From Selaginella moellendorffii (taxonomy: Eukaryota > Plantae > Lycopodiophyta): DNA of 64,000 nucleotides. The stretch spans positions 2,733,729-2,797,728 of the forward strand of contig NW_003314271.1 of NCBI RefSeq assembly GCF_000143415.4, given 5' to 3'. Numbering within the stretch: position 1 is the stretch's first letter; each line of letters begins with the position of its first letter. Of the stretch, positions 1 to 64,000 are shown one piece after another. The translations under genes were made by a program, and so were the position numbers. Below the pieces are notes generated by a model. It did not search any database, was not told the origin of the DNA, and worked only from the letters and a program-made list of their open reading frames with translations.

Positions 1-1525
1 CGAAGAAAACCTACAATCCAGAGGTGGGAATCTCTCTCTAGGCAATCGGAGCTACTTTCTTATCTCTTCGTTTTGGTTTTTCTTCTTTGCAGAAGGACAA
101 AGCGTTTCTTCTTAGCATGGTGGAGCAAATCGAGCCTCTAGACGTGAGTAGCATTAGCAAAGACGCGTCGGCTGATAGCATGGATGCGATGAAGAGGACC
201 ATCTCTGGAATGCTTGGGCTACTACCGTCGGACCAGTTCAAAGTCACGATTGAAGCTTACAGAGAACCACTCGCAAAGCTCCTTGTGTCTTCGATGATGA
301 CTGGGTAAGGCTTGGCTGTTTTTCTTCTTTGAAGATTCTCTCAGAGTCGTGTGTGATTCTCTTAACTCCTTTTCTTTTGTCTATTTTTTTCGCTCCATAG
401 GTACACCCTCAGGAATGCCGAGTACAGGCTCTGCTTGCAAAGAAGTCTACAGCTCTCCGAGGAAGACCTTGCGAGCACGTCAGTTGCAAGTGACGTGAAA
501 GAAAAAAAGTCACAAGACTTGGAGGACAGCCGTGCCTGTGATGCTTCGGACGAGACCGTTGGAGAGGGGAGTTGCAGTGACTCTTCGGTCTCGGAAGAAG
601 TGGAGGCTTTGAACCTGCCTGGGAATCTGGGTTCCCTATCACGAGAAGCGCAGGATTACGTTAGCCATATACAGGCAAAAATGCTAGCGATGGAGAAGGT
701 AATACTTCGTTTGGTTCTTCTTTTATGTAACTCTAATCTTGCAAATTCAGGAGCTCGAGGATTGCAAACGAGCTAAAACTGCACTGGAGATGGAGAAGCT
801 TGTCGGGGATGAAAAGAACGACCTCCTTGACTACTTGAGATCTCTGGAACCAGACAAGGTCTGTGTTCCAAAAAGACCACATTGTCCCTTACGTTGATTG
901 ACTGTTGTTTTCTTTCATCTTTCAGGTTGCCGAGCTCTCGCACCCGGCCTCTAAAGATGTGGAAGAGGTGATCCAGAAAGTAATCGACGGGCTGCTCAAT
1001 GGCCTGTGCAAGTCGAGACAATCAAAGCCACCGCCGCAGCTCAACGGTGGCGGATCCCCGCCGTCGAGTTCCATTTCAAGCCCGTGGAACAAGAGCAGCA
1101 GCTCGGCCGAGATGTTTGCGAACAACTTACCCCTGAAGTTCCAGTCGACGGCAACAGCAACCCGCGACTACCTCGCCCGACTCCTCTTCTGGTGCGTATC
1201 TCGTGCTTATTAACGTGTGATTTTGCAAGGAGTTTTGTCGAGGCCACCGTGCAGCGTTTGATACGAAACTGTGAATACCCAAGGTAAGGAAGGCATTCCT
1301 TTCAAAGCGAAATGGTGCTGTGTGGTGGCTACTCGGCTCCTGACACTTTCTAACATTGTCTAGTCTAGAGTTTTTTTTCTTACAGTTCTTTGCTTCCATG
1401 GATTCTAACGAGCATAATCGTGTGCTTGCAGGTGTATGCTCATGGGGCATCACATTCGCGGGCTGGAGTACCGGATGGAACTGAGCCACGCGCTCAGTTT
1501 GACAGGAGCTAGCGTGGAGGATTGA
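1..1525 (+). CDS. DUF760 family protein (UV-B-induced At3g17800-like), 5'-truncated by the window; exons ~1-23, 93-304, 401-698, 751-858, 926-1191, 1432-1525
   Basis: GT-AG introns join motifs AMKRTISGMLGLLPSDQF, LLVSSMMTG|YTLRNAEYRLCL, LLDYLRSLEPDK|VAELS and RDYLARLLFW|CMLMGHHIRGLEYRMEL; TGA at 1523-1525. Confidence 0.85.
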
Positions 1526-1881
1526 AAAAAGGAGATCAATCAGTCTGGCAAACCAGCGAAAACAAATCAAAGCGAAGATCAAAGTGAAAGAACTCACGCA
1601 AGAGCTCGAGGAAGAACAAGGCTGTAAATTTAAGCGAAGGTGCTTGTTGTAGATTACAAACAAAAAATAATTTTTGCGTTCCTTCACGTTTGTAAGTCTT
1701 TCGAGCACGGAGATAAAGAACGTACTATCTTGAGCGGTCATTGTTTTCGTTTCTTCCTTTTGAGCCTTTTGGTTGGCTAGTTGTTGGACCAGCAGCCTTA
1801 TCCACGAATTTGTACATACGAGTACGAGTGACGTTTTCCTCGCGTATATATGTATAGAAAACGCAGTCGCTTTTGATCCAC

Positions 1882-3544
1882 TTACGCTTCACTGCACGGC
1901 CAATGGATCAAAGCTTGGAAACTTGGAAAACTCCATAGCCAAAACCTTACCTTTCTAGAAGGGGTTTCTGGCTTTCACGCTCCCGCTCGCGTTCACTCAC
2001 AGCCTTCCCCCAAGTTACGAGAAGTAATCCAGCAACAATGAGTAATCCTCCAAGAACACTGGAAGAAAGTTTCTGCTGTTAGCTATCGATATACAAGTAA
2101 GAAGTGAGCTTCTTACCTGCCCAGGAACAAGGGACTTCGTAAGAAAACGCAAGCCAGCGTAGAGGAGGCAAGTGGCTGCAAAGGTATGTAAAGCGCGACG
2201 AGCGACGGGCCAACAACACCGTTGGACCAAGTTAAAAGCACATAGTTGATTGCCGACGCAAAAACTCCCTGGAGTGAAAAACCGAGAAACAATGGAGAAC
2301 TTATGGAAAGGAAGCTCGAGCTAAGTTACCGCGTACAAAACTGCGTAGCCTTCCACTTGGTTGAAAAGCCATTGTGTCGTATCGCCCACTGCCAGCACTC
2401 CAGTAAATGCCATGAGAAGCGTTCCAAAGAGATACGAGTAGGCAGTGACTGTCAATCCGAAAGGATACTTCGCCAAGACGGGCGCCTGGTAAAACAAAGT
2501 TCCATCCAAGTTAATGCCGAAACGAATTACCAGAAACGAATAGCAAAAGCTTACCTGATAAGCAATGTACAAAGCCATGAGGAAGCAATTACCAAGGAGG
2601 CAAAGAATTCCCAGCTGCCAGTTCTCGGCACCGGTTGCGCTTGAAATTCTCTGCAACAACGAAACTCCGACAATAGTTCCACCATGATGTAAATGCTCGG
2701 TACGCCCGAAGAGGAGCGGACCTTTGTACAAGGCCATGAGCAGCGCTCCACAAACGCTGAGAAAGACTCCTCCCACTTTCGCTAAAGTATCATATCCAGT
2801 CCAATTCAAAGTTTCCGTTCTGGAGAAAACATCGCGTTTGCGTCACTACAACCAGAAAATCCAAAAGAGAAATGGTCTACTCAAAGAGATTGTCTTCGAG
2901 TGGAAGAGAAAACCCTGTCGAAGAACTCAAAGCAGAGAAAGTTCTGTCGAAGAACTCAAAGCAGAGAAAACTCTGTGACATTGGCTTCACTTCTCAAAGG
3001 AAAAACCTTGATTTGTCAAAAGCACCGAGAGAAGAGAGATTTCCTTACCCGTTGGCCAAGGCGAGCACAAACGTAAACACTGGAATTGCCGGCTGGACTG
3101 CGGCGGCATACGAGGGAGAGGTGAGATTAAGTCCAAGCAAGAACAGTAGCTGGTTCCCAAAGATCCTGCTCCAACAACCAAACGCCCCTTGTAAAGCTCT
3201 GGATCGAAGATTTCGGGATTCTTACGCTCACCCGGACAGTCCCAGGACAAAGAAATGGAATAAAAGCCGAGAGTTTACGCGAGTCCTGCTCCTCCTGTAG
3301 AAGAAAGAGCGCATTTCAATCGATTTGAAGAACACGGCAGAAGAAATCGCGAAGACATCACTCACCGCTCGTAGAAGAATGCGAGGGGCGCAAGAATGGC
3401 GAGCGCGATGAGGTCGCGAAACACGCAAAACACGACCTGATTGGCGCCAGTGGTGAGCGCAAATTTGGTGAGGACGTGATAGACGCCATAGTCGAGCTGG
3501 ACGATCGCGAGGCAGAGGTGCGCAATCCACAGCCTCCTCTCCAT
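1882..3544 (-). CDS. WAT1-related / UMAMIT (nodulin MtN21, EamA-like) transporter, multi-exon
   Basis: [24 protein letters not shown]...[68 protein letters not shown]...KPLLE; canonical introns; last micro-exon inferred. Confidence 0.88.
2915..2969. repeat. Short tandem duplication (26-bp core, period 29) in a WAT1 intron
   Basis: CTGTCGAAGAACTCAAAGCAGAGAAA at 2915-2940 and 2944-2969. Confidence 0.9.
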
Positions 3545-3734
3545 TCTCTTCCCCCTTCTGTTCCCTCTCTCCAAATTTTTTTGATAAGAACCCTAAACAA
3601 ACACGTGGCTTTAGCGCACCTTTTCCACTTGGACACGAATATCCTATGGTAAACTTTTGCCTTTAACGCATGTTTTCGACGTGCTGACCTAAACGAATGA
3701 TTCTTTTTCTCTTGGGGTAAATGCTCTTCGTTTG

Positions 3735-6700
3735 ATGCGCCTTGGAATCAGCAAGGGTTTGCTGAGAATCTCGCGCCTTTTCTTCCACTCTTGCGCAGGT
3801 AATCCTCAATCGAAGCGCGATCTCCACTCATGGAGCCGGAATCTCGTCCTCTGGACAAGCGCCATCGCTTCTTGCAACTGCAATGGCGATCCAGGCAAGG
3901 CGCTGGCGATATTTCGGCGAATGCTGCTCCATGGATTGCTGCCGGACAACGTCTCCTTCATCACAGCGCTCAAATCGTGTGTCCGGATCCAGAGTCTCGC
4001 CGCAGGGAAGTTCATCCATCTCCTGGTGATCGAATCGGGGCTCCTGACACAGATCTCCGTGGGGAATGCGCTGGTCAACATGTATGGGAAGTGCGGCAGC
4101 CTGGCTCTCGCGAGAGAGGTCTTCGATGGGATGGATCACAGGGATGTTATATCCTGGAACGCGGTCATCACGGCATATGCCCAGGCTGGTCATTGCAAAG
4201 AGGCCATGGAACTCTTCCAGGCGATGCAAGAAGATGGAAGAATCGAGCCAGACAGCGTCACCTTCGTGGCTGTTGTAAGCGCGTGCTGCGATCCGTCGGC
4301 GCTGGAAGCTGGGGACAAGATTTTTGCGCTGGTTGAGGAGAGAGGCCTGCTCGATTCGGACGTAGTTCTGGGCAACGCTCTCGTCAACATGTATAGCAAA
4401 TGTGGGAGCTTGAAGTCCGCCACCATGGTGTTCGAGAGAATGAAGATCCGAGACGTGGTTTCGTGGAACGCGATCATCTCAGCGCTTGCAAGGCACGATC
4501 GAAAGGATATCGCGATGCAGCGCTTTCGGGAAATGCAGCTAGAGGGGCTCTCTCCGGTTAAAGTCACGATGGTCACGGCGTTGAGCGCTTGCAGCAGCAT
4601 AGCAGCATGCAAGAGGCTAGGCTCTTGGATCGTGGAGCGTGGTTTTGCGGCAGACACCATTGTGGAGAATGCTCTCATCAACGCTTATGGCAAGTGTGGA
4701 GGCTTGAGAAACGCTCGAGAGCTCTTCGACAGCTTCAAGATGAGAGACGTGATTACCTGGAACACTATGATAGCAGCTTACGTGCAGCATGGGCAGCACT
4801 CGCAGGCTCTGCAGCTCTACCAGCAAATGGAGATGGATGACACAGTTCATAGCAACAAGTCTACTCTTGTGATAGCTCTTGGTGCGTGCCTGGCTCCAGA
4901 CGCTCTCGCGCAAGGTAAACTCATCCATTCTCGCTTGCGTGACTTTGGATACGACTTTGATGTCTTTGTTGCAAATGCGCTTGTCAACATGTACAGCAAG
5001 TGTGGGAGCCTTGACGATGCCAAGTCTGTTTTCAACGAGGCGGCTCAAACAGACGCTGTGAGTTGGAACGTCATGACGGCGGCTTACGTCCAGCACAGTC
5101 GCAACGAAGATGCCATTCAACTGTTTAGAAGCATGCTGCTGAAAAGCTCTTTGCCGGACAGGATAACCTTCGCTACTGTCCTCGGAGCGTGTGCCGGTCC
5201 TGCAGCTCTTGCACAGGGTAAGACGATTCATTCCTGTGCTTTTGAGAGTGGACTCGAGTCTGACGATATCGTGGGAAATGCTCTTTTGATCATGTACAGT
5301 AGGTGCCAAAGCGTTCACGACGCGGTCACGATCTTTGAGAAGATGGATCGACCAGCTATAGTCGTGTGGAATACGATGATTGAGACGTACATTCAACACA
5401 AAATGTTCAACGAAGCAAGGATGCTGTTCTTTCAGATGGATGAGCGGGACGTTGCGTCTTGGAACGGTGCAATTGGAGCATGCACTGAAGAACACTGTTA
5501 CGAGGAGGCATTTCAGCTCTTTCACGAAATGCAGCTGCAAGGCTTCGTTGCAAACAAGAGCACCTATCTTACACTACTTAGCTCCTGCGACAGCCAAAGT
5601 CCGAAGTGGCTCTCACGGACGAAACTGGTGCATCATCGAATCCATTCGAGCGGCTTTGAGTCGGAAGAAGCTGTTGGCAGTGCTCTTGTGAAGGCATACA
5701 GCAGGTGCGCCAGCATAGATGAAGCCAGGAGCGTTTTCGATTCTATATTACAGAAGGACGTAGTGCTGTGGACCACGATGATCTCGGTTTATGCTCAAGA
5801 CGGATACAGCGAAGCGGCTCTCGAGCTCTTCCAGCAAATGCAGAAAGAAGAAGCATTACTTCCGGACGGTTTCACGCTCGCCTCGGCCTTGGCGGCTTGC
5901 ACAGGTCCGGAAATGCTGGAAGAAGGCAGAGAGATCCATGCTCTGGTTATCGAGCGCGGCTGTGAGTCGGAACTTGTGGTCGGGAATGCTCTCGTGAGCA
6001 TGTATGCGAACTGCGGAACTCTACAAGATGCTCTGGAGTGCTTCCAGAAGATGGCTCAACGCAACGTCGTGTCCTGGAACGCGATGATCGCAGCCTACGT
6101 CCACCACAACTGCGACAAGGAGGCCTTCCGGATCTTCCATCAGATGCAGCTGGAAGGAGTGCAGCCGAACAGCGTGACTTTCGTCACCTTTCTTAGCGCC
6201 TGCTCGACTCCGGCAGCGTTTGAAGACGGTCTAGTACGTGCTCTGGAAGTCGAGAAGCGAGTGGAGTCCCTTGATGCTCTCATCGGGAACTCGCTTCTTC
6301 ATACCTATGCCAAGCTCGGAAGGCTGGACGAGGCACAGCGAGTGTTCCAGAGAATGGAGAAGCAGCGGGACGATGTGGAGACTTGGAACGCAGTGATCGA
6401 AGGCAGCGTCCGGAATGGCGAGTTTCGAAAGGCTCTGGAGCTGTTCGAGCGCATGCAGCTGCAAGGCACGGCTCCAAACAGCGCCACCTTCAGCACCATC
6501 CTCGCCACCTGCGCAACTCCACGGCTCCTGGACCGAGCCAAGCAGCTCCACAGCATCGTTCGAGAGTCAGGCCTGGAAGCGGACGCGTCAGTCGGAAACG
6601 CCGTCGTTCACATGTTCGCCAAGTGCTGGAGCCTCGACGACGCGCTCGCGGCCTTCCAGAGGATACCTCAGAAGAACTTAGGAAGCTGGAACGGACTCTT

Positions 6701-7541
6701 GGGAGCTTACATTCACGTCGGGCGCCTCGCAGAGGCTCGCAAGCTGTTCGAGGTGATGGAGGAGCGGGACGTGATCACCTGGAACATGATACTTGGAGCC
6801 TACGTCGAGCGAGAGATGGCCAAGGAAGCAGTGAGGCTCTTCCGCCGGATGATCGCCGAGGGGACGAAATCAAACAGCATCACTTGGACGACGATGCTGG
6901 GAGCTTGCGCTGGCGAGGCCTTGCTTGCCGAGGGACGAAGGATCCACGAGCTCATAGGGGAGAGAGGGGCCGACTCGGAGCTCTTCGTCGGGAACGCGCT
7001 GGTGGACATGTTTGGGAAGTGCGCGAGCTTGGGCGGTGCTCGGCAGGCATTCGAGAGGATCCGCGGCAAGGACGCCAGCAGCTGGAACGTCCTGGTGGCG
7101 GCACTGGCGCAAAACGGCGACGCCGAGGAAGCTCTCAAGCAGTTCTTGCAGATGCAGCGAGAAGGGATCAAGCCAACCGACGTGACTTTCATCGTCGTCT
7201 TCTGGGCTTGCAGCCACGCGGGCAGGCTGGAGCAGGCCAAGACCATCTTCGCGTCACTGCGGCACGACTACGGCATAGCTCCGCTGCCCAGCCACTACAG
7301 CGGCATGACGGATCTCCTGGGACGCGCTGGCTTCCTGGACGAGGCGGAGGAGGTGATCAAGAGGATCCCGTTCAGCCAGGACGAGCTCCCCTGGATGACG
7401 CTACTCTCCGCGTGTAAAGTCCACGGCGATGTGGAGCGTGGGAGAAAGGTGGCTGGCCAAGTCTTGCGGTGGAATCCGGGTGATTCGGCAGCGAGGGTGG
7501 CGCTTTCCAATATATTCGCAGGAGCCGACGCAGTTCCATAA
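3735..7541 (+). CDS. PLS-class pentatricopeptide repeat protein, ~1268 aa, ending in an E domain with no DYW
   Basis: Intronless ORF with repeated GNALVNMYSKCG / DVVSWNAMI / PDSVTFV motifs; C-terminal HYSGMTDLLGRAG...WMTLLSACKVHGD...ALSNIF. Confidence 0.93.
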   Translation: MRLGISKGLLRISRLFFHSCAGNPQSKRDLHSWSRNLVLWTSAIASCNCNGDPGKALAIFRRMLLHGLLPDNVSFITALKSCVRIQSLAAGKFIHLLVIESGLLTQISVGNALVNMYGKCGSLALAREVFDGMDHRDVISWNAVITAYAQAGHCKEAMELFQAMQEDGRIEPDSVTFVAVVSACCDPSALEAGDKIFALVEERGLLDSDVVLGNALVNMYSKCGSLKSATMVFERMKIRDVVSWNAIISALARHDRKDIAMQRFREMQLEGLSPVKVTMVTALSACSSIAACKRLGSWIVERGFAADTIVENALINAYGKCGGLRNARELFDSFKMRDVITWNTMIAAYVQHGQHSQALQLYQQMEMDDTVHSNKSTLVIALGACLAPDALAQGKLIHSRLRDFGYDFDVFVANALVNMYSKCGSLDDAKSVFNEAAQTDAVSWNVMTAAYVQHSRNEDAIQLFRSMLLKSSLPDRITFATVLGACAGPAALAQGKTIHSCAFESGLESDDIVGNALLIMYSRCQSVHDAVTIFEKMDRPAIVVWNTMIETYIQHKMFNEARMLFFQMDERDVASWNGAIGACTEEHCYEEAFQLFHEMQLQGFVANKSTYLTLLSSCDSQSPKWLSRTKLVHHRIHSSGFESEEAVGSALVKAYSRCASIDEARSVFDSILQKDVVLWTTMISVYAQDGYSEAALELFQQMQKEEALLPDGFTLASALAACTGPEMLEEGREIHALVIERGCESELVVGNALVSMYANCGTLQDALECFQKMAQRNVVSWNAMIAAYVHHNCDKEAFRIFHQMQLEGVQPNSVTFVTFLSACSTPAAFEDGLVRALEVEKRVESLDALIGNSLLHTYAKLGRLDEAQRVFQRMEKQRDDVETWNAVIEGSVRNGEFRKALELFERMQLQGTAPNSATFSTILATCATPRLLDRAKQLHSIVRESGLEADASVGNAVVHMFAKCWSLDDALAAFQRIPQKNLGSWNGLLGAYIHVGRLAEARKLFEVMEERDVITWNMILGAYVEREMAKEAVRLFRRMIAEGTKSNSITWTTMLGACAGEALLAEGRRIHELIGERGADSELFVGNALVDMFGKCASLGGARQAFERIRGKDASSWNVLVAALAQNGDAEEALKQFLQMQREGIKPTDVTFIVVFWACSHAGRLEQAKTIFASLRHDYGIAPLPSHYSGMTDLLGRAGFLDEAEEVIKRIPFSQDELPWMTLLSACKVHGDVERGRKVAGQVLRWNPGDSAARVALSNIFAGADAVP

Positions 7542-7649
7542 CTTGGCCTTGGTGATCGTCGAGTTTCATGTTGGACGTGAAGAGCTGGACGAGATCGATG
7601 GCGGCTGGGCTTGCTCTAGATCACAAGCTCCAGGTCTTCAACAAGCTGA

Positions 7650-10148
7650 TCACCAGTAGTCTCCACAGGAGCAAGTGCCATTCTCAAAGCGGTGGAACCG
7701 GTACGCATCTCTCACCACGATCCTCCTTCCCACACTCCTAGAAATGATCTTGGCCACTGCATGGCAGTCGGAGCACACCCGGAGGTTCTTCACGACGTGA
7801 ATGGGAAGCCCGGCCGGAACTCGCAGCAGTCCAAACGCGATAGCCACTCGTTCGCTGTGGAGAGCCAGCAGATCCTCCTTGTCATCCTCCTGAACACAGT
7901 GTCCGATCTGTCCAGTATCCGGAACGTAGCCGGCCTCCTTCACCACCGCTTGCAACCGCCGTAGCTCCACCTCGATCTCGGCAGCCTCCGAATGCCACGA
8001 GAAGTTCCCAGCAAAGAACTGATGGACCCTGTTCTTCACCTCCACGCAGCTCCAGCCCCTCGGCTTCTTCACGCCCAGCTTCGCCATTCTCTCTCGGACT
8101 TCCGCCACCTCGTCCCACTTCTCCGCGGCGGCGTAAGCGTGAGACATGAGCACGTAGGGAGCGGCATCAAGCGGTATCAGACCCGACGCGAGACGCGCCA
8201 CCCGAGCTCCCCGGGGAGTATCTCCGCTCACCCGGCACGCAGCTAACAGCGTCTTCATCTCCATGTGAGCCGGCTCGAAAGGCATGCTGTGGAGCAACTC
8301 CTCGGCCTCGGCAACTCGTCCACAGCGGGCCAGGAGATCCACCATGCAGCTGTAGTGAGCAGCGCCACCTCTCACTCCAAAGTCGGCCACCATTCCCTGG
8401 AAGCAGCTCAGTCCAGCCTCGAGGACCCCGGCGTGGCTGCAAGCGTGGAGCACGCTGAGGAAGACGATGTCATCGGCCTGGACGCCCTCGAGATGCATTC
8501 TCCACGAGAGATCGATCGCGTGGACGTCGCCGTGCTGAGCAAAGGCCGCTATGAGAGCCGTCCAGGCCACCAAGTTCCAGTGGTTCATCTTCTCAAAGAC
8601 TCTCAGCGCGTCCTCGAGCTGGCCGTATCGTCCATACATGTTGACAAGAGCAGTCGCGAGCACCATCTTCTTCTCCAGTCCCTTGGCCTCGAGGCGCCTG
8701 TGGAGAGCTCGTCCCTCGGCGAGAGCGTCGCCGGCTATGGAGCACGCGTCCAGGAGGCTCGTGAAAGTGTACTCGTCCGGCTTCAGTCCCTCGAGATCCA
8801 TCTTCTTGTACAGCGAGAGTGCCTGCCTGCCGTCTCCATTCAAGCTGTAAGCCGCGATCATCGTGCTCCAGGTGATCAAGTTCCGGCAGTCACCGCAGTG
8901 CTCAAACACTCTCCTCGCTTCGTCCAGGCCACCGCACTTCCCATACATGTGGAGCAGCGAGTTCCTCACGATCGAGGAGTCGAGACCGGCGTCGAGAATG
9001 AGCTCATGGAGTTTCTTCCCGGCAGCGAGCGAGTTTAAGTTGGAGCAGGCCTCGAGGGCTGCGACGAGAGTGACCTCGTCGGGAGTATGCCCCTCCAAGT
9101 CCATCACCCGGAACAGTCTCAGAGCCTGTTCGTCCAGTCCTTGCTGCGAGCACACCGTGATCATTGCGTTCCAGACCACCAGATCTCTGCGCTCCATCTT
9201 CTCAAAAACTCTTGACGCCAGCTCCGGCCTCCCGCACTTCCCATACATGTCGATCAGCGCGGTCCCGACGCTCAAGTAGCTCCTGCCAAACTCGGAGCTC
9301 TCCACGAGCTCGTGGATGGCCGTGCCATGCTTGACATCTCGGGCGGCGGCACAGGCACCGAGTATACTCACGAAAGTCACTTCGTTCGGCCTCACCCCCT
9401 CTGCCACCATCTTCCGGAAGAAATCCAGTGCGAGGTCCTCACGGCCGTGGAGAGCAAAACCGGAGATCATTGCCGTCCACGAGACAACGCTCTGGTCGCC
9501 AGCCATGTCCTGGAAGAACTTCCTCGCGTCGTCGAGGCTCCCGGCCTTGCAGTACATGTTGAGCAGCGAGTTCCGGACCACGGGATGGAGGTGGAATCCC
9601 ATGGAAGTGATTCGAGCTTCGAGAGCTCTTCCATGATCCAGGGAGCCCAGGCTCGAGCAAGCGCTGACGAGATTGATGAGCACCACCATGTCGAGCCTGA
9701 CGCCTTGATGATCCATCCAGTGGTAGAGCTCGAGAGCTCTCCTGGCGAGGCCGTTGTCGACGCAGGCACCGATGATGATGCTCCAGGAGAAAACATTTGG
9801 AGACTCTATCTTCTCGAAGACGGCCCTGGCATCTTCCATGGCGCCGCATTTGCCATACATTTGGATGAGATGGTTGCCCAGGAAGAGATCCTTGCCCAGG
9901 CCGGTGTCGACGATCTCGGCGTGGATTCTCCGGCCGTCGGGCAGTGATCTGGAGCGGCCGCATTGCTGGAGCAGCGATGCGAATGCCGCGACGCGCGACG
10001 GCGGGAATGTCGACGAATTTCTTGCTGCCGGAGCTCCTGAGTCGCTACTTACAGCCTCAGGAGGAGGAAGAAGCACCAGATTGCGGCATTGTCCGTCACA
10101 CAATGGGGAGCTCCCGAATCGCCGCTGGCGACGGGCATTGAAAATCAT
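7650..10148 (-). CDS. PLS-class PPR protein with E/E+ and DYW cytidine deaminase domain (organellar C-to-U editing factor), 832 aa
   Basis: PLS repeats, PG-box-like KKPRGWS, HSERVAIAFGL, KNLRVCSDCH, terminal CSCGDYW. Confidence 0.95.
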   Translation of the reverse strand: MIFNARRQRRFGSSPLCDGQCRNLVLLPPPEAVSSDSGAPAARNSSTFPPSRVAAFASLLQQCGRSRSLPDGRRIHAEIVDTGLGKDLFLGNHLIQMYGKCGAMEDARAVFEKIESPNVFSWSIIIGACVDNGLARRALELYHWMDHQGVRLDMVVLINLVSACSSLGSLDHGRALEARITSMGFHLHPVVRNSLLNMYCKAGSLDDARKFFQDMAGDQSVVSWTAMISGFALHGREDLALDFFRKMVAEGVRPNEVTFVSILGACAAARDVKHGTAIHELVESSEFGRSYLSVGTALIDMYGKCGRPELASRVFEKMERRDLVVWNAMITVCSQQGLDEQALRLFRVMDLEGHTPDEVTLVAALEACSNLNSLAAGKKLHELILDAGLDSSIVRNSLLHMYGKCGGLDEARRVFEHCGDCRNLITWSTMIAAYSLNGDGRQALSLYKKMDLEGLKPDEYTFTSLLDACSIAGDALAEGRALHRRLEAKGLEKKMVLATALVNMYGRYGQLEDALRVFEKMNHWNLVAWTALIAAFAQHGDVHAIDLSWRMHLEGVQADDIVFLSVLHACSHAGVLEAGLSCFQGMVADFGVRGGAAHYSCMVDLLARCGRVAEAEELLHSMPFEPAHMEMKTLLAACRVSGDTPRGARVARLASGLIPLDAAPYVLMSHAYAAAEKWDEVAEVRERMAKLGVKKPRGWSCVEVKNRVHQFFAGNFSWHSEAAEIEVELRRLQAVVKEAGYVPDTGQIGHCVQEDDKEDLLALHSERVAIAFGLLRVPAGLPIHVVKNLRVCSDCHAVAKIISRSVGRRIVVRDAYRFHRFENGTCSCGDYW

Positions 10149-10185
10149 AAGCCCTAAGGTAAGGGGAATACATATAATTTACACA

Positions 10186-12015
<1,830 letters not shown>

Positions 12016-12291
12016 TTTCTCTACACAAAGGAGATCAAGAACCTCACGGGGAATGCGAGCATTATATATCCCTGTTACCGCGCTCGTACGGCAGGAGAAC
12101 AGTGCGTACGACATGGAACTTGGGAACTAGGCGTCCAGCCGCCAAACCATGTCAACTAAAGAAAAAAAAAAACTTCTAGAAAGAACCTGAAATAATTAAT
12201 TACAAGCCCGCTACAGCTTAAACTCCAAATCGATTAAATTACTCTATACAAAAAGCCTGTACACAAATGGAAAGTCAGTGCTAATCTCAAA

Positions 12292-15200
12292 TCAGTACCG
12301 CCTATAGTGAACGTTCGGTGAACTCTTCCTCGTCTCGTAGTGTGACCACTGGACACCATCCATGGCTTTGTAGCCGCCGCCACGGTCACCACGGTGGCCA
12401 CCACCGCTACCACCGAAGCTAAACCGCAGCAAGAAGTAGACGAATCCCATGGTACCCACGACGAATGCGCTGAGAACCGCGAAGTTAAACGTGACGACGT
12501 TGGATGCCGGAGCCAAGTCGTGCTCTATCCAGGCCTGGATCACTTTGTTGCGAGTTCCTGGGCTGAGAACCACGCCTTTGGTTGAGTCCGAGCCGCCGGA
12601 GGACTCGGCCATGTCTAGGTGCTTTCGTGCCACGGAGTGAGCAGCGTGCTTGAAGCCAAAGACGTAACGGGGGCCCGGCCAGAGGCACTTAGCCGACCAG
12701 AAGGACCACGACTTGAACATGTTGCCACTCTCACAGTCCTGCAATTGTGATGGTGAGTCAAGAGAATTGATTTGGAAAGAAGTGCTTGCTTTTACCTGCA
12801 TCCGGAGCTCTTTGTAAGCGTCCATTAGAGGATCGTAGCAGAAGGCGGCCATGAGAGCCGTGTTCTTCTTGAGGAGGTGGTCACGGGCCTCGCCAATTCT
12901 GTAAGACAGCTCCTTCCTCTTCTCGTCCACGGTTGGAACCGACGCAAAGTCTTTAACGGCGGATGTGTACTCTTGCAGCAATTGTTTCCCAAGTGTTTCA
13001 GCCTGAAGAAAAACCGTCAGTAAAATAAAACATGAAGCTCGAGTAGAGACACAAACCTTTGCCGTGATGGTTTCGTCGTTGTCAGGAAATGGTGCGAAAC
13101 GGTTTACTTCATCCTTGTAACGCTTTTCTAACTGTGTCTCGAGAACATCACAGAAAGCCTTGACATTGAGCTCGTTTTGTGCCTAGAAAAGTCAAACGAG
13201 TTAAATAAAAGAGCGAAGTAGTGGGTAATCGATACCTGAAGTTCCGAGTAACGTTGCTTGGAACAGTACTCTACACACTCGTATTCGTGATACCGGTACG
13301 GCTGATATAAGTGACCAATCCAGGTGCTCTCACTTTTCACGGCATTTGCATACGCTGATTTTCCGGAAGCCACAGCTGCGAGGTTGAGATCCTGAAGCTT
13401 CTTCACGGAGAAAGGTTTCTGGCCCGTCTCTCCGGTAAATCCACCAGCTCGAATAGATGACTCGTAGGCCTGTCGACAAGTCTTTTCAGCATTTTTAAGG
13501 ATTCCTGAGATCTTCTCCTCGTTCAGGCGTTTCACGCGATCACATTTAAGCTGAATGTCTTCTTGCATTTGGTTCTTTGCCTCAGTGTACAGGTGACTGC
13601 CTTTATGTGGTCCAGCCAAAGAATCATACCTGTACAAATGCAAGATAAGAAAGCCGATGAAACAAAGACTCGCACCTTCGCGTGACATTTTTTTCTGCTC
13701 GAGTGCACTGAGCTCCAATCTCGGATTCTAGCATAGGCAGTACGAGTCCTTCAATTTGCTTCACAGCAGACGCACGCAGACGTTCTCCCAAGAGAACTAG
13801 TACTTCTTTAACCTTGCGGTCATTCTCCTCCCTGTTAACCGGTAAGTAAATACCAGAACAACCAAATCAAAGTATAAGTACCTGTACTGGGTCTTCATAC
13901 GCTCAATCTTAATTGCGAGTTGAGTTTCGCAAATTGGTTTGGCAAGCTCCTCCGGCACTCCGACGCAGCGCCGCTTGCAATAGTCAATGGATTTTCGTTC
14001 TACAGAAAAGGAAGTTTAGAATAGAGAATCCCCGGAAATTGAATAAAGCTCACCAGTGAAGGTCAAAACTCGTTCGAGTTCTTCAGTTGTAAGAGCTGAT
14101 GCGGCAAGAGACTTCAGCGCAGCATCTGAATCCGGCATTTCTGATGCAGGAAGCTTTCCCTTCATCTTCTGCTTTGACGCTTTCGAGAATGCTTCCATCG
14201 ATAGCTGGAAGTACTGAACACCGCCAGAGAAAGAGCCCTCCGCAATTATGTCAGCCAAGACATCTCTCAGTTTCCTATCCGCATTGAGAGGGAAATCCTC
14301 GTTGACATAATGCACCAGGAGTGGGATCAGCCGGGCGACATTACGTCCAGTAAAGTTTCCATCCCCTTTAGCCTTGAGATCTCCGAAAACACCCTGGCGT
14401 AGGCTGTCAAGGTCCGAAACGTATTTTGGATGCAAGGCGTCGAAAAGCTCTGTATCTGCAGCTAATCCTTCGCCACCGACTTGATCACGGAGAGAATTCA
14501 TATCGGTCGGAGTCCTCAATGTGTAGCACGAAATTCCCTGACTGAAGAGTGTGTCTAGAGTCATGTCTCCTGTCTGAGCATGCGCTGCGATGAACTTCTG
14601 GAGATACTTGACCGGCGAGGTCGCGGGATTCAGGTCCATGTCGAATCCTTGAACTACCCATGTCAGCGGGGGGAACTTAAGTGTCTCCAAAAGCAAAAAT
14701 GGGTCAACATCTATCGAACTAGTTGTCTCTGAAGAAAGAAAAGAAAGAATGCTCGTCAGAAGAGAACACCAAAAGTATGATCCTTACCAGCTGTTGCGTG
14801 AGCGGTGTGAAGCCAATTCTGTAAGTTAAACACCTGTGCCTGCTTGGACAAGTCGGCAAGAGAACTCACTGACTGAGCGTCACCTGAAAGTATAGCAAGA
14901 GAACTTGTCTAGGATCTCGGGAAAAACAGGTGGATCCTTACCAATTGTTCGCAGAGTGTTGTAAACAAGATGAGAACTTATCAGTGTCGAAACAGCGAAA
15001 ATCCTAGCATCGTAGAGCCTGGAGGCGCCATCGCCGTAGAAACCTTCGGTGTCCAGGAGAACGACGCGAGAACCATCCACGCCGCGGAGCTTCTCCTTCG
15101 GCAAGATTCGTATCCAGACACCCCTCGTCTCAGGGTCTGGCTTGGCACCGACAGTGAATCCACGCGTGGAGTTCATCAAAACATTGAGAAGGAAAGATTT

Positions 15201-15600
15201 TCCACTGTCCACGAGAAAAAGAAAGGATCAGGCTACATGCAAGAAAAGCAAAGAAGAAAAGAACATACCTGTGGTAAGGCCCGACGATGGAAACCAGCGA
15301 AACTGGCTCTTTGATGGCGGCCAGCTTTTCAAGAACTACTTCGTTTACCTCGAGCCTGTCGTGCCCCGCCGCTGGCTTCAAGAGCTGGAAAGCCTCCTCT
15401 TCCTCGTCCTCGCCGAGCGGCAAATCCGCAAGCGCTACTTGAAGCATCTCCCTCTGCTGCTGCGAAATCACGAGCGCGGCGTCGTCACCATCAGCACGAT
15501 CGTCATCTTCTATCACGGTAATCTCCAACTGCGCGCACAGGGACGACACAAAAACCCCGAGCACGGCCAAGGCGAGGACGCCGCGCCGAGAGACCCTCAT
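12292..15600 (-). CDS. Guanylate-binding protein (GBP/atlastin-fold GTPase)-like protein with N-terminal signal peptide and C-terminal transmembrane helix, multi-exon
   Basis: Hydrophobic leader RRGVLALAVLGVFVSSLCA; P-loop IVGPYH|SGKSFLLN; ETRGVW; LLDTEGF; YDARIFAVSTLISSHLVYN; helical region; TM FNFAVLSAFVVGTMGFVYFLL. Confidence 0.8.
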
Positions 15601-15603
15601 CGC

Positions 15604-15645
15604 CAAGAACCCTAAAAAACTAAAGCTCTGTTTTTAGGGTTCTTG
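15604..15645. repeat. Perfect 15-bp inverted repeat with 12-nt loop at the PPR stop / GBP start junction
   Basis: CAAGAACCCTAAAAA (15604-15618) ... TTTTTAGGGTTCTTG (15631-15645). Confidence 0.9.
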
Positions 15646-17590
15646 ACACCTGGTATGAGTTGAGATTTGCTAGCAACGCGTGAGAGGCGGCGCTCAGTGG
15701 ATCCACATCCCCGGCACGTTTGCTGGCCCTGTGCGATCCATCTGGGATTAGATTGTAAGCGCTGAGGAGCGATTTCCAGGCGGTCTCGTCCGGCACGAAG
15801 GGCATGCTGTCGATCAGATCATCGGCATCGCCCAGCCGCCCTGCCCGCCCCAGCAGATCCACCAGGCAGTAGAAATGCTCGCCCTTGGCCTCGATCGCGA
15901 AGTCCTGGATCATCGACGCGAAGAACTCGCGGCCTTCGCTCACCAATCCGCTGTGGCTGCACGCCGCCAGGACGCTCAGGAAGCAAATCTCGTCGATCCT
16001 CTCGCCCTGGAGCTTCATCCGGTGGAAGAGGTGGAGTGATCCAGCGGCATCGCCGGCGCGGGCGCTGGCGGCGATGATCGCGTTCCACACGAAGAAGTCG
16101 CGATCGGGGCAGCGGTAGAAGATCTCTTGCGCGGCGTCCAGGTGCCCTGCCTGGCCGTAGGCCGTGAGCATGGCGGTGGAGGAGACGGCGTCGCGCTGGG
16201 GCATTCGATCGAAGATCTCGCGCGCTTGGCGATGATCGTGGCCCTGGCAGTGGCCGGCGAGAAGAACCAGCCACGACACGAAATTTCTCTCGGGCATTTG
16301 CTGGAAATACTCCATCGCCGTGGAGATCCTTGGCTCCTCCTCCATCGTCTCGATCAGGCTGGGGATCTGCGCTGCCGCTCCCACCATCGCGTTCCAGGAC
16401 ACTAGATCCCGCGCGGGCATTCGATCAAACACCGCCGCCGCGTCGCTCGGGCGCGCCATGACGGCAAACCCTTGCAGCATCGCGGTCCAGGAGAAGACGC
16501 AAAGCATCGATCGGGTGTCCTCGCGGAAGAACATCGCGGCCGCGCTCTCGATCCGGCCAGCGCGCGCCAGCGCCTCGATCGTCGTGGTCCAGGATACGGC
16601 ATCCCACACGGGCATCCGGCGAAATATTTCCAGCGCTTCTTGTTCTTGGCCAGCATCCGCGTAGCCCGTGGCGACCGCATTCCACGCGACGCTGTTCCTC
16701 TGCGGCATCCGATCGAAGATCTCCCTGGCGTCGCCGATCAGCGAGCGGCGAGCGTGATTCACCGCCAGCGCCGTCCAGGAGATCACGTCCCTTGCCGGCA
16801 TTCTCTCGAATCTGGCCCTCACCTCCTCGATCGAGCCCGCGGCGGCGCCATCGTCCAGGATCGCGTTCCAGGACACGCTGCTGCGCTCCGGCATCGCATC
16901 GAACAGCCGCTTGGATCGATCGCCCTGGCCGTGGCCGGCGTAGGCGCTGATCATCTCGTTCCAGGAGACGACGCTCCAGCAGCTCATCCTGGCGTGGATT
17001 TCCTCCACCTCGCGCAGATGCCCGGCCTGGGCGCACGCCGTCACGGCCAGATTCCAGGCAACCTCGTTGCGCTGCGGCATGATATCAAAGACGCGCTTCG
17101 CTCCATCGAATCTCCCGTATTGCACAAACCCTGCTAAGATCGTCGTCCACGAAACCACGCTATGCCCGGCCATCCGCTCAAACGCGTTCTGGGCATACTC
17201 TGGATGCCCTCTTTGGGCAAATGCCGTAATAAGCATATTCCACACCACAACGTCGCGGACGGGCATTCTATCAAACGCGTTCTTGGCATCTTTGATCCAT
17301 GCGTTGTGGATGAATGCCAAGATAAGAAGGCTCCAAGAGAAGATATTTGGGGAGATGATCCCATGAAAGACATTAAGTGCCCTGTTGGGGCTTCCCAGTC
17401 TCCCATAAAGCTGGATCAAGAGATTTGAGAGGAATCTAAAACCGCTGTGATCCACTCCCTGGAAATTCAAAACCCTAGAGTGGAGCTGCGATGCGAGGTC
17501 GAGATTATCGCACGATTTTAGGCGAGATGCGACTAGCTCGTGTTCGTGCTGCATAGAAAAGTATTCTCCCGCGTAGTCTCTCTTAAACAT
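15620..17590 (-). CDS. PLS-class PPR protein rich in short (S/SS) repeats, truncated E region, 656 aa
   Basis: Repeated FDRMPxRDxVSWxAM motifs; FLSVLAACSHSG...HFYCLVDLLGRAG...MPFVPD; no DYW. Confidence 0.9.
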   Translation of the reverse strand: MFKRDYAGEYFSMQHEHELVASRLKSCDNLDLASQLHSRVLNFQGVDHSGFRFLSNLLIQLYGRLGSPNRALNVFHGIISPNIFSWSLLILAFIHNAWIKDAKNAFDRMPVRDVVVWNMLITAFAQRGHPEYAQNAFERMAGHSVVSWTTILAGFVQYGRFDGAKRVFDIMPQRNEVAWNLAVTACAQAGHLREVEEIHARMSCWSVVSWNEMISAYAGHGQGDRSKRLFDAMPERSSVSWNAILDDGAAAGSIEEVRARFERMPARDVISWTALAVNHARRSLIGDAREIFDRMPQRNSVAWNAVATGYADAGQEQEALEIFRRMPVWDAVSWTTTIEALARAGRIESAAAMFFREDTRSMLCVFSWTAMLQGFAVMARPSDAAAVFDRMPARDLVSWNAMVGAAAQIPSLIETMEEEPRISTAMEYFQQMPERNFVSWLVLLAGHCQGHDHRQAREIFDRMPQRDAVSSTAMLTAYGQAGHLDAAQEIFYRCPDRDFFVWNAIIAASARAGDAAGSLHLFHRMKLQGERIDEICFLSVLAACSHSGLVSEGREFFASMIQDFAIEAKGEHFYCLVDLLGRAGRLGDADDLIDSMPFVPDETAWKSLLSAYNLIPDGSHRASKRAGDVDPLSAASHALLANLNSYQVSRTLKTEL

Positions 17591-17868
17591 GAGCCGTCAA
17601 GACTAGGTTTTATAACGAATATTTGCCACCTTTTTTGCAATCCCTTTGGCGCTCATTTGCTTTTCAAGGCCAAAGTTTTTAATATGGTGATCTTTCATTT
17701 CCCTCAACTAAAGACACTCTTGACAGGCCAAGATCGCTGAAATCACTCTCCTCGCTCAAACGTCTCCTTGACATAACTAGAATGGCATTGGATCACTGGA
17801 TGCCGTAGCTGGCCTAAGCCACAATTCATTAAAGTCAGGATCCCGGTGATCCATGTACTAGAAGATTG

Positions 17869-20698
17869 TGTAGAAATATCCAGATCAGATCCACAAGCTA
17901 ACGTGGAGGCCATGTAAATATTTATATGCAGAAAATACAAAGTGGTAGTTATGGGAAAAGAATGCGTAACCGCCTCCAAGTCTAACATGGTATCCGAGCC
18001 GAGGGAAATGACGCTTGGGAGAAGCAACAGAAAAGTCTTGGTGAGAGCAAGCAGATCTTGATCACTCACGAGCCATTCTCCAGCGTGTGAACGATCGATT
18101 GCAGAAGAAGACACAAGAAAAACGACATCGAGCAATCGAATGCTTTTTGTCCAGCAAGGTTGCCAGTGGTTGAAACCCTTGCAGGAATGACGACAAGCAA
18201 AGCCTTTCCGATCCCGATGTTTAGTGGCACTGATTTTGAAAACTGGACGAAAGAGATTATGTTCATTTTTCTCCTATACGATTTTCTTAGAATTGTCCAG
18301 GGTACAGAGCTCAAATCAGCAGCCAGTGACTAAGAAGAATCGTTGTCCTTGATGGGCATTGGAACCTTTTAACAAGTCATGGACCTGCTTCCTTTACGAA
18401 ATTACGAGCTCTCCTAAACTGGTGAGCTGGGACAGAATAGAGGCCTAGAAATGTCGCTGGAGACTCGTCAGATCCCATTCTAAACCCGAAGAACTTAGAC
18501 TTCAACTCCACTTACTTGATTGCCAAACGTGGTCTTCAAGGTCGTCCAATGTTCAGCAGCTGTCTTTGTGAGGTCAAGATGGTGGTGATGAAGCTTTCCA
18601 AGTCCAATGCCCATCAGAGGAAAACACGTTGTCATTCCTCGCATGCCATTCTTCTTAGTCACTGGCTGCTGATTTGAGCTCTGTCCCCTGGACAGTTCGA
18701 AGACAATTGTCCCGGAGAAAAATGAACGAGACCAGTTTTTAAATTTAAGAGTTCAAGCTCCAATTTTACTTGAAGAGGAATCGGGCACTAGACAGCGCCA
18801 GCAGCAAGGCGCTCAGCAGGCGAAGAGAAGTAGTCTCAGCAAGAAACCGAGATCCCGCCCAGGAGGAGCAGCCAGTCTCATCTGATCACGAAGATGAAGT
18901 CCTCACGCCCTTTGACGATGGTTTCATGTTCGATACACTTTTTTCTGAGTCTGGTGATGCTGGTGCAGCAGCCGCAGTGCCAGCAGCTCCTCAGTCGCCA
19001 ACAGCTATGCCATCGTCTTCTTGTCCCTTTCAGACTGCAGCGGCAGAGTCAGTTACTTGTCACAGCGTGCCTTAAGAGTCTCGCAGCATGGACACAAATA
19101 TTTTGCTGCAGTAGGACATGCTTTGGTTGAGCCAAAGTCTGTCCAGGAAGCTCTTACTTCTCCAGAGGCAAAGCAATGGCGAGCAGCCAACTCGCTCCTT
19201 AAGAACCAGGTAAGGGATTTAGTTCCACTATCAGCAGGCCACAAGGTCGTCAGTACCAAATGGTTGTTCAAACTCAAGCTCAACACTACTGATGAGGTGA
19301 TGTGTTACAAAGCTCGTTTTGTAGCCAAAGGATTTTCTCAGGTGGCAGGTTTTCTGCCACCTGAGAAATTAAGAAGATTGTGGTACCATCTTCCCCAATG
19401 GTAAAGATAGTGTCCATTCTACTTCTTTTCCAGATTGCAAATTGCTGGAATCTTGAAGTTCACCAGCTATGGCGAGTTGCAGAAGGAGGTTTTTGTTTCA
19501 CAGCCTGAAAGCTTCATCTAGAAAGGAAGTGAGACGTTTGTTTGCAGGCTTAAAAAAGCACTCTATGATTTGCGGCAATAGCGCAGATTGTGGTATAACC
19601 ATGTTGACAGGTTTCTCTAACATCTTGGCATTATCAAAATTTAAGCAGATGGCAACTTCTACAAATTCTTTTCAAGACACAACTTCACTCTCCTTGCTGT
19701 GGATGACAATTTGATAACAGCCTCTGAGCTAAATCTGGTATGTTATTTTGAGCAATGTTTTTTTTTTATCAAAATTTGAGATCTCGAGGTGTTCTAGGCA
19801 GGTGTCATTGAACTCTCTCAGGCATACTAGGAGGAAGTTCTCAGCAAGCCAATTGCAATGCCATTTCCAACAAGTAAAATGCCAAGCCAATGGCAATGCC
19901 ACTTCCAACAGGCCTACTCCTTATGACAACACAAAGTCCTTTATCTGAGGAGGAGAAGTAGGCTATGGAAAACGTTCCATATAAGCAAGTTGTTAGATGT
20001 TTGCTTTATTTGGCAGTATGCACAAGACTAAACTTGGCCTTTGCAGTTGGCATAGAGTGTTATTAAATGGGTTATGAGATATCTAGAGAACTACATCGAA
20101 GTATAGGTTGAGATATAGCAACAAGTAACAAACTGCTCTCAGAAACAGTGGGAGCAGCCACAGGATGTATCTTACTCTCATATTAGGCAGGTGATAACAT
20201 ATCTAGAAAATCAACATCAAGCTACTTTTTTTTTTGGATGTCAACTGGACCAGCAAGAGGCAAGTTACCATAGCTCTATCAAGTACAGAAGCTGAGCACA
20301 CTGGAGCTACCTTTGCAACACTTGTGGTTGCAGCAGATTGAGATTCAAGTTCCACAAGATCTTTTGCAACAATTGAAGTGCCATCGAATTGTCAAAAAAC
20401 CCGAAGTACCATTCAAGAACAAAACACTTGACATAAAGGTACACTTTATTAGAGAGCACGTTGAGCGAAAGAAGATTTTCTTGGAGTACATTTTTACCAA
20501 GGAAATGGTTGCTGATATTTTGACCAAGACACTAGCTCGAAACAAATTTGAGCTACACAGATCAGATGCAGATCATGGAGCCTCCCTGAGTGGGAGTGTA
20601 GAAACATCCAGATTGGATCCACGAGCTAATGTGGAGGCCATGTAAATATTTATATGGACAAAATTGGTAGTTAAGGGAAAAGAACCTCGAAGTTTAAC
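17869..20698 (+). mobile_element. Degenerate Ty1/copia LTR retrotransposon with very short LTRs (5' LTR 17869-17987, 119 bp; 3' LTR 20597-20698)
   Basis: TG...CA 5' LTR followed by Met-i PBS TGGTATCCGAGCC (17988-18000); PPT GAGTGGGAG; gag remnant FSGTDFENW; RT EPKSVQEAL, KWLFKLK, YKARFVAKGFSQ; RNase H ALSSTEAE, DIKVHFIREH, MVADILTK; many stops and frameshifts. Confidence 0.92.
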
Positions 20699-21100
20699 TG
20701 TCATGTTTGGAAACATGACATGCACGACATCCTCCCAGACGTAGGGAAGATCTTGAGGTCGTCTCTTCCTTGGATAGAGATCAAAGCGAACTTCATCGAC
20801 CTTCTCGATCATCCCCGCCTTCCACACAATGCTCCAAAGTGAGAGGGCTTCCACTGTTGTCTGGTCTATCCGGGTCTCCCACTTTCCCTGGGCTCCGCGG
20901 GCGTAAGAATTTGAATGCATGATGAAAGAGACATCGCAATTTTGGTCGCAGTAGTGTACTATCGGGTAAACGTTTCTGCTGACTACCTTGCGAAGGATGA
21001 GATCCTGGATGTCCCATGGCAGTTCTGGGGGCAGAGGTACGCCAGGAACAGTTGCCGCGCCGAGGTTCGTAAGCTTTTTAGCGTAGATCCAGATGATCAA
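20699..21100 (-). pseudogene. Putative F-box-like gene interrupted by the copia element (3' part continues at ~17760-17868)
   Basis: LPPELPWDIQDLILRKV resembles an F-box motif; the paralogous copy at ~41450-41750 joins the two copia flanks. Confidence 0.4.
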
Positions 21101-21496
21101 TAAACAAACGTATTTTCTCTTCCCTTCTCCTAAGATTGTCTAGTCCTCGTGTATATGTTCTATGAAGTGAAAGATCACCATATTGACAAAAACTCAAGAG
21201 CTCCAGCAAACAAACCCTGCCTGGTTTGCAGTGAAATCTCAGAAAAGAAGACGAGCAAGAAAGCAGCAGCGGCAGCAGCAGCAGCCTGGTGGAAGATCTT
21301 GTAAAGTAACTTCGCGCCGATCGATCTTGTCATTTCCCTCCACGCATCCATCCCTGCATTCTCTAGCAAAAATATCTGCAGCTGTCAATCAATTCTTCCT
21401 TATGCTCGCTGCATTCCCTTGTATGTTATGGTATCTTAACGGGCTGTGGCTCACCCATTAACTTGATCCAGCCGTTGGCAGCCGTCGGATCAAGTC

Positions 21497-21660
21497 AGGT
21501 TCTCTGTGAAAATTTTACTGTTGTCAGCCACATTCTGGAGAACGTGGCTGACAGCTACCAGGTTTTAGAGAACCCACCTGCCAGCCGCCAGGTTCTGGAG
21601 AACGTGGCTGCTGTCATCCAGGTTCTAGAGAACTTGGCTGCCAGTAACCACGTTCTCCAA
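21497..21660. repeat. Subterminal 30-bp minisatellite (~5.5 copies) inside each array unit
   Basis: Period-30 CAGGTTCTGGAGAACGTGGCTG... repeats; also at ~24763, ~28030 and ~31297. Confidence 0.85.
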
Positions 21661-21683
21661 TCAGACGAGATGCAATTGCTTTT

Positions 21684-24000
21684 TTATTTTTTAATCAAAG
21701 CAAGCTTGAATAATTCAAGCTCACTTTGGCTATGACCATTGACTACAATCACATAATTACTCACAGAACAGTGGTGAAATGTGCTAGTGATCGTCGGTAG
21801 TGCTAAAGCTTTTACAGCTCTTGGATCTTTCGCAAGAGCTAAAAGTAGCTCATTGTCATCAAGATCTACCAAATAACATCAAAAGTTAGAAATAAAGAAT
21901 TCAAATCAAATAAACTTTACCTTTGTCTCCAGAAATGGATTCCTGCTGCTCGCCATGCTCCGGCACAAGCTCTGGCACAGTCTTGTGCACAATCTCGTGT
22001 TGCTTGTCGTGTCCACTTGAAACAAAGAGAAAACTAAATTGAAAGAAAAAAGGAAAGAAAGAATTTTCTTACCTTACTGCTCTTCAATCACGTCCAGAAC
22101 TTGGTGGTGATTCAGTTCCTGTTCGTGGATCTCTTCTCTTGGAGAAGGTTGTTGCTGCCCAAAACCACCTAAAATCGAGAAAAGAGAAAAGTCCATTATA
22201 AAGATTATAAAGTTTCTTACCAAAATTTTGTTGTTGCTGCTCACGATTTTGAGTCTGTTGATTGTCATTTCCACCTAAATTGAAGAGTGTTAAACCTCCA
22301 CAAAAAAAAAAGCTTTGAATTACCAAAAGAAACAAGATGGCAATCTTGAAGATCCAATAGATCTTCATTTAAAGGTTTACCAGCCTCATAGCACCGTACA
22401 ATATACTCCGATGCTTTCTGAAATTTGTCTTGGTAGTTTTTCAAACGACCAGTATGATCATACCAGTTATACAGAATAGATGACATTGCCATTCTCCTTG
22501 CTTTCCCAGAGTGATCGTACCTGTTAAAAAAAGAGGCATTAATGACAAAATGGTTAGCAAAAACCTTACTGTTCCATGTTTTCCACCCTCTTGTGTCCCA
22601 TCAGCTTCATATAGTCTTTCATTGGAGTGTTGCAAACACTCATAGTTGTAATTGCTGAATGCCGAATATCTTTCGCTGAAAGGCTCAAACCTGGAGAAAA
22701 AAAACTATGAGAAAACAAGAAAGCAGTTAGTTAATTACCTGTTTTTTTGGCAACCAATTTTACTACTTCAGAGATCTTATGCTCTCCTATCCGTGCCACT
22801 CGACAGTACCAATTATCAGTCCTGTTGAAACAGTCGTTACAAGCCAGGAAAAACGGCCGCTTGTTCAAGTCCTCCCCATCACCAACTGTTGGATGCTTAT
22901 CAAAAAAAAGCTTGAATGCCTTGTAGACTGAGGGAGCAGCTATTTCATAGAGATCCACAGCAGGCTGCTGATCCATGTTCTTACAATTCATCAGATCCAC
23001 TTCGTAGTTTTTGGAAACACGTTGGTTGAATTTGAGATAAAAAAAATTCTGATTAGAACCAATAAGAACAAAGAAAACAAATAAGAAACTACTCAATTGA
23101 ATATAGCAACCAACAACATCTTCCAAAAGTGTAAAATCAGTGAATCGCAAGTCGTACAATTCCTTCCTCCCATGTACAAGAAAGAAATTCATGCAGAATA
23201 GTAAGACTAACCGAAACAGTCCATTAGGACTGTTAGGTAGAAACTCTGGCAATGTGAGAACTGCCTTAAGCTCAGCCATCCACAAGTACACATGCTTTGA
23301 CCCTGTACTTGTTGGCCTTGTAGTTTCTAGTGTTGCTTTTCAAATTACATGGCTAGCAGCGTTCCTAGAATAAACAAACCAAACCAAACATATTAGAACA
23401 CAAACCACAACAAAAAGAACAAAAAAAGCAAGATACCTTGCTGTAAGAAACCTTGGATCATTCAGGATGTCAACTTCTTCTTCCAAAACTCCTGTTCTTG
23501 CAACTCAGGCTTCTCTTGCCAGCTTCAATACTCGGTTAAAGCAAAAAAACATATCCCTTAGAGTTGTTGGAGGGTAAGGCTTCCCATCGTCTCTCAAAAC
23601 ATGCTTGTAGAACAATGCAAGCTGGTGGGAAAGCTCCTACAGTCAGAGAAAGATGTAGTCACAAAAATCAAAAGAAAAAATAAGAAACAACCTTTGCAGG
23701 AAGTTCCTCAATCAGTCTCAGATCCTGTAAGGAAAATTCTGGGCCCTGTGCCTCGTGCCATGCATAAAACTTCTATGTTGCCTACTCATTCTTCTTTCGG
23801 GTCCCTGCTGGTATAACTAGTTTCATGGATTCTCGTCCTCCTCATTCGGAACAATTGGTCGAAAAGGTTGGCGGCCAACCTGCATCAACAAACAATTTCA
23901 ACCTGGAGTATCTAAGCAAAAAGCACTTACCTCTCTCCGACCACGCCCACCACGCCCACCACGCCCACTGCGATTCCTCCCAGGACAAACCTATCAAACT
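21684..24000 (-). pseudogene. Tyrosine recombinase (Crypton/DUF3504-like), unit 1, ~11 exons; start codon not resolved
   Basis: Spliced translation: IPAGTRKKNE*ATxKFYAW...LALFYKHVLRDDGKPYPPTTLRDMF...FLV(H/R)GRKELYDL...QRVSKNY...RPFFL...NWYCRVARIGEHKI...T|GLSLSAKDIRHSAITTM...MKLMGHKRVENMEQ|YDHS...MAMSSIL...TFHHCSVSN; internal stops. Confidence 0.85.
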
Positions 24001-24562
24001 CAAACGATTGCAAGTGAGTAAACAAGAATACATAAAAACTAGAGAACCGAATTCAAGAAAGGAGCTGCGTTCTCAACAAGATCAGCGGCATTCTGGGACA
24101 ATCCCAGATCAAATGAAGGAGGATCCATCTACAGATAGACAAAATCGAGAGGATTGAGAAGGAAAAACTATGAAATCCAGAGAAAACCAGGAAATGAGGG
24201 CAAACCAGGATTATCAGCTCTCAAGCTGCTCTCGACGCATACAAGCTCCTGCTGCCTTGAGCGCCACAAGAAACTGCTGCAAAATTCCTGAAACACACGG
24301 ACAAGGAGCAGATCTGGATCAATCTAGTTGCTATGCCTCAGATCTGACCTTGGCAAGCTGCTGCTGCCCTGCCGCTGCTGCTGACGCCTTGCCGCTACTG
24401 CTTTGTCGCTGCCATTGCCGCTTCTGAGAGAATCCGACAGCCTCACGGCGTCGGCACAAAAAACCCTAAAACCCTAGAAAACATGTTATATGTGACTTTT
24501 AGCCACGTGTTCTATGTTCATTCGACCGCTCTCATCCTCGAATAACGTTATTCCATGTGTCC

Positions 24563-24728
24563 GTTAACGGTCTCGCCACAGCTTGTTAAGGCTGTTCCCG
24601 GGCACGGGCTTGCACGTTCCCTCCAGAACGCGCTTGCCGGGCTAACGCCCGGCTCGCCCGTTCTAGGCGGGAACGTGCTCGCCCTACTTAGGAACTCCTT
24701 CTTAACGGGCTGTGGCTCGCCCGTTAAC
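24563..24728. repeat. ~165-bp GC-rich imperfect palindrome spanning the unit junction (also 27829-27994 and ~31096-31261)
   Basis: Centre GCCGGGC-TAAC-GCCCGGC; paired blocks GCACGTTCCC/GGGAACGTGC, GTTCCCGGG/CCCGGGAAC (intact at junction 2) and GCCACAGCCCGTTAAG/CTTAACGGGCTGTGGC (consensus of copies). Confidence 0.9.
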
Positions 24729-24949
24729 TTGATCCAGCCGTTGGCAGCCGTCGGATCAAGTCAAGCTCTCTACGAGAATTTTACTGTTGTCAGCCACATT
24801 CTGGAGAACGTGGTTGACAGCTACCAAATTCTCGAGAACCCACCTGCCAGCCGCCAGGTTCTGGAGAACGTGGCTGCTGTCATCCAGGTTCTAGAGAACT
24901 TGGCTGCCAGTAACCACGTTCTCCAATCAGACGAGATGCAATTGCTTTT

Positions 24950-27265
24950 TTATTTTTTAATCAAAGCAAGCTTGAATAATTCAAGCTCACTTTGGCTATG
25001 ACCATTGACTACAATCACATAATTACTCACAGAACAGTGGTGAAATGTGCTAGTGATCGTTGGTAGTGCTAAAGCTTTTACAGCTCTTGGATCTTTCGCA
25101 AGAGCTAAAAGTAGCTCATTGTCATCAAGATCTACCAAATAACATCAAAAGTTAGAAATAAAGAATTCAAATCAAATAAACTTTAACTTTGTCTCTAGAA
25201 ATGGATTCCTGCTGCTCGCCATGCTCCAGCATAGGCTCTGGCATAGTCTCGTGCACAGTCTCGTGTTGCTTGTCGTGTCCACCTGAAACGAAGAAAAAAC
25301 TAAATTGAAAGACAAAAGGAAAGAAAGAATTTTCTTACCTTACTGCTCTTCAATCACGTCCAGAACTTGGTGGTGATTCAGTTCCTTTTCGTGGATCTCT
25401 TCTCTTGGAGAAGGCTGTTGCTGCCCAGAACCACCTAAAATCGAGAAAAGAGAAAAGTCCATTATAAAGATTATAAAGTTTCTTACCAAAATTTTGTTGT
25501 TGCTGCTCACGATTTTGAGTCTGTTGATTGTCATTTCCACCTGAATTGAAGAGTGTTAAACCTCCACAAAAAAAAAAAGCTTTGAATTACCAAAAGAAAC
25601 AAGATGGCAATCTGGAAGATCCAATGGATCTTCATTTAAAGGTTTACCAGCCTCATAGCACCATACAATATACTCCGATGCTTTCCGAAATTTGTCTTGG
25701 TAGTTTTTCAAACGACCAGTATGATCATACCGGTTATACAGAATAGATGACATTGCCATTCTCCTTGCTTTCCCAGAGTGATCGTACCTGTTAAAAAAAG
25801 AGGCATTAATGACAAAATGGTTAGCAAAAACCTTACTGTTCCATGTTTTCCACCCTCTTGTGTCCCATCAGCTTCATATAGTCTTTCATTGGAGTGTTGC
25901 AAACACTCATAGTTGTAATTGCTGAATGCCGAATATCTTTCGCTGAAAGGCTCAAACCTGGAGAAAAAAAACTATGAGAAAACAAGAAAGCAGTTAGTTA
26001 ATTACCTGTTTTTTCGGCAACCAATTTTACTACTTCAGAGATCTTATGCTCTCCTATCCGTGCCACTCGACAGTACCAATTATCAGTCCTGTTGAAACAG
26101 TCGTTACAAGCCAGGAAAAACGGTCGCTTGTTCAAGCCCCCCCATCACCAACTGCTGGATGCTTATTAGAAAAAAGCTTGAATGCCTTGTAGACTAAGGG
26201 AGCAGCTATTTCATAGAGATCCACAGCAGGCTGCTGATCCATGTTCTTACAATTCATCAGATCCACTTCGTAGTTTTTGGAAACACGTTGGTTGAATTTG
26301 AGACAAAAAAAATTCTGATTAGAACCAATAAGAACAAAGAAAAAAAAAAAGAAACTACTCAACTGAATATAGCAACCAACAACATCTTCCAAAAGTGTAA
26401 AATCAGTGAATCGCCTGTCGTACAATTCCTTCCTCCCATGTACAAGAAAGAAATTCATGCAGAATAGTAAGACTAACCGAAACAGTCCATTAGGACTGTT
26501 AGGTAGAAACTCTGGCAATGTGAGAACTGCCTTAAGCTCAGCCATCCACAAGTACACATGCTTTGACCCTGTACTTGTTGGCCTTGTAGTTTCTAGTGTT
26601 GCTTTTCAAATTACATGGCTAGCAGCGTTCCTAGAATAAACAAACCAAACCAAACATATTAGAACACAAACCACAACAAAAAGAACAAAAAAAGCAAGAT
26701 ACCTTGCTGTAAGAAACCTTGGATCATTCAGGATGTCAACTTCTTCTTCCAAAACTCCTGTTCTTGCAACTCAGGCTTCTCTTGCCAGCTTCAATACTCG
26801 GTTAAAGCAAAAAAACATATCCCTTAGAGTTGTTGGAGGGTAAGGCTTCCCATCGTCTCTCAAAACATGCTTGTAGAACAATGCAAGCTGGTGGGAAAGC
26901 TCCTACAGTCAGAGAAAGATGTAGTCACAAAAATCAAAAGAAAAAATAAGAAACAACCTTTGCAGGAAGTTCCTCAATCAGTCTCAGATCTTGTAAGGAC
27001 AATTCTGGGCCCTGTGCCTCGTGCCATGCATAAAACTTCAATGTTGCCTACTCATTCTTCTTTCGGGTCCCTGCTGGTATAACCAGTTTCAATGGATTCT
27101 CGTCCTCCTCATTCGGAACAATTGGTCGAAAAGGTTGGCGGCCAACCTGCATCAACAAACAATTTCAACATGGAGTATCTAAGCAAAAAGCACTTACCTC
27201 TCTCCGACCACGCCGACCACGCCCACCACGCCCACTGCGATTCCTCCCAGGACAAACCTATCAAA
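24950..27265 (-). pseudogene. Tyrosine recombinase (Crypton-like), unit 2
   Basis: Same exons as unit 1; additional 1-bp deletion at GDGGA* and a mutated splice donor. Confidence 0.85.
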
Positions 27266-28215
27266 CTCAAACGATTGCAAGTGAGTAAACAAGAATACAT
27301 AAAAACTAGAGAACCGAATTCAAGAAAGGAGCTGCGTTCTCAACAAGATCAGCGGCATTCTGGGACAATCCCAGATCAAATGAAGGAGGATCCATCTACA
27401 GATAGACAAAATCGAGAGGATTGAGAAGGAAAAACTATGAAATCCAGAGAAAACCAAGAAATGAGGGCAAACCAGGATTATCAGCTCTCAAGCTGCTCTC
27501 GACGCACACAAGCTCCTGCTGCCTTGAGCGCCACAAGAAACTATTGCAAAATTCCTGAAACACACGGACAAGGAGCAGATCTGGATCAATCTAGCTGCTA
27601 TGCCTCAGATCTGACCTTGGCAAGCTGCTGCTGCCCTGCCGCTGCTGCTGACGCCTTGCCGCTACTGCTTTGCCGCTGCCACTGCCACTTCTGAGAGAAT
27701 CCGACAGCCTCACGACGTCGGCACAAAAACCCTTAAAACCTAGAAAACATGTTATATATGACTTTTAGCCACGTGTTCTATGTTCATTCGACCGCTCTCA
27801 TCCTCGAATAACGTTATTCCATGTGTCCGTTAACAGTCTTGCCACAGCCTGTTAAGGCCGTTCCCGGGCACGGGCTTGCACGTTCCCTCCAGAACGCACT
27901 CGTCGGGCTAACGCCCGGCTCGCCCGTTCTGGGCGGGAACGTGCTCGCCCTACCCGGGAACTCCTTCTTAACGGGCTGTGGCTCGCCCGTTAACTTCATC
28001 CAGCCGTTGGTAGCTGTCGGATCAAGTCAAGCTCTCTGCGAGAATTTTACTATTGTCAGCCACATTCTGGAGAACGTGGCTGACAGCTACCAGATTCTAG
28101 AGAACCCACCTGCCAGCTGCCAGGTTCTGGAGAACCTGGCTGCTGTCATCCAGGTTCTAGAGAACTTGGCTGCCAGTAACCACGTTCTCCAATCAGACGA
28201 GATGCAATTGCTTTT

Positions 28216-30530
28216 TTATTTTTTAATCAAAGCAAGCTTGAATAATTCAAGCTCACTTTGGCTATGACCATTGACTACAATCACATAATTACTCACAGAA
28301 CAGTGGTGAAATGTGCTAGTGATCGTCGGTAGTGCTAAAGCTTTTGCAGCTCTTGCATCTTTCACAAGAGCTAAAAGTAGCTCATTGTCGTCAAGATCTA
28401 CCAAATAACATCAAAAGTTAGAAATAAAGAATTCAAATCAAATAAACTTTACCTTTGTCTCCAGAAATGGATTCCTACTGCTCGCCATGCTCCGGCACAA
28501 GCTCTGGCACAGTCTCGTGCACAGTCTCATGTTGCTTGTCGTGTCCACTTGAAACAAAGAGAAAACTAAATTGAAAGAAAAAAGGAAAGAAAGAATTTTC
28601 TTACCTTACTGCTCTTCAATCACATCCAGAACTTGGTGGTGATTCAGTTCCTGTTCGTGGATCTCTTCTCTTGGAGAAGGCTGTTGCTGCCCAGAACCAC
28701 ATAAAATCGAGAAAAGAGAAAAGTCCATTATAAAGATTATAAAGTTTCTTACCAAAATTTTGTTGTTGCTGCTCACGATTTTGAGTCTGTTGATTGTCAT
28801 TTCCACCTAAATTGAAGAGTGTTAAACCTCCACAAAAAAAAAAAGCTTTGAATTACCAAAAGAAACAAGATGGCAATCTTGAAGATCCAATGGATCTTCA
28901 TTTAAAGGTTTACCAGCCTCATAGCACCATACAATATACTCCGATGCTTTCCGAAATTTGTCCTGGTAGTTTTTCAAACGACCAGTACGATCATACCGGT
29001 TATACAGAATAGATGACATCGCCATTCTCCTTGCTTTCCCAGAGTGATCGTACCTGTTAAAAAAAGAGGCATTAATGACAAAATGGTTAGCAAAAACCTT
29101 ATTGTTCCATGTTTTCCACCCTCTTGTGTCCCATCAGCTTCATATAGTCTTTCATTGGAGTGTTGCAAACACTCATAGTTGTAATTGCTAAATGCCGAAT
29201 ATCTTTCGCTGAAAGGCTCAAACCTGGAGAAAAAAAACTATGAGAAAACAAGAAAGCAATTAGTTAACTACCTGTTTTTTCGGCAACCAATTTTACTACT
29301 TCAGAGATCTTATGCTCTCCTATCCGTGCCACTCGACAGTACCAATTATCAGTCCTGTTGAAACAGTCGTTACAAGCCAGGAAAAACGGTCGCTTGTTCA
29401 AGCCCCCCCATCACCAACTGCTGGATGCTTATTAGAAAAAAGCTTGAATGACTTGTAGACTAAGGGAGCAGCTATTTCATAGAGATCCACAGCAGGCTGC
29501 TGATCCATGTTCTTACAATTCATCAGATCCACTTCGTAGTTTTTGGAAACACGTTGGTTGAATTTGAGACAAAAAAAATTCTGATTAGAACCGACAAGAA
29601 CAAAGAAAACAAATAAGAAACTACTCAACTGGATATAGCAACCAACAACATCTTCCAAAAGTGTAAAATCAGTGAATCGCAAGTCATACAATTCCTTCCT
29701 CCCACGTACAAGAAAGAAATTCATGCAGAATAGTACAACTAACCAAAACAGTCCATTAGGACTGTTAGGTAGAAACTCTGGCAACGTGAGAATTGCCTTA
29801 AGCTCAGCCATCGACAAGTACACATGCTTTGACCCTGTACTTGTTGGCCTTGTAGTTTCTAGTGCTGCTTTTCGAATTACATGGCTAGCAGTGTTCCTAG
29901 AATAAACAAACCAAACCAAACATATTAGAACACAAACCACAACAAAAAGAACAAAAAAGGCAAGATACCTTGCTGTAAGAAACCTTGGATCATTCAGGAT
30001 GTCAACTTCTTCTTCCAAAACTCCTGTTCTTGCAACTCAGGCTTCTCTTGCCAGCTTCAATACTCGGTTAAAGCAAAAAAACATATCCCTCAGAGTTGTT
30101 GGAGGGTAAGGCTTCCCATCGTCGCTCAAAACATGCTTGTAGAACAATGCAAGCTGGTGGGAAAGCTCCTACAGTTAGAGAAAGATTTAGTCATAAAAAT
30201 CAAAAGAAAAAATAAGAAACAACCTTTGCAGGAATTTCCTCAATCAGTCTCAAATCCTGTAAGGTAAATTCTGGGCCCTGTGCCTCGTGCCATGCATAAA
30301 ACTTCGATGTTGCCTACTCATTCTTCTTTCGGGTCCCTGTTGGTATAACCAGTTTCAATGGATTCTCGTCCTCCTCATTCGGAACAATTGGTCAAAAAGG
30401 TTGGCGGCCAACCTGCATCAACAAACAATTTCAACATGGAGTATCTAAGCAAAAAGCACTTACCTCTCTCCGACCATGCCGACCACGCCCACCACGCTCG
30501 CTGCGATTCCTCCCAGGACAAACCTATCAA
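28216..30530 (-). pseudogene. Tyrosine recombinase (Crypton-like), unit 3
   Basis: Same exons; retains the catalytic-Arg motif FLVRGRKE; stops and a frameshift present. Confidence 0.85.
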
Positions 30531-33315
30531 ACTCAAACGATTGCAAGTGAGTTAGCAAGAATACATAAAAACTAGAGAACCGAATTCAAGAAAGGAGCTG
30601 CGTTCTCAACAAGATCAGGGGCATTCTGGGACAATCCCAAATCAAATGAAGGAGGATCCATCTACAGATAGACAAAATCGAGAGGATTGAGAAGGAAAAA
30701 CTATGAAATCCAGAGAAAACCAGGAAATGAGGGCAAACCAGGATTATCAGCTCTCAAGCTGCTCTCGACGCATACAAGCTCCTGCTGCCTTGAGCGCCAC
30801 AAGAAACTGCTGCAAAATTCCTGAAACACACGGACAAGGAGCAGATCTGGATCAATCTAGTTGCTATGCCTCAGATCTGACCTTGGCAAGCTGCTGCTGC
30901 CCTACCGCTGCTGCTGACACCTTGCCGCTACTGCTTTGCCGCTACCACTGCCACTTCTGAGAGAATCCGACAGCCTCACGGCGTCGGCACAAAAAACCCT
31001 AAAACCCTAGAAAACATGTTATATATGACTTTTAGCCACGTGTTCTATGTTCATTCGACCGCTCTCATCCTCGAATAACGTTATTCCATGTGTCCGTTAA
31101 CGGTCTCGCCACAGCTTGTTAAGGCTGTTCCCGGGCACGGGCTTGCACGTTCCCTCCAGAACGCGCTCGCCGGGCTAATGCCCGGCTCGCCCGTTCTAGG
31201 CGGGAACGTGCTCACCCTACTTAGGAACTCCTTCTTAACGGGCTGTGGCTCGCCCGTTAACTTGATCCAGCCGTTGGCAGCCGTCGGATCAAGTCAAGCT
31301 CTCTGCGAGAATTTTACTGTTGTCAGCCACATTCTGGAGAACGTGGCTGACAGGTACCAGATTCTAGAGAACCCACCTGCCAGCCGCCAGGTTCTGGAGA
31401 ACGTGGCTGCTGTCATCTAGGTTCTAGAGAACTTGGCTGCCAGTAACCACGTTCTCCAATCAGACGAGATGCAATTGCTTTTTTATTTTTTAATCAAAGT
31501 AAGCTTGAATAATTCAAGCTCACTTTGGCTATGACCATTGACTACAATCACACAATTACTCACAGAACAGTGGTGAAATGTGCTAGTGATCGTCGGTAGT
31601 GCTAAAGCTTTTGCAGCTCTTGGATCTTTCGCAAGAGCTAAAAGTAGCTCATTGTTGTCAAGATCTACCAAATAACATCAAAAGTTAGAAATAAAGAATT
31701 CAAATCAAATAAACTTTAACTTTGTCTCCAGAAATGGATTCCTGCTGCTCGCCATGCTCCGGCATAGGCTCTGGCATAGTCTCGTGCACAGTCTCGTGTT
31801 GCTTGTCGTGTCCACCTGAAACGAAGAAAAAACTAAATTGAAAGAAAAAAGGAAAGAAAGAATTTTCTTACCTTTCTGCTCTTCAATCACGTCCAGAACT
31901 TGGTGGTGATTCAGTTCCTGTTCGTGGATCTCTTCTCTTGGAGAAGGCTGTTGCTGCCCAGAACCACCTAAAATCGAGAAAAGAGAAAAGTCCATTATAA
32001 AGATTATAAAGTTTCTTACCAAAATTTTGTTGTTGCTGCTCACGATTTTGAGTCTGTTGATTGTCATTTCCACCTGAATTGAAGAGTGTTAAACCTACAC
32101 AAAAAAAAAAAGCTTTGAATTACCAAAAGAAACAAGATGGCAATCTTGAAGATCCAATGGATCTTCATTTAAAGGTTTACCAGCATCATAGCACCATACA
32201 ATATACTCCGATACTTTCCGAAATTTGTCCTGGTAGTTTTTCAAACGACCAGTATGATCATACCGGTTATACAGAATAGATGACATTGCCATTCTCCTTG
32301 CTTTCCCAGAGTGATCGTACCTGTTAAAAAAAGAGGCATTAATGACAAAATGGTTAGCAAAAACCTTACTGTTCCATGTTTTCCACCCTCTTGTGTCCCA
32401 TCAGCTTCATATAGTCTTTCATTGGAGTGTTGCAAACACTCATAGTTGTAATTGCTAAATGCCGAATATCTTTCGCTGAAAGGCTCAAACCTGGAGAAAA
32501 AAAACTATGAGAAAACAAGAAAGCAATTAATTAACTACTTGTTTTTACAGCAACCAATTTTACTACTTTAGAGATCTTATGCTCTCCTATCCGTGCCCTT
32601 TGACAGTACCAATTATCAGCCTGTTGAAACAGTCGTTACAAGCCAGGAAAAACGGCCGCTTGTTCAAGCCCCCCCATCACCAACTGCTGGATGCTTATCG
32701 AAAAAAAGCTTGAATGCCTTGTAGACTAAGAGAGCAGCTATTTCATAGAGATCCACAGCAGGCCGCCGATCCATGTTCTTACAATTCATCAGATCCACTT
32801 GGTAGTTTTTGGAAACACGTTGGTTGAATCTTGTCAGGAATCCCCCAATTCTTGCCACATTCTTGACTCTTGCCGGATTCCTGACCTGCAGACCACATTC
32901 CTGACTCTCGAGACACTTCCCTATTCCTGACTCTCGAGACACTTCCCTATTCCTGACTCTCGAGACACTTCCCGATTCCTGAGTCTCAAGCCACATTCCT
33001 GATGATGATGTGGTGCCTCCTCGACCTCAGCTATATTTAGGCCATCCTCGATCCAAGAGTGGTGGAGCTTCATCAACCTATAGTATATATAGGTTAGCCT
33101 TGTTCTATTTCTCCACAATCTGAATCAACGCCAGTATATGGCCTTTTCTTTGTTTTCACTAGCTTTTTCTCTTTGTCTTTAGCATTTTCCAGCCTTGATC
33201 TTGTTGGGGGTCTTGACAGTTTGATTCAGATTGTGGTTTTTGCTTTTCTTTTAGCTCGTTTTGATTATTTGATTGCCTTTGTCTTTTTCCCCCTTTCTTT
33301 TCTTTCTTCTTGCCA

Positions 33316-34288
33316 ATGGAGTCTCCAAGCCATCCTGATTTCTTTGCTGAAGTCCTTGCAAAAATCCAATCTGAGAATACCGAGCTGAAGGCGACCCTTC
33401 TTCGCATGCAGCAGGAGCTTGCTTCACTTTCGGCTCAAGGATCCAGCAAAGTTCCTGAACCGAAGGTGAGTTTCCCGGCGAAATTTTCAGGCAAGCGTTT
33501 GGAGCTTCGTGGATTTTTGAACCAAATGGAGCTGATCTTTGCACTTCAACATCGGCGGTACCCCACTCCCGAGTCTCAAATCGGCGCGATTGGGACGTTG
33601 CTTGAGGGTGCAGCTTTGTCATGGTTTTCTCCTCTTCTGGAGAAGAGCATGAAAGGGGTTGTGGTTCCGGAGCTAATGGATCTTCAATTGTTCAAAGAGA
33701 AGCTCGAAACATGTTTTGGCAAGATGGATCGGGTTCGGGCTGCTACCACAAAGATGAGACGTCTCTCTCAGGGGTCTTGTCCTGCCTCGATCTACGCTGC
33801 AGAGTTCCAACTCCTTGCCTTGGACACTCAGTGGGATGAGCGGGCCCTGATTGACCAATTTCGTTTCAGCCTCAACAACGGTGTCAAGGATTTGTTGCTC
33901 ACCATGGAGGATCCCAAGGACCTGTCGGATGCCATCAACAAAGCTGTTTGATGTGACAATCGTCTCTTTGAACATCGTTAGGAAAGTCGCCGCGCCGCTG
34001 TTTTTTCCGTCCCAGACTCAGGAATCCCAGCTTGAGTCTTCGGGGCATACTCCTAAACCTACTGCTCCGGTTCCGATGGATATTTCTGGTACTCCCCGAC
34101 TCATTAGAGGGAAGTTGAGTCCTGCTGAGAAGCAACGTCGAATATCTCATAATCTTTGCCTCTATTGTGCTGATCCTAATCACAAAGCAACTGTATGTCC
34201 CAAGAAGCCTCCTCGACTGCTCGAGTTCACTCTGCCTCAAAGTCCACCTCTATTGCAGTCGGGAAACGACCCTGTCCAAACAGAGTAG
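33316..34288 (+). pseudogene. gag: gag (PEG10/sushi-like capsid plus CCHC knuckle), with internal stops and a frameshift
   Basis: PEPKVSFPAKFSGKRLELRGFLNQ, LEGAALSWF, LSQGSCPASIYAAEF, CLYCADPNHKATVC; stop at 33951. Confidence 0.9.
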
Positions 34289-37200
34289 GAGTTGTCTGTT
34301 TGGACTCCCCGAATAAAAATCACTTTTCTTCTTTATCAAGCTCCTCACCACCTTTCATCAAAGCCACCACCAATTCCCGCAACTTCCGCGTCCCATGTCT
34401 CCTTTCTTTCACCGGACAATCAGGACTCAAGGCTCTGGTGTTACTGGACTCGGGTGCAACTTCCTGCTTCATGGACACGGCCTTTGCTGCCCGACATCAC
34501 ATTCCTCTTTCTCCTACCATACGGGATTTGAGGGTTGAAGGCATCGGCGGGCATTTTGTGTCTCCATCTTCTGGACTTAGGGAAACGTTGCCCGTTCAAG
34601 TACACATCGGGTCCACCGTCACCGATATCGGCTTCAACATCATCAACAGCAAGTCCTCCTCTATGGTGCTCGGTCTTCCTTGGTTCCAACTACATCAGCC
34701 TCAAATTTGTTAGAAGGAATTATAGCTCATCTCTCCTACGGCTTCCCCTACTGTTCATCGAGTCCGAATCAGGAAAAGTTCCCTAAACTCAAATCGGGGT
34801 TCTGTTCTTGACTCTATAAAGTTTTCACCCTCTTCTTTTTCCTCTCTTCCATCTTACACTGGACCGTATCCTCGTCTCATCATTCCATTTAGTCGTATGC
34901 CTCCTCCTATCTCCACAATCACTATGAAAGAACTTCTTGATGAAGTACCTCTTTTTCTTTTTGCTTTACATGTTTTTCCTATCAGTCTTCCTGAGAAGTA
35001 TCATGATTTTGGGGATGTGTTTGACAAGAAAAAAGCTAGTGTACTGCCTGTTCATCGGCCTTATGATTGTCCCATTGATTTACAGGAAGGAGCGTCACCT
35101 CCGTGGGGGCCTATCTACGGGTTATCCCCGTCCGAGCTTAAGGCCCTCAAAGAGTACGTGGATGAGAACCTTGCCTCGGGCTACATTCAGCATTCGCAGT
35201 CCCCGACTGGAGCGCCTGTCTTCTTTGTCAAGAAGAAGGATGGGAGCTTGCGGCTAGTCATCGACTACCGAAGTTTGAACAAGATGACTGTTCGGAACCG
35301 TTATCCGCTGCCCCTGATCTCGGACCTGTTGGAACGTCTCGGCGGTGCCCGCTTCTTCACCAAGATCGACCTCCGTGGAGCATACAACCTGATCCGGATC
35401 CGGCCTGGTGATGAATGGAAGACTGCGTTCCGAACCCGCTATGGCCACTTCGAGTACACTGTCATGCCATTTGGCTTGACAAATGCTCCAGCAGTTTTCC
35501 AACACATGGCGAACGACATCTTTCGGGAGTTTCTTGATCAGATGGTGATCGTCTACCTCGATGACATCCTCATCTACTCAAAAACTCAGGAGGAGCATGA
35601 CGAACATGTACGCAAGGTGCTAGCGAAGCTGCGAGAACATGGCCTATACGCGAAGCTTGAGAAATGTTCCTTTGATCAGCAGTCTGTGGAGTTCCTTGGG
35701 TACATTGTCACTCCTGAGGGTATCACGATGGATCCTGCCAAAGTCAAGACTATTCTCGAATGGGAGCCTCCACAATCAATGTCAGACGTTCAGGTTTTCC
35801 TTGGCTTCGCCAACTTCTACCGCAAATTCATTGATCACTACTCTGACATTATCCTTCCTCTCACACATCTCACTCGCAAGGATGTTCCCTTCTCTTCGTC
35901 TGCTGCTGCCCAGCAGGCCTTCGACACACTCAAGGCGGCCTTCAGTTCTGCTCCTATCTTGATCCATGCTGATTCCTCACAACCTTTCTTCATCGAGGCT
36001 GACGCCTCCGACTTTGCCATTGGTGCTGTGCTGTCTCAACTCGGAGCGGATCACGAACTTCATCCGGTCGCTTTCCATTCTCGGAAATTCCAGCCTGCGG
36101 AGATCAATTACGAAATCCACAACAAGGAGCTCCTTGCCATCGTGGATTCCTTTGGAGAGTGGCACCGTTTCTTGGAGGGGGCAAGCCATCAAACAACAGT
36201 CTGGACGGATCACAAAAATCTCGAGTACTTTGCCACTTCCCGAGTTTTAAGCCATCGTCAAGCAAGGTGGGCACAATTCCTAAGTCGGTTTGACTTTGTT
36301 ATCAAGTACAGATCTGGAAAGTTTCAAGGCCTTTCTGATGCTCTTTCAAGGCGCTCCTATCTCAGTCTCAGGCCTGGTAATCCTGCCTTCGATCAACAGG
36401 ATCAAGTTATTGTCGGTCCTGATCAGCTTCAAGTTATGGCAATTTCCCTGGCCCCTCAGGACTCCTCCTTGATGGATGCAATCAGAAACGATCTTCAATC
36501 CGATGATCTCGCTAGCGATATTTTCCCCCATCTTCAGGCTGGACACCCAGTGACTCCCGACTGCTGGTGATTTGACGAGTTCAAGTTCTTAGATGGTTTA
36601 TTGTACCGTGGGGAGCAGCTTTACATTCCTGAAGGTGATGCTCGAAGGTTGGTCCTGATGGCGTGCCACAATAGCCCGACTACTGGTCACTTCGGCATTG
36701 CGAAAACCTATGAGCTAGTTGCACAGGACTTTTGGTGGCCTCACATGGACGACTACATCAAAGCTTTTGTTACCTCCTGTGACACTTGTGCCCGGAATAA
36801 GGTACCTCACCACCTTCCTTCAGGTTTGCTTCGTTCCCTTCCGGTCCCTTCAGGTCCTTGGGAATCCATCTCCATGGATTTCTTGAGTGATCTTCCGAGT
36901 TCTGGAGGCTTCAACAGCATTTTAGTCGTGGTGGATCGCTTCACAAAGATGGCGCACTTCTTGCCATGTACCAAGGAGTTTTCGGGCGAGGACATGGCAA
37001 AACTGGTATTCAGGGAAATTTTCCGACTTCATGGGATTCCTACAGATGTGGTTTCGGATCGAGGGCCTCAGTTCATCTCTCATTTCTGGCAACGGTTTTT
37101 GCAGCTGCTTGGAGTGAAGGCCAACCTCTCTTCGGCATATCATCCTCAAACTGATGGGCAGTCCGAGCGAACGATTCAGACGTTAGAACAATTCTTGAGG

Positions 37201-38019
37201 TGCTTCATCAACTATCATCAGGATAACTGGTTCGATATCCTTCCTCTTGCTGAGTTCTCCTATAACAACTCTGTTCACTCCTCTCTTCGAGTTTCCCCCT
37301 TCTTTGCAAACTCTGGCCAAAATCCCCGATTCAATCTCTCACTTCCTTCTCCATCTGAATCCTCTCGTTCAAATCCCCACTCTGAGGCATTTATCTCCAA
37401 CCTCCAGGAAATCCACAACTCCATCTCCTTCCACCTCCATCGTGCTCAGGAATCTCATAAAACATTTGCCAATGTCCATCGTCAGGATTGTCCCCTTTAC
37501 AATATCGGGGATAAAGTCTGGCTCCTCAGGCGAAATATCTCCACCACCAGGCCCTGTCCAAAACTCGATTTCAAACGCCTTGGTCCTTTCCCTATCACTG
37601 CCATCATTAATCCTGTCACTTATCGCCTTGCACTTCCCTCCTCATATCAAATTCACCCCGTTTTTCACTCCTCTCTCCTTGAGCCTTATATTCCCAGTCC
37701 TATTCCAAATCGGGTCATTCCTCCGCCTCCACCAGTGCAGCTCGAGGATGGGTCTGAGTACGAGGTTCAGGACATCCTTGATTCCAAGATTTCATGGTCT
37801 AAACTCTACTATCTGGTGGACTGGAAGGGTTACGGACCTGAGGAACGCACTTGGGAACTTGCGGACAACCTGATTCATTCTCCTGACCTTGTTCAGGACT
37901 TCCACCGCCGCTATCCTTCTCGTCCCAGTCCTCATTCTTTTTCTCCATCTCCCATCCCTCATCGCTCATCTCATCCTCCTCTTCGTTCTCGTTCACATCC
38001 TCGTTCCACTCGTTCTTGA
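34261..38019 (+). pseudogene. pol: pol polyprotein (protease, RT, RNase H, integrase, chromodomain), broken by stops at 34713 and 36570
   Basis: LLDSGAT; VMPFGLTNAP, VYLDDILIYS; EADASDFAIGAVL; H-x6-H...CDTC, SMDF, VSDRGPQF, GQSER; chromodomain EYEVQDILDS...YYLVDWKGYGPEERTWE. Confidence 0.95.
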
Positions 38020-40834
38020 GAAGGGGGTGCTGTCAGGAATCCCCCAATTCTTGCCACATTCTTGACTCTTGCCGGATTCCTGGCTTGCAAACCACATTCC
38101 TGACTCTCGAGACACTTCCCTATTCCTGACTCTCGAGACACTTCCCGATTCCTCAGTCTCGAGCCACATTCCTAATGATGATGTGGCGCCTCCTCAACCT
38201 CAGCTATATTTAGGCCATCCTCGATCCAAGAGTGGTGGAGCTTCATCAACCTATAGTATATATAGGTTAGCCTTATTCCATTTCTCCACAATCTGAATCA
38301 ACGCCAGTCTAAGGCCTCTTCTTTATTTTCACTAGCTTTTTCTCTTTGTCTTTAGCATTTTCCAGCCTTGATCTTGTTGGGGGTCTTGACAAATCTGAGA
38401 CAAAAAAAATTCTGATTAGAACCGACAAGAACAAAGAAAACAAATAAGAAACTACTCAACTGGATATAGCAACCAACAACATCTTCCAAAAGTGTAAAAT
38501 CAGTGAATTGCAAGTCATACAATTCCTTCCTCCCACGTACAAGAAAGAAATTCATGCAGAATAGTACAACTAACCAAAACAGTCCATTAGGACTGTTAGG
38601 TAGAAACTCTGGCAACGTGAGAATTGCCTTAAGCTCAGCCATCGACAAGTACACATGCTTTGACCCTGTACTTGTTGGCCTTGTAGTTTCTAGTGCTGTT
38701 TTTCGAATTACATGGCTAGCAGTGTTCCTAGAATAAACAAACCAAACCAAACATATTAGAACACAAACCACAACAAAAAGAACAAAAAAGGCAAGATACC
38801 TTGCTATAAGAAACCTTAAATCATTCAGGATGTCAACTTCTTCTTCTAAAACTCTTGTTCTTGCAACTCGGGCTTCTCTTGCCAGCTTCAATACTCGGTT
38901 AAAGCAAAAAAACATATCCCTCAGAGTTGTTGGAGGGTAAGGCTTCCCATCGTCTCTCAAAACATGCTTGTAGAACAATGCAAGCTGGTGGGAAAGCTCC
39001 TACAGTCAGAGAAAGATGTAGTCACAAAAATCAAAAGAAAAAATAAGAAACAACCTTTGCAGGAAGTTCCTCAATCAGTCTCAGATCCTGTAAGGAAAAT
39101 TCTGGGCCCTGTGCCTCGTGCCATGCATAAAACTTCGATGTTGCCTACTCATACTTCTTTCAGGTCCCTGCTGGTATAACCAGTTCCAATGGATTCTCAT
39201 CCTCCTCATTCGAACAATTGGTTGAAAAGGTTGGCGGCCAACCTGCATCAACAAACAATTTCAACCTGGAGTATCTAAGCAAAAAGCACTTACCTCTCTC
39301 CGACCACGCCGACCACGCCCACCACGCCCACTGCGATTCCTCCCAGGACAAACCTATCAAACTCAAATGATTGCAAGTGAGTAAACAAGAATACATAAAA
39401 ACTAGAGAACCAAATTCAAGAAAGGAGCTGCGTTCTCAACAAGATCAGTGGCATTCTGGGACAATCCCAGATCAAATGAAGGAGGATCCATCTACAGATA
39501 GACAAAATCGAGAGGATTGAGAAGGAAAAACTATGAAATTCAAAGAAAACCAGGAAATGAGGGCAAACCGGGATTATTAGCTCTCAAGCTGCTCTCGACG
39601 CACACAAGCTCCTGCTGCCTTCAGCACCACAAGAAACTGCTGCAAAATTCCTGAAACACACGGACAAGGAGCAGATCTGGAGCAATCTAGCTGCTATGCC
39701 TCAGATCTGACCTTGGCAAGCTGCTGCTGTCCTGCCGCTGCTGCTGACGCCTTGCCGCTACTGCTTTGCCGCTGCCGCTGCCGCTTCCGAGAGAATCTGA
39801 CAGCCTCACAGCGTCGGCACAAAAAACCCTAAAACCCTAGAAAACATGTTATATATGACTTTTAGCCACGTGTTCTATGTTCATTCGACCTCTCTCATCC
39901 TCGAATAACGTTATTCCATGTGTCCGTTAACGGTCTTGCCACAGCCCGTTAAGGCTGTTCCCGGGCACGGGCTCGCACGTTCCCTCCAGAATGTGCTTGC
40001 CGGGCTTACGCCCGGCTTGCCTGTTCTGGGCAGGAACGTGCTCGCCCTACCCAGGAACTCCTTCGTCGTCGATAGACCATCATTTCTCGCTGTTTTTCGG
40101 TGAGATATTTCGAATAAAAATATCTCACTGTTGCAGGATATTTTGAATTAACTGCTAGGATGAGGCGATCGTCTCGCCCCTCGATCGATGCATATCGGTC
40201 ATGCGTTCGTCTAGCTCATCGGTCAACCCAAGCTAGAGATCTTTAGCTGCCTTTCCGAGCATATCTATAGTGTGCATTTCTGGCAATGACGTGACTCCAC
40301 CAAGCGCTCTAATCTTTCTTCCTGGATCATCGCTTCATCGATCATGACTGTCGTGTTTTTGGCCATTATAGATTATAGAAGGACGAGGACACTAAGCAGG
40401 AGCCGCAGCCTCCCAATGTTCCTGAGGGAAGCGCCAGCGCCAGCACCGTCCGGCGAATCGCAGCAGCCAGAAGCCAATGAAGCCGAGAAGAATCCCCCAG
40501 ATTGGTTCAAGCGAGAGATAAGAAAAAGGTGAGAACTCCTCTATTTTCTTTGTTCATGGTCTTGTTCTTGTTCTTCTTCACCGTGGAAACTTTCCAGGCT
40601 AGACACAAATGGGAAATCCTCTTCTTGCTGACGACGAGTTGATCGACCGCCTCTCAGATTCCATCTCTTCCTCCTCGCCCTCACTGTTGAGCGTAACTTT
40701 GAGATATCCTTCCGCCATTTTCTTCAGAGAACGACAATGGCCCTTGAGAATGAAGGAAAACGATGAAAGGCTTAGAAACTTTTGTTTTCGTTTCGCAATC
40801 AAATTCGCACACGGAGATGCTTTCTTTCCACTTC

Positions 40835-41296
40835 CGGACATCTCGTTCCAGGAGACGCTCCAAGTGTGGATTCTCTCCGCCTCTGCAGATGCCTGGCCTG
40901 GGCGCGCGCCGCCGCGGCCAGGTTCCAGGGAGACCCCGTTGTACTGCAGCATGAGATCCAAATTTCACGGATGGCACTAAGATCGCCGTCCAAGAAACTA
41001 CGCTAGGCCCGGCGTTTCGCTCAAACGCGTTCTGCGCATACTCTGGATGCCCTGTTTGGGAAAATGCCGACACCACGACGTCGCGGAAATTGCATGGATT
41101 CTATCAAATGCGTGCTATGGATTGGGGATGAATTCCAAGATAAGGAAGCTCCAAGGGAAGATATTGGAGGAAATGATCCCATGAAAGGCATTGAGTGCCC
41201 TGTTAGGGCTGGATCAAGGGGTTTGAGAGGATCTAAAGCCACTATGATCCACTCCCTGGAAAATCAAAATCCTAGAGGGAAGGTCGAGATTATCGC
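40835..41296 (-). pseudogene. Truncated, frameshifted paralog of the 5' part of the 15620-17590 PPR gene
   Basis: Aligns to ~16955-17510, e.g. AFSQTGHPEYAQNAFER vs AFAQRGHPEYAQNAFER. Confidence 0.85.
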
Positions 41297-41449
41297 TGTT
41301 TTAATTCAATTATAACCGTTCGATTATCTGCGATTGAATGTGGAATTCTGAGGCCTGACGCGGGCTACTTCTTGGAGGCAATCTCAAACACATAAAACCC
41401 ATTGCTTCCATCAAATGCCTCTCCACCCAGCCATAGTTCCATGGAGGAA

Positions 41450-41755
41450 CTATGCTGTCGCTGGCATAAGCCACAATTCATCAAAGTCGGAATCCCGGTA
41501 AGATTGCTGGTGTCATGTTTGGAAACAAGAATCCAAGGGAAGATCGTGGGGCCATCTCTCCCGTGGATAGAGGTTAAAGGAACTTCATCATCATCCTTGC
41601 CTTCCACGGAATGCTCCATTGCGAGAGGAATTCTATTGTTGTCTGGTCTATCCGGGTTAGACCAGACTCCCACGTTCCCTGGGCTCTGTGAGAATTGGAA
41701 TCCATGATGAATGAGACATCGCGATCTTGGGCGCGATGGTGTGTTATCCAACAAG
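41450..41755 (-). pseudogene. Degenerate paralog of the F-box-like gene lacking the copia insertion
   Basis: Colinear with 17805-17868 joined directly to 20699-20945. Confidence 0.7.
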
Positions 41756-42199
41756 CTTGTGCTTGGGCATTACATTACACACGATGGATGTGGAGGAGAG
41801 CGAGAAGGAGAAGTGGAGACGCGATCCAGGTTAACAATCCCTCCTCTTCTTCTTCTTCTTGTTCATCAGACTCTTTTAGAAGACTATAAACCCAAGACCA
41901 AAAAAAGAAAGAAGTTCTCTAAGGAGGAAGAATAAGAAGATATGTGGTGAAAATGGCCGAAGCTCGAGAGAATGCAAACTTTAGAACTTTCGTTTCGTTC
42001 AGCAATCAAATTCGCACACGGGGATGCTCTTTGTCTAAAACAAAATAAGCCAGTTTTAATGCAAGCTTATCAGAGTCTCGCAAAATAAACTGGCAAATGT
42101 CGAGGAGCACGCCGGCGAATCGCAAAAGAATTTAAGAAAGAGTTTAAAGGAAAGTCCATGGAGAGAAGTTCCTTGTCCGCCTGCTCTGCGAGGGGAGGT

Positions 42200-43150
42200 A
42201 ATTCTGCTCCTTGCGTCCATGTGTTCTCAGTTCTCAGTTGTCTTTGTGGCAGCTTTGGCAAGTGCACTTTCAAATAAAAAGTCACATCTTAGATCTGGAA
42301 ACAAGGTTTTGATACATGCCCAGGCCAATAAGACTGCTTCCCGATTTCAGGACCATGTTTGCACAAAGACAAGGAGAGTTGGACAACTCCCCTCTCACAT
42401 GATAAGTATTTGAACCAAATTGTGATAGTTTTAGGTGTAGGGCTTACCGCAAGCTTTTCCTGCTCGGTCGAAACGCATTACGGCATACGCATAATCCTAC
42501 TGATTTGACTTGTCCTAAGTAGTGAATACTTGCAGGCCATGAATTTTTTGCTTATGCCGGAGGAGAATGCGTTCTGGTATGTTCAGCTCTTTGAATTTCG
42601 ATTTATAAGTTGAGTTATTATGCATGTGTTAGACGAGTACTTCTCCAAAAGGCTTTTAGAAGCACAGGTTTTTAAATTTGAAATCTTGGTATAACAGAAA
42701 TTTTCAGGTGGACCAACTTGCCTTTAGTTTCCGAGGCTAAGTACTTGTTTGTGCTTGGGGTGTTGAGGCACTTTTACAGTTTCGCCATTTGGAATCCCTT
42801 GGTGTCCAACATCTTGGATGAGTTCCTATATATATTTGTGAGCGTCCTACCCTGGGAAAGTGGTCAGTACAATTTACATGCATCTCCATTTTCCACTTGC
42901 TTTTGCAGTTTTGAGAGTATGGGATGTATCTTGCTCTTGCTCTTTTGGAGCTGCATGGTTAGAATTTGCTTTCTGTATGCAGTATCAGCGTTATTAATCT
43001 GTCTCAGCTCCTGCTCTTGTGACCTCACGTGATGCTGGCCATTGTATCTCTGTGATGCAAACACTGGCCGGTGAAATGTTTGATAGCAGTCAGCTTGTCT
43101 TGACCGCTTAGTTTGCAAGGCGCTCAAGCTCTCAAGGAAATTTAGCTCAT
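42200..43150 (+). pseudogene. RabGAP/TBC-domain protein pseudogene
   Basis: Exon remnants AMNF..LMPEENAFW, EAQ|VDQL, FVSVLPWES|VLRVWDV and LQTLAGEMFDSSQLVLTA, with deletions and stops. Confidence 0.7.
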
Positions 43151-44225
43151 TGACGACGGAAATGACCAGCAGAAATCATTTCCAAGTGAGGTGAAGAAGT
43201 AAACAAGGAAGACAAAGAAATTAGAGCGAAGGATCCTGCTGACTTGGAGGAGCAACTTTTCCTACCTTTTTTCTTACTAACTGTTCGTGGTGTTTAGGTT
43301 GCAGTCTCGGGGTCGAGGAAATGAAAGAAGAGGTGAGTGCCTGTTTAGATTTTGCCAAGGGTGCTTTTTAGATATTGTCAAAGAAGATAACCGGCGTGGT
43401 TCATTAATTTCAGCTTCTCAGGCTTTGAACCTACATACGAGCTGCAGTGAGATTTAATTAAAACTTGGATCTCTCAACCCTTGCAGACAATTCTATCCTG
43501 CAGTACGCGGCCGGACAGACTGGAAACCTCTGGCGCCAGAAGGAGGAGCGGCCTTCCAAATGGTCCTGGCGTCTTTCCTCGCCCTGACGTAAGTGCATGC
43601 TACGCCAAAGACACAGCACCACCAGGCTTCGAAAACGAAAGAAGAGAAGACAGGCTTGGCACCCAAAGAGTTAGTGGAAGGAGCCTCGAGAAAGGAAAGT
43701 CTTACACTGTCCAGTTCCTGACGGCGTAGTGTAAATCAAGAGGGTATCGAATTTGATGGCGCTCTCGATATAGATCGTGCCGCTCCGGTGAGATCGTAGC
43801 ACCGATAGGCAGTGAATCGATCAAGACGAGGCAAGCGCATGCCGGGATGGAGATCGTACTTGGTGGAAAGCAAACAGAGTAATGTCGTAAACAAAGAAAC
43901 TGGCAAGCGTGGCAGAATAACAACCGTGGATGTCTAACTACCAAGACACAGGAAGAACCGCCAAGGAAGACTTCCTCTTCTCGGCTTGCAGAGAGGGGAT
44001 TCCATCGGTCATGGTGGGGCACAAGGTTTGAAAAGTCTACCTCTGGTTGCGGCTCAAGAACTCTAGAGTCTTATGTGTTCCATGCTGGTGGCGCAAATTT
44101 AGAAAAGACGATATGCAGATCACTTCTGCCAGTAAGAAGCGGCAGGAACAAATCTCGTCTCGTCTTGGCTGGTCGCTTTCACAACAACGAACGCAACGCA
44201 GCGCGCTCAAAGATCGAGCGCAAGA

Positions 44226-44830
44226 TCAAAATGCATACCCATGCACGGCGAGCTGGACAGAGTAGAGGTCCAGGCAGAAGGCAGGCGGTGCCGCAGCAGG
44301 AACATCGTTGCCGAAAAACTACGAGGACAGCAACGGGACCGTGTACCGCGGCATCCATGGTTGCACACAAATTTCATCCATGCTCTCCACACCGCTCCAG
44401 CGCTCGGGATTTCCAGGCTTAAATCCCGCGACTTGAAGCGTAGTGTCGGTGACTGTCTGGAGGTACTCCGCGTGAGGTCCAAAAGAGTAACCGTAGCGGG
44501 GTGCGGGTGCTCCATTCGCATCTCTCTCGCAAACGACACACAGCATGCGGTCCGGGCTGTGATCCCATAGCTTCAATCCTATGGAAAAGTTCACCGTGGG
44601 CGAGTTCCGAATGAAGTCCGTGCAGCGCCTTAGAAGACCGCTAAGTGACTGAGAATCAGAGACTTCGCAGATGCCAGCCGGGGCAGCTGCCCGCCTACCA
44701 TTCGGATTCACCTTGTAAAAGAGCACGTCAGGCTCCTTTCTTGTGTTGGGAGGGCGCAAAGTTTCCACTGTTGTGGCGAATGGTCTTGAGACGATCTTGA
44801 AGCCATGCGAAATCTCCCTGGCTACCCACT
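44226..44830 (-). pseudogene. Uma2-like PD-(D/E)xK restriction-endonuclease-fold gene with premature stop
   Basis: RKEPDVLF...ICEVSDSQSLSGL...FSIGLKLW...SFG; reading past the TAG at 44319 gives FCLDLYSV, matching LDLYSI in 47294-48184. Confidence 0.6.
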
Positions 44831-44834
44831 GGTG

Positions 44835-45420
44835 ATCCTCGCCTGGCATATTTGCGATCCAAGAGCTGTCGTAGCGCAAGCAAGCGCGCCTCAAGCTAAA
44901 CGCGCCTTTCTTCCCTCTCGGCCTTCCTCATCGCCCGGCATTTTTGCGAGATCCACGAGCTGTCGTAGCGCAAGCAAGCTGGCCTCAAACAAAATGCGTA
45001 GCATACAGATCGCCCTCTCGGCCGCTTTCCTCCTCGCCCGGCATTTTTGCGAGATCCACGAGCTGTCGTAGCGCAAGCAAGCTGGCGTCCAGCAAAATGC
45101 CTAGCATACAGAGCGCGCCTTTCTGCCCTCTCGGCCGCTTTCCTCCTCGCCCGGCATTTTTGCAAGATCCGAGAGCAATCGTAGCGCAAGCAAGCGTGCC
45201 TCAAGCAAAATTCCTCTGGTGCTGCCACTCCATTTGCCTCGGCCGCTGCTGATAGTGCTGCTGCTAGCGTACAGAGCGCGCCTTTCTGCCCTCTCGGCCG
45301 CTTTCCTCAAGATCGCGCCTTTCTGCCCTCTCGCCTTTCCTCAAGTGGATCGCTCCTCCCTCAAGAGCTCGCCTTCCGGCTTTCCTCAAGTCGGTCGCGC
45401 CTTTCAGCTCGCCTTCCAGA
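44835..45420. repeat. Degenerate ~100-bp tandem repeat (4 copies) plus shorter GCGCCTTTCTGCCCTCTCG repeats
   Basis: CCGGCATTTTTGCGAGATCCACGAGCTGTCGTAGCGCAAGCAAGC recurs at ~44843, 44935, 45038 and 45151. Confidence 0.85.
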
Positions 45421-47293
45421 ACGAGGTCGATGCCAAGGCCTGGCCCGGGAGGATGAGAAAGATTGAATCCGCTCTCCTCCTGCTCTACTGAGAATGACTT
45501 AAGCCGCTCTCGTGCTCTAAGGGTGCGCCGGCTCCATGCCTCGAGAATGCATGCTCTAGCCTCTCACGCAAGAAGACACTCAAGGAATCGATCGAGCGAG
45601 TAACGAGAAGAGCGATGCAGAAGCCGGAACTCGTCCTAGATCGCTTAGTCTCGGAGCAGCAACTTTACCGGCCAGCCCGCTCCTCTTCACGCACAAAGAA
45701 TATGCAAACAAGATGCTTTCTTTTAAACAGGAAATTATTACTAACAAACCCTTCATTCTAATGACAATTAAAAAATTAACAAGACGCCATTGTAGAACTT
45801 GCGGGAATGATCAGCTCCAACTCGGGCATCAAAGAGTTTGCTCCATACCCGGATGAGTAAAAAAGACTAAGCTCACTTCTACCACGGCCTGTCGATTCGA
45901 AAACACAGGCAGTCAGACATAGTACCATGATCTTTTTTAGCGAATCAGCCCCTCCAAGGTTTGAGCTCGATGTCGGCCAAGTCGCTCTGTGACATTTCCA
46001 AGTCGTTCTCTTGGAAAATACCTGCAGATGATAAGCTTCAGCAAGCTACAAAGTTTTCCAAACTCTATGGACAACGTACCCGGCATCCCGAACCTCATCT
46101 GCGCTACGCTACGGGAACTTGTTCGGGTACGTCTCCGTGATCAATGTGAAGGACTTACTCCTCTCTCAAGCGGAGCCCTCTCCAGCGAACATAATCCATA
46201 CTCTGGAGCTTTAATGTCAGAAAGGGAATGTCCCTGAGAAGACACAAAAATAAAAGGAAAATAACCTGCTTGTCAGCCGACCAACCATCAACTGTAAAGG
46301 AAAATTTCGTTTCTAACATACCAGTAGTCACATCGCTGTATCCATAAGCTGGGAGATCGAGCAGTGGATCGTGGAGAACCCAGGATAAAGTAAGCAGCAA
46401 AGATTTCAGTACTTTTTTTCATTTACCTTGGATAAAGACAAGCTGATCGAAATCTCTCACATTGTCAGCCACACTGGTTTCAGTACGCATGGCTGGAGGA
46501 AAAGGGAGCAGCTCCTCAGACGTAGCCATCCTCTAAGGTAGGAAACATAAATATGGGGATGAATACGAAAGAAGATGTACCTACAGAGTCATTTTTGCGA
46601 TGGCAACAGAATGGATGTCCGTCAGAGAAGGCCCGTGTCCTGCTCAAGATTGAACGACGGACAGATTTAGCAGTTGCATACCTCAGGATTCGATGTAAAC
46701 AAACAAGATCGGCAGAGAGTTTGACTCTTCCAAATAGCACTTGAAGCAAGCAGCTGCGCGAGGCTCTGGGGTAGCGGCATTTGCAGCACCGGGTACTTGA
46801 AAGATCATAAGTCACTTCCCGTGACAGGACAAATCACTTGCAGTAACAGGCCTGAATTTGTAAATGTAAGGAATTAGAAACTGATGAAAACAGACCTGAC
46901 ATGGAGCCGATGACGAATGGTCACTAGTCACCTTTGCTCAAGCTCTACCAATTCACGGGAAGGAATCCCCTACACAGCCGAGATTCCTAAGTTCCTGAAG
47001 CCACTCCTTGGCGAGACGTGACGTAACCTGACAGAAGCCATCAGAAACACCATGAGCACGCAATTTTTGCAGCGGAAATTCTCCCGTGAGCTACGATCGG
47101 AGAGGTCTGCAAAAACGAAAGTTGGAGGGAAATAGTACTTACAAGAACTGGCAGTGATCTGGTTGCTGTCTCTTGACACTGGAATGATCGTCGAGTTTGT
47201 TTGTCGTAGCTGAAAGGGAGCGTCAGCAATCCTTCCAGCTGCTCTCGATCAAACCCGAACAAGAGTAGCGCTTTAGCTAGGGTTTATCGAAGG

Positions 47294-48184
47294 ATGCCGC
47301 GAGGATTCGAAGCGGTGTTTGCCCGCGCGCTCCAGGCAGTGGAGCGCAAGGCGGAGCACGACGACGATCTCGACTGGCAGGCATGGAACAACCGCGAGGA
47401 GTGCACCGTGGGTAAGCGCTGGACCGTCGCCAAGCTCAACCGCTACCTCGAGATATGGAAGCTAGGGATGTCGTGCGTCATGCGTCCCGGCGGCAAGGTC
47501 ATCGCCGTGGAGCGTCAGCACGAATCTTTCGTCGCCGGCTACGTCAAGGATAGGATGAAGCCCGTGAGGGAGTCCATGGGGCGCAAGACGTGGGCGCCAC
47601 TCTACGTTCCATTTGCCCATTTGCCCAAGGGAAGCATCAAGCTCCTCACCATGAAAGCCTACCATGCCGCTCTCAACCAGCTCGAGCCCTCCAATGGGAA
47701 GTGCTTCGTCACTCGCCCATGCCCGCGATTCATCCTCGACGTTGGACAGTGCCAGACGCTGCCCGAGCTCCTCTCCTACAAGGACGCCTACTTCCGTAGC
47801 CCCGGCTCCAAGGTCCAGATCTTCCTGGCGCTCAAGTGCTACTTGAAGACGCGCATGAGGCAGATGGTGGCGGTGTTGTTCGAGCGAGACAAAGGTGATG
47901 GTATCGCTGCGAGAGCCATCTCGTTTGGGGAGGAGGCACTCCATCCCGTGACTGTGGCGTGGCTGGAGGAGCAGGGGATTTCATTGACCGGAGTGGGGCA
48001 TGGCGGGGTGGAATGCGATCGACCGGGCATTCCGAGCTACGAGATGAAGATCGAAATCGCCAAGGTGCTCGAGGGCGGGGGTGACGATGTCGACTGTGGC
48101 GACCATGTTACGCTTGATCTCTACTCCATCAAGACAGAGTTTCACGATAGCGCTGACTATAGAACTTCTTTAGAAAGCTCGTGA
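47294..48184 (+). CDS. Intronless Uma2-like/REase-fold protein, 296 aa, probably with a degenerate active site
   Basis: QLEPS...RPCPRFILDVGQCQTLPELL..YF...VQIFLALK...AISFG...LDLYSIK; homologous to 44226-44830 and 54076-54859. Confidence 0.6.
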   Translation: MPRGFEAVFARALQAVERKAEHDDDLDWQAWNNREECTVGKRWTVAKLNRYLEIWKLGMSCVMRPGGKVIAVERQHESFVAGYVKDRMKPVRESMGRKTWAPLYVPFAHLPKGSIKLLTMKAYHAALNQLEPSNGKCFVTRPCPRFILDVGQCQTLPELLSYKDAYFRSPGSKVQIFLALKCYLKTRMRQMVAVLFERDKGDGIAARAISFGEEALHPVTVAWLEEQGISLTGVGHGGVECDRPGIPSYEMKIEIAKVLEGGGDDVDCGDHVTLDLYSIKTEFHDSADYRTSLESS

Positions 48185-48477
48185 GGTTTGCTATAGAATG
48201 AAGTGTTAACTTAATTAAACCTTTACCTTAAATCCAAGAACTCAGAACTTTGATTCATCTGAGATGAGTGAATTAGAACTTGGCAGCTTGGATCAAATTC
48301 AGCTGATCAAAATCAGTTATAGTCAATGGAAGTCAACATAGTCTTTGAGGACCTGACTTTTCATTGACCTTTTTGACTTTGCATCTCCTCGTGTTGACTT
48401 GCATTGGGCATCTCCATTTGGCATAATTTTTGGCAATACGTTTTCTCACGACGCTTGAGCTCATGTCCTTTCCGGAG

Positions 48478-48745
48478 TCCCGGCGGGAAGGTCATCGCCG
48501 TGGAGCGTCAACATGAATTGTTCGTAGCTGGGTACGTGAGGGATAGATTCATGTCCAGGAGGGATGGGATGGTCTCTGGGGCGCAGGACGTGGTAGCATC
48601 AAGCTCCTCTTCCATGCCGATCTCTACCAGCTCGAGCCCGACGATGGCAAGTACCTGACGAATCGCCCATGCCCGCGCTTCATCCTCGACATCGGCCAGT
48701 GCGATGCCTACGTCCAAGGTCCAGATCTTCCTGGCGATCAAGTTG
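48478..48745 (+). pseudogene. Deleted fragment of the Uma2-like family
   Basis: PGGKVIAVERQHELFVAGYV...QLEPD...CPRFILDIG...KVQIFLAIK. Confidence 0.7.
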
Positions 48746-48994
48746 TTATCGCCGTTGTAAATTTAGTTCTCTTTTTTATAAAGCGAGAGCCCAGCAGCCG
48801 AGTCTGGGAAATCGACAGACTCTCAGGAGGAGCCAGCGCGCAAGCGTCGCCGATTCAGCTGGCTTATTCTCGTCCGTGTTCTTGGTTTTTCGTTTTTTTC
48901 TCTCCCAGCTCGATAGAGAGATTGAATTGTTCAGCTACCAAAGAGCCAGGCTTCTCCCCACCCAAGTGGTGATCGAGCGCCCGAGGAGAAACCA

Positions 48995-49078
48995 ACGGAA
49001 AAGGTAGCGGTTGAGCTTGGCGAGGGTCCAGCGCTTCCGTTGCTCTCGCAGCACCGCCTCAAACGATTCCCGCGGCAT
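48995..49078 (-). pseudogene. N-terminal fragment of the Uma2-like family
   Basis: MPRESFEAV...KRWTLAKLNRYL vs MPRGFEAV...KRWTVAKLNRYL in 47294. Confidence 0.6.
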
Positions 49079-49365
49079 CTCTATATTCCTAAGTTTAGCT
49101 GGAGCTGCCAAGCTCAAATGTTGAACAACTTTACAAGTAAATCTTGTGCGTATGCGAGTACGGAGACTGGGCAGCAGCGCGGCCACATCTTATTCTTGAC
49201 CGGGGACGATATGCCACTGTGGTGTGCACGCGGGCTACAGGACAGCCTTCTTCCACAAGAAGAGCGCCATGGATGGGTGCCTCAGCCTGAGCAGTAAACC
49301 CCCCCATGTCCGGAGGGCCGTTGGCATGGCTTCAAGCGCTCCAGGGGCGTCCAGAGATTGAGTTT

Positions 49366-51025
49366 CTAGTTCAAGTCTAATTTGAGCAGCTCCTTGTCAT
49401 GAACTGGAAGGATAGGGTGACAAGCCTGAACACCTTGGGGCCAGTTAATGTTTGGGTTGAGAAAGATTGGGTAGCGAACATCCCCTGAAGTGCCGGCCCA
49501 GTCGAAATCCACAAATGCAACCTTCAAACTGTTTAAATTGAACAAGATGTTTCTCTTCCGGAGGTCCCCATGAACGTGATAAGGGTAAAGCTCGTGAATG
49601 CTCTGATAAGCTTTCACCACAGCCTGCCTGCAATTTTCCCATGAAGACGGATCCAATGCGTGCTCACGGTTGAAAGGTCCAGGCTCCAGCCGATTTAAAG
49701 GAATCCAGCCAGCGTTGGGAGAGTAATACTCCATGCTGATAGCCTTCCATCCGTTTACCAACGTCTGAATGGTGAATGTAGGAGCAAAACCAGCATCACT
49801 CCAGGCCTTGTGCACATCCGCGCCATATCTCTGAGAAAACTTCATCAAGCGTTCCTCGCCGGTTGAATATTTTAGTAGAAAAATGAGCCGCTTCTCTGTC
49901 CTCTGATATACTTGCCTCGTAAACTGAGACACTTCAAGCCCAGGATGCCGCTGCTTTTCTGCAATTAAGAGACTCGGCCACCAAGCCTCAACAGCTCGCT
50001 CTGTGTAAGCTTGAGTTGGTTGCAAAGGCGCCAGAGCTGCATAGAACGCCGAAATGGACACAATAGCTGGTGGGAATGCCACAATAGCTCTTGCGAGCCT
50101 CGTTAGATACTCGTCGTCCTGGAGAAACTTGAGCATATGAAGGTAAGGAGTGAATGGTTCGTATCCCGGGCTGTCATGAAATATGGCACCTCCAACTCTG
50201 ATCGTTGGCCCAACAACTTCTAAAATCAACACTGGTAAACATGACGTCCAGTAGCTCCAGTGCATGTCACGCATCCTTGATGTGGCATGCGAGCCATAAT
50301 GCTTAAGTGACTCGACGCAGGGCTCCCCTCCCAGCCCCACTTCATTTTTCACTACTACGATGCCCACGGTGATCCACTCACCACCAACAAGTGCTTGAAT
50401 CAGTATATCTGGCTCTCTGGACGACGTCAACTTGAACTTCCCAGGCCAATTCTGCTCAAAGAAAAGCTTCCAGCATTGCAGTAGTTCGGCTTGTCGGTCC
50501 ACGTCCTGGTCGAAGTAGCCGCTCATAGCCATCATCCGAGAAAGAAACGTCCAGTCTTTGACGTCCAAACGGTGAGAATCCAAAGCCTGCACATATCCCG
50601 CGAATGCTTCGTGTGCCAGGACCAATGGCATCGGCGCAGAGTTTCGACCCAAGTCATACACAGGATCATGTTTTCCCAGCTGCTTCTTCATTTCAGCAAC
50701 GTCCTTTGCAAAGGCGGATGCCGATGGGAGGCCATCATGCTCATCAAACCACGACGGCTCTCTAGGACGCTTCTGAACAGAGTTACAGAAAATTCATTAA
50801 GCGCGGGCCTAAGATCAACAAATATCAACATACCTCAACCAAGACGACAACATCTCCGGGAACAAGTACTGTCGGAGGCGGAACCCTCAACTGAGTGGAT
50901 TCTCTAATGAGATGACCCCTGTAGCCACTCTCCCGGAGCTCTTCTAGGATCACCTTCACCGTGATCGGCGCCTCAAAGCGCTCGATCACTTGCCCTTGCT
51001 GCTGCTTCACAACGACGCCATCCAT
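49366..51025 (-). CDS. Crinkler/CR-like protein: short N-terminal header + REase-fold domain + fungal-type protein kinase (~532 aa; exons 51025-50834 and 50772-49366)
   Basis: Phase-0 GT-AG intron joins MDGVVVKQ...VVLVE to KRPREPS...MKKQ; motifs EPD...VKNEVGLGG, CLPVLILEVVGP, MKF..RYG..VH, MEY, HGDLRKRN, DFDWAG, RYP..LN..INWP. Confidence 0.75.
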
Positions 51026-51225
51026 CCTAGCCTGGAGAAGTGAGAATTCTAGACCCTCCGCCTCAGGATGGGCTTATCTTAGGGAGTGTTCTTGGGCCAC
51101 TATGATCTACTTACTCCCTAGAAAATCAAAACCCTAGAGTGGATCTATGCGAGGTGGTAGCTCTATATCTGAGTGAGCGCTAAATGTGAGAGAAGTTTTG
51201 TTTTTAAGGTTTAGGGTTCTTAGCG

Positions 51226-53893
51226 ATGGAGTCTTTGCCAGTTTGCAAATACGGTGCGGCGTGCTACCGCAAGAATCCCGAGCATTGGCAGCAGTTCTCG
51301 CATCCTCCATCCCCTTCCTCGGACAAGACTTTTGCCGATCAATCGCAGGAGCAAGGTATGGAATGACGCACGAGAAATTTTGTGACGGTTTTCTTGTTTT
51401 TCTAGTCTAGCCCCGGCCATCATCGAGGGCAGCGCTTCGTGCGAGCCAAATCTGGTGGTAGTGGTGCTGGTCGGGGTTCCAGGGAGTGGAAAAAGCCGGT
51501 TTTGTTCCAGCGTCATCGAGAATGCTTCACAGACTTGGACCAGGATTTGTCAGGTATGAGCTTTTCCTCTCTTTTTTCGCTGTTTGATTGTTTGAGAGGA
51601 GTGAGAGTGAGATTTGGCATGTATGATTGTCTAGATGGAGCGTTCCCAATGAACGGGCCCTTCTTCAAATGCAGGATATCATCGCCAATGGGAAGCGAGG
51701 GACGAAAGCTCAGTGTATCAAACAAGCCACCATCGCCCTCAATTCCTCCAGCAGCGTCTTCATCGATCGAACCAATCTCAACCGCGAGCAGCGGCTGGAA
51801 TTCATCGAGTTTGCGAAGAAACACGGTGTGGAGGCCCATGGCGTGGTGCTCAACTTACCGGTTGGGACGTGTATCACTCGGGCCATGAATCGGACTTCTC
51901 ACGAGGGGGGACTGGAAGGAAAGAAGGTCGGGGCTGTTATTCAAAGGATGGCTCACGGTGTGGAGCTTCCAGCACTGGAGGAAGGATTCAGCAGAATCAC
52001 GGTGTGTAGAACAGATGGTGACGCCGACGAATGTATCGCGACGTACAGATCTTTGAGCTCGTCATCAAAGCTGCCAACGGGAGTTTTTGATCGAAATTCC
52101 AGCAGCACGACGAAGGGATCGCTGGAACAGTTTCTAAACAAGCCGGGTGGTGGTCAGAAAAAGGCGGGCCAAGCAAGCAGCAGTGCTGCGAGCACGAAGA
52201 AAGCAGTGGAAAGCGCTGCTCCAGAACTTAAAGATGGTGATGGATCGATGCCGCAAGCTTCTGAAGAAAGCTGCGCAACTCTTGCGTTTCCGTCAATCTC
52301 TACAGCAGATTTCCGCTTTGATCACGAGAAAGCTGCAAATATCATTGTTGAGACAGTGTCAGAGTTCTTCAGCCGTGCGGAGAGCAGTGGTTTGAGGCTG
52401 GTGCTGGTGGATATAGACCAAGGGTCGGACATGCTCTCCCGTGTTCGAAGCAGGGCCGAGTCCGCCGGCTTGGACAGCCGGAAGTTCTTAGTGACCCATG
52501 GAGACATCACAAAGCTCCATTCCACCGGAGGCCCTCGTTGCTCAGTCATTGCTAACGCCGCAAACTGGTGAGATCAACTTCTTGGATGTTTTTTCTTCTC
52601 TTTCTGCTGAGCGCACATCTTTTTGTTTCAGGCGCCTCAAGGGTGGTGGTGGCGGCGTGAATCTTGCAATCTACAGAGCTGCTGGTGACGATTTTGAGGA
52701 AGCAACGAAAAAATATGCGAAAACTTTGGATCCAGGAAAGGTGGTGGCCGTTCCACTGCCTGCCTCGTCTCCTCTACGCACGAAGGAAGGGGTAACTCAC
52801 GTCATTCACGTCCTTGGGCCCAACATGAACCCACAGAGGCCAAACTGCATCGCCGACGACTACTCCCAGGGCTGTAGGCTGCTGCGACAATGTTACGCTG
52901 CTCTCTTCTCGACTTTCGCGTCCATTGCAAAAGGCCAAGTTTCCAAAGCCAAAGTAACTGCGTCTCCTGCCAGCAACAGCAGCTCCCCTGGTGGCAAACC
53001 ACGCGACGCGTTTGCTGTGATGATGCAAGCTTCGAAGCGGAAAAATGGTAACGATGATTCTCCAGGTTCTTCGAAGAAGGGTAAGGCTGAGGTGGGAAAA
53101 GTTACAGGGGAAGAAGGCAACCCCGCGAGCGGAACTGGAACTCTAAAGGCAGCGGTCGAAGAAAAAGCCGCTACCAAGAAGCCAGTGAACTGGCCTGCGT
53201 GGGCTCAAGCTCTGCACGACGTAGCGTTTCATCCTGAGAAGCACAGCAATGTGGTACTGGAGGTGACCGACGATTGTGTTGTTCTGCCTGATCTCTACGC
53301 AAAGGTTCGCTGCTTCAAAAGTTCGTTGTAGTTCCTAACTGAAATGTCGATTGGTGTGCAGGCAAAGAAGCATCTTCTAGTGGTGTCGCGAAAGGCTGGA
53401 TTGGACTCCATAGCCGACGTTACTAAGGAGCACCTTCCGCTCCTCCGCGAGATGCATGCTGTTGGCGAGCGCTGGGCTAAGAAACTCGTGGAAGAAGACA
53501 ACTCTCTCGTTTTCCGGCTTGGCTACCACTCGGTAAGATACTCCAAAGCTCGTGTCTCCTCAGGAACTTAGCTTGGATCCACAGGTACCATCAATGCGGC
53601 AGGTCCATCTTCACGTCATCAGCCAGGACTTCAACTCCCCGGGGCTCAAGAACAAGAAGCATTGGAACTCGTTCACGACGAGCTTCTTCCGGGACTCGCG
53701 GGACGTGATCGCGGAGCTAGAGAGCCGCGGGAAGCTCGAGGAGTGCACGGAGGAGATGGAAAAGAGGCTGCTGGATTCCGAGCTGCGCTGCCATCGCTGC
53801 CGTTGCGTCCAGCCAAACATTCCGCGCTTAAAGGCCCATGTTTGCTCGTGCTCCAAGCCATTGCTTCTCAAGTCTCTCATCTCTTCGCCTTAG
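51226..53893 (+). CDS. APTX: Aprataxin-like DNA repair protein (PBZ finger + AAA_33 P-loop + macro domain + HIT + zinc finger; plant APTX/'bHLH140' type)
   Basis: CKYGAACYRKNPEHWQQFSH; LVGVPGSGKS; FPSISTADF, GDIT, IANAANW|RLKGGGGGVN, HVLGPNMNP; DLYAK|AKKHLLV, LGYHS|VPSMRQVHLHVISQDF, KHWNSF, CHRC. Confidence 0.92.
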
Positions 53894-54075
53894 TACTCTT
53901 TTCCCGCGGGATTTTTAATGTTTCTAGCAGGATCGTCCTCTATGTTTGACTAAAAGTCAAATGTAGTCAATGGTAGCCAGAGTGACTATGTTGACTTTTA
54001 TTGAGTTTTCGTTGACGTTTTGAACTTCACTTTGAAAACAAAGAAGATATACAAGTAATAGCACTGAATGTAACT

Positions 54076-54859
54076 TCATCTAGTAGTATGGAATTCAGAT
54101 TCGATGGCATAAAGATCAAACGTGAAGTAGTCACCACAGTGATTCCGAATGGCGTTGGGATCGTCGCCAGCACCCTCGAGCACCTTGGTGGTATCAACCT
54201 TAATCTGGTAGCTTGGAATGCCCTCTCTACCACACTCAATCCCACCATGCCCGACCCCGCCCAGCTCAATCCCTTACTCTTCCAGCCACCCCACAGTCAC
54301 GAGATTCAGCGCCTCCTCCCCAAACGAGATGGCAGTCCTGGCAGTGACGCTGCTACCATCGCCTTCATCTCGCTCGAAAAACACCGCAACCAGCTGCCTC
54401 ATCTGCGACTTGACGTAGCACTTGAGCGCCACGAAGATCTGGACCTTGGAGCCGGGGCTATGGAAGTAGGCGTCCTTGTAGGAGAGGAGCTCGGGCAGCG
54501 TCTGGCATCGAGGATGAATCGCGGGCATGGGCGAGTGTTCAAGTAGTTTCCACCGTCGGGCTCAAGCTGGTAGAGATTCTCATGGTGGGCTTGGACGGTC
54601 ACGTACTTGATGCTTCCAGGAGGATAGGCGAATCGCTTACGCTGCACCGTCCACACCCACGGCGCCGGTCGCTCCATCCGCCTGCTCACGTACGCCGCGA
54701 CGAAGGATTGGTGCTTGCGCTCCACCGCGATCACCCTGTCGTGGCGCACGACACACGACGCCGCTAGCTTCCATCGCTCGCGGTAGACCAGGAATTTCTC
54801 TAGCCCTTACTGACGGTGCACTCTTCGCGCGCTATGCAGCAAACGATTTTTCGCGGCAT
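54076..54859 (-). pseudogene. Frameshifted paralog of the Uma2-like gene
   Basis: VIAVERKHQSFVAAYV...QLEPDGG..TRPCPRFILD / CQTLPELLSYKDAYF..KVQIFVALKCY...AISFGEEAL. Confidence 0.75.
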
Positions 54860-55091
54860 CGGGCGGAACCCTAAAAGCCCAGGGTTTCAAATTTAGAAGA
54901 ATATCCTAACAAACAGAATATACAGCGTTGGGTTTAAGATTTAGCAGAATAAACTGATTAAAGAATATGCTTTATGCACGGCGGGGATTAGCAGTACGTC
55001 TAGAATATACCTGGCTAAATCTCTAGGTTTCTTCGCTTGTTTTGTGGAAGACGAGCGAGCGAGCGATCGATCGATCCAGTCCGCGGTAGCT

Positions 55092-56518
<1,427 letters not shown>

Positions 56519-56667
56519 GCGACGATGGATTGAATTACCAGTGCAGTTTTGATAACTCTAGAGATTGAAATAACTGAGAACTTCTCTCTAATTGCTGTGT
56601 ACCTTTCTGGAGAAAAATAACTTCTCTTCATAACGATTTTTTTCTTTGCTTGGCATTTATGCTTTGG

Positions 56668-59307
56668 TCAGGAAAATTCCATCTCACAAACTAACGCTAT
56701 GTGGTCACTCCCCCATTTCTGATTCAGAAGAAGTTAGCAATGAAGCTATGAAAGTTCCAGCTAAAGTTTTTTACCTGGGAAGGAAGGCCTCCCGTATGAC
56801 GAAGAACATCCACAGAAAGCATGTCTACGACTCTCAAAGGCCGGAGTCGTTCGGTGTGCCTGGAGCAAAAAGAACATTACAAAAGGATATATTTTTGGAA
56901 CAGTGGCCATACCAGATGTAATCCACAGTCCCCTTGAACTTCTTATGGTAAGTCGTCACTAGAGGCTCCCCTTGCGAGTCCCTGCTTCCAGCCTTTCCCT
57001 GTCACAAGATCTAGTAACTTGCGAGCGAGAAACGAAAGGAAAGAACTTACCTCGATCTCCGAATAGGCACTGCTCAGCTTTAAGTCGTGGACCACCTTGG
57101 TAGACGATGAAGTGCCCGTGGCATTCACTAGCTCCTCGACTGTCCATCCCGATGGTAGCTCCACACGGTCGGGCGAGTTGGTTTCATCGTCCCCCAGCCC
57201 TTTTTCTTGTGTTGGAGTTCCCTCTTCAGTGTCCCAAGGCTCTTCAAAGTGGACCTCCTTGCTGGATGTTTGGAGAACTTCTTCCTCCGCAGCTTCAAAA
57301 CTCTTCTGGACAACTAAATTGTCCGTCACTGTCTTGATAACCATGAGCTCACTGGAGCTACTCGCCGGTAGTTTTTCAGCGTTCGCCTCGTCTTCTTCTT
57401 CCTGTGCAGCAGCGGTTGCTGTAGCAATCCCCAAAGTGGCAACTTCTTCTATGATCATGCCATCTTCGTTATGTACTGACGTGGTTTCCACATTGATCCT
57501 GGAAAATCCAGCTGAGGAAGGATTGTGGCCTCTGATCCATGGTTTCGAGAAAGGATTCCGATAATAGCCACCTTCTCCATCAGCTATCTGTCCGGAGATT
57601 GATCGCCTATCTAGGGAAGAAACATCAAGCTGCAGACGAGCTTTTAAGATTCACTTGGAAAACGTTGAATGAATACCTCTGCTGTGGAGATGTAGCGATA
57701 GAGTGGGCTCTGGAAGAAAAGAAATGAGCGATAAAACCAGGTAAGCTTTTGATTGTGTACTCACCGATGGTGTACTATTGAAGTCCCCGGCCACAATAAC
57801 TTGCGCGCCACCCCAGCTCGAAGACAACTCCTGAGCTGTATTAAGAAGCGTTCGCACCTGGAAAAAGGAACGAGTCAAGAAGAAAACCAAAATCAAATCT
57901 TGCCTGGCCAAGTTTAATGTCCCCACGTTTTGGATTGAAAAGAATATGAGTATTTGCCACAACCAAAACCTGATTTTCTATGCTAGATACATCTCCCTCG
58001 AGGGCTGCTTCTCTTGTACTCTAAAAAACAAGTCGTCAATCCTCCTCTAGGACAAAATGAACAGGAGATTCATACCCGCAAAACACATATCTGTCCTATG
58101 TTGTCCCGTAAACCATAGTCCTTGAAATCGATGCTTTCCTCTTCCAGTAGTAGGAACCTGATTGCAGCTCGTAACTCTTGACGACGAAGAAATGCGAAAT
58201 GCGAAATTGCGAACCTTTTCTCTCTCCAAAAGATCGCACACCCGTCCGTGGCAGTGCCAGTTCGACGCTGTAAAAACAATGGTTTCGGTACAAAAGAAGG
58301 GGAAACATAACATCCAGTAACCTTGAACGTCCCGGCATATCCTCTCTTCACTAGCTCGCCTTGCAAATCTGCAAAGCGATCGACCTCCTGAAAACATCAT
58401 CAGTATAAACATGCTACAAGCAAAAAAACAAAACAAAGCTTTTTTAACAGTACCTGTAAACAAAGAATGTCCGGTGACCAGTACTCGATTTCTTGCACCA
58501 AGCGCACTTTTCTCCAGTCCCATTTCACATAGCGCATTGGGATGTGATAGTAGAGCTCACGATAATGCTCCCGAGCATTGTCGGCGGCTAGAATGTTGTA
58601 CGAGAGAAACATGAACCTTTCTGGAAGGAAAAAGATCCAAAAAAATGAGAAAAGAAAGGGAGAGAAAGAACAACGAAAGAATTACCTCGAAAGGAGCTTG
58701 GTTGAGCTTTAGAATGGAGCCAGCGTCGAGTATCATCCTGCCTCACAAACCTCCCACCTTGCCAATTCCTATTGTCTCTTTGGTTCCACGACCTGTTGGG
58801 TTGAAAGGCCGCCCTTGCTCCAGTTCCAGGCCCTTGAGAAGTCCTGCGCGTTCCATCGCCAATGTATCGGGGGCTGTTTAGCGGCGCCTGTGGAAACTCG
58901 CGAGGAAAATCGTGCCAGCTCTGGTTTTGATTCCTCCACTGCTGCTGCTGCTGCTGGTACTGCTGCTGCCGCTGGTACTGCTGCCAGAATGGATGATTCG
59001 CATTCCTCCACTCGGATTGCTGTTGCTGCTGCTGCTGCCACATTGCTGCGGGATTCGCCGCCAAACCCTCTTCCAAGATAGACGATTCTTCCCCAACGCT
59101 AGATTCCAAGAGCCCTAGCGACGGATCGCCGGTCGGAGCCGCGACGCCATGGCAACTGCGAGATCCTGGCTTGGAAAGAAGGCGCAAATTGGAGCTAGCG
59201 AAAGCGAATGGCGTGGAGCGTACCTTGAGCGCGGGCGCTGCGGTGGACGATGGGCGGCCTAGTGCAGAGAGACTAGATAGAGGCGCCCCCGTCCTCTTCC
59301 ACACCAT
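56668..59307 (-). CDS. CCR4-like EEP (endonuclease/exonuclease/phosphatase) protein, CCR4 homolog 3/6 or Angel-like; start may instead be the ATG at 59043
   Basis: LSYNILAADNA, PDILCLQ|E, RRTGTATDGCAIFW, ANTHILFNPKRGDIKLGQ, AGDFNSTP, GTVDYIW, KWGSDHIAL; Q-rich N-terminal region. Confidence 0.9.
58938..59040 (-). repeat. CAG-rich polyglutamine-coding tract
   Basis: (CTG)n runs on + strand; QQQQQQQ...QQQYQQQQQQ. Confidence 0.85.
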
Positions 59308-59457
59308 AGCCCACGGCTAGCCCTAAGCCCCATTCCCCCAATTATTAGGGCAAAGGGTTTTGGGTTTTGCCACGTATGACGCATTGCCAACGTGGCAGCC
59401 ACATAGGCATATGACGAATTATTAAAATCGCACAGTCAATGTCTATACAAAGATTTT

Positions 59458-61084
59458 TCACACGGCATTTGCGTCGAGCACGCATCTCAAACACTTATCA
59501 GAGTCACAGCGTCGTTAACTTTGGCCAATGGAAGCTTGTGTGTAATAAAGTCATCGAGGTTTAGCTCCTAGATCGATCAAATGAATAATCACCCCAAACC
59601 ATGTAAACCATATAAACGATCAAATGTTACCTTGTTCATGTACTTTTCCACTAGTTGATTGAGCTCCGACCTTCCTTTGTAGCCCCAAACCAAGTTCCCG
59701 TGAGCCAGCGTCCAAAGAGGAAATTTTTGGGACTCACGGTCAGGACTTTGGTGCTTTCGTCTAAACCCGCCTCAACAGTGACTCCCCAGCCCTGTTATAG
59801 ACAAAAACGATAGAAATCTACGTAGGATCTACTAACATCTCTGCAAATTCACCTCATGACCGCTCTCCACAGCATCATGAATGATATTCACATTTCCAAC
59901 GCACTCGATGGTGTAATCAGCTCCTCCATTAGTCATTTCTCGAATCACCTTAAAAGTTTTGATGAGCTTTTTGTAGCGAGAAAGACATATAGGTTAACGC
60001 AAATTACCTCTTGCACTGGTTTGTCATGGTCTTTTGGATTGATCACATCCGTCAAGCCAAACTTCGCCTTTCCTATATAGCAAGGTGAAAAAACAATCTG
60101 CAATACCTTCTTCCAGCTTTGAAGGATTTATATCTATGCCAATAATCCGCGAATCTTAGCACCTTGTGCAGCCTACACGAGAAAACCATGACTCGTTTGA
60201 AAACCAAAGCAAAAGAAGGCCTGGAAAATGACCATTCACTTACAGCAAATCCAATAGTTCCAAGAACAAAGATTGCTACTGTGGATCCTCTCCACTTTCG
60301 CAGCTTTTGTCGCAGCACCAACACCTGAAAGAAAAAAATAAAATAAAAATCTAAGAAACAAAAGCTAAAACTTCCAAGAGTTACCTGTAGTGACACCACA
60401 GCTGAGCAGACAAATCTTCTCGAGAGGAGCATCCTTATTTACAACACAAATGCAAGCTTGATCCACAACAGTGTACTGACTAAAGGTTGAAGTTCCCAAA
60501 AAAGTGGTATATGGTCTTGCCATCCTCTGTAAGAAATCTGCTCTTACCGTCGCTCACCATCACCCCTCTCTCCGGATCGATTCCATACTTTTGGCAAACG
60601 TTGGTCTTTCCGGATTTGCAGTAGTCACACTCTTTGCACTCTCCTGTGAACAGAGTGAGTGCGTGATCTCCTGGTTGAACACCCTTCACATCGTTGCCTA
60701 TGCTCTCAACGATTCTAGACCAAAAAAAAACCCTCCAAGTTCCAGGAAATCTCAAGAGTTTCGACAGAGTAGACTCACCCAGCTGCTTCGGGACCGAAAA
60801 TGCGAGGGAATATGTTGCCCTGACTGAGAAGAGGCAAGATCAAGACAAGAAAAAAAGGAGGAGAAAAGGAAACTTAGCTTACATTCTTCCAGAGGGTGAT
60901 GTCTGTGCGGCACAGAGAGGTGTGGACGATTTTAAGACGAACTTCGGTCGATCCCGGCGGCGCAACCTGGATCTCTCGATGACCATCGGCTTCCCAGCTG
61001 GAAAGGAAAGAAGAGTGTTAAGGGTCAAAACAGAAATGGAAGACCGTTACTGTAGCAAGCGATCATCTTTCCTTCGCTTTCCAT
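59458..61084 (-). pseudogene. Alcohol dehydrogenase pseudogene, paralog of 10186-12015
   Basis: Same exon layout (MESEGKMIAC|, SLCRTD, CKECDYCKSGKTNVC, KCLRCVL) with several frameshifts and G->V in the nucleotide-binding motif. Confidence 0.88.
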
Positions 61085-62034
61085 GGCGTGCTTTATTTCG
61101 AATGAACAGAACGAAGAACTTTTTTGATAGAGCCACCATGACTCATTTAACAGGCTTAGAAACCATAGTTGCCAAAAACCCTAATCTGATTTTAATACTA
61201 ATGTCAGCCTTAGATCCCCCTTAAAGCCTTAAATCAATTTTGGAGAAAATGAAATAAAATTATAGTTATAAGAATTTACTACTATTAATGATTTGATTTT
61301 TTTTGTAAAATGCATTTTGATTTTCCCTTGTTTTAGGTATGGCTGAAAATCCAATAGTGAGTAATGTTGCAATAGAGATTGTGAGATATCAAGAGAGAGA
61401 GTTATTATTAGAAATGAAGTCACTAATAGAGAAAAAATCCTTATATGTTTTCTTTGGGATTCATTTTGATCAGGTTAGAATGTTACAAAAAAGGCTTAAG
61501 GTAAAGGGTCATTTTGTTGTGATGCCATAACGGTAGAAGGTCAATATTGGTGGACCCATTATCAATTCCCACTTGAGCTAGTTGAGAAACTAGTCAATGG
61601 CCATGCACTTAAATTGAATAAATATAAGGTAAGAACCCTTTGTATTGCTTGCTGAGCATATTCGGTTTAGTTTGAGAAACTTGTATCATTGGCTTGCACT
61701 TGCTAGTATCAAAAACCCTCACGATATTGAATTTGGTTCCTTAATATTTGCTAAATGATAGCTTACTGTGTCTCCTAAACACCTTTGCTATCATGCCTTT
61801 TGTGTTAGTCTCATTCTTGTCCCAAATACTATTTATGGAAAGTGTCTAGATTTGCTTATTTGACATATTTATAGAATGTAGAGATTCTCTTGAACATAGT
61901 GGTATTCGTCCTATGTCCAAATTTGCAATCTAGGAACATTCCATATTTAGTAAATTTTGAGTTTGTTCCAGAAACTAACTCTTGGTACTAAAGGAGGCTT
62001 GGGGTGAAAGCCCAAAGCGTGTGTTCCTTAGGGA

Positions 62035-63733
62035 GGGTGGGTTATAGAGGGTTCTAAATGTATAGTAAGGATAGTGGGTAGGTTGGGCATGGCTAACCAA
62101 CCTAAAGCATAGTTTAACTCCCATTTGCATGTTTATCTTTGTTTTGTGTTTGATTTGGGTCTAAGCCTAAGTTTTATACCATGCTAGTTAGTAGAGTACC
62201 CATATTCCCGCATTAGGCCACTAGTATGCTAAAATAGTGCCAAACTCCGTTTAGCTCTGTTTTGGCTAGTCCTGGCATTAAGATGCTAAATACTCTGGGA
62301 CTACTCCAAGTCACTCCATGCTTCTATCCCTTTGCTCCTTGGGCTGTATGTTTGAGAGTTGCTTTGTGCTTTAGTACTTTCGCTCTTTGGCTTTATGCTT
62401 AAGAGTTTGGCTTCATTCCTTCATTTAGTGGCCTAAGACCTTGAAACTTAGCTTCCACTCTATTGTCCTTTGGACATGTGGCATGTGATATGTGGCATAT
62501 AGACAGTTTAAATTCTGCCTCGTGATTATTCTATGGTAAATCACCATAGGATAAAGGACATGTGCTACAGAGTTCTTTGGATGGGAAAATGTATTTTGCA
62601 CCAAATCCAATTGTAGAAGCAGAGTTTCAACTATAGGAGTTTATGGTAAGTTCAAGTGATGCAACAATTTGGAATAAAGAGGTTTTTTCTTCAACAACAA
62701 ATAAGGAGTGATGTGCATCCTCGGTAATAGCAAGTTCTTCAGTGGTAAGCTCAAGAAAAAATGCAAATATAGGACATATGGATAGTGAATCTATATTTAA
62801 GCTACTAAAACCTATGAAAGTTATAAGCACATTAATTCGAAGTATCATTGCAGGAACTTTTGTGCATTGATCCAGACTTTTTGAAGACTATGATAGGGAT
62901 TTGGTCTTTGAGCTTCCACCTTCTAAAAATTCCATGGAGGGGAAGATGAGCATATTTGGGTGAAATATATGGCTTAGAGAGCTAACTACTTTGCAAGAAA
63001 AGTCCAAAGGAGTAGTTCCTTTAATGCTTTAACTTGGACTACTAGACTACAATTAGTTTCAAGAATTCAATTGCAAACAATTTCATGGTGTATTACATAT
63101 ATAACCTTAATAAGGTGAGGTACTTATAGAGCAACTTGATTTTATAAAATGTTACTTTTGCAAGGAGTTTCTATAACGTAAAGGAGAATGTGGAGCTATG
63201 TTGTAACGCATGTGGTTTTGACCCTTTATCCTATGGTGATTTACCATAAGATAACACCACGAAGTGGAACCTAAACCCTCTATATGCCATGTGTCCATAG
63301 GACAGTGGTGTGGAACCCGAGGTTCAGGGCCTTGGGCCACTAAACGAAAAAACGGTGCCAAACTCCTAAGCATGAAGCCAGGGAGTGATGGAACAGGACC
63401 ACGGAGCAACTCTCGAGCCTACAGCCCAAGGAGCGAAGGGACAGGAGCACGGAGCAACTTAGAACAGTCCTAGAGTTTCCAACATCCCAATGCCAGAACT
63501 AGCATGCAAAACAGAGCCAAATGAAGTTTGGTGCTATTTTAGTATACTGATGGCCTAACACGAGAATATAGGTACTCCACTAGCTAGCATGGTGTGGAGT
63601 TTGGGCTTAGACCCAAGCCGGACGCAGAACAAGGACAGGAACGCAAGCAAGAGCTAGACTATGCCTTAAGTTGGTCGACCATGCCCAACCTACCCACTAT
63701 CCTTACTACACATTTGGAACCCCCCACAACCCG
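62035..63733. repeat. Long diverged inverted repeat (arms ~62035-62558 and ~63222-63733) around a ~660-bp AT-rich spacer
   Basis: AGTAAGGATAGTGGGTAGGTTGGGCATGG (62065) vs CCATGCCCAACCTACCCACTATCCTTACT (63679); TATGGTAAATCACCATAGGATAAAGG (62532) vs its reverse complement at ~63223. Confidence 0.85.
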
Positions 63734-64000
63734 CATAACCCCCCTGTAAGCCACAAATTTTTCCTTTCCAATTTGCCAGCTTACCTCGTCTATCCGACCA
63801 ACTTTGCCTTGGCTTGTGCTAAGTTCCCTCGCCAAGGTTCTCGCCTATGGTACCAGCTCCTACTTGGTCCTACTTGGTTTCAGCTACTCATTGCACGAGC
63901 AACGGAGTGTTAGCCATCCATCTACGGATTCCCAAATCTCTCCCAATCCCCCTCCCCGGGCTAGACTGGACTTAAGGTTCGGCTACACTCCCCGCAGGCA

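What the first reader, a model, noticed from the sequence alone, without database searches (positions are those of the whole stretch)
21434..40064. Crypton-like tyrosine-recombinase DNA transposon in a land-plant genome, present as an exact tetramer
Seen: each 3.27-kb unit has a ~11-exon minus-strand gene that the ORF track breaks into meaningless pieces. Spliced, it reads IPAGTRKK..W(*)A..KF.AW...FYKHVLRDDGKPYPPTTL..., then R (VRGRKE), K (VSKN), KxxR (SAKDIRHSAIT), H-x8-Y (MGHKRVENMEQ|Y), then Y..S...MSSIL and a FHHCSVSNC tail. Established: this is the R-K-(H)xxR-H-Y tyrosine-recombinase active site, and the RxDGxxYxPxTL and RGxE segments are typical of Crypton/DUF3504 (ZMYM/QRICH1/KCTD1-type) recombinases. 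No RT is present in the unit, so it is not DIRS. Cryptons are known to me mainly from fungi, animals, stramenopiles and green algae. Inference: a lycophyte or other land-plant family may be undescribed.
Basis: partly seen in the sequence, partly recalled or inferred. Interest (0 to 1): 0.93.

Follow-up and report, generated by a model that had tools for sequence, protein, structure and literature searches.

The report
Decayed recombinase transposon array in Selaginella
Four tandem, mutation-riddled copies of a 3.27-kb element that once encoded a tyrosine recombinase sit in the spikemoss Selaginella moellendorffii; it is best read as a dead Crypton-type DNA transposon, a kind that the land-plant literature I could search does not list.

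Summary
The repeat is real but not as described. There are four head-to-tail units of 3,265-3,267 bp (21434-40064). They are 96.2-97.7% identical, not exact. The fourth is split by a 5.56-kb Ty3/gypsy element.

Each unit carries one minus-strand gene of about 12 exons and roughly 600 codons. Its product is a tyrosine recombinase: it matches Pfam PF00589, and a family profile hits only Xer/integrase chains in the PDB, with K-x-x-R, H and Y aligned on the catalytic residues. The unit holds no reverse transcriptase.

The organism is Selaginella moellendorffii. A fifth, truncated copy on another scaffold ends within one nucleotide of the array's end, next to a 9-8-9 bp palindrome. That argues for site-specific mobility.

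All copies are dead. They share a TAG at a conserved Trp, and each has further stops, frameshifts, or a mutated catalytic Arg. Substitutions are spread evenly over codon positions, and 62% are C>T or G>A.

Links to DUF3504 and QRICH1 (CryptonA-derived domains) recur but stay below Pfam thresholds. Distant relatives exist only in unnamed contigs.

Verdict: a decayed Crypton-like element that was amplified in place after it was inactivated. It is probably a new lineage for land plants. I could not check Repbase/Dfam or the full genome copy number.

The parts
21434..40064 (-). Whole tandem array: four units plus the nested LTR retrotransposon, bracketed by the dinucleotide TC at both ends
21434..24699 (-). 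Unit 1. Gene 24128-21684 on the minus strand. Exons: 24128-24048, 23990-23931, 23879-23692, 23636-23437, 23364-~23100, ~23049-22739, 22690-22570, 22520-22381, 22295-22221, 22168-22078, 22015-21921, 21865-21684. Lesions: 1-nt deletion in exon 3, TAG at the conserved Trp (within 23776-23787), a second TAG, TGA within 23500-23513, TGA within 23337-23348, and catalytic Arg changed to His (VHGRKE).
24700..27965 (-). Unit 2. Gene 27395-24950. Lesions: TAG at the Trp, two TGA stops, Arg to His, and a 1-nt deletion in the exon that carries the SKN lysine.
27966..31232 (-). Unit 3. Gene 30661-28216. Lesions: TAG at the Trp, one TGA stop, a 1-nt deletion in the SKN exon, and a stop in exon 11. The catalytic Arg is retained (VRGRKE).
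31233..32831 (-). Unit 4, gene-3' part (exons from SKN to the stop codon at 31483)
38397..40062 (-). Unit 4, gene-5' part (ATG at 39491). Lesions: extra TGA (GT*KK), TAG at the Trp, and 1-nt deletions.
32832..38391 (+). Nested Ty3/gypsy chromovirus, not part of the element. LTRs at 32832-33218 and 38031-38391, 96.1% identical. Encodes gag, protease, RT-RNase H and integrase-chromodomain. TSD AATCT at 32827-32831 and 38392-38396.
24702..24727 (.). Site B: a 26-bp palindrome with 9-bp arms (TTAACGGGC / GCCCGTTAA) and an 8-bp spacer, directly inside the unit boundary. Also at 21436-21461, 27968-27993 and 31235-31260. Candidate recombinase site.
   Evidence: the same site ends the copy in L001
24564..24589 (.). 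Site A: an inverted twin of site B (spacer reversed), 110 bp before the unit boundary. Also at 27830-27855, 31097-31122 and 39927-39952.
24793..24925 (.). Subterminal 30-bp repeats containing GTTCTNNAGAAC palindromes, downstream of the gene's stop codon. The equivalent stretch is present in every unit (for example 21527-21660).

Best explanation
The array is the remains of a Crypton-type DNA transposon of Selaginella moellendorffii. The element is 3.27 kb and its only gene encoded a tyrosine recombinase of about 600 residues.

Shown:
- The protein belongs to the tyrosine-recombinase superfamily.
- The unit has no RT, LTRs or TIRs.
- The element has a nucleotide-precise end, used at two unrelated loci, that abuts a 9-8-9 bp palindrome.
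- All copies are pseudogenes decaying neutrally with a C>T bias.

Inferred:
- The active element was excised as a circle. Its recombinase re-inserted it by site-specific breakage and joining beside the palindrome, leaving only 1-2 bp of junction homology.
- The four-unit array arose from one copy that was already defective, because all units share the same TAG. It then grew by unequal crossing-over, or by trans-mobilised or multimeric circles.
- Afterwards the units exchanged segments by gene conversion, were silenced and methylated, and one was hit by an LTR retrotransposon.
For: Recombinase identity:
- PF00589 scores 42.6 bits (E=7e-11) on the array's annotated product P0001, which UniRef names 'Tyr recombinase domain-containing protein'.
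- The relative P0007 scores 30.4 bits, above the cut-off of 27.1.
- A profile of the K-to-Y half hits only XerC-like, XerA, integrase and IntI4 chains in the PDB. K-x-x-R aligns on H-x-x-R, GH on GH and Y on Y.
- Arg-Gly-x-x-Glu, Ser-Lys-Asn, K-x-x-R, His and Tyr are conserved across the family.

No other enzyme:
- Other ORFs of the unit have no credible Pfam hit.
- The flanks hold only an unrelated copia RT fragment.

Mobility:
- Locus L001, on a different scaffold, holds unit positions 2-2338 at 95.5% identity. Its homology stops within one nucleotide of the array's outer end.
- Its flank is unrelated to the unit.

Site:
- The 26-bp palindrome occurs 8 times against 0.01 expected.

Death and neutrality:
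- Shared and private stops and frameshifts are tabulated.
- Differences between units are spread evenly over codon positions (for example 27/19/17), and coding divergence is about equal to non-coding divergence.
- 93 of 149 singleton changes are C>T or G>A.

Mosaicism: the 2:2 informative sites cluster by position along the unit.

Crypton-A flavour: weak DUF3504 and QRICH1-domain hits recur in independent family members at the same profile positions, and no other family recurs.
Against: - Only two loci are known, and only one element end is confirmed at the second locus. The other end there is truncated.
- The terminal direct repeat is 1-2 bp, not the 4-6 bp reported for Cryptons (PMC3212892).
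- Twelve exons is more typical of a host gene than of a transposon.
- DUF3504 and QRICH1 hits are all below Pfam's thresholds.
- An exhaustive phmmer search of 1.84 billion representatives found no described Crypton or DUF3504 protein.
- Structure models were too poor to confirm the fold.
- The relatives in other organisms look like old, diverged paralogues under purifying selection rather than recent transposon copies.
Confidence: 0.65

Rival explanations
1. A host, formerly domesticated, recombinase-derived gene that was tandemly duplicated by unequal crossing-over and then died. It would not be a mobile element.
For: - About 12 exons with short GT-AG introns, like ordinary Selaginella genes.
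- Very low copy number among annotated proteins.
- The shared TAG shows the units were copied in place after inactivation.
- Relatives elsewhere are similar only in coding sequence (66-69% nt), and differences fall mainly at third codon positions (29/15/87), as for genes under selection.
Against: - The copy on another scaffold ends within one nucleotide of the array's end, beside the palindrome, with unrelated flanks. A random segmental duplication would not do this.
- No intact copy is seen in Selaginella.
- The relatives carry their own premature stops, and one is split by a pogo element in TE-rich DNA.
Confidence: 0.15
2. A chromosomally integrated multimer of a small circular, plasmid-like replicon that encoded a recombinase and carried a pair of inverted sites, loosely analogous to the yeast 2-micron circle.
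For: - The array holds an exact integer number of units.
- Two inverted 26-bp sites lie 138 bp apart and straddle the circle junction.
- The unit is only 3.27 kb with a single gene.
Against: - No replication or partition gene is present.
- A second, single, truncated chromosomal copy exists.
- The units differ by 2-4% and share inactivating mutations, so there is no evidence that an episome ever existed.
- This overlaps with the circular intermediate of the Crypton model.
Confidence: 0.07
3. An internally deleted remnant of a DIRS/Ngaro-type tyrosine-recombinase retrotransposon that lost its RT.
For: - These elements also encode a tyrosine recombinase and use circular intermediates.
- The unit has inverted repeats near the junction.
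Against: - There is no RT, RNase H or methyltransferase remnant in any frame of the unit.
- There are no split direct repeats and no ITR/ICR layout.
- The weak domain affinities are to DUF3504 and QRICH1, which are Crypton-derived.
- A review states that DIRS is unknown in land plants (PMC9033089).
Confidence: 0.03

Closest known systems
CryptonA elements and their DUF3504/QRICH1-domain derivatives (animal Cryptons, ZMYM2-4, QRICH1; Glomhopper in Glomeromycota)
   Same: - A single recombinase gene, with no RT and no TIRs.
- An N-terminal helical segment of the 'DG-x-x-Y-P-x-x-(T/S)' type, followed by R-G-x-x-E.
- Weak but recurrent Pfam hits to PF25561 and PF12012 at consistent profile positions.
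- Introns are present, as in some Glomhoppers (PMC13465315).
   Different: - All hits are below the gathering thresholds (at most 15.8 bits against 29.7 and 30.8).
- No described member was found by any search.
- The host is a lycophyte, whereas DUF3504 is described as widespread in Opisthokonta (PMC13465315).
- Lys replaces the first His of H-x-x-R.
- There is a long N-terminal extension with a conserved PSFDLG motif.
Fungal and oomycete Cryptons (CryptonF, CryptonS; Goodwin 2003; Kojima and Jurka 2011, PMC3212892)
   Same: A small, low-copy, recombinase-only DNA element with no terminal inverted or long direct repeats. It is thought to move as a circle. The coding region has introns.
   Different: - Those elements have 4-6 bp terminal direct repeats (for example TATGG). 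Here only 1-2 bp are shared at the junctions.
- There is no GCR1_C or Ulp1 protease domain.
- Here a 9-8-9 bp palindrome and its inverted twin lie at the junction, and the element forms a tandem array.
DIRS1/Ngaro/PAT tyrosine-recombinase retrotransposons
   Same: They encode a recombinase of the same superfamily, use circular intermediates, and have inverted repeats near the junction.
   Different: There is no RT, RNase H or methyltransferase, and no split direct repeats or ITR/ICR.
Prokaryotic and phage tyrosine recombinases (XerA/XerC, Cre, integron IntI)
   Same: - The best sequence matches among solved structures, with catalytic K/H-x-x-R, H and Y aligned.
- The candidate site has the classic layout of two inverted arms around an 8-bp spacer.
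   Different: - Only the C-terminal 70-100 residues align.
- The integration junction lies at the outer edge of the palindrome, not inside its spacer.
- The gene is eukaryotic and has many exons.

Membership tests
Tyrosine recombinase superfamily (Pfam PF00589, clan CL0382) | Significant match to the catalytic-domain model | tested here: met
   P0001, the array's annotated product, scores 42.6 bits against a cut-off of 27.1, summed over two units. The relative P0007 scores 30.4 bits. A single spliced unit (P0001:1086-1401) scores 24.4 bits, E=2.9e-5, just under the cut-off.
Tyrosine recombinase superfamily (Pfam PF00589, clan CL0382) | Catalytic residues Arg I, Lys, His/Lys-x-x-Arg II, His and the Tyr nucleophile in order | tested here: met
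   The family alignments show R-G-x-x-E, S-K-N, K-x-x-R, G-H and (R/Q)-Y. The PDB profile alignment puts R, H and Y on those of XerC-like 4a8e. Copies 1 and 2 have Arg I mutated to His.
Tyrosine recombinase superfamily (Pfam PF00589, clan CL0382) | Integrase fold shown by structure comparison | tested here: inconclusive
   The AlphaFold2 models had mean pLDDT of 49 and 54. Foldseek gave no hit with E<=0.001, although Cre, Tre and XerA head both lists.
Crypton (recombinase-only DNA transposon) | The element encodes a tyrosine recombinase and no reverse transcriptase | tested here: met
   The only RTs nearby belong to a nested gypsy element with its own TSD, and to a copia fragment outside the array.
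Crypton (recombinase-only DNA transposon) | No TIRs or LTRs, and short (4-6 bp) direct repeats at the termini | tested here: inconclusive
   There are no long terminal repeats. The junctions share only TC at the array and C at L001.
Crypton (recombinase-only DNA transposon) | Mobility: copies at unrelated loci with identical termini | tested here: inconclusive
   One extra locus (L001) has the same gene-3' terminus to within 1 nt. Its other end is truncated. The whole genome could not be searched.
Crypton (recombinase-only DNA transposon) | The recombinase groups with Crypton clades in a phylogeny | not testable with these tools
   No reference Crypton, DIRS or Ngaro sequences could be obtained.
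DUF3504 (PF12012) / QRICH1 domain (PF25561), i.e. the CryptonA lineage | Pfam match at or above the gathering score | tested here: not met
   PF12012: 15.7 bits (E=0.016) for the window piece, 14.6 bits for L016 exon 1, and best E=0.0059 among 16 members. PF25561: 15.8 bits (E=0.015), and 5 of 16 members at E<=1. The cut-offs are 29.7 and 30.8 bits.
DIRS/Ngaro retrotransposons | RT/RNase H (with or without methyltransferase) in the same unit, plus ITR/ICR or split direct repeats | tested here: not met

The most novel reading that the evidence does not exclude
This could be the first recognised representative of a plant lineage of tyrosine-recombinase DNA transposons, effectively a new Crypton group. 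Under this reading:
- its distant relatives sit in several other, probably non-seed-plant, genomes;
- its recombination site is identifiable as a 9-8-9 bp palindrome paired with an inverted twin across the circle junction;
- its tandem array records recombinase-mediated integration of circles or multimers.

That would give Cryptons, whose sites and intermediates are still hypothetical, a defined protein-site pair to test.
Probability: 0.2. Interest if true: 0.75.

Novelty: new member of a known kind. Interest (0 to 1): 0.5.

Why it matters
Transposons that encode a tyrosine recombinase are treated as absent from land plants in the reviews I could read. A 2022 land-plant TE review states that DIRS occurs only in green algae and does not mention Cryptons at all. 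DUF3504 recombinases are described as an opisthokont family. A Crypton-like element in a lycophyte, with relatives in other unnamed contigs that are probably from plants, would widen the known host range of this rare transposon class.

The element also has a clear palindromic candidate site next to a nucleotide-precise end. That gives a concrete protein-DNA pair for testing the circle-and-recombine model proposed for Cryptons.

The importance is limited for three reasons. All copies here are dead. The copy number appears to be tiny. An existing Repbase/Dfam entry could not be excluded.

Tried and rejected
- Tandem Repeats Finder does not see the array, because the period exceeds 500. The repeat finder and blastn do.
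- Rfam found nothing in the window.
- phmmer with the 202-aa piece against 1.84 billion representatives gave only three hits: two Selaginella annotations and one Logan protein. No DUF3504 or Crypton protein appeared.
- Three word-indexed searches found only the same small family and no annotated or Pfam-labelled relative. They used P0002, a profile of the catalytic half, and a profile of the N-terminal half.
- The AlphaFold2 models of both halves were of low confidence, and the Foldseek results were not significant.
- The N-terminal profile has no PDB sequence hit.
- I looked for comparable palindromes in the relatives' loci and found none.
- I looked for an empty site or paralogous flank and found none, only a 132-bp stretch at 75% identity on both sides of the array.
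- I looked for the source organisms of the relatives through accession numbers in the literature and found none.
- The public annotation P0001 (1,401 aa) is a mis-fusion across several units, with several wrong splice choices. I used only its correctly spliced C-terminal stretch.
- The exon 5/exon 6 junction (the intron between the Arg I exon and the SKN exon) could not be fixed. The 66-nt T-rich insert is in frame and has no canonical GT in the right phase.
- The weak Rcd1 hit of a plus-strand ORF over the 30-bp repeats was judged to be a repeat artefact.
Full report
WHAT IS THERE

The window is nuclear DNA of the lycophyte Selaginella moellendorffii. The 1,401-aa protein that matches the region almost exactly is GenBank EFJ30854.1 (SELMODRAFT_409570) on a 3.09-Mb scaffold. 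UniRef names it 'Tyr recombinase domain-containing protein'. Intronless PPR-DYW genes elsewhere in the window fit this origin.

Between 21434 and 40064 lie four head-to-tail units of 3,265-3,267 bp. They are not exact copies: pairwise identity is 96.2-97.7%. The fourth unit is interrupted by a 5,560-bp Ty3/gypsy chromovirus at 32832-38391. That element has a 5-bp target duplication (AATCT), encodes gag, protease, RT-RNase H and integrase-chromodomain, and has LTRs that are 96.1% identical. The LTR divergence (3.9%) is as large as the divergence between units, so the array is old.

THE GENE

Each unit carries one minus-strand gene of about 12 exons and roughly 600 codons. The introns are short (about 48-87 nt) and GT-AG.

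In unit 1 the gene runs from the ATG at 24128 to the stop at 21684. Units 2-4 show that the exon with IPAGTRKK continues upstream in frame. The apparent ATG at 23826 in unit 1 is created by a 1-nt deletion. The first exon's PSFDLG motif is conserved in distant relatives, which supports the upstream exons.

One junction, between the exon with the first catalytic Arg and the exon with Ser-Lys-Asn, could not be fixed. The 66-nt T-rich insert is in frame, but it lacks a GT in the right phase in all five copies.

The public annotation fuses several units and mis-splices them.

IDENTITY OF THE PROTEIN

- Pfam PF00589 (phage integrase family) scores 42.6 bits (E=7e-11) on P0001, over two units. A single correctly spliced unit scores 24.4 bits.
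- The relative P0007 scores 30.4 bits, above the cut-off.
- A profile of the family's K-to-Y half, searched against all PDB sequences, hits only tyrosine recombinases: XerC-like 4a8e at E=1.3e-4, then XerA, an integrase and IntI4. The family's K-x-x-R aligns on H-x-x-R, G-H on G-H, and Tyr on the nucleophile.
- Alignments show R-G-x-x-E, S-K-N, K-x-x-R, H and Y conserved.
- The structure test was inconclusive. The AlphaFold2 models reached only pLDDT 49 and 54. Foldseek gave no significant match, although Cre, Tre and XerA lead both lists.

Nothing else in the unit has a credible domain, and there is no RT. A copia RT fragment lies 2 kb outside the array.

ALL COPIES ARE DEAD

- All four units share a TAG at a conserved Trp.
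- Units 1-3 share a TGA. Units 1-2 share a further TGA and have the catalytic Arg changed to His.
- Units 2-4 share a 1-nt deletion in the SKN exon.
- Units 1, 3 and 4 each have private stops or frameshifts. Unit 4 also took the LTR insertion at the start of that exon.
- Differences between units fall equally on the three codon positions (for example 27/19/17). Coding divergence is about equal to non-coding divergence.
- 93 of 149 singleton changes are C>T or G>A, the signature of deaminated methyl-cytosine.
- The 2:2 informative sites cluster by position: units 1+2 group together in the middle of the unit, and units 1+3 group together at its ends. The units have therefore exchanged segments.

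The shared TAG means the array was built from a copy that was already defective.

ENDS AND SITES

The array is an integer number of units bracketed by TC. Directly inside the boundary lies a 26-bp palindrome with 9-bp arms and an 8-bp spacer (site B). An inverted twin (site A) lies 110 bp before the boundary. Together they occur 8 times, against 0.01 expected. Downstream of the stop codon there are 30-bp repeats with GTTCTNNAGAAC palindromes, 8 matches against 0.13 expected.

The layout of two arms around an 8-bp spacer is that of classic tyrosine-recombinase sites (PMC3212892). However, the junction sits at the outer edge of site B, not in its spacer. A role for the site is therefore inferred, not shown.

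EVIDENCE FOR MOBILITY

A second annotated protein (EFJ08823.1) led to locus L001 on another scaffold. L001 holds unit positions 2-2338 at 95.5% identity. At one end it is truncated against a different repeat. At the other end it stops, to within one nucleotide, where the array stops, just outside site B. The flank beyond that point is unrelated to the unit.

A random segmental duplication would not reproduce this boundary, so a site-specific joining event is the simplest reading. This is the only such locus I could reach. No tool here can search the Selaginella genome.

RELATIVES

An exhaustive phmmer search and three indexed searches found only a small family in unnamed Logan, ENA and JGI contigs. 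These contigs are probably from plants, since one carries a zf-RVT LINE fragment.

The relatives have a gene of about 800 codons. In the copies where the structure can be read (L002, L016) it has two exons, with the same motifs plus a conserved C-terminal coiled-coil-like segment. They share an intron in roughly the same place as one Selaginella intron.

L002 and L016 each have a single premature stop, and another copy is split by a pogo element. Between L002 and L016, differences fall mostly at third codon positions (29/15/87 and 26/13/73), so the protein was under selection for most of their divergence.

Three loci from the same metagenome samples are only 66-69% identical, and only in coding sequence. 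In those organisms, therefore, there is no evidence of recent transposition.

COMPARISON WITH KNOWN FAMILIES

The element meets the operational definition of a Crypton in that it is recombinase-only, has no RT, and has no TIRs or LTRs. It meets the mobility and short-terminal-repeat criteria only partly (PMC3212892, PMC8969392).

An affinity to the CryptonA-derived domains is suggested by weak hits that recur at the same profile positions in independent members:
- DUF3504: E=0.016, 0.036 and 0.0059.
- QRICH1 domain: E=0.015, 0.14, and 5 of 16 members.
- No other family recurs.

None of these hits reaches Pfam's thresholds, so membership of DUF3504 is not established. DIRS/Ngaro membership fails on the absence of RT and of their repeat architecture.

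NOVELTY

In the literature I could search, a 2022 review of land-plant TEs omits Cryptons and states that DIRS is known only from green algae. DUF3504 is described as widespread in Opisthokonta. No paper links Cryptons or tyrosine-recombinase transposons to Selaginella. Automated plant TE databases do carry uncurated 'Crypton' labels.

Repbase and Dfam could not be checked.

Noticed in passing
window 3732-7541 (+), 7650-10148 (-), 15620-17590 (-): Three long intronless pentatricopeptide-repeat genes. The second ends in the DYW motif (…CSCGDYW). This is typical of the expanded RNA-editing factor family of Selaginella.
   Followed up: no
window 32832-38391: A Ty3/gypsy chromovirus with long open gag, protease, RT-RNase H and integrase-chromodomain ORFs. 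It has a TG…CA LTR pair at 96.1% identity and a 5-bp TSD (AATCT), and is nested in unit 4.
   Followed up: partly
window 24555-25001 (+), and the same stretch in each unit: A plus-strand ORF that is continuous only across the unit junction. It reads through the 30-bp repeats (…VLEN… periodicity) and gives a sub-threshold Rcd1/CNOT9 hit (E=1.3e-5, 25 bits against 37.7). This is probably a repeat artefact. Exon 1 of the relative L016 gave an equally weak Not1 hit.
   Followed up: no
window 61693-62361, 63407-63732, 63744-64000; L001 9108-9786 and 20123-20379: Another dispersed repeat family shared between the window and the second Selaginella locus (79-96% identity). In L001 it directly abuts the truncation point of the recombinase element.
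   Followed up: no
window 19021-19404 (+): A Ty1/copia reverse-transcriptase fragment (RVT_2, E=9.6e-9) 2 kb outside the array.
   Followed up: no
window 20841-20963 and 41623-41748: A 132-bp stretch at 75% identity, in the same orientation on both sides of the array. It may be an older repeat into which the array was inserted.
   Followed up: no
window 44836-45215: A short tandem array with a period of 103-113 bp, 3.7 copies, 82-89% matches.
   Followed up: no
L002 2650-2810; L016 1940-2100; proteins P0005-P0011: The relatives share a strongly conserved C-terminal segment (…LVEEEM(R/Q)FWS…G(T/I)(R/I)(F/L)AMQ(K/R)… followed by a heptad-like stretch). I saw nothing like it in the Selaginella protein. 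Its function is unknown.
   Followed up: no
L003, L017, L019 (JGI samples 33000568xx, 3300059835): Three diverged paralogous recombinase loci recur, each with constant neighbours, across many metagenome samples. This suggests one abundant eukaryote, possibly a plant host, whose identity I could not establish.
   Followed up: partly
window 49366-50691 (-): A 441-aa ORF with a weak aminoglycoside-phosphotransferase/kinase-like hit (PF01636, E=0.001). Neighbouring ORFs of unknown family (47294-48184, 44319-44894) have no Pfam match.
   Followed up: no

What the first reader, a model, noticed from the sequence alone, without database searches (positions are those of the whole stretch)
24563..24728. 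165-bp palindrome that is complete only when the element's two ends are joined
Seen: a long GC-rich imperfect inverted repeat centred on GCCGGGC-TAAC-GCCCGGC (24636-24653). About 138 bp come from the right end and the last ~28 bp from the left end of the next unit, so the TC crossover lies asymmetrically inside one arm. The left terminus is itself a hairpin (TTAACGGGC-n8-GCCCGTTAA). Perfect palindromes GAATAACGTTATTC and CCGTTAACGG lie just upstream, and CTCGCCCGTT recurs. Inference: this may be a recombinase binding array, or a single-strand/cruciform att site (like integron attC or CTXphi attP), or a replication origin for the circle. The asymmetric IR layout also recalls Helitron2/Helentron ends.
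Basis: partly seen in the sequence, partly recalled or inferred. Interest (0 to 1): 0.8.

Follow-up and report, generated by a model that had tools for sequence, protein, structure and literature searches.

The report
Palindromic end-joint of a plant recombinase transposon
The long palindrome is real and is the head-to-tail joint between tandem copies of a decayed tyrosine-recombinase transposon in the lycophyte Selaginella, so it preserves what the joined ends of this little-understood kind of mobile DNA look like.

Summary
The window is Selaginella moellendorffii scaffold GL377575.1. It holds four head-to-tail copies of a 3,266-bp unit whose only gene is an intron-split, now broken, tyrosine recombinase (YR). 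Each unit-to-unit joint forms a 166-bp imperfect palindrome. It is made of a 28-bp subterminal repeat plus a 105-nt hairpin from the right end, and a 28-bp self-hairpin from the next left end. These joints are the three most stable 170-nt folds in the 64 kb.

The same left terminus bounds a separate truncated copy elsewhere in the genome, so the joint is a true element end and not a nested MITE. A distant relative (about 30% protein identity, metagenomic eukaryote) also carries a >130-bp palindrome. That palindrome is flanked by a 14-nt repeat whose inverse lies beyond its YR gene. Architecture is therefore shared although sequence is not.

My best reading (confidence 0.5) is a circle-junction or att-type site in which an internal "splint" pairs with both termini at the TC crossover. 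The main rival (0.25) is a Helitron2-type rolling-circle element carrying the YR as a passenger, because the end layout matches Helitron2 point for point. No compensatory changes were found, and all copies are fossils.

The parts
21434..24699 (+). Tandem unit 1 (3,266 bp). It begins at the array's left boundary, ..GGTA|TCTTAACGG.
   Evidence: Self-BLAST of the unit; flank sequence.
24700..27965 (+). Tandem unit 2, used as the reference unit.
   Evidence: pairwise identity between units is 96.2-97.7%.
27966..31232 (+). Tandem unit 3.
31233..32829 (+). Tandem unit 4, first part (unit positions 1-1598). It is cut by an LTR retrotransposon insertion.
38392..40062 (+). Tandem unit 4, second part. 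The array ends at ..GGAACTCCT|TCGTCG.
24563..24590 (+). L': a 28-bp subterminal repeat at the right end, the inverse of the left terminus (the '3'-ATIR'). It is itself a small palindrome, TTAACGG..CCGTTAA.
   Evidence: Inverted repeat I5; arm alignment; pairs with 24704-24728 in the MFE fold.
24591..24695 (+). Inner terminal hairpin of about 105 nt, loop TAAC at 24643-24646. It has stems rich in AACG/CGTT cores and three conserved GC-TC-GC mismatch sites.
24696..24701 (+). Joint or crossover region. The unit boundary is 24699|24700 and the ambiguous TC is 24700-24701. In the fold it lies inside the 4-bp stem AAGG (24588-24591) / CCTT (24697-24700).
24701..24728 (+). L: the 28-bp left terminus of the next unit (the '5'-ATIR'). 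It forms its own hairpin, TTAACGGGC-n8-GCCCGTTAA.
   Evidence: Inverted repeats I5 and I19. The same terminus bounds the separate copy at L001:12118.
27829..27994 (+). Second copy of the joint palindrome (units 2/3).
31096..31261 (+). Third copy of the joint palindrome (units 3/4).
39926..40062 (+). Right end of the array: L' plus the inner hairpin without a partner L. This is the integrated 'attR-like' half.
   Evidence: fold minimum -42.9 kcal/mol.
21434..21462 (+). Left end of the array: L alone. This is the integrated 'attL-like' half.
24540..24570 (+). Two perfect short palindromes just inside L': GAATAACGTTATTC and CCGTTAACGG.
24729..24760 (+). Small hairpin TTGATCC-n17-GGATCAA, enclosing CAGCCGTTGG and CAGCCGTCGG. 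The motif CCGTYGGAT is shared with the relative L005.
24774..24923 (+). Four 30-bp tandem repeats with GTTCTnGAGAAC cores. Together they form a second, roughly 124-bp palindromic block.
   Evidence: z = -6.4.
25212..26904 (-). Remnant of the intron-split tyrosine recombinase gene in unit 2; the limits are approximate. Motifs: VRGRKELYDL, SKNYEVDL, KDIRHSAIT, MGHKR, SILYNRYD.
   Evidence: ORF pieces; public model P0001; family alignment and Pfam PF00589 hits in relatives.

Best explanation
The palindrome is the preserved head-to-tail joint, equivalent to a circle junction, of a 3.27-kb tyrosine-recombinase-only (Crypton-like) DNA transposon of Selaginella moellendorffii. The integrated element has asymmetric ends. 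The left end is a 28-bp terminus (L) that folds on itself. The right end carries the inverse of that terminus (L') followed by a 105-nt hairpin that stops about 5 nt before the end. When two ends meet, in a circle or in a tandem array, L pairs with L' around the hairpin and a 166-bp palindrome results. In that fold the segment 24563-24598 acts as a continuous internal splint. It base-pairs with the last bases of one end and the first bases of the other, so the TC crossover sits in a short stem between the outer and inner helices. I infer that this is the cis-acting end-recognition and end-joining (att-type) site on which the element's own recombinase acts. It may act on an extruded or single-stranded folded form, as integron attC and CTX-phage attP do. 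The many AACG-core repeats and the flanking short tandem repeats would serve as protein-binding sites. The four-unit array would then come either from integration of a multimeric circle or from repeated integration next to a resident copy, followed by gene conversion and decay.

Shown: the structure, the ends, the array, the recombinase family, and the shared architecture in one relative.

Inferred: that the recombinase acts here, the folded form, and the origin of the array.
For: (1) The structure is far beyond chance, and the joints are the most stable folds in the window. (2) The array has four precise head-to-tail units with defined outer boundaries and a 2-nt TC overlap. (3) An independent, truncated copy on scaffold GL377669.1 starts within 1 nt of the same left terminus, so the terminus inside the palindrome was used at least twice. 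(4) The unit's only gene is a YR. The motifs R, K, (H/K)xxR, H and Y are present. PF00589 hits 3 of 9 family members (best E = 1.8e-7), with DUF3435 at 1.5e-4 in one member, DUF3504 at 0.012 for the unit-1 ORF piece, and the XerA NCBIfam model at 1.2e-5. No RT or Rep/helicase lies in the unit. (5) The MFE fold puts the joint inside a stem held by a continuous complementary arm. (6) The relative L005 (about 30% identity) has a 136-bp palindrome (z = -15.8) 1.2 kb upstream of its YR. Three nt from that palindrome is a 14-nt sequence whose inverse lies 590 nt past the YR gene; an empirical null gives 0.3%. It also has tandem CCGTYGGAT-containing repeats beside the palindrome, as in Selaginella. 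(7) AACG/CGTT cores reach 12 per 200 bp at each joint, the window maximum, against a mean of 1.13. (8) Three GC-TC-GC sites read the same on both arms in all three joints. The hairpin is therefore strand-asymmetric, and the YR-sense strand folds better in both Selaginella and L005. (9) The searched literature describes Cryptons as moving through a proposed, untested circular intermediate and mentions no structured ends.
Against: The direct repeat at the ends is only TC (2 bp), and only C at L001, not the 4-6 bp reported for Cryptons. No 6-8-bp overlap flanked by inverted binding arms surrounds the crossover, as a classical double-strand YR core site would have. The end layout equals that of Helitron2, whose enzyme is an HUH nuclease. 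No pair shows compensatory change (0 of 68). The right arm is the fastest-decaying part of the unit, so no selection is visible in these dead copies. A second relative, L008, has no comparable palindrome within about 5 kb of its YR. The ends of the L005 element could not be verified because all fetched contigs are one locus. The YR genes in the window are broken.
Confidence: 0.5

Rival explanations
1. The unit is a non-autonomous Helitron2/Helentron-type rolling-circle element that carries the recombinase gene as a passenger. L and L' are its asymmetric terminal inverted repeats and the big hairpin is its 3' terminator. A Rep/helicase encoded elsewhere moves it. The tandem array comes from read-through during rolling-circle replication.
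For: The published Helitron2 definition is met feature by feature. The 5' repeat lies 1-2 nt from the end and forms a 5' hairpin. The 3' repeat lies directly upstream of a 3' hairpin. The 5' terminal base is T, and the insertion is upstream of a T with no target duplication. Palindromic subterminal repeats, internal tandem repeats and tandem arrays are all known for Helentron derivatives. Helitron2 elements exist in S. moellendorffii (Helitron-5_SMo). Helitron2 elements carrying a non-Rep gene (Fanzor) are known.
Against: No Rep/helicase lies in the unit or the window. The repeat (28 bp against 8-15 bp) and the hairpin (105 nt against a few tens) are far larger than described. A YR relative of only about 30% identity, in another organism, has the same large-palindrome-plus-inverse-repeat layout around its YR gene, which a chance gene capture would not predict. 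The fern relatives are multicopy YR-only proteins. The separate copy L001 begins with C, not T.
Confidence: 0.25
2. The palindrome and its neighbouring short tandem repeats form a replication origin (stem-loop plus iterons) for an extrachromosomal circular form. The array would be an integrated replication concatemer.
For: Both Selaginella and L005 have a palindrome immediately next to 4-7 short tandem repeats. Copy-number gain of active Cryptons has been reported. The array consists of precise head-to-tail multimers.
Against: No replication initiator is encoded. The hairpin loop is only 4 nt and has no nick-site-like motif. A tyrosine recombinase nick leaves no 3'-OH primer (established enzymology). 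This reading does not by itself explain why the element ends lie inside the palindrome.
Confidence: 0.08
3. The palindrome is a separate foldback or MITE-like insertion, or a hairpin small-RNA source, that sits in the element by accident and plays no part in its movement.
For: The palindrome is bracketed by TTAA within GTTAAC on both sides, so a TTAA-type insertion cannot be excluded from sequence alone. The copies are methylation-decayed, silenced-looking DNA: 62% of substitutions are C>T or G>A.
Against: No copy exists outside the array in the 64 kb. The element boundary lies inside the palindrome and is reused at an independent locus. A relative shows the same architecture with an unrelated sequence.
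Confidence: 0.05
4. The array is an ordinary segmental tandem duplication made by unequal crossing-over, and its boundaries fall in the palindrome by chance.
For: Identity between units is mosaic, which suggests later gene conversion or unequal exchange.
Against: The L001 copy starts at the same nucleotide, within 1 nt. A random boundary would fall in the palindrome with a chance of about 5%. The first head-to-tail joint still needs an end-to-end joining event.
Confidence: 0.03

Closest known systems
Cryptons (eukaryotic tyrosine-recombinase DNA transposons; Goodwin 2003, Kojima & Jurka 2011)
   Same: The recombinase is the only encoded enzyme and there is no reverse transcriptase. There are no target-site duplications. 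A short identical sequence (TC) sits at both ends. Copy number is low. The proposed intermediate is a circle, which a head-to-tail array mimics.
   Different: Cryptons are described as lacking terminal inverted repeats and as having 4-6-bp direct repeats. This element has a 28-bp asymmetric inverted repeat, a 105-nt terminal hairpin and only 2 bp of repeat. The recombinase has no detectable close tie to the described Crypton clades: an exhaustive search found only fern, lycophyte and metagenome relatives. The searched literature did not mention land-plant Cryptons with defined ends.
Helitron2 / Helentron / HINE-DINE termini (Bao & Jurka 2013; Thomas 2014; Chellapan 2016)
   Same: The 5' repeat lies 0-2 bp from the end and forms a hairpin. 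The 3' repeat lies just upstream of a 3' hairpin. The 5' terminal base is T and the insertion is before a T, with no duplication. Internal tandem repeats, tandem arrays and joined-end circles are all known for this group.
   Different: There is no Rep/helicase here; the gene present is a tyrosine recombinase. The repeat and hairpin are several-fold larger. The layout recurs around a distant YR homologue.
Integron attC and CTX-phage attP (folded single-strand sites of tyrosine recombinases)
   Same: All are imperfect palindromes of about 60-150 nt. The crossover is placed asymmetrically in one arm. The site is split between the two ends of the integrated unit and is whole only in the circle or between adjacent units. 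Almost no homology with the target is needed. Conserved mismatches make the two strands unequal. These properties of attC and attP are from my own knowledge, not tested here.
   Different: Those systems are bacterial, and their recombinases (IntI, XerCD) are not close relatives. Here no single-stranded form, strand choice or cleavage site has been shown. The crossover lies between the outer and inner helices, not in a defined core box.
DIRS1-type internal complementary region (tyrosine-recombinase retroelements)
   Same: An internal segment complementary to both termini can hold the two ends side by side for closure into a circle (ICR mentioned; the model itself is from my own knowledge).
   Different: There is no reverse transcriptase and there are no long inverted terminal repeats. 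The complementary segment here is subterminal and forms part of a hairpin.

Membership tests
Crypton | Encodes a tyrosine recombinase and no reverse transcriptase or other transposase. | tested here: met
   The ORF pieces and public model P0001 are YR-like. The Pfam scan of unit ORFs shows no RT or Rep. The RT/IN ORFs belong to the inserted LTR element.
Crypton | Recombinase keeps the catalytic residues R, (H/K)xxR, H/W and Y. | tested here: met
   The motifs VRGRKELYDL, KDIRHSAIT, MGHKR and NRYD are visible in ORF pieces and are conserved in the fern and metagenome relatives. PF00589 hits 3 of 9 relatives. All four window copies nevertheless carry stops or frameshifts. The AlphaFold model was unusable (pLDDT 38).
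Crypton | Short (4-6 bp) direct repeat at both termini, the same in all copies. | tested here: not met
   Only TC is shared at the array ends. The independent copy L001 shares only C.
Crypton | No terminal inverted repeats. | tested here: not met
   The 28-bp left terminus is inverted at 24563-24590, with 82% complementarity now and more in less-decayed copies.
Crypton | Recombinase groups with a described Crypton clade (F, S, A, I). | tested here: inconclusive
   Only weak matches were found: DUF3504 at E = 0.012 and DUF3435 at 1.5e-4 in one relative. The exhaustive search gave 12 hits, all fern, lycophyte or metagenome. No Crypton reference sequences were on hand for a tree.
Helitron2 / Helentron | Rep/helicase (HUH) transposase in the element, or termini shared with such an element. 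| tested here: inconclusive
   No Rep/helicase lies in the unit or the window. Sharing of termini with Helitron-5_SMo could not be tested: no DNA for it is held and the plant genome is not searchable by DNA.
Helitron2 / Helentron | 5' repeat 0-2 bp from the 5' end, forming a 5' hairpin. | tested here: met
   The sequence TC|TTAACGGGC-n8-GCCCGTTAA starts 1-2 nt from the boundary.
Helitron2 / Helentron | 3' repeat immediately upstream of a 3' terminal hairpin. | tested here: met
   L' (24563-24590) lies 3 nt before the hairpin 24594-24695, which ends about 5 nt before the terminus. The sizes exceed those published: 8-15-bp repeats placed 20-60 bp from the end.
Helitron2 / Helentron | 5' terminal T, insertion upstream of a T, no target duplication. 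| tested here: inconclusive
   This holds for the array: 5' T, right flank TCGTCG. The L001 copy begins with C. No empty site could be fetched.
Folded single-strand att sites (integron attC / CTX attP type) | Imperfect palindrome, split by an asymmetric crossover and restored only in the circle or between adjacent units. | tested here: met
Folded single-strand att sites (integron attC / CTX attP type) | One strand, folded, is the substrate; conserved unpaired bases set the strand. | not testable with these tools
   The evidence is suggestive only. Three conserved TC:TC (bottom strand GA:GA) mismatches occur in all joints. The YR-sense strand folds better in both elements.
MITE / foldback element | Copies occur on their own, away from the recombinase gene, with their own target duplications. 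| tested here: inconclusive
   There are none in the 64-kb window outside the array. The element boundary lies inside the palindrome and is reused at L001. A genome-wide count was not possible.

The most novel reading that the evidence does not exclude
Lycophytes and ferns (and an unidentified metagenomic eukaryote) harbour an undescribed lineage of tyrosine-recombinase transposons. Their ends are built like Helitron2 ends, and they move through a folded, possibly single-stranded, circle-forming intermediate. In that intermediate an internal splint palindrome brings the two termini together for the recombinase. This would be a eukaryotic counterpart of integron attC and CTX attP recombination, and a case of convergence between tyrosine-recombinase and HUH rolling-circle elements.
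Probability: 0.25. Interest if true: 0.85.

Novelty: new variant of a known kind. Interest (0 to 1): 0.6.

Why it matters
According to the papers I could search, up to 2026, the way Cryptons move has never been shown experimentally, and their ends are described as featureless apart from a few repeated bases. A tandem array that preserves the joined ends, together with a large structured site shared in architecture by a distant relative, gives a concrete substrate to test with an intact family recombinase. It also raises the question of why a tyrosine-recombinase element and Helitron2 rolling-circle elements have the same end design. If the rival is right instead, this would be a Helitron2 lineage that has carried a recombinase gene across distant hosts, which would also be unusual. 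There is a practical consequence too: the public annotation fuses the whole array and an inserted retrotransposon into one 1,401-aa 'protein'.

Tried and rejected
- **Compensatory changes:** across the three joints, 0 of 68 pairs changed on both sides. At 96-98% identity this has no power.
- **Rfam:** no family matched at 21-41 kb.
- **Structure prediction:** the AlphaFold model of a fern family member had pLDDT 38, so no fold search was run.
- **PDB by sequence or profile:** the only match was XerC-like at E = 0.32.
- **More relatives with DNA:**
  - The word search found only P0001.
  - The Adiantum loci could not be fetched because the files are too large.
  - The metagenome scan failed once and then found nothing.
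  - The IMG/VR scan returned only a phage integrase, L014, which is irrelevant.
  - Contigs L003-L013 are all one locus, so the L005 element's ends stay unverified.
- **Empty site in the other haplotype:**
  - The PPR-neighbour search returned only about 30% paralogues.
  - A cluster look-up did find the other haplotype (L015, GL377594.1, 98% identity, with a local inversion).
  - The fetchable DNA stops 2.8 kb short of the insertion site.
- **Helitron-5_SMo termini:** the paper's supplement holds only a protein alignment.
- **Rejected readings:**
  - The TATGG near the left flank (a CryptonS-like terminus) is not at the boundary and is absent from the other end.
  - The 30-bp repeats are not heat-shock elements; their spacing gives GAG, not GAA.
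  - The L008 palindromic repeat cluster at about 17.1 kb (z = -9.5) lies 6 kb from the recombinase gene and cannot be linked to it.
- Searches used ORF pieces by reference or the public model P0001.

Full report
**Where the window comes from.** The window is eukaryotic. A locus fetched through a homologous gene model (L002, Selaginella moellendorffii GL377575.1:2745449-2776405) is 100% identical to window 11721-42677. The neighbouring genes are intronless PPR/DYW editing-factor genes typical of land plants.

**The array.**
- Self-comparison shows four head-to-tail copies of a 3,266-bp unit starting at 21434, 24700, 27966 and 31233.
- The fourth copy is interrupted at 32829/32830 by a Ty3/gypsy chromovirus and resumes at 38392. 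The array ends at 40062.
- Outside the array the unit has no other match in the window.
- The left flank reads ..TATGGTA|TCTTAACGG. Each internal joint reads ..GGAACTCCT|TCTTAACGG. The right end reads ..GGAACTCCT|TCGTCGTCG.
- The array is therefore four units plus one extra TC.

**The observation.**
- The palindrome at 24563-24728 is real.
- As single-stranded DNA it folds at -62.7 kcal/mol on the + strand (z = -8.25) and -72.2 kcal/mol on the - strand (z = -11.5).
- In a sliding 170-nt fold of all 64 kb, the three joints are the three most stable windows. The fourth is the array's right end.
- Apart from a second palindromic block in the same element, the 64 kb has no other close inverted repeat of 25 nt or more.

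**Anatomy of the joint.** In window orientation the joint reads as follows.
- L' (24563-24590, 28 bp), then 3 nt.
- An inner hairpin (24594-24695, loop TAAC at 24643-24646), then about 5 nt containing the unit boundary 24699|24700.
- L (24701-24728), which is the next unit's terminus and forms its own hairpin, TTAACGGGC-n8-GCCCGTTAA.

In the minimum-energy fold the left arm 24563-24598 pairs continuously with three segments: the 3' end (24691-24695), the four bases straddling the joint (24697-24700) and the next 5' end (24704-24728). It thus acts as a splint that holds the two termini side by side.

Aligning the two arms shows that three mismatches are of one kind. GC-TC-GC is read on the top strand of both arms in all three joints, giving TC:TC in the top-strand hairpin and tandem GA:GA in the bottom-strand hairpin. 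AACG/CGTT cores occur 12 times per 200 bp, the window maximum against a mean of 1.13.

Just inside the left terminus lie two further features:
- a small hairpin enclosing CAGCCGTTGG and CAGCCGTCGG (24729-24760);
- four 30-bp repeats with GTTCTnGAGAAC cores that form a second palindromic block.

**What the unit encodes.**
- The minus strand carries pieces of an intron-split tyrosine recombinase: VRGRKELYDL, SKNYEVDL, KDIRHSAIT, MGHKR and SILYNRYD.
- I searched the pieces by reference and did not join exons.
- The 202-aa piece found one public model, SELMODRAFT_428622 (P0001).
- An exhaustive HMMER search with P0001 found only 12 proteins at E <= 0.001:
  - the artefactual 1,401-aa model that spans this very array;
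  - several Adiantum (fern) proteins;
  - one JGI metagenome cluster;
  - one ENA contig.
- Alignment shows the conserved recombinase motifs.
- Family-scan matches were:
  - Pfam PF00589 in 3 of 9 members (best E = 1.8e-7);
  - DUF3435 at 1.5e-4 in one member;
  - DUF3504 at 0.012 for the unit-1 ORF piece;
  - the archaeal XerA model at 1.2e-5.
- The unit contains no RT, Rep or helicase.
- By content this is a Crypton-like element, in a rarely sampled plant lineage.

**Are the ends real element ends?** Yes. P0001 lies on a different scaffold (L001, GL377669.1). There a truncated copy (unit positions 2-2338, 94.8% identity) begins within 1 nt of the same left terminus..CCCTAAC|CTTAATGGGCTGTGG. 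The boundary inside the palindrome was therefore used at least twice. This argues against both a chance tandem duplication and a nested MITE.

**State of the copies.**
- The units are 96.2-97.7% identical, with a mosaic pattern.
- 62% of singleton changes are C>T or G>A, many of them at CpG.
- The last 66 bp, in the right arm, are the most diverged part.
- Where copies differ in the palindrome, the CpG-bearing variant pairs better. For example, the array's last copy keeps CACAGCCCGTTAAG, the exact complement of the left terminus. The palindrome was therefore more perfect when the array formed.
- No pair shows a compensatory change (0 of 68). At this identity that neither supports nor refutes a structure.

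**Relatives.** DNA could be fetched for two distant relatives.

L005/L006 come from a metagenomic eukaryote (41% G+C, YR about 30% identical).
- A 136-bp near-perfect palindrome lies 1.2 kb upstream of the YR ORFs. It folds at -86.8 kcal/mol, z = -15.8, and is by far the most stable fold of the contig.
- It is followed at once by four to seven short tandem repeats containing CGTYGGAT. Selaginella has CCGTCGGAT just inside its left terminus.
- Three nucleotides from the palindrome is a 14-nt sequence whose exact inverse lies 4.76 kb away, 590 nt past the last YR ORF. Only 0.3% of random 40-nt windows of that contig have such a match.
- With the YR on the minus strand, this is the same order as in Selaginella: terminal repeat, YR, inverse repeat, 3 nt, large hairpin.
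- Its true ends could not be verified, because every fetchable contig is the same locus.

The second relative, L008, has no comparable palindrome within about 5 kb of its fragmented YR.

The architecture, but not the sequence, is therefore shared in one of the two testable relatives.

**Comparison with known systems.**
- Cryptons are defined by a YR, short 4-6-bp direct repeats and no inverted repeats. Their mechanism is untested, and the proposed intermediate is a double-stranded circle. This element meets the coding criterion but fails both structural ones.
- The published definition of Helitron2/Helentron ends has four layout features, and all are met:
  - a 5' repeat 0-2 bp from the end that forms a hairpin;
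  - a 3' repeat just upstream of a 3' hairpin;
  - a 5' T;
  - insertion before a T with no duplication.
- Tandem arrays, palindromic subterminal repeats and internal tandem repeats are also known in that group, and Helitron2 elements exist in this species.
- The differences from Helitron2 are the absence of Rep/helicase, a repeat and hairpin several-fold larger than described, and recurrence of the layout around a distant YR homologue.
- From my own knowledge, the split-and-restored asymmetric palindrome also works like integron attC or CTX-phage attP, and the splint resembles the DIRS1 internal complementary region. These are resemblances, not memberships.

**Verdict.**
- The most likely reading (0.5) is an end-joining, att-type site of a YR element, possibly used in a folded form.
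- The main rival (0.25) is a Helitron2-type rolling-circle element carrying the YR.
- An origin function (0.08), a nested foldback (0.05) and a chance duplication (0.03) are less likely.

The decisive data are genome-wide copies and empty sites, the termini of Selaginella Rep/helicase Helitrons, the fern loci, and biochemistry with an intact recombinase. None of these was within reach of the tools here.

I took no contig for human.

Noticed in passing
window 32831-38391: A Ty3/gypsy chromovirus LTR retrotransposon is inserted inside the recombinase gene of unit 4. It has an RT/RNase H ORF at 34897-36570 and an integrase + chromodomain ORF at 36601-38019. Its ends are TG..CA, its target duplication is the 5-bp AATCT, and its LTRs are about 360-390 bp and about 90-96% identical.
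   Followed up: partly
window 21434-40062 (L002 10001-20957): The public gene model P0002 (1,401 aa) stitches exons from all four tandem units across the retrotransposon. It is an annotation artefact, not a real protein.
   Followed up: yes
window 24460-24477 (and the same place in each unit): AAAACCCTAAAACCCTAG, two telomere-like (telobox-like) repeats, lies about 85 bp inside the right-end palindrome, on the upstream side of the recombinase gene.
   Followed up: no
window 24774-24923: Four 30-bp tandem repeats each carry a GTTCTnGAGAAC dyad. Together they fold as a second, roughly 124-bp palindrome (z = -6.4). They share the AGAACGTGGCTG-type motif with the joint palindrome.
   Followed up: partly
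window 3732-7541 (+), 7650-10148 (-), 15620-17590 (-): Three intronless PPR genes lie here, one with a DYW deaminase domain and one with an E motif. This fits the very large RNA-editing factor family of Selaginella.
   Followed up: partly
L015 (GL377594.1:670528-693251) versus window 6541-18660: The other haplotype or a paralogous block is 97-98% identical, but the PPR-DYW gene segment (window 6541-10144) is inverted relative to the ADH-GBP-PPR block.
   Followed up: partly
window 44836-45345: Tandem repeats with periods of 103-113 bp (3.7 copies, 82-89% matches) and 37 bp, of unknown meaning.
   Followed up: no
L008 17087-17250 and 20080-20320: A cluster of direct and inverted repeats, each about 46 nt, is built on the dyad TTTAGCTCGA-C-TCGAGCTAAA (fold z = -9.5). 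It lies 6-10 kb from the recombinase remnant and could not be linked to it.
   Followed up: partly
L001 12119-12145 (minus-strand reading): The left flank of the separate truncated copy contains CGGGAACT 11 nt before the boundary. The same 8-mer lies 5 nt before the boundary at the element's own right end. This may reflect a target preference or a remnant of a former joint.
   Followed up: no
window 51627-53331: Overlapping ORFs match an AAA_33 kinase-like domain and a Macro domain. This is probably one spliced gene.
   Followed up: no
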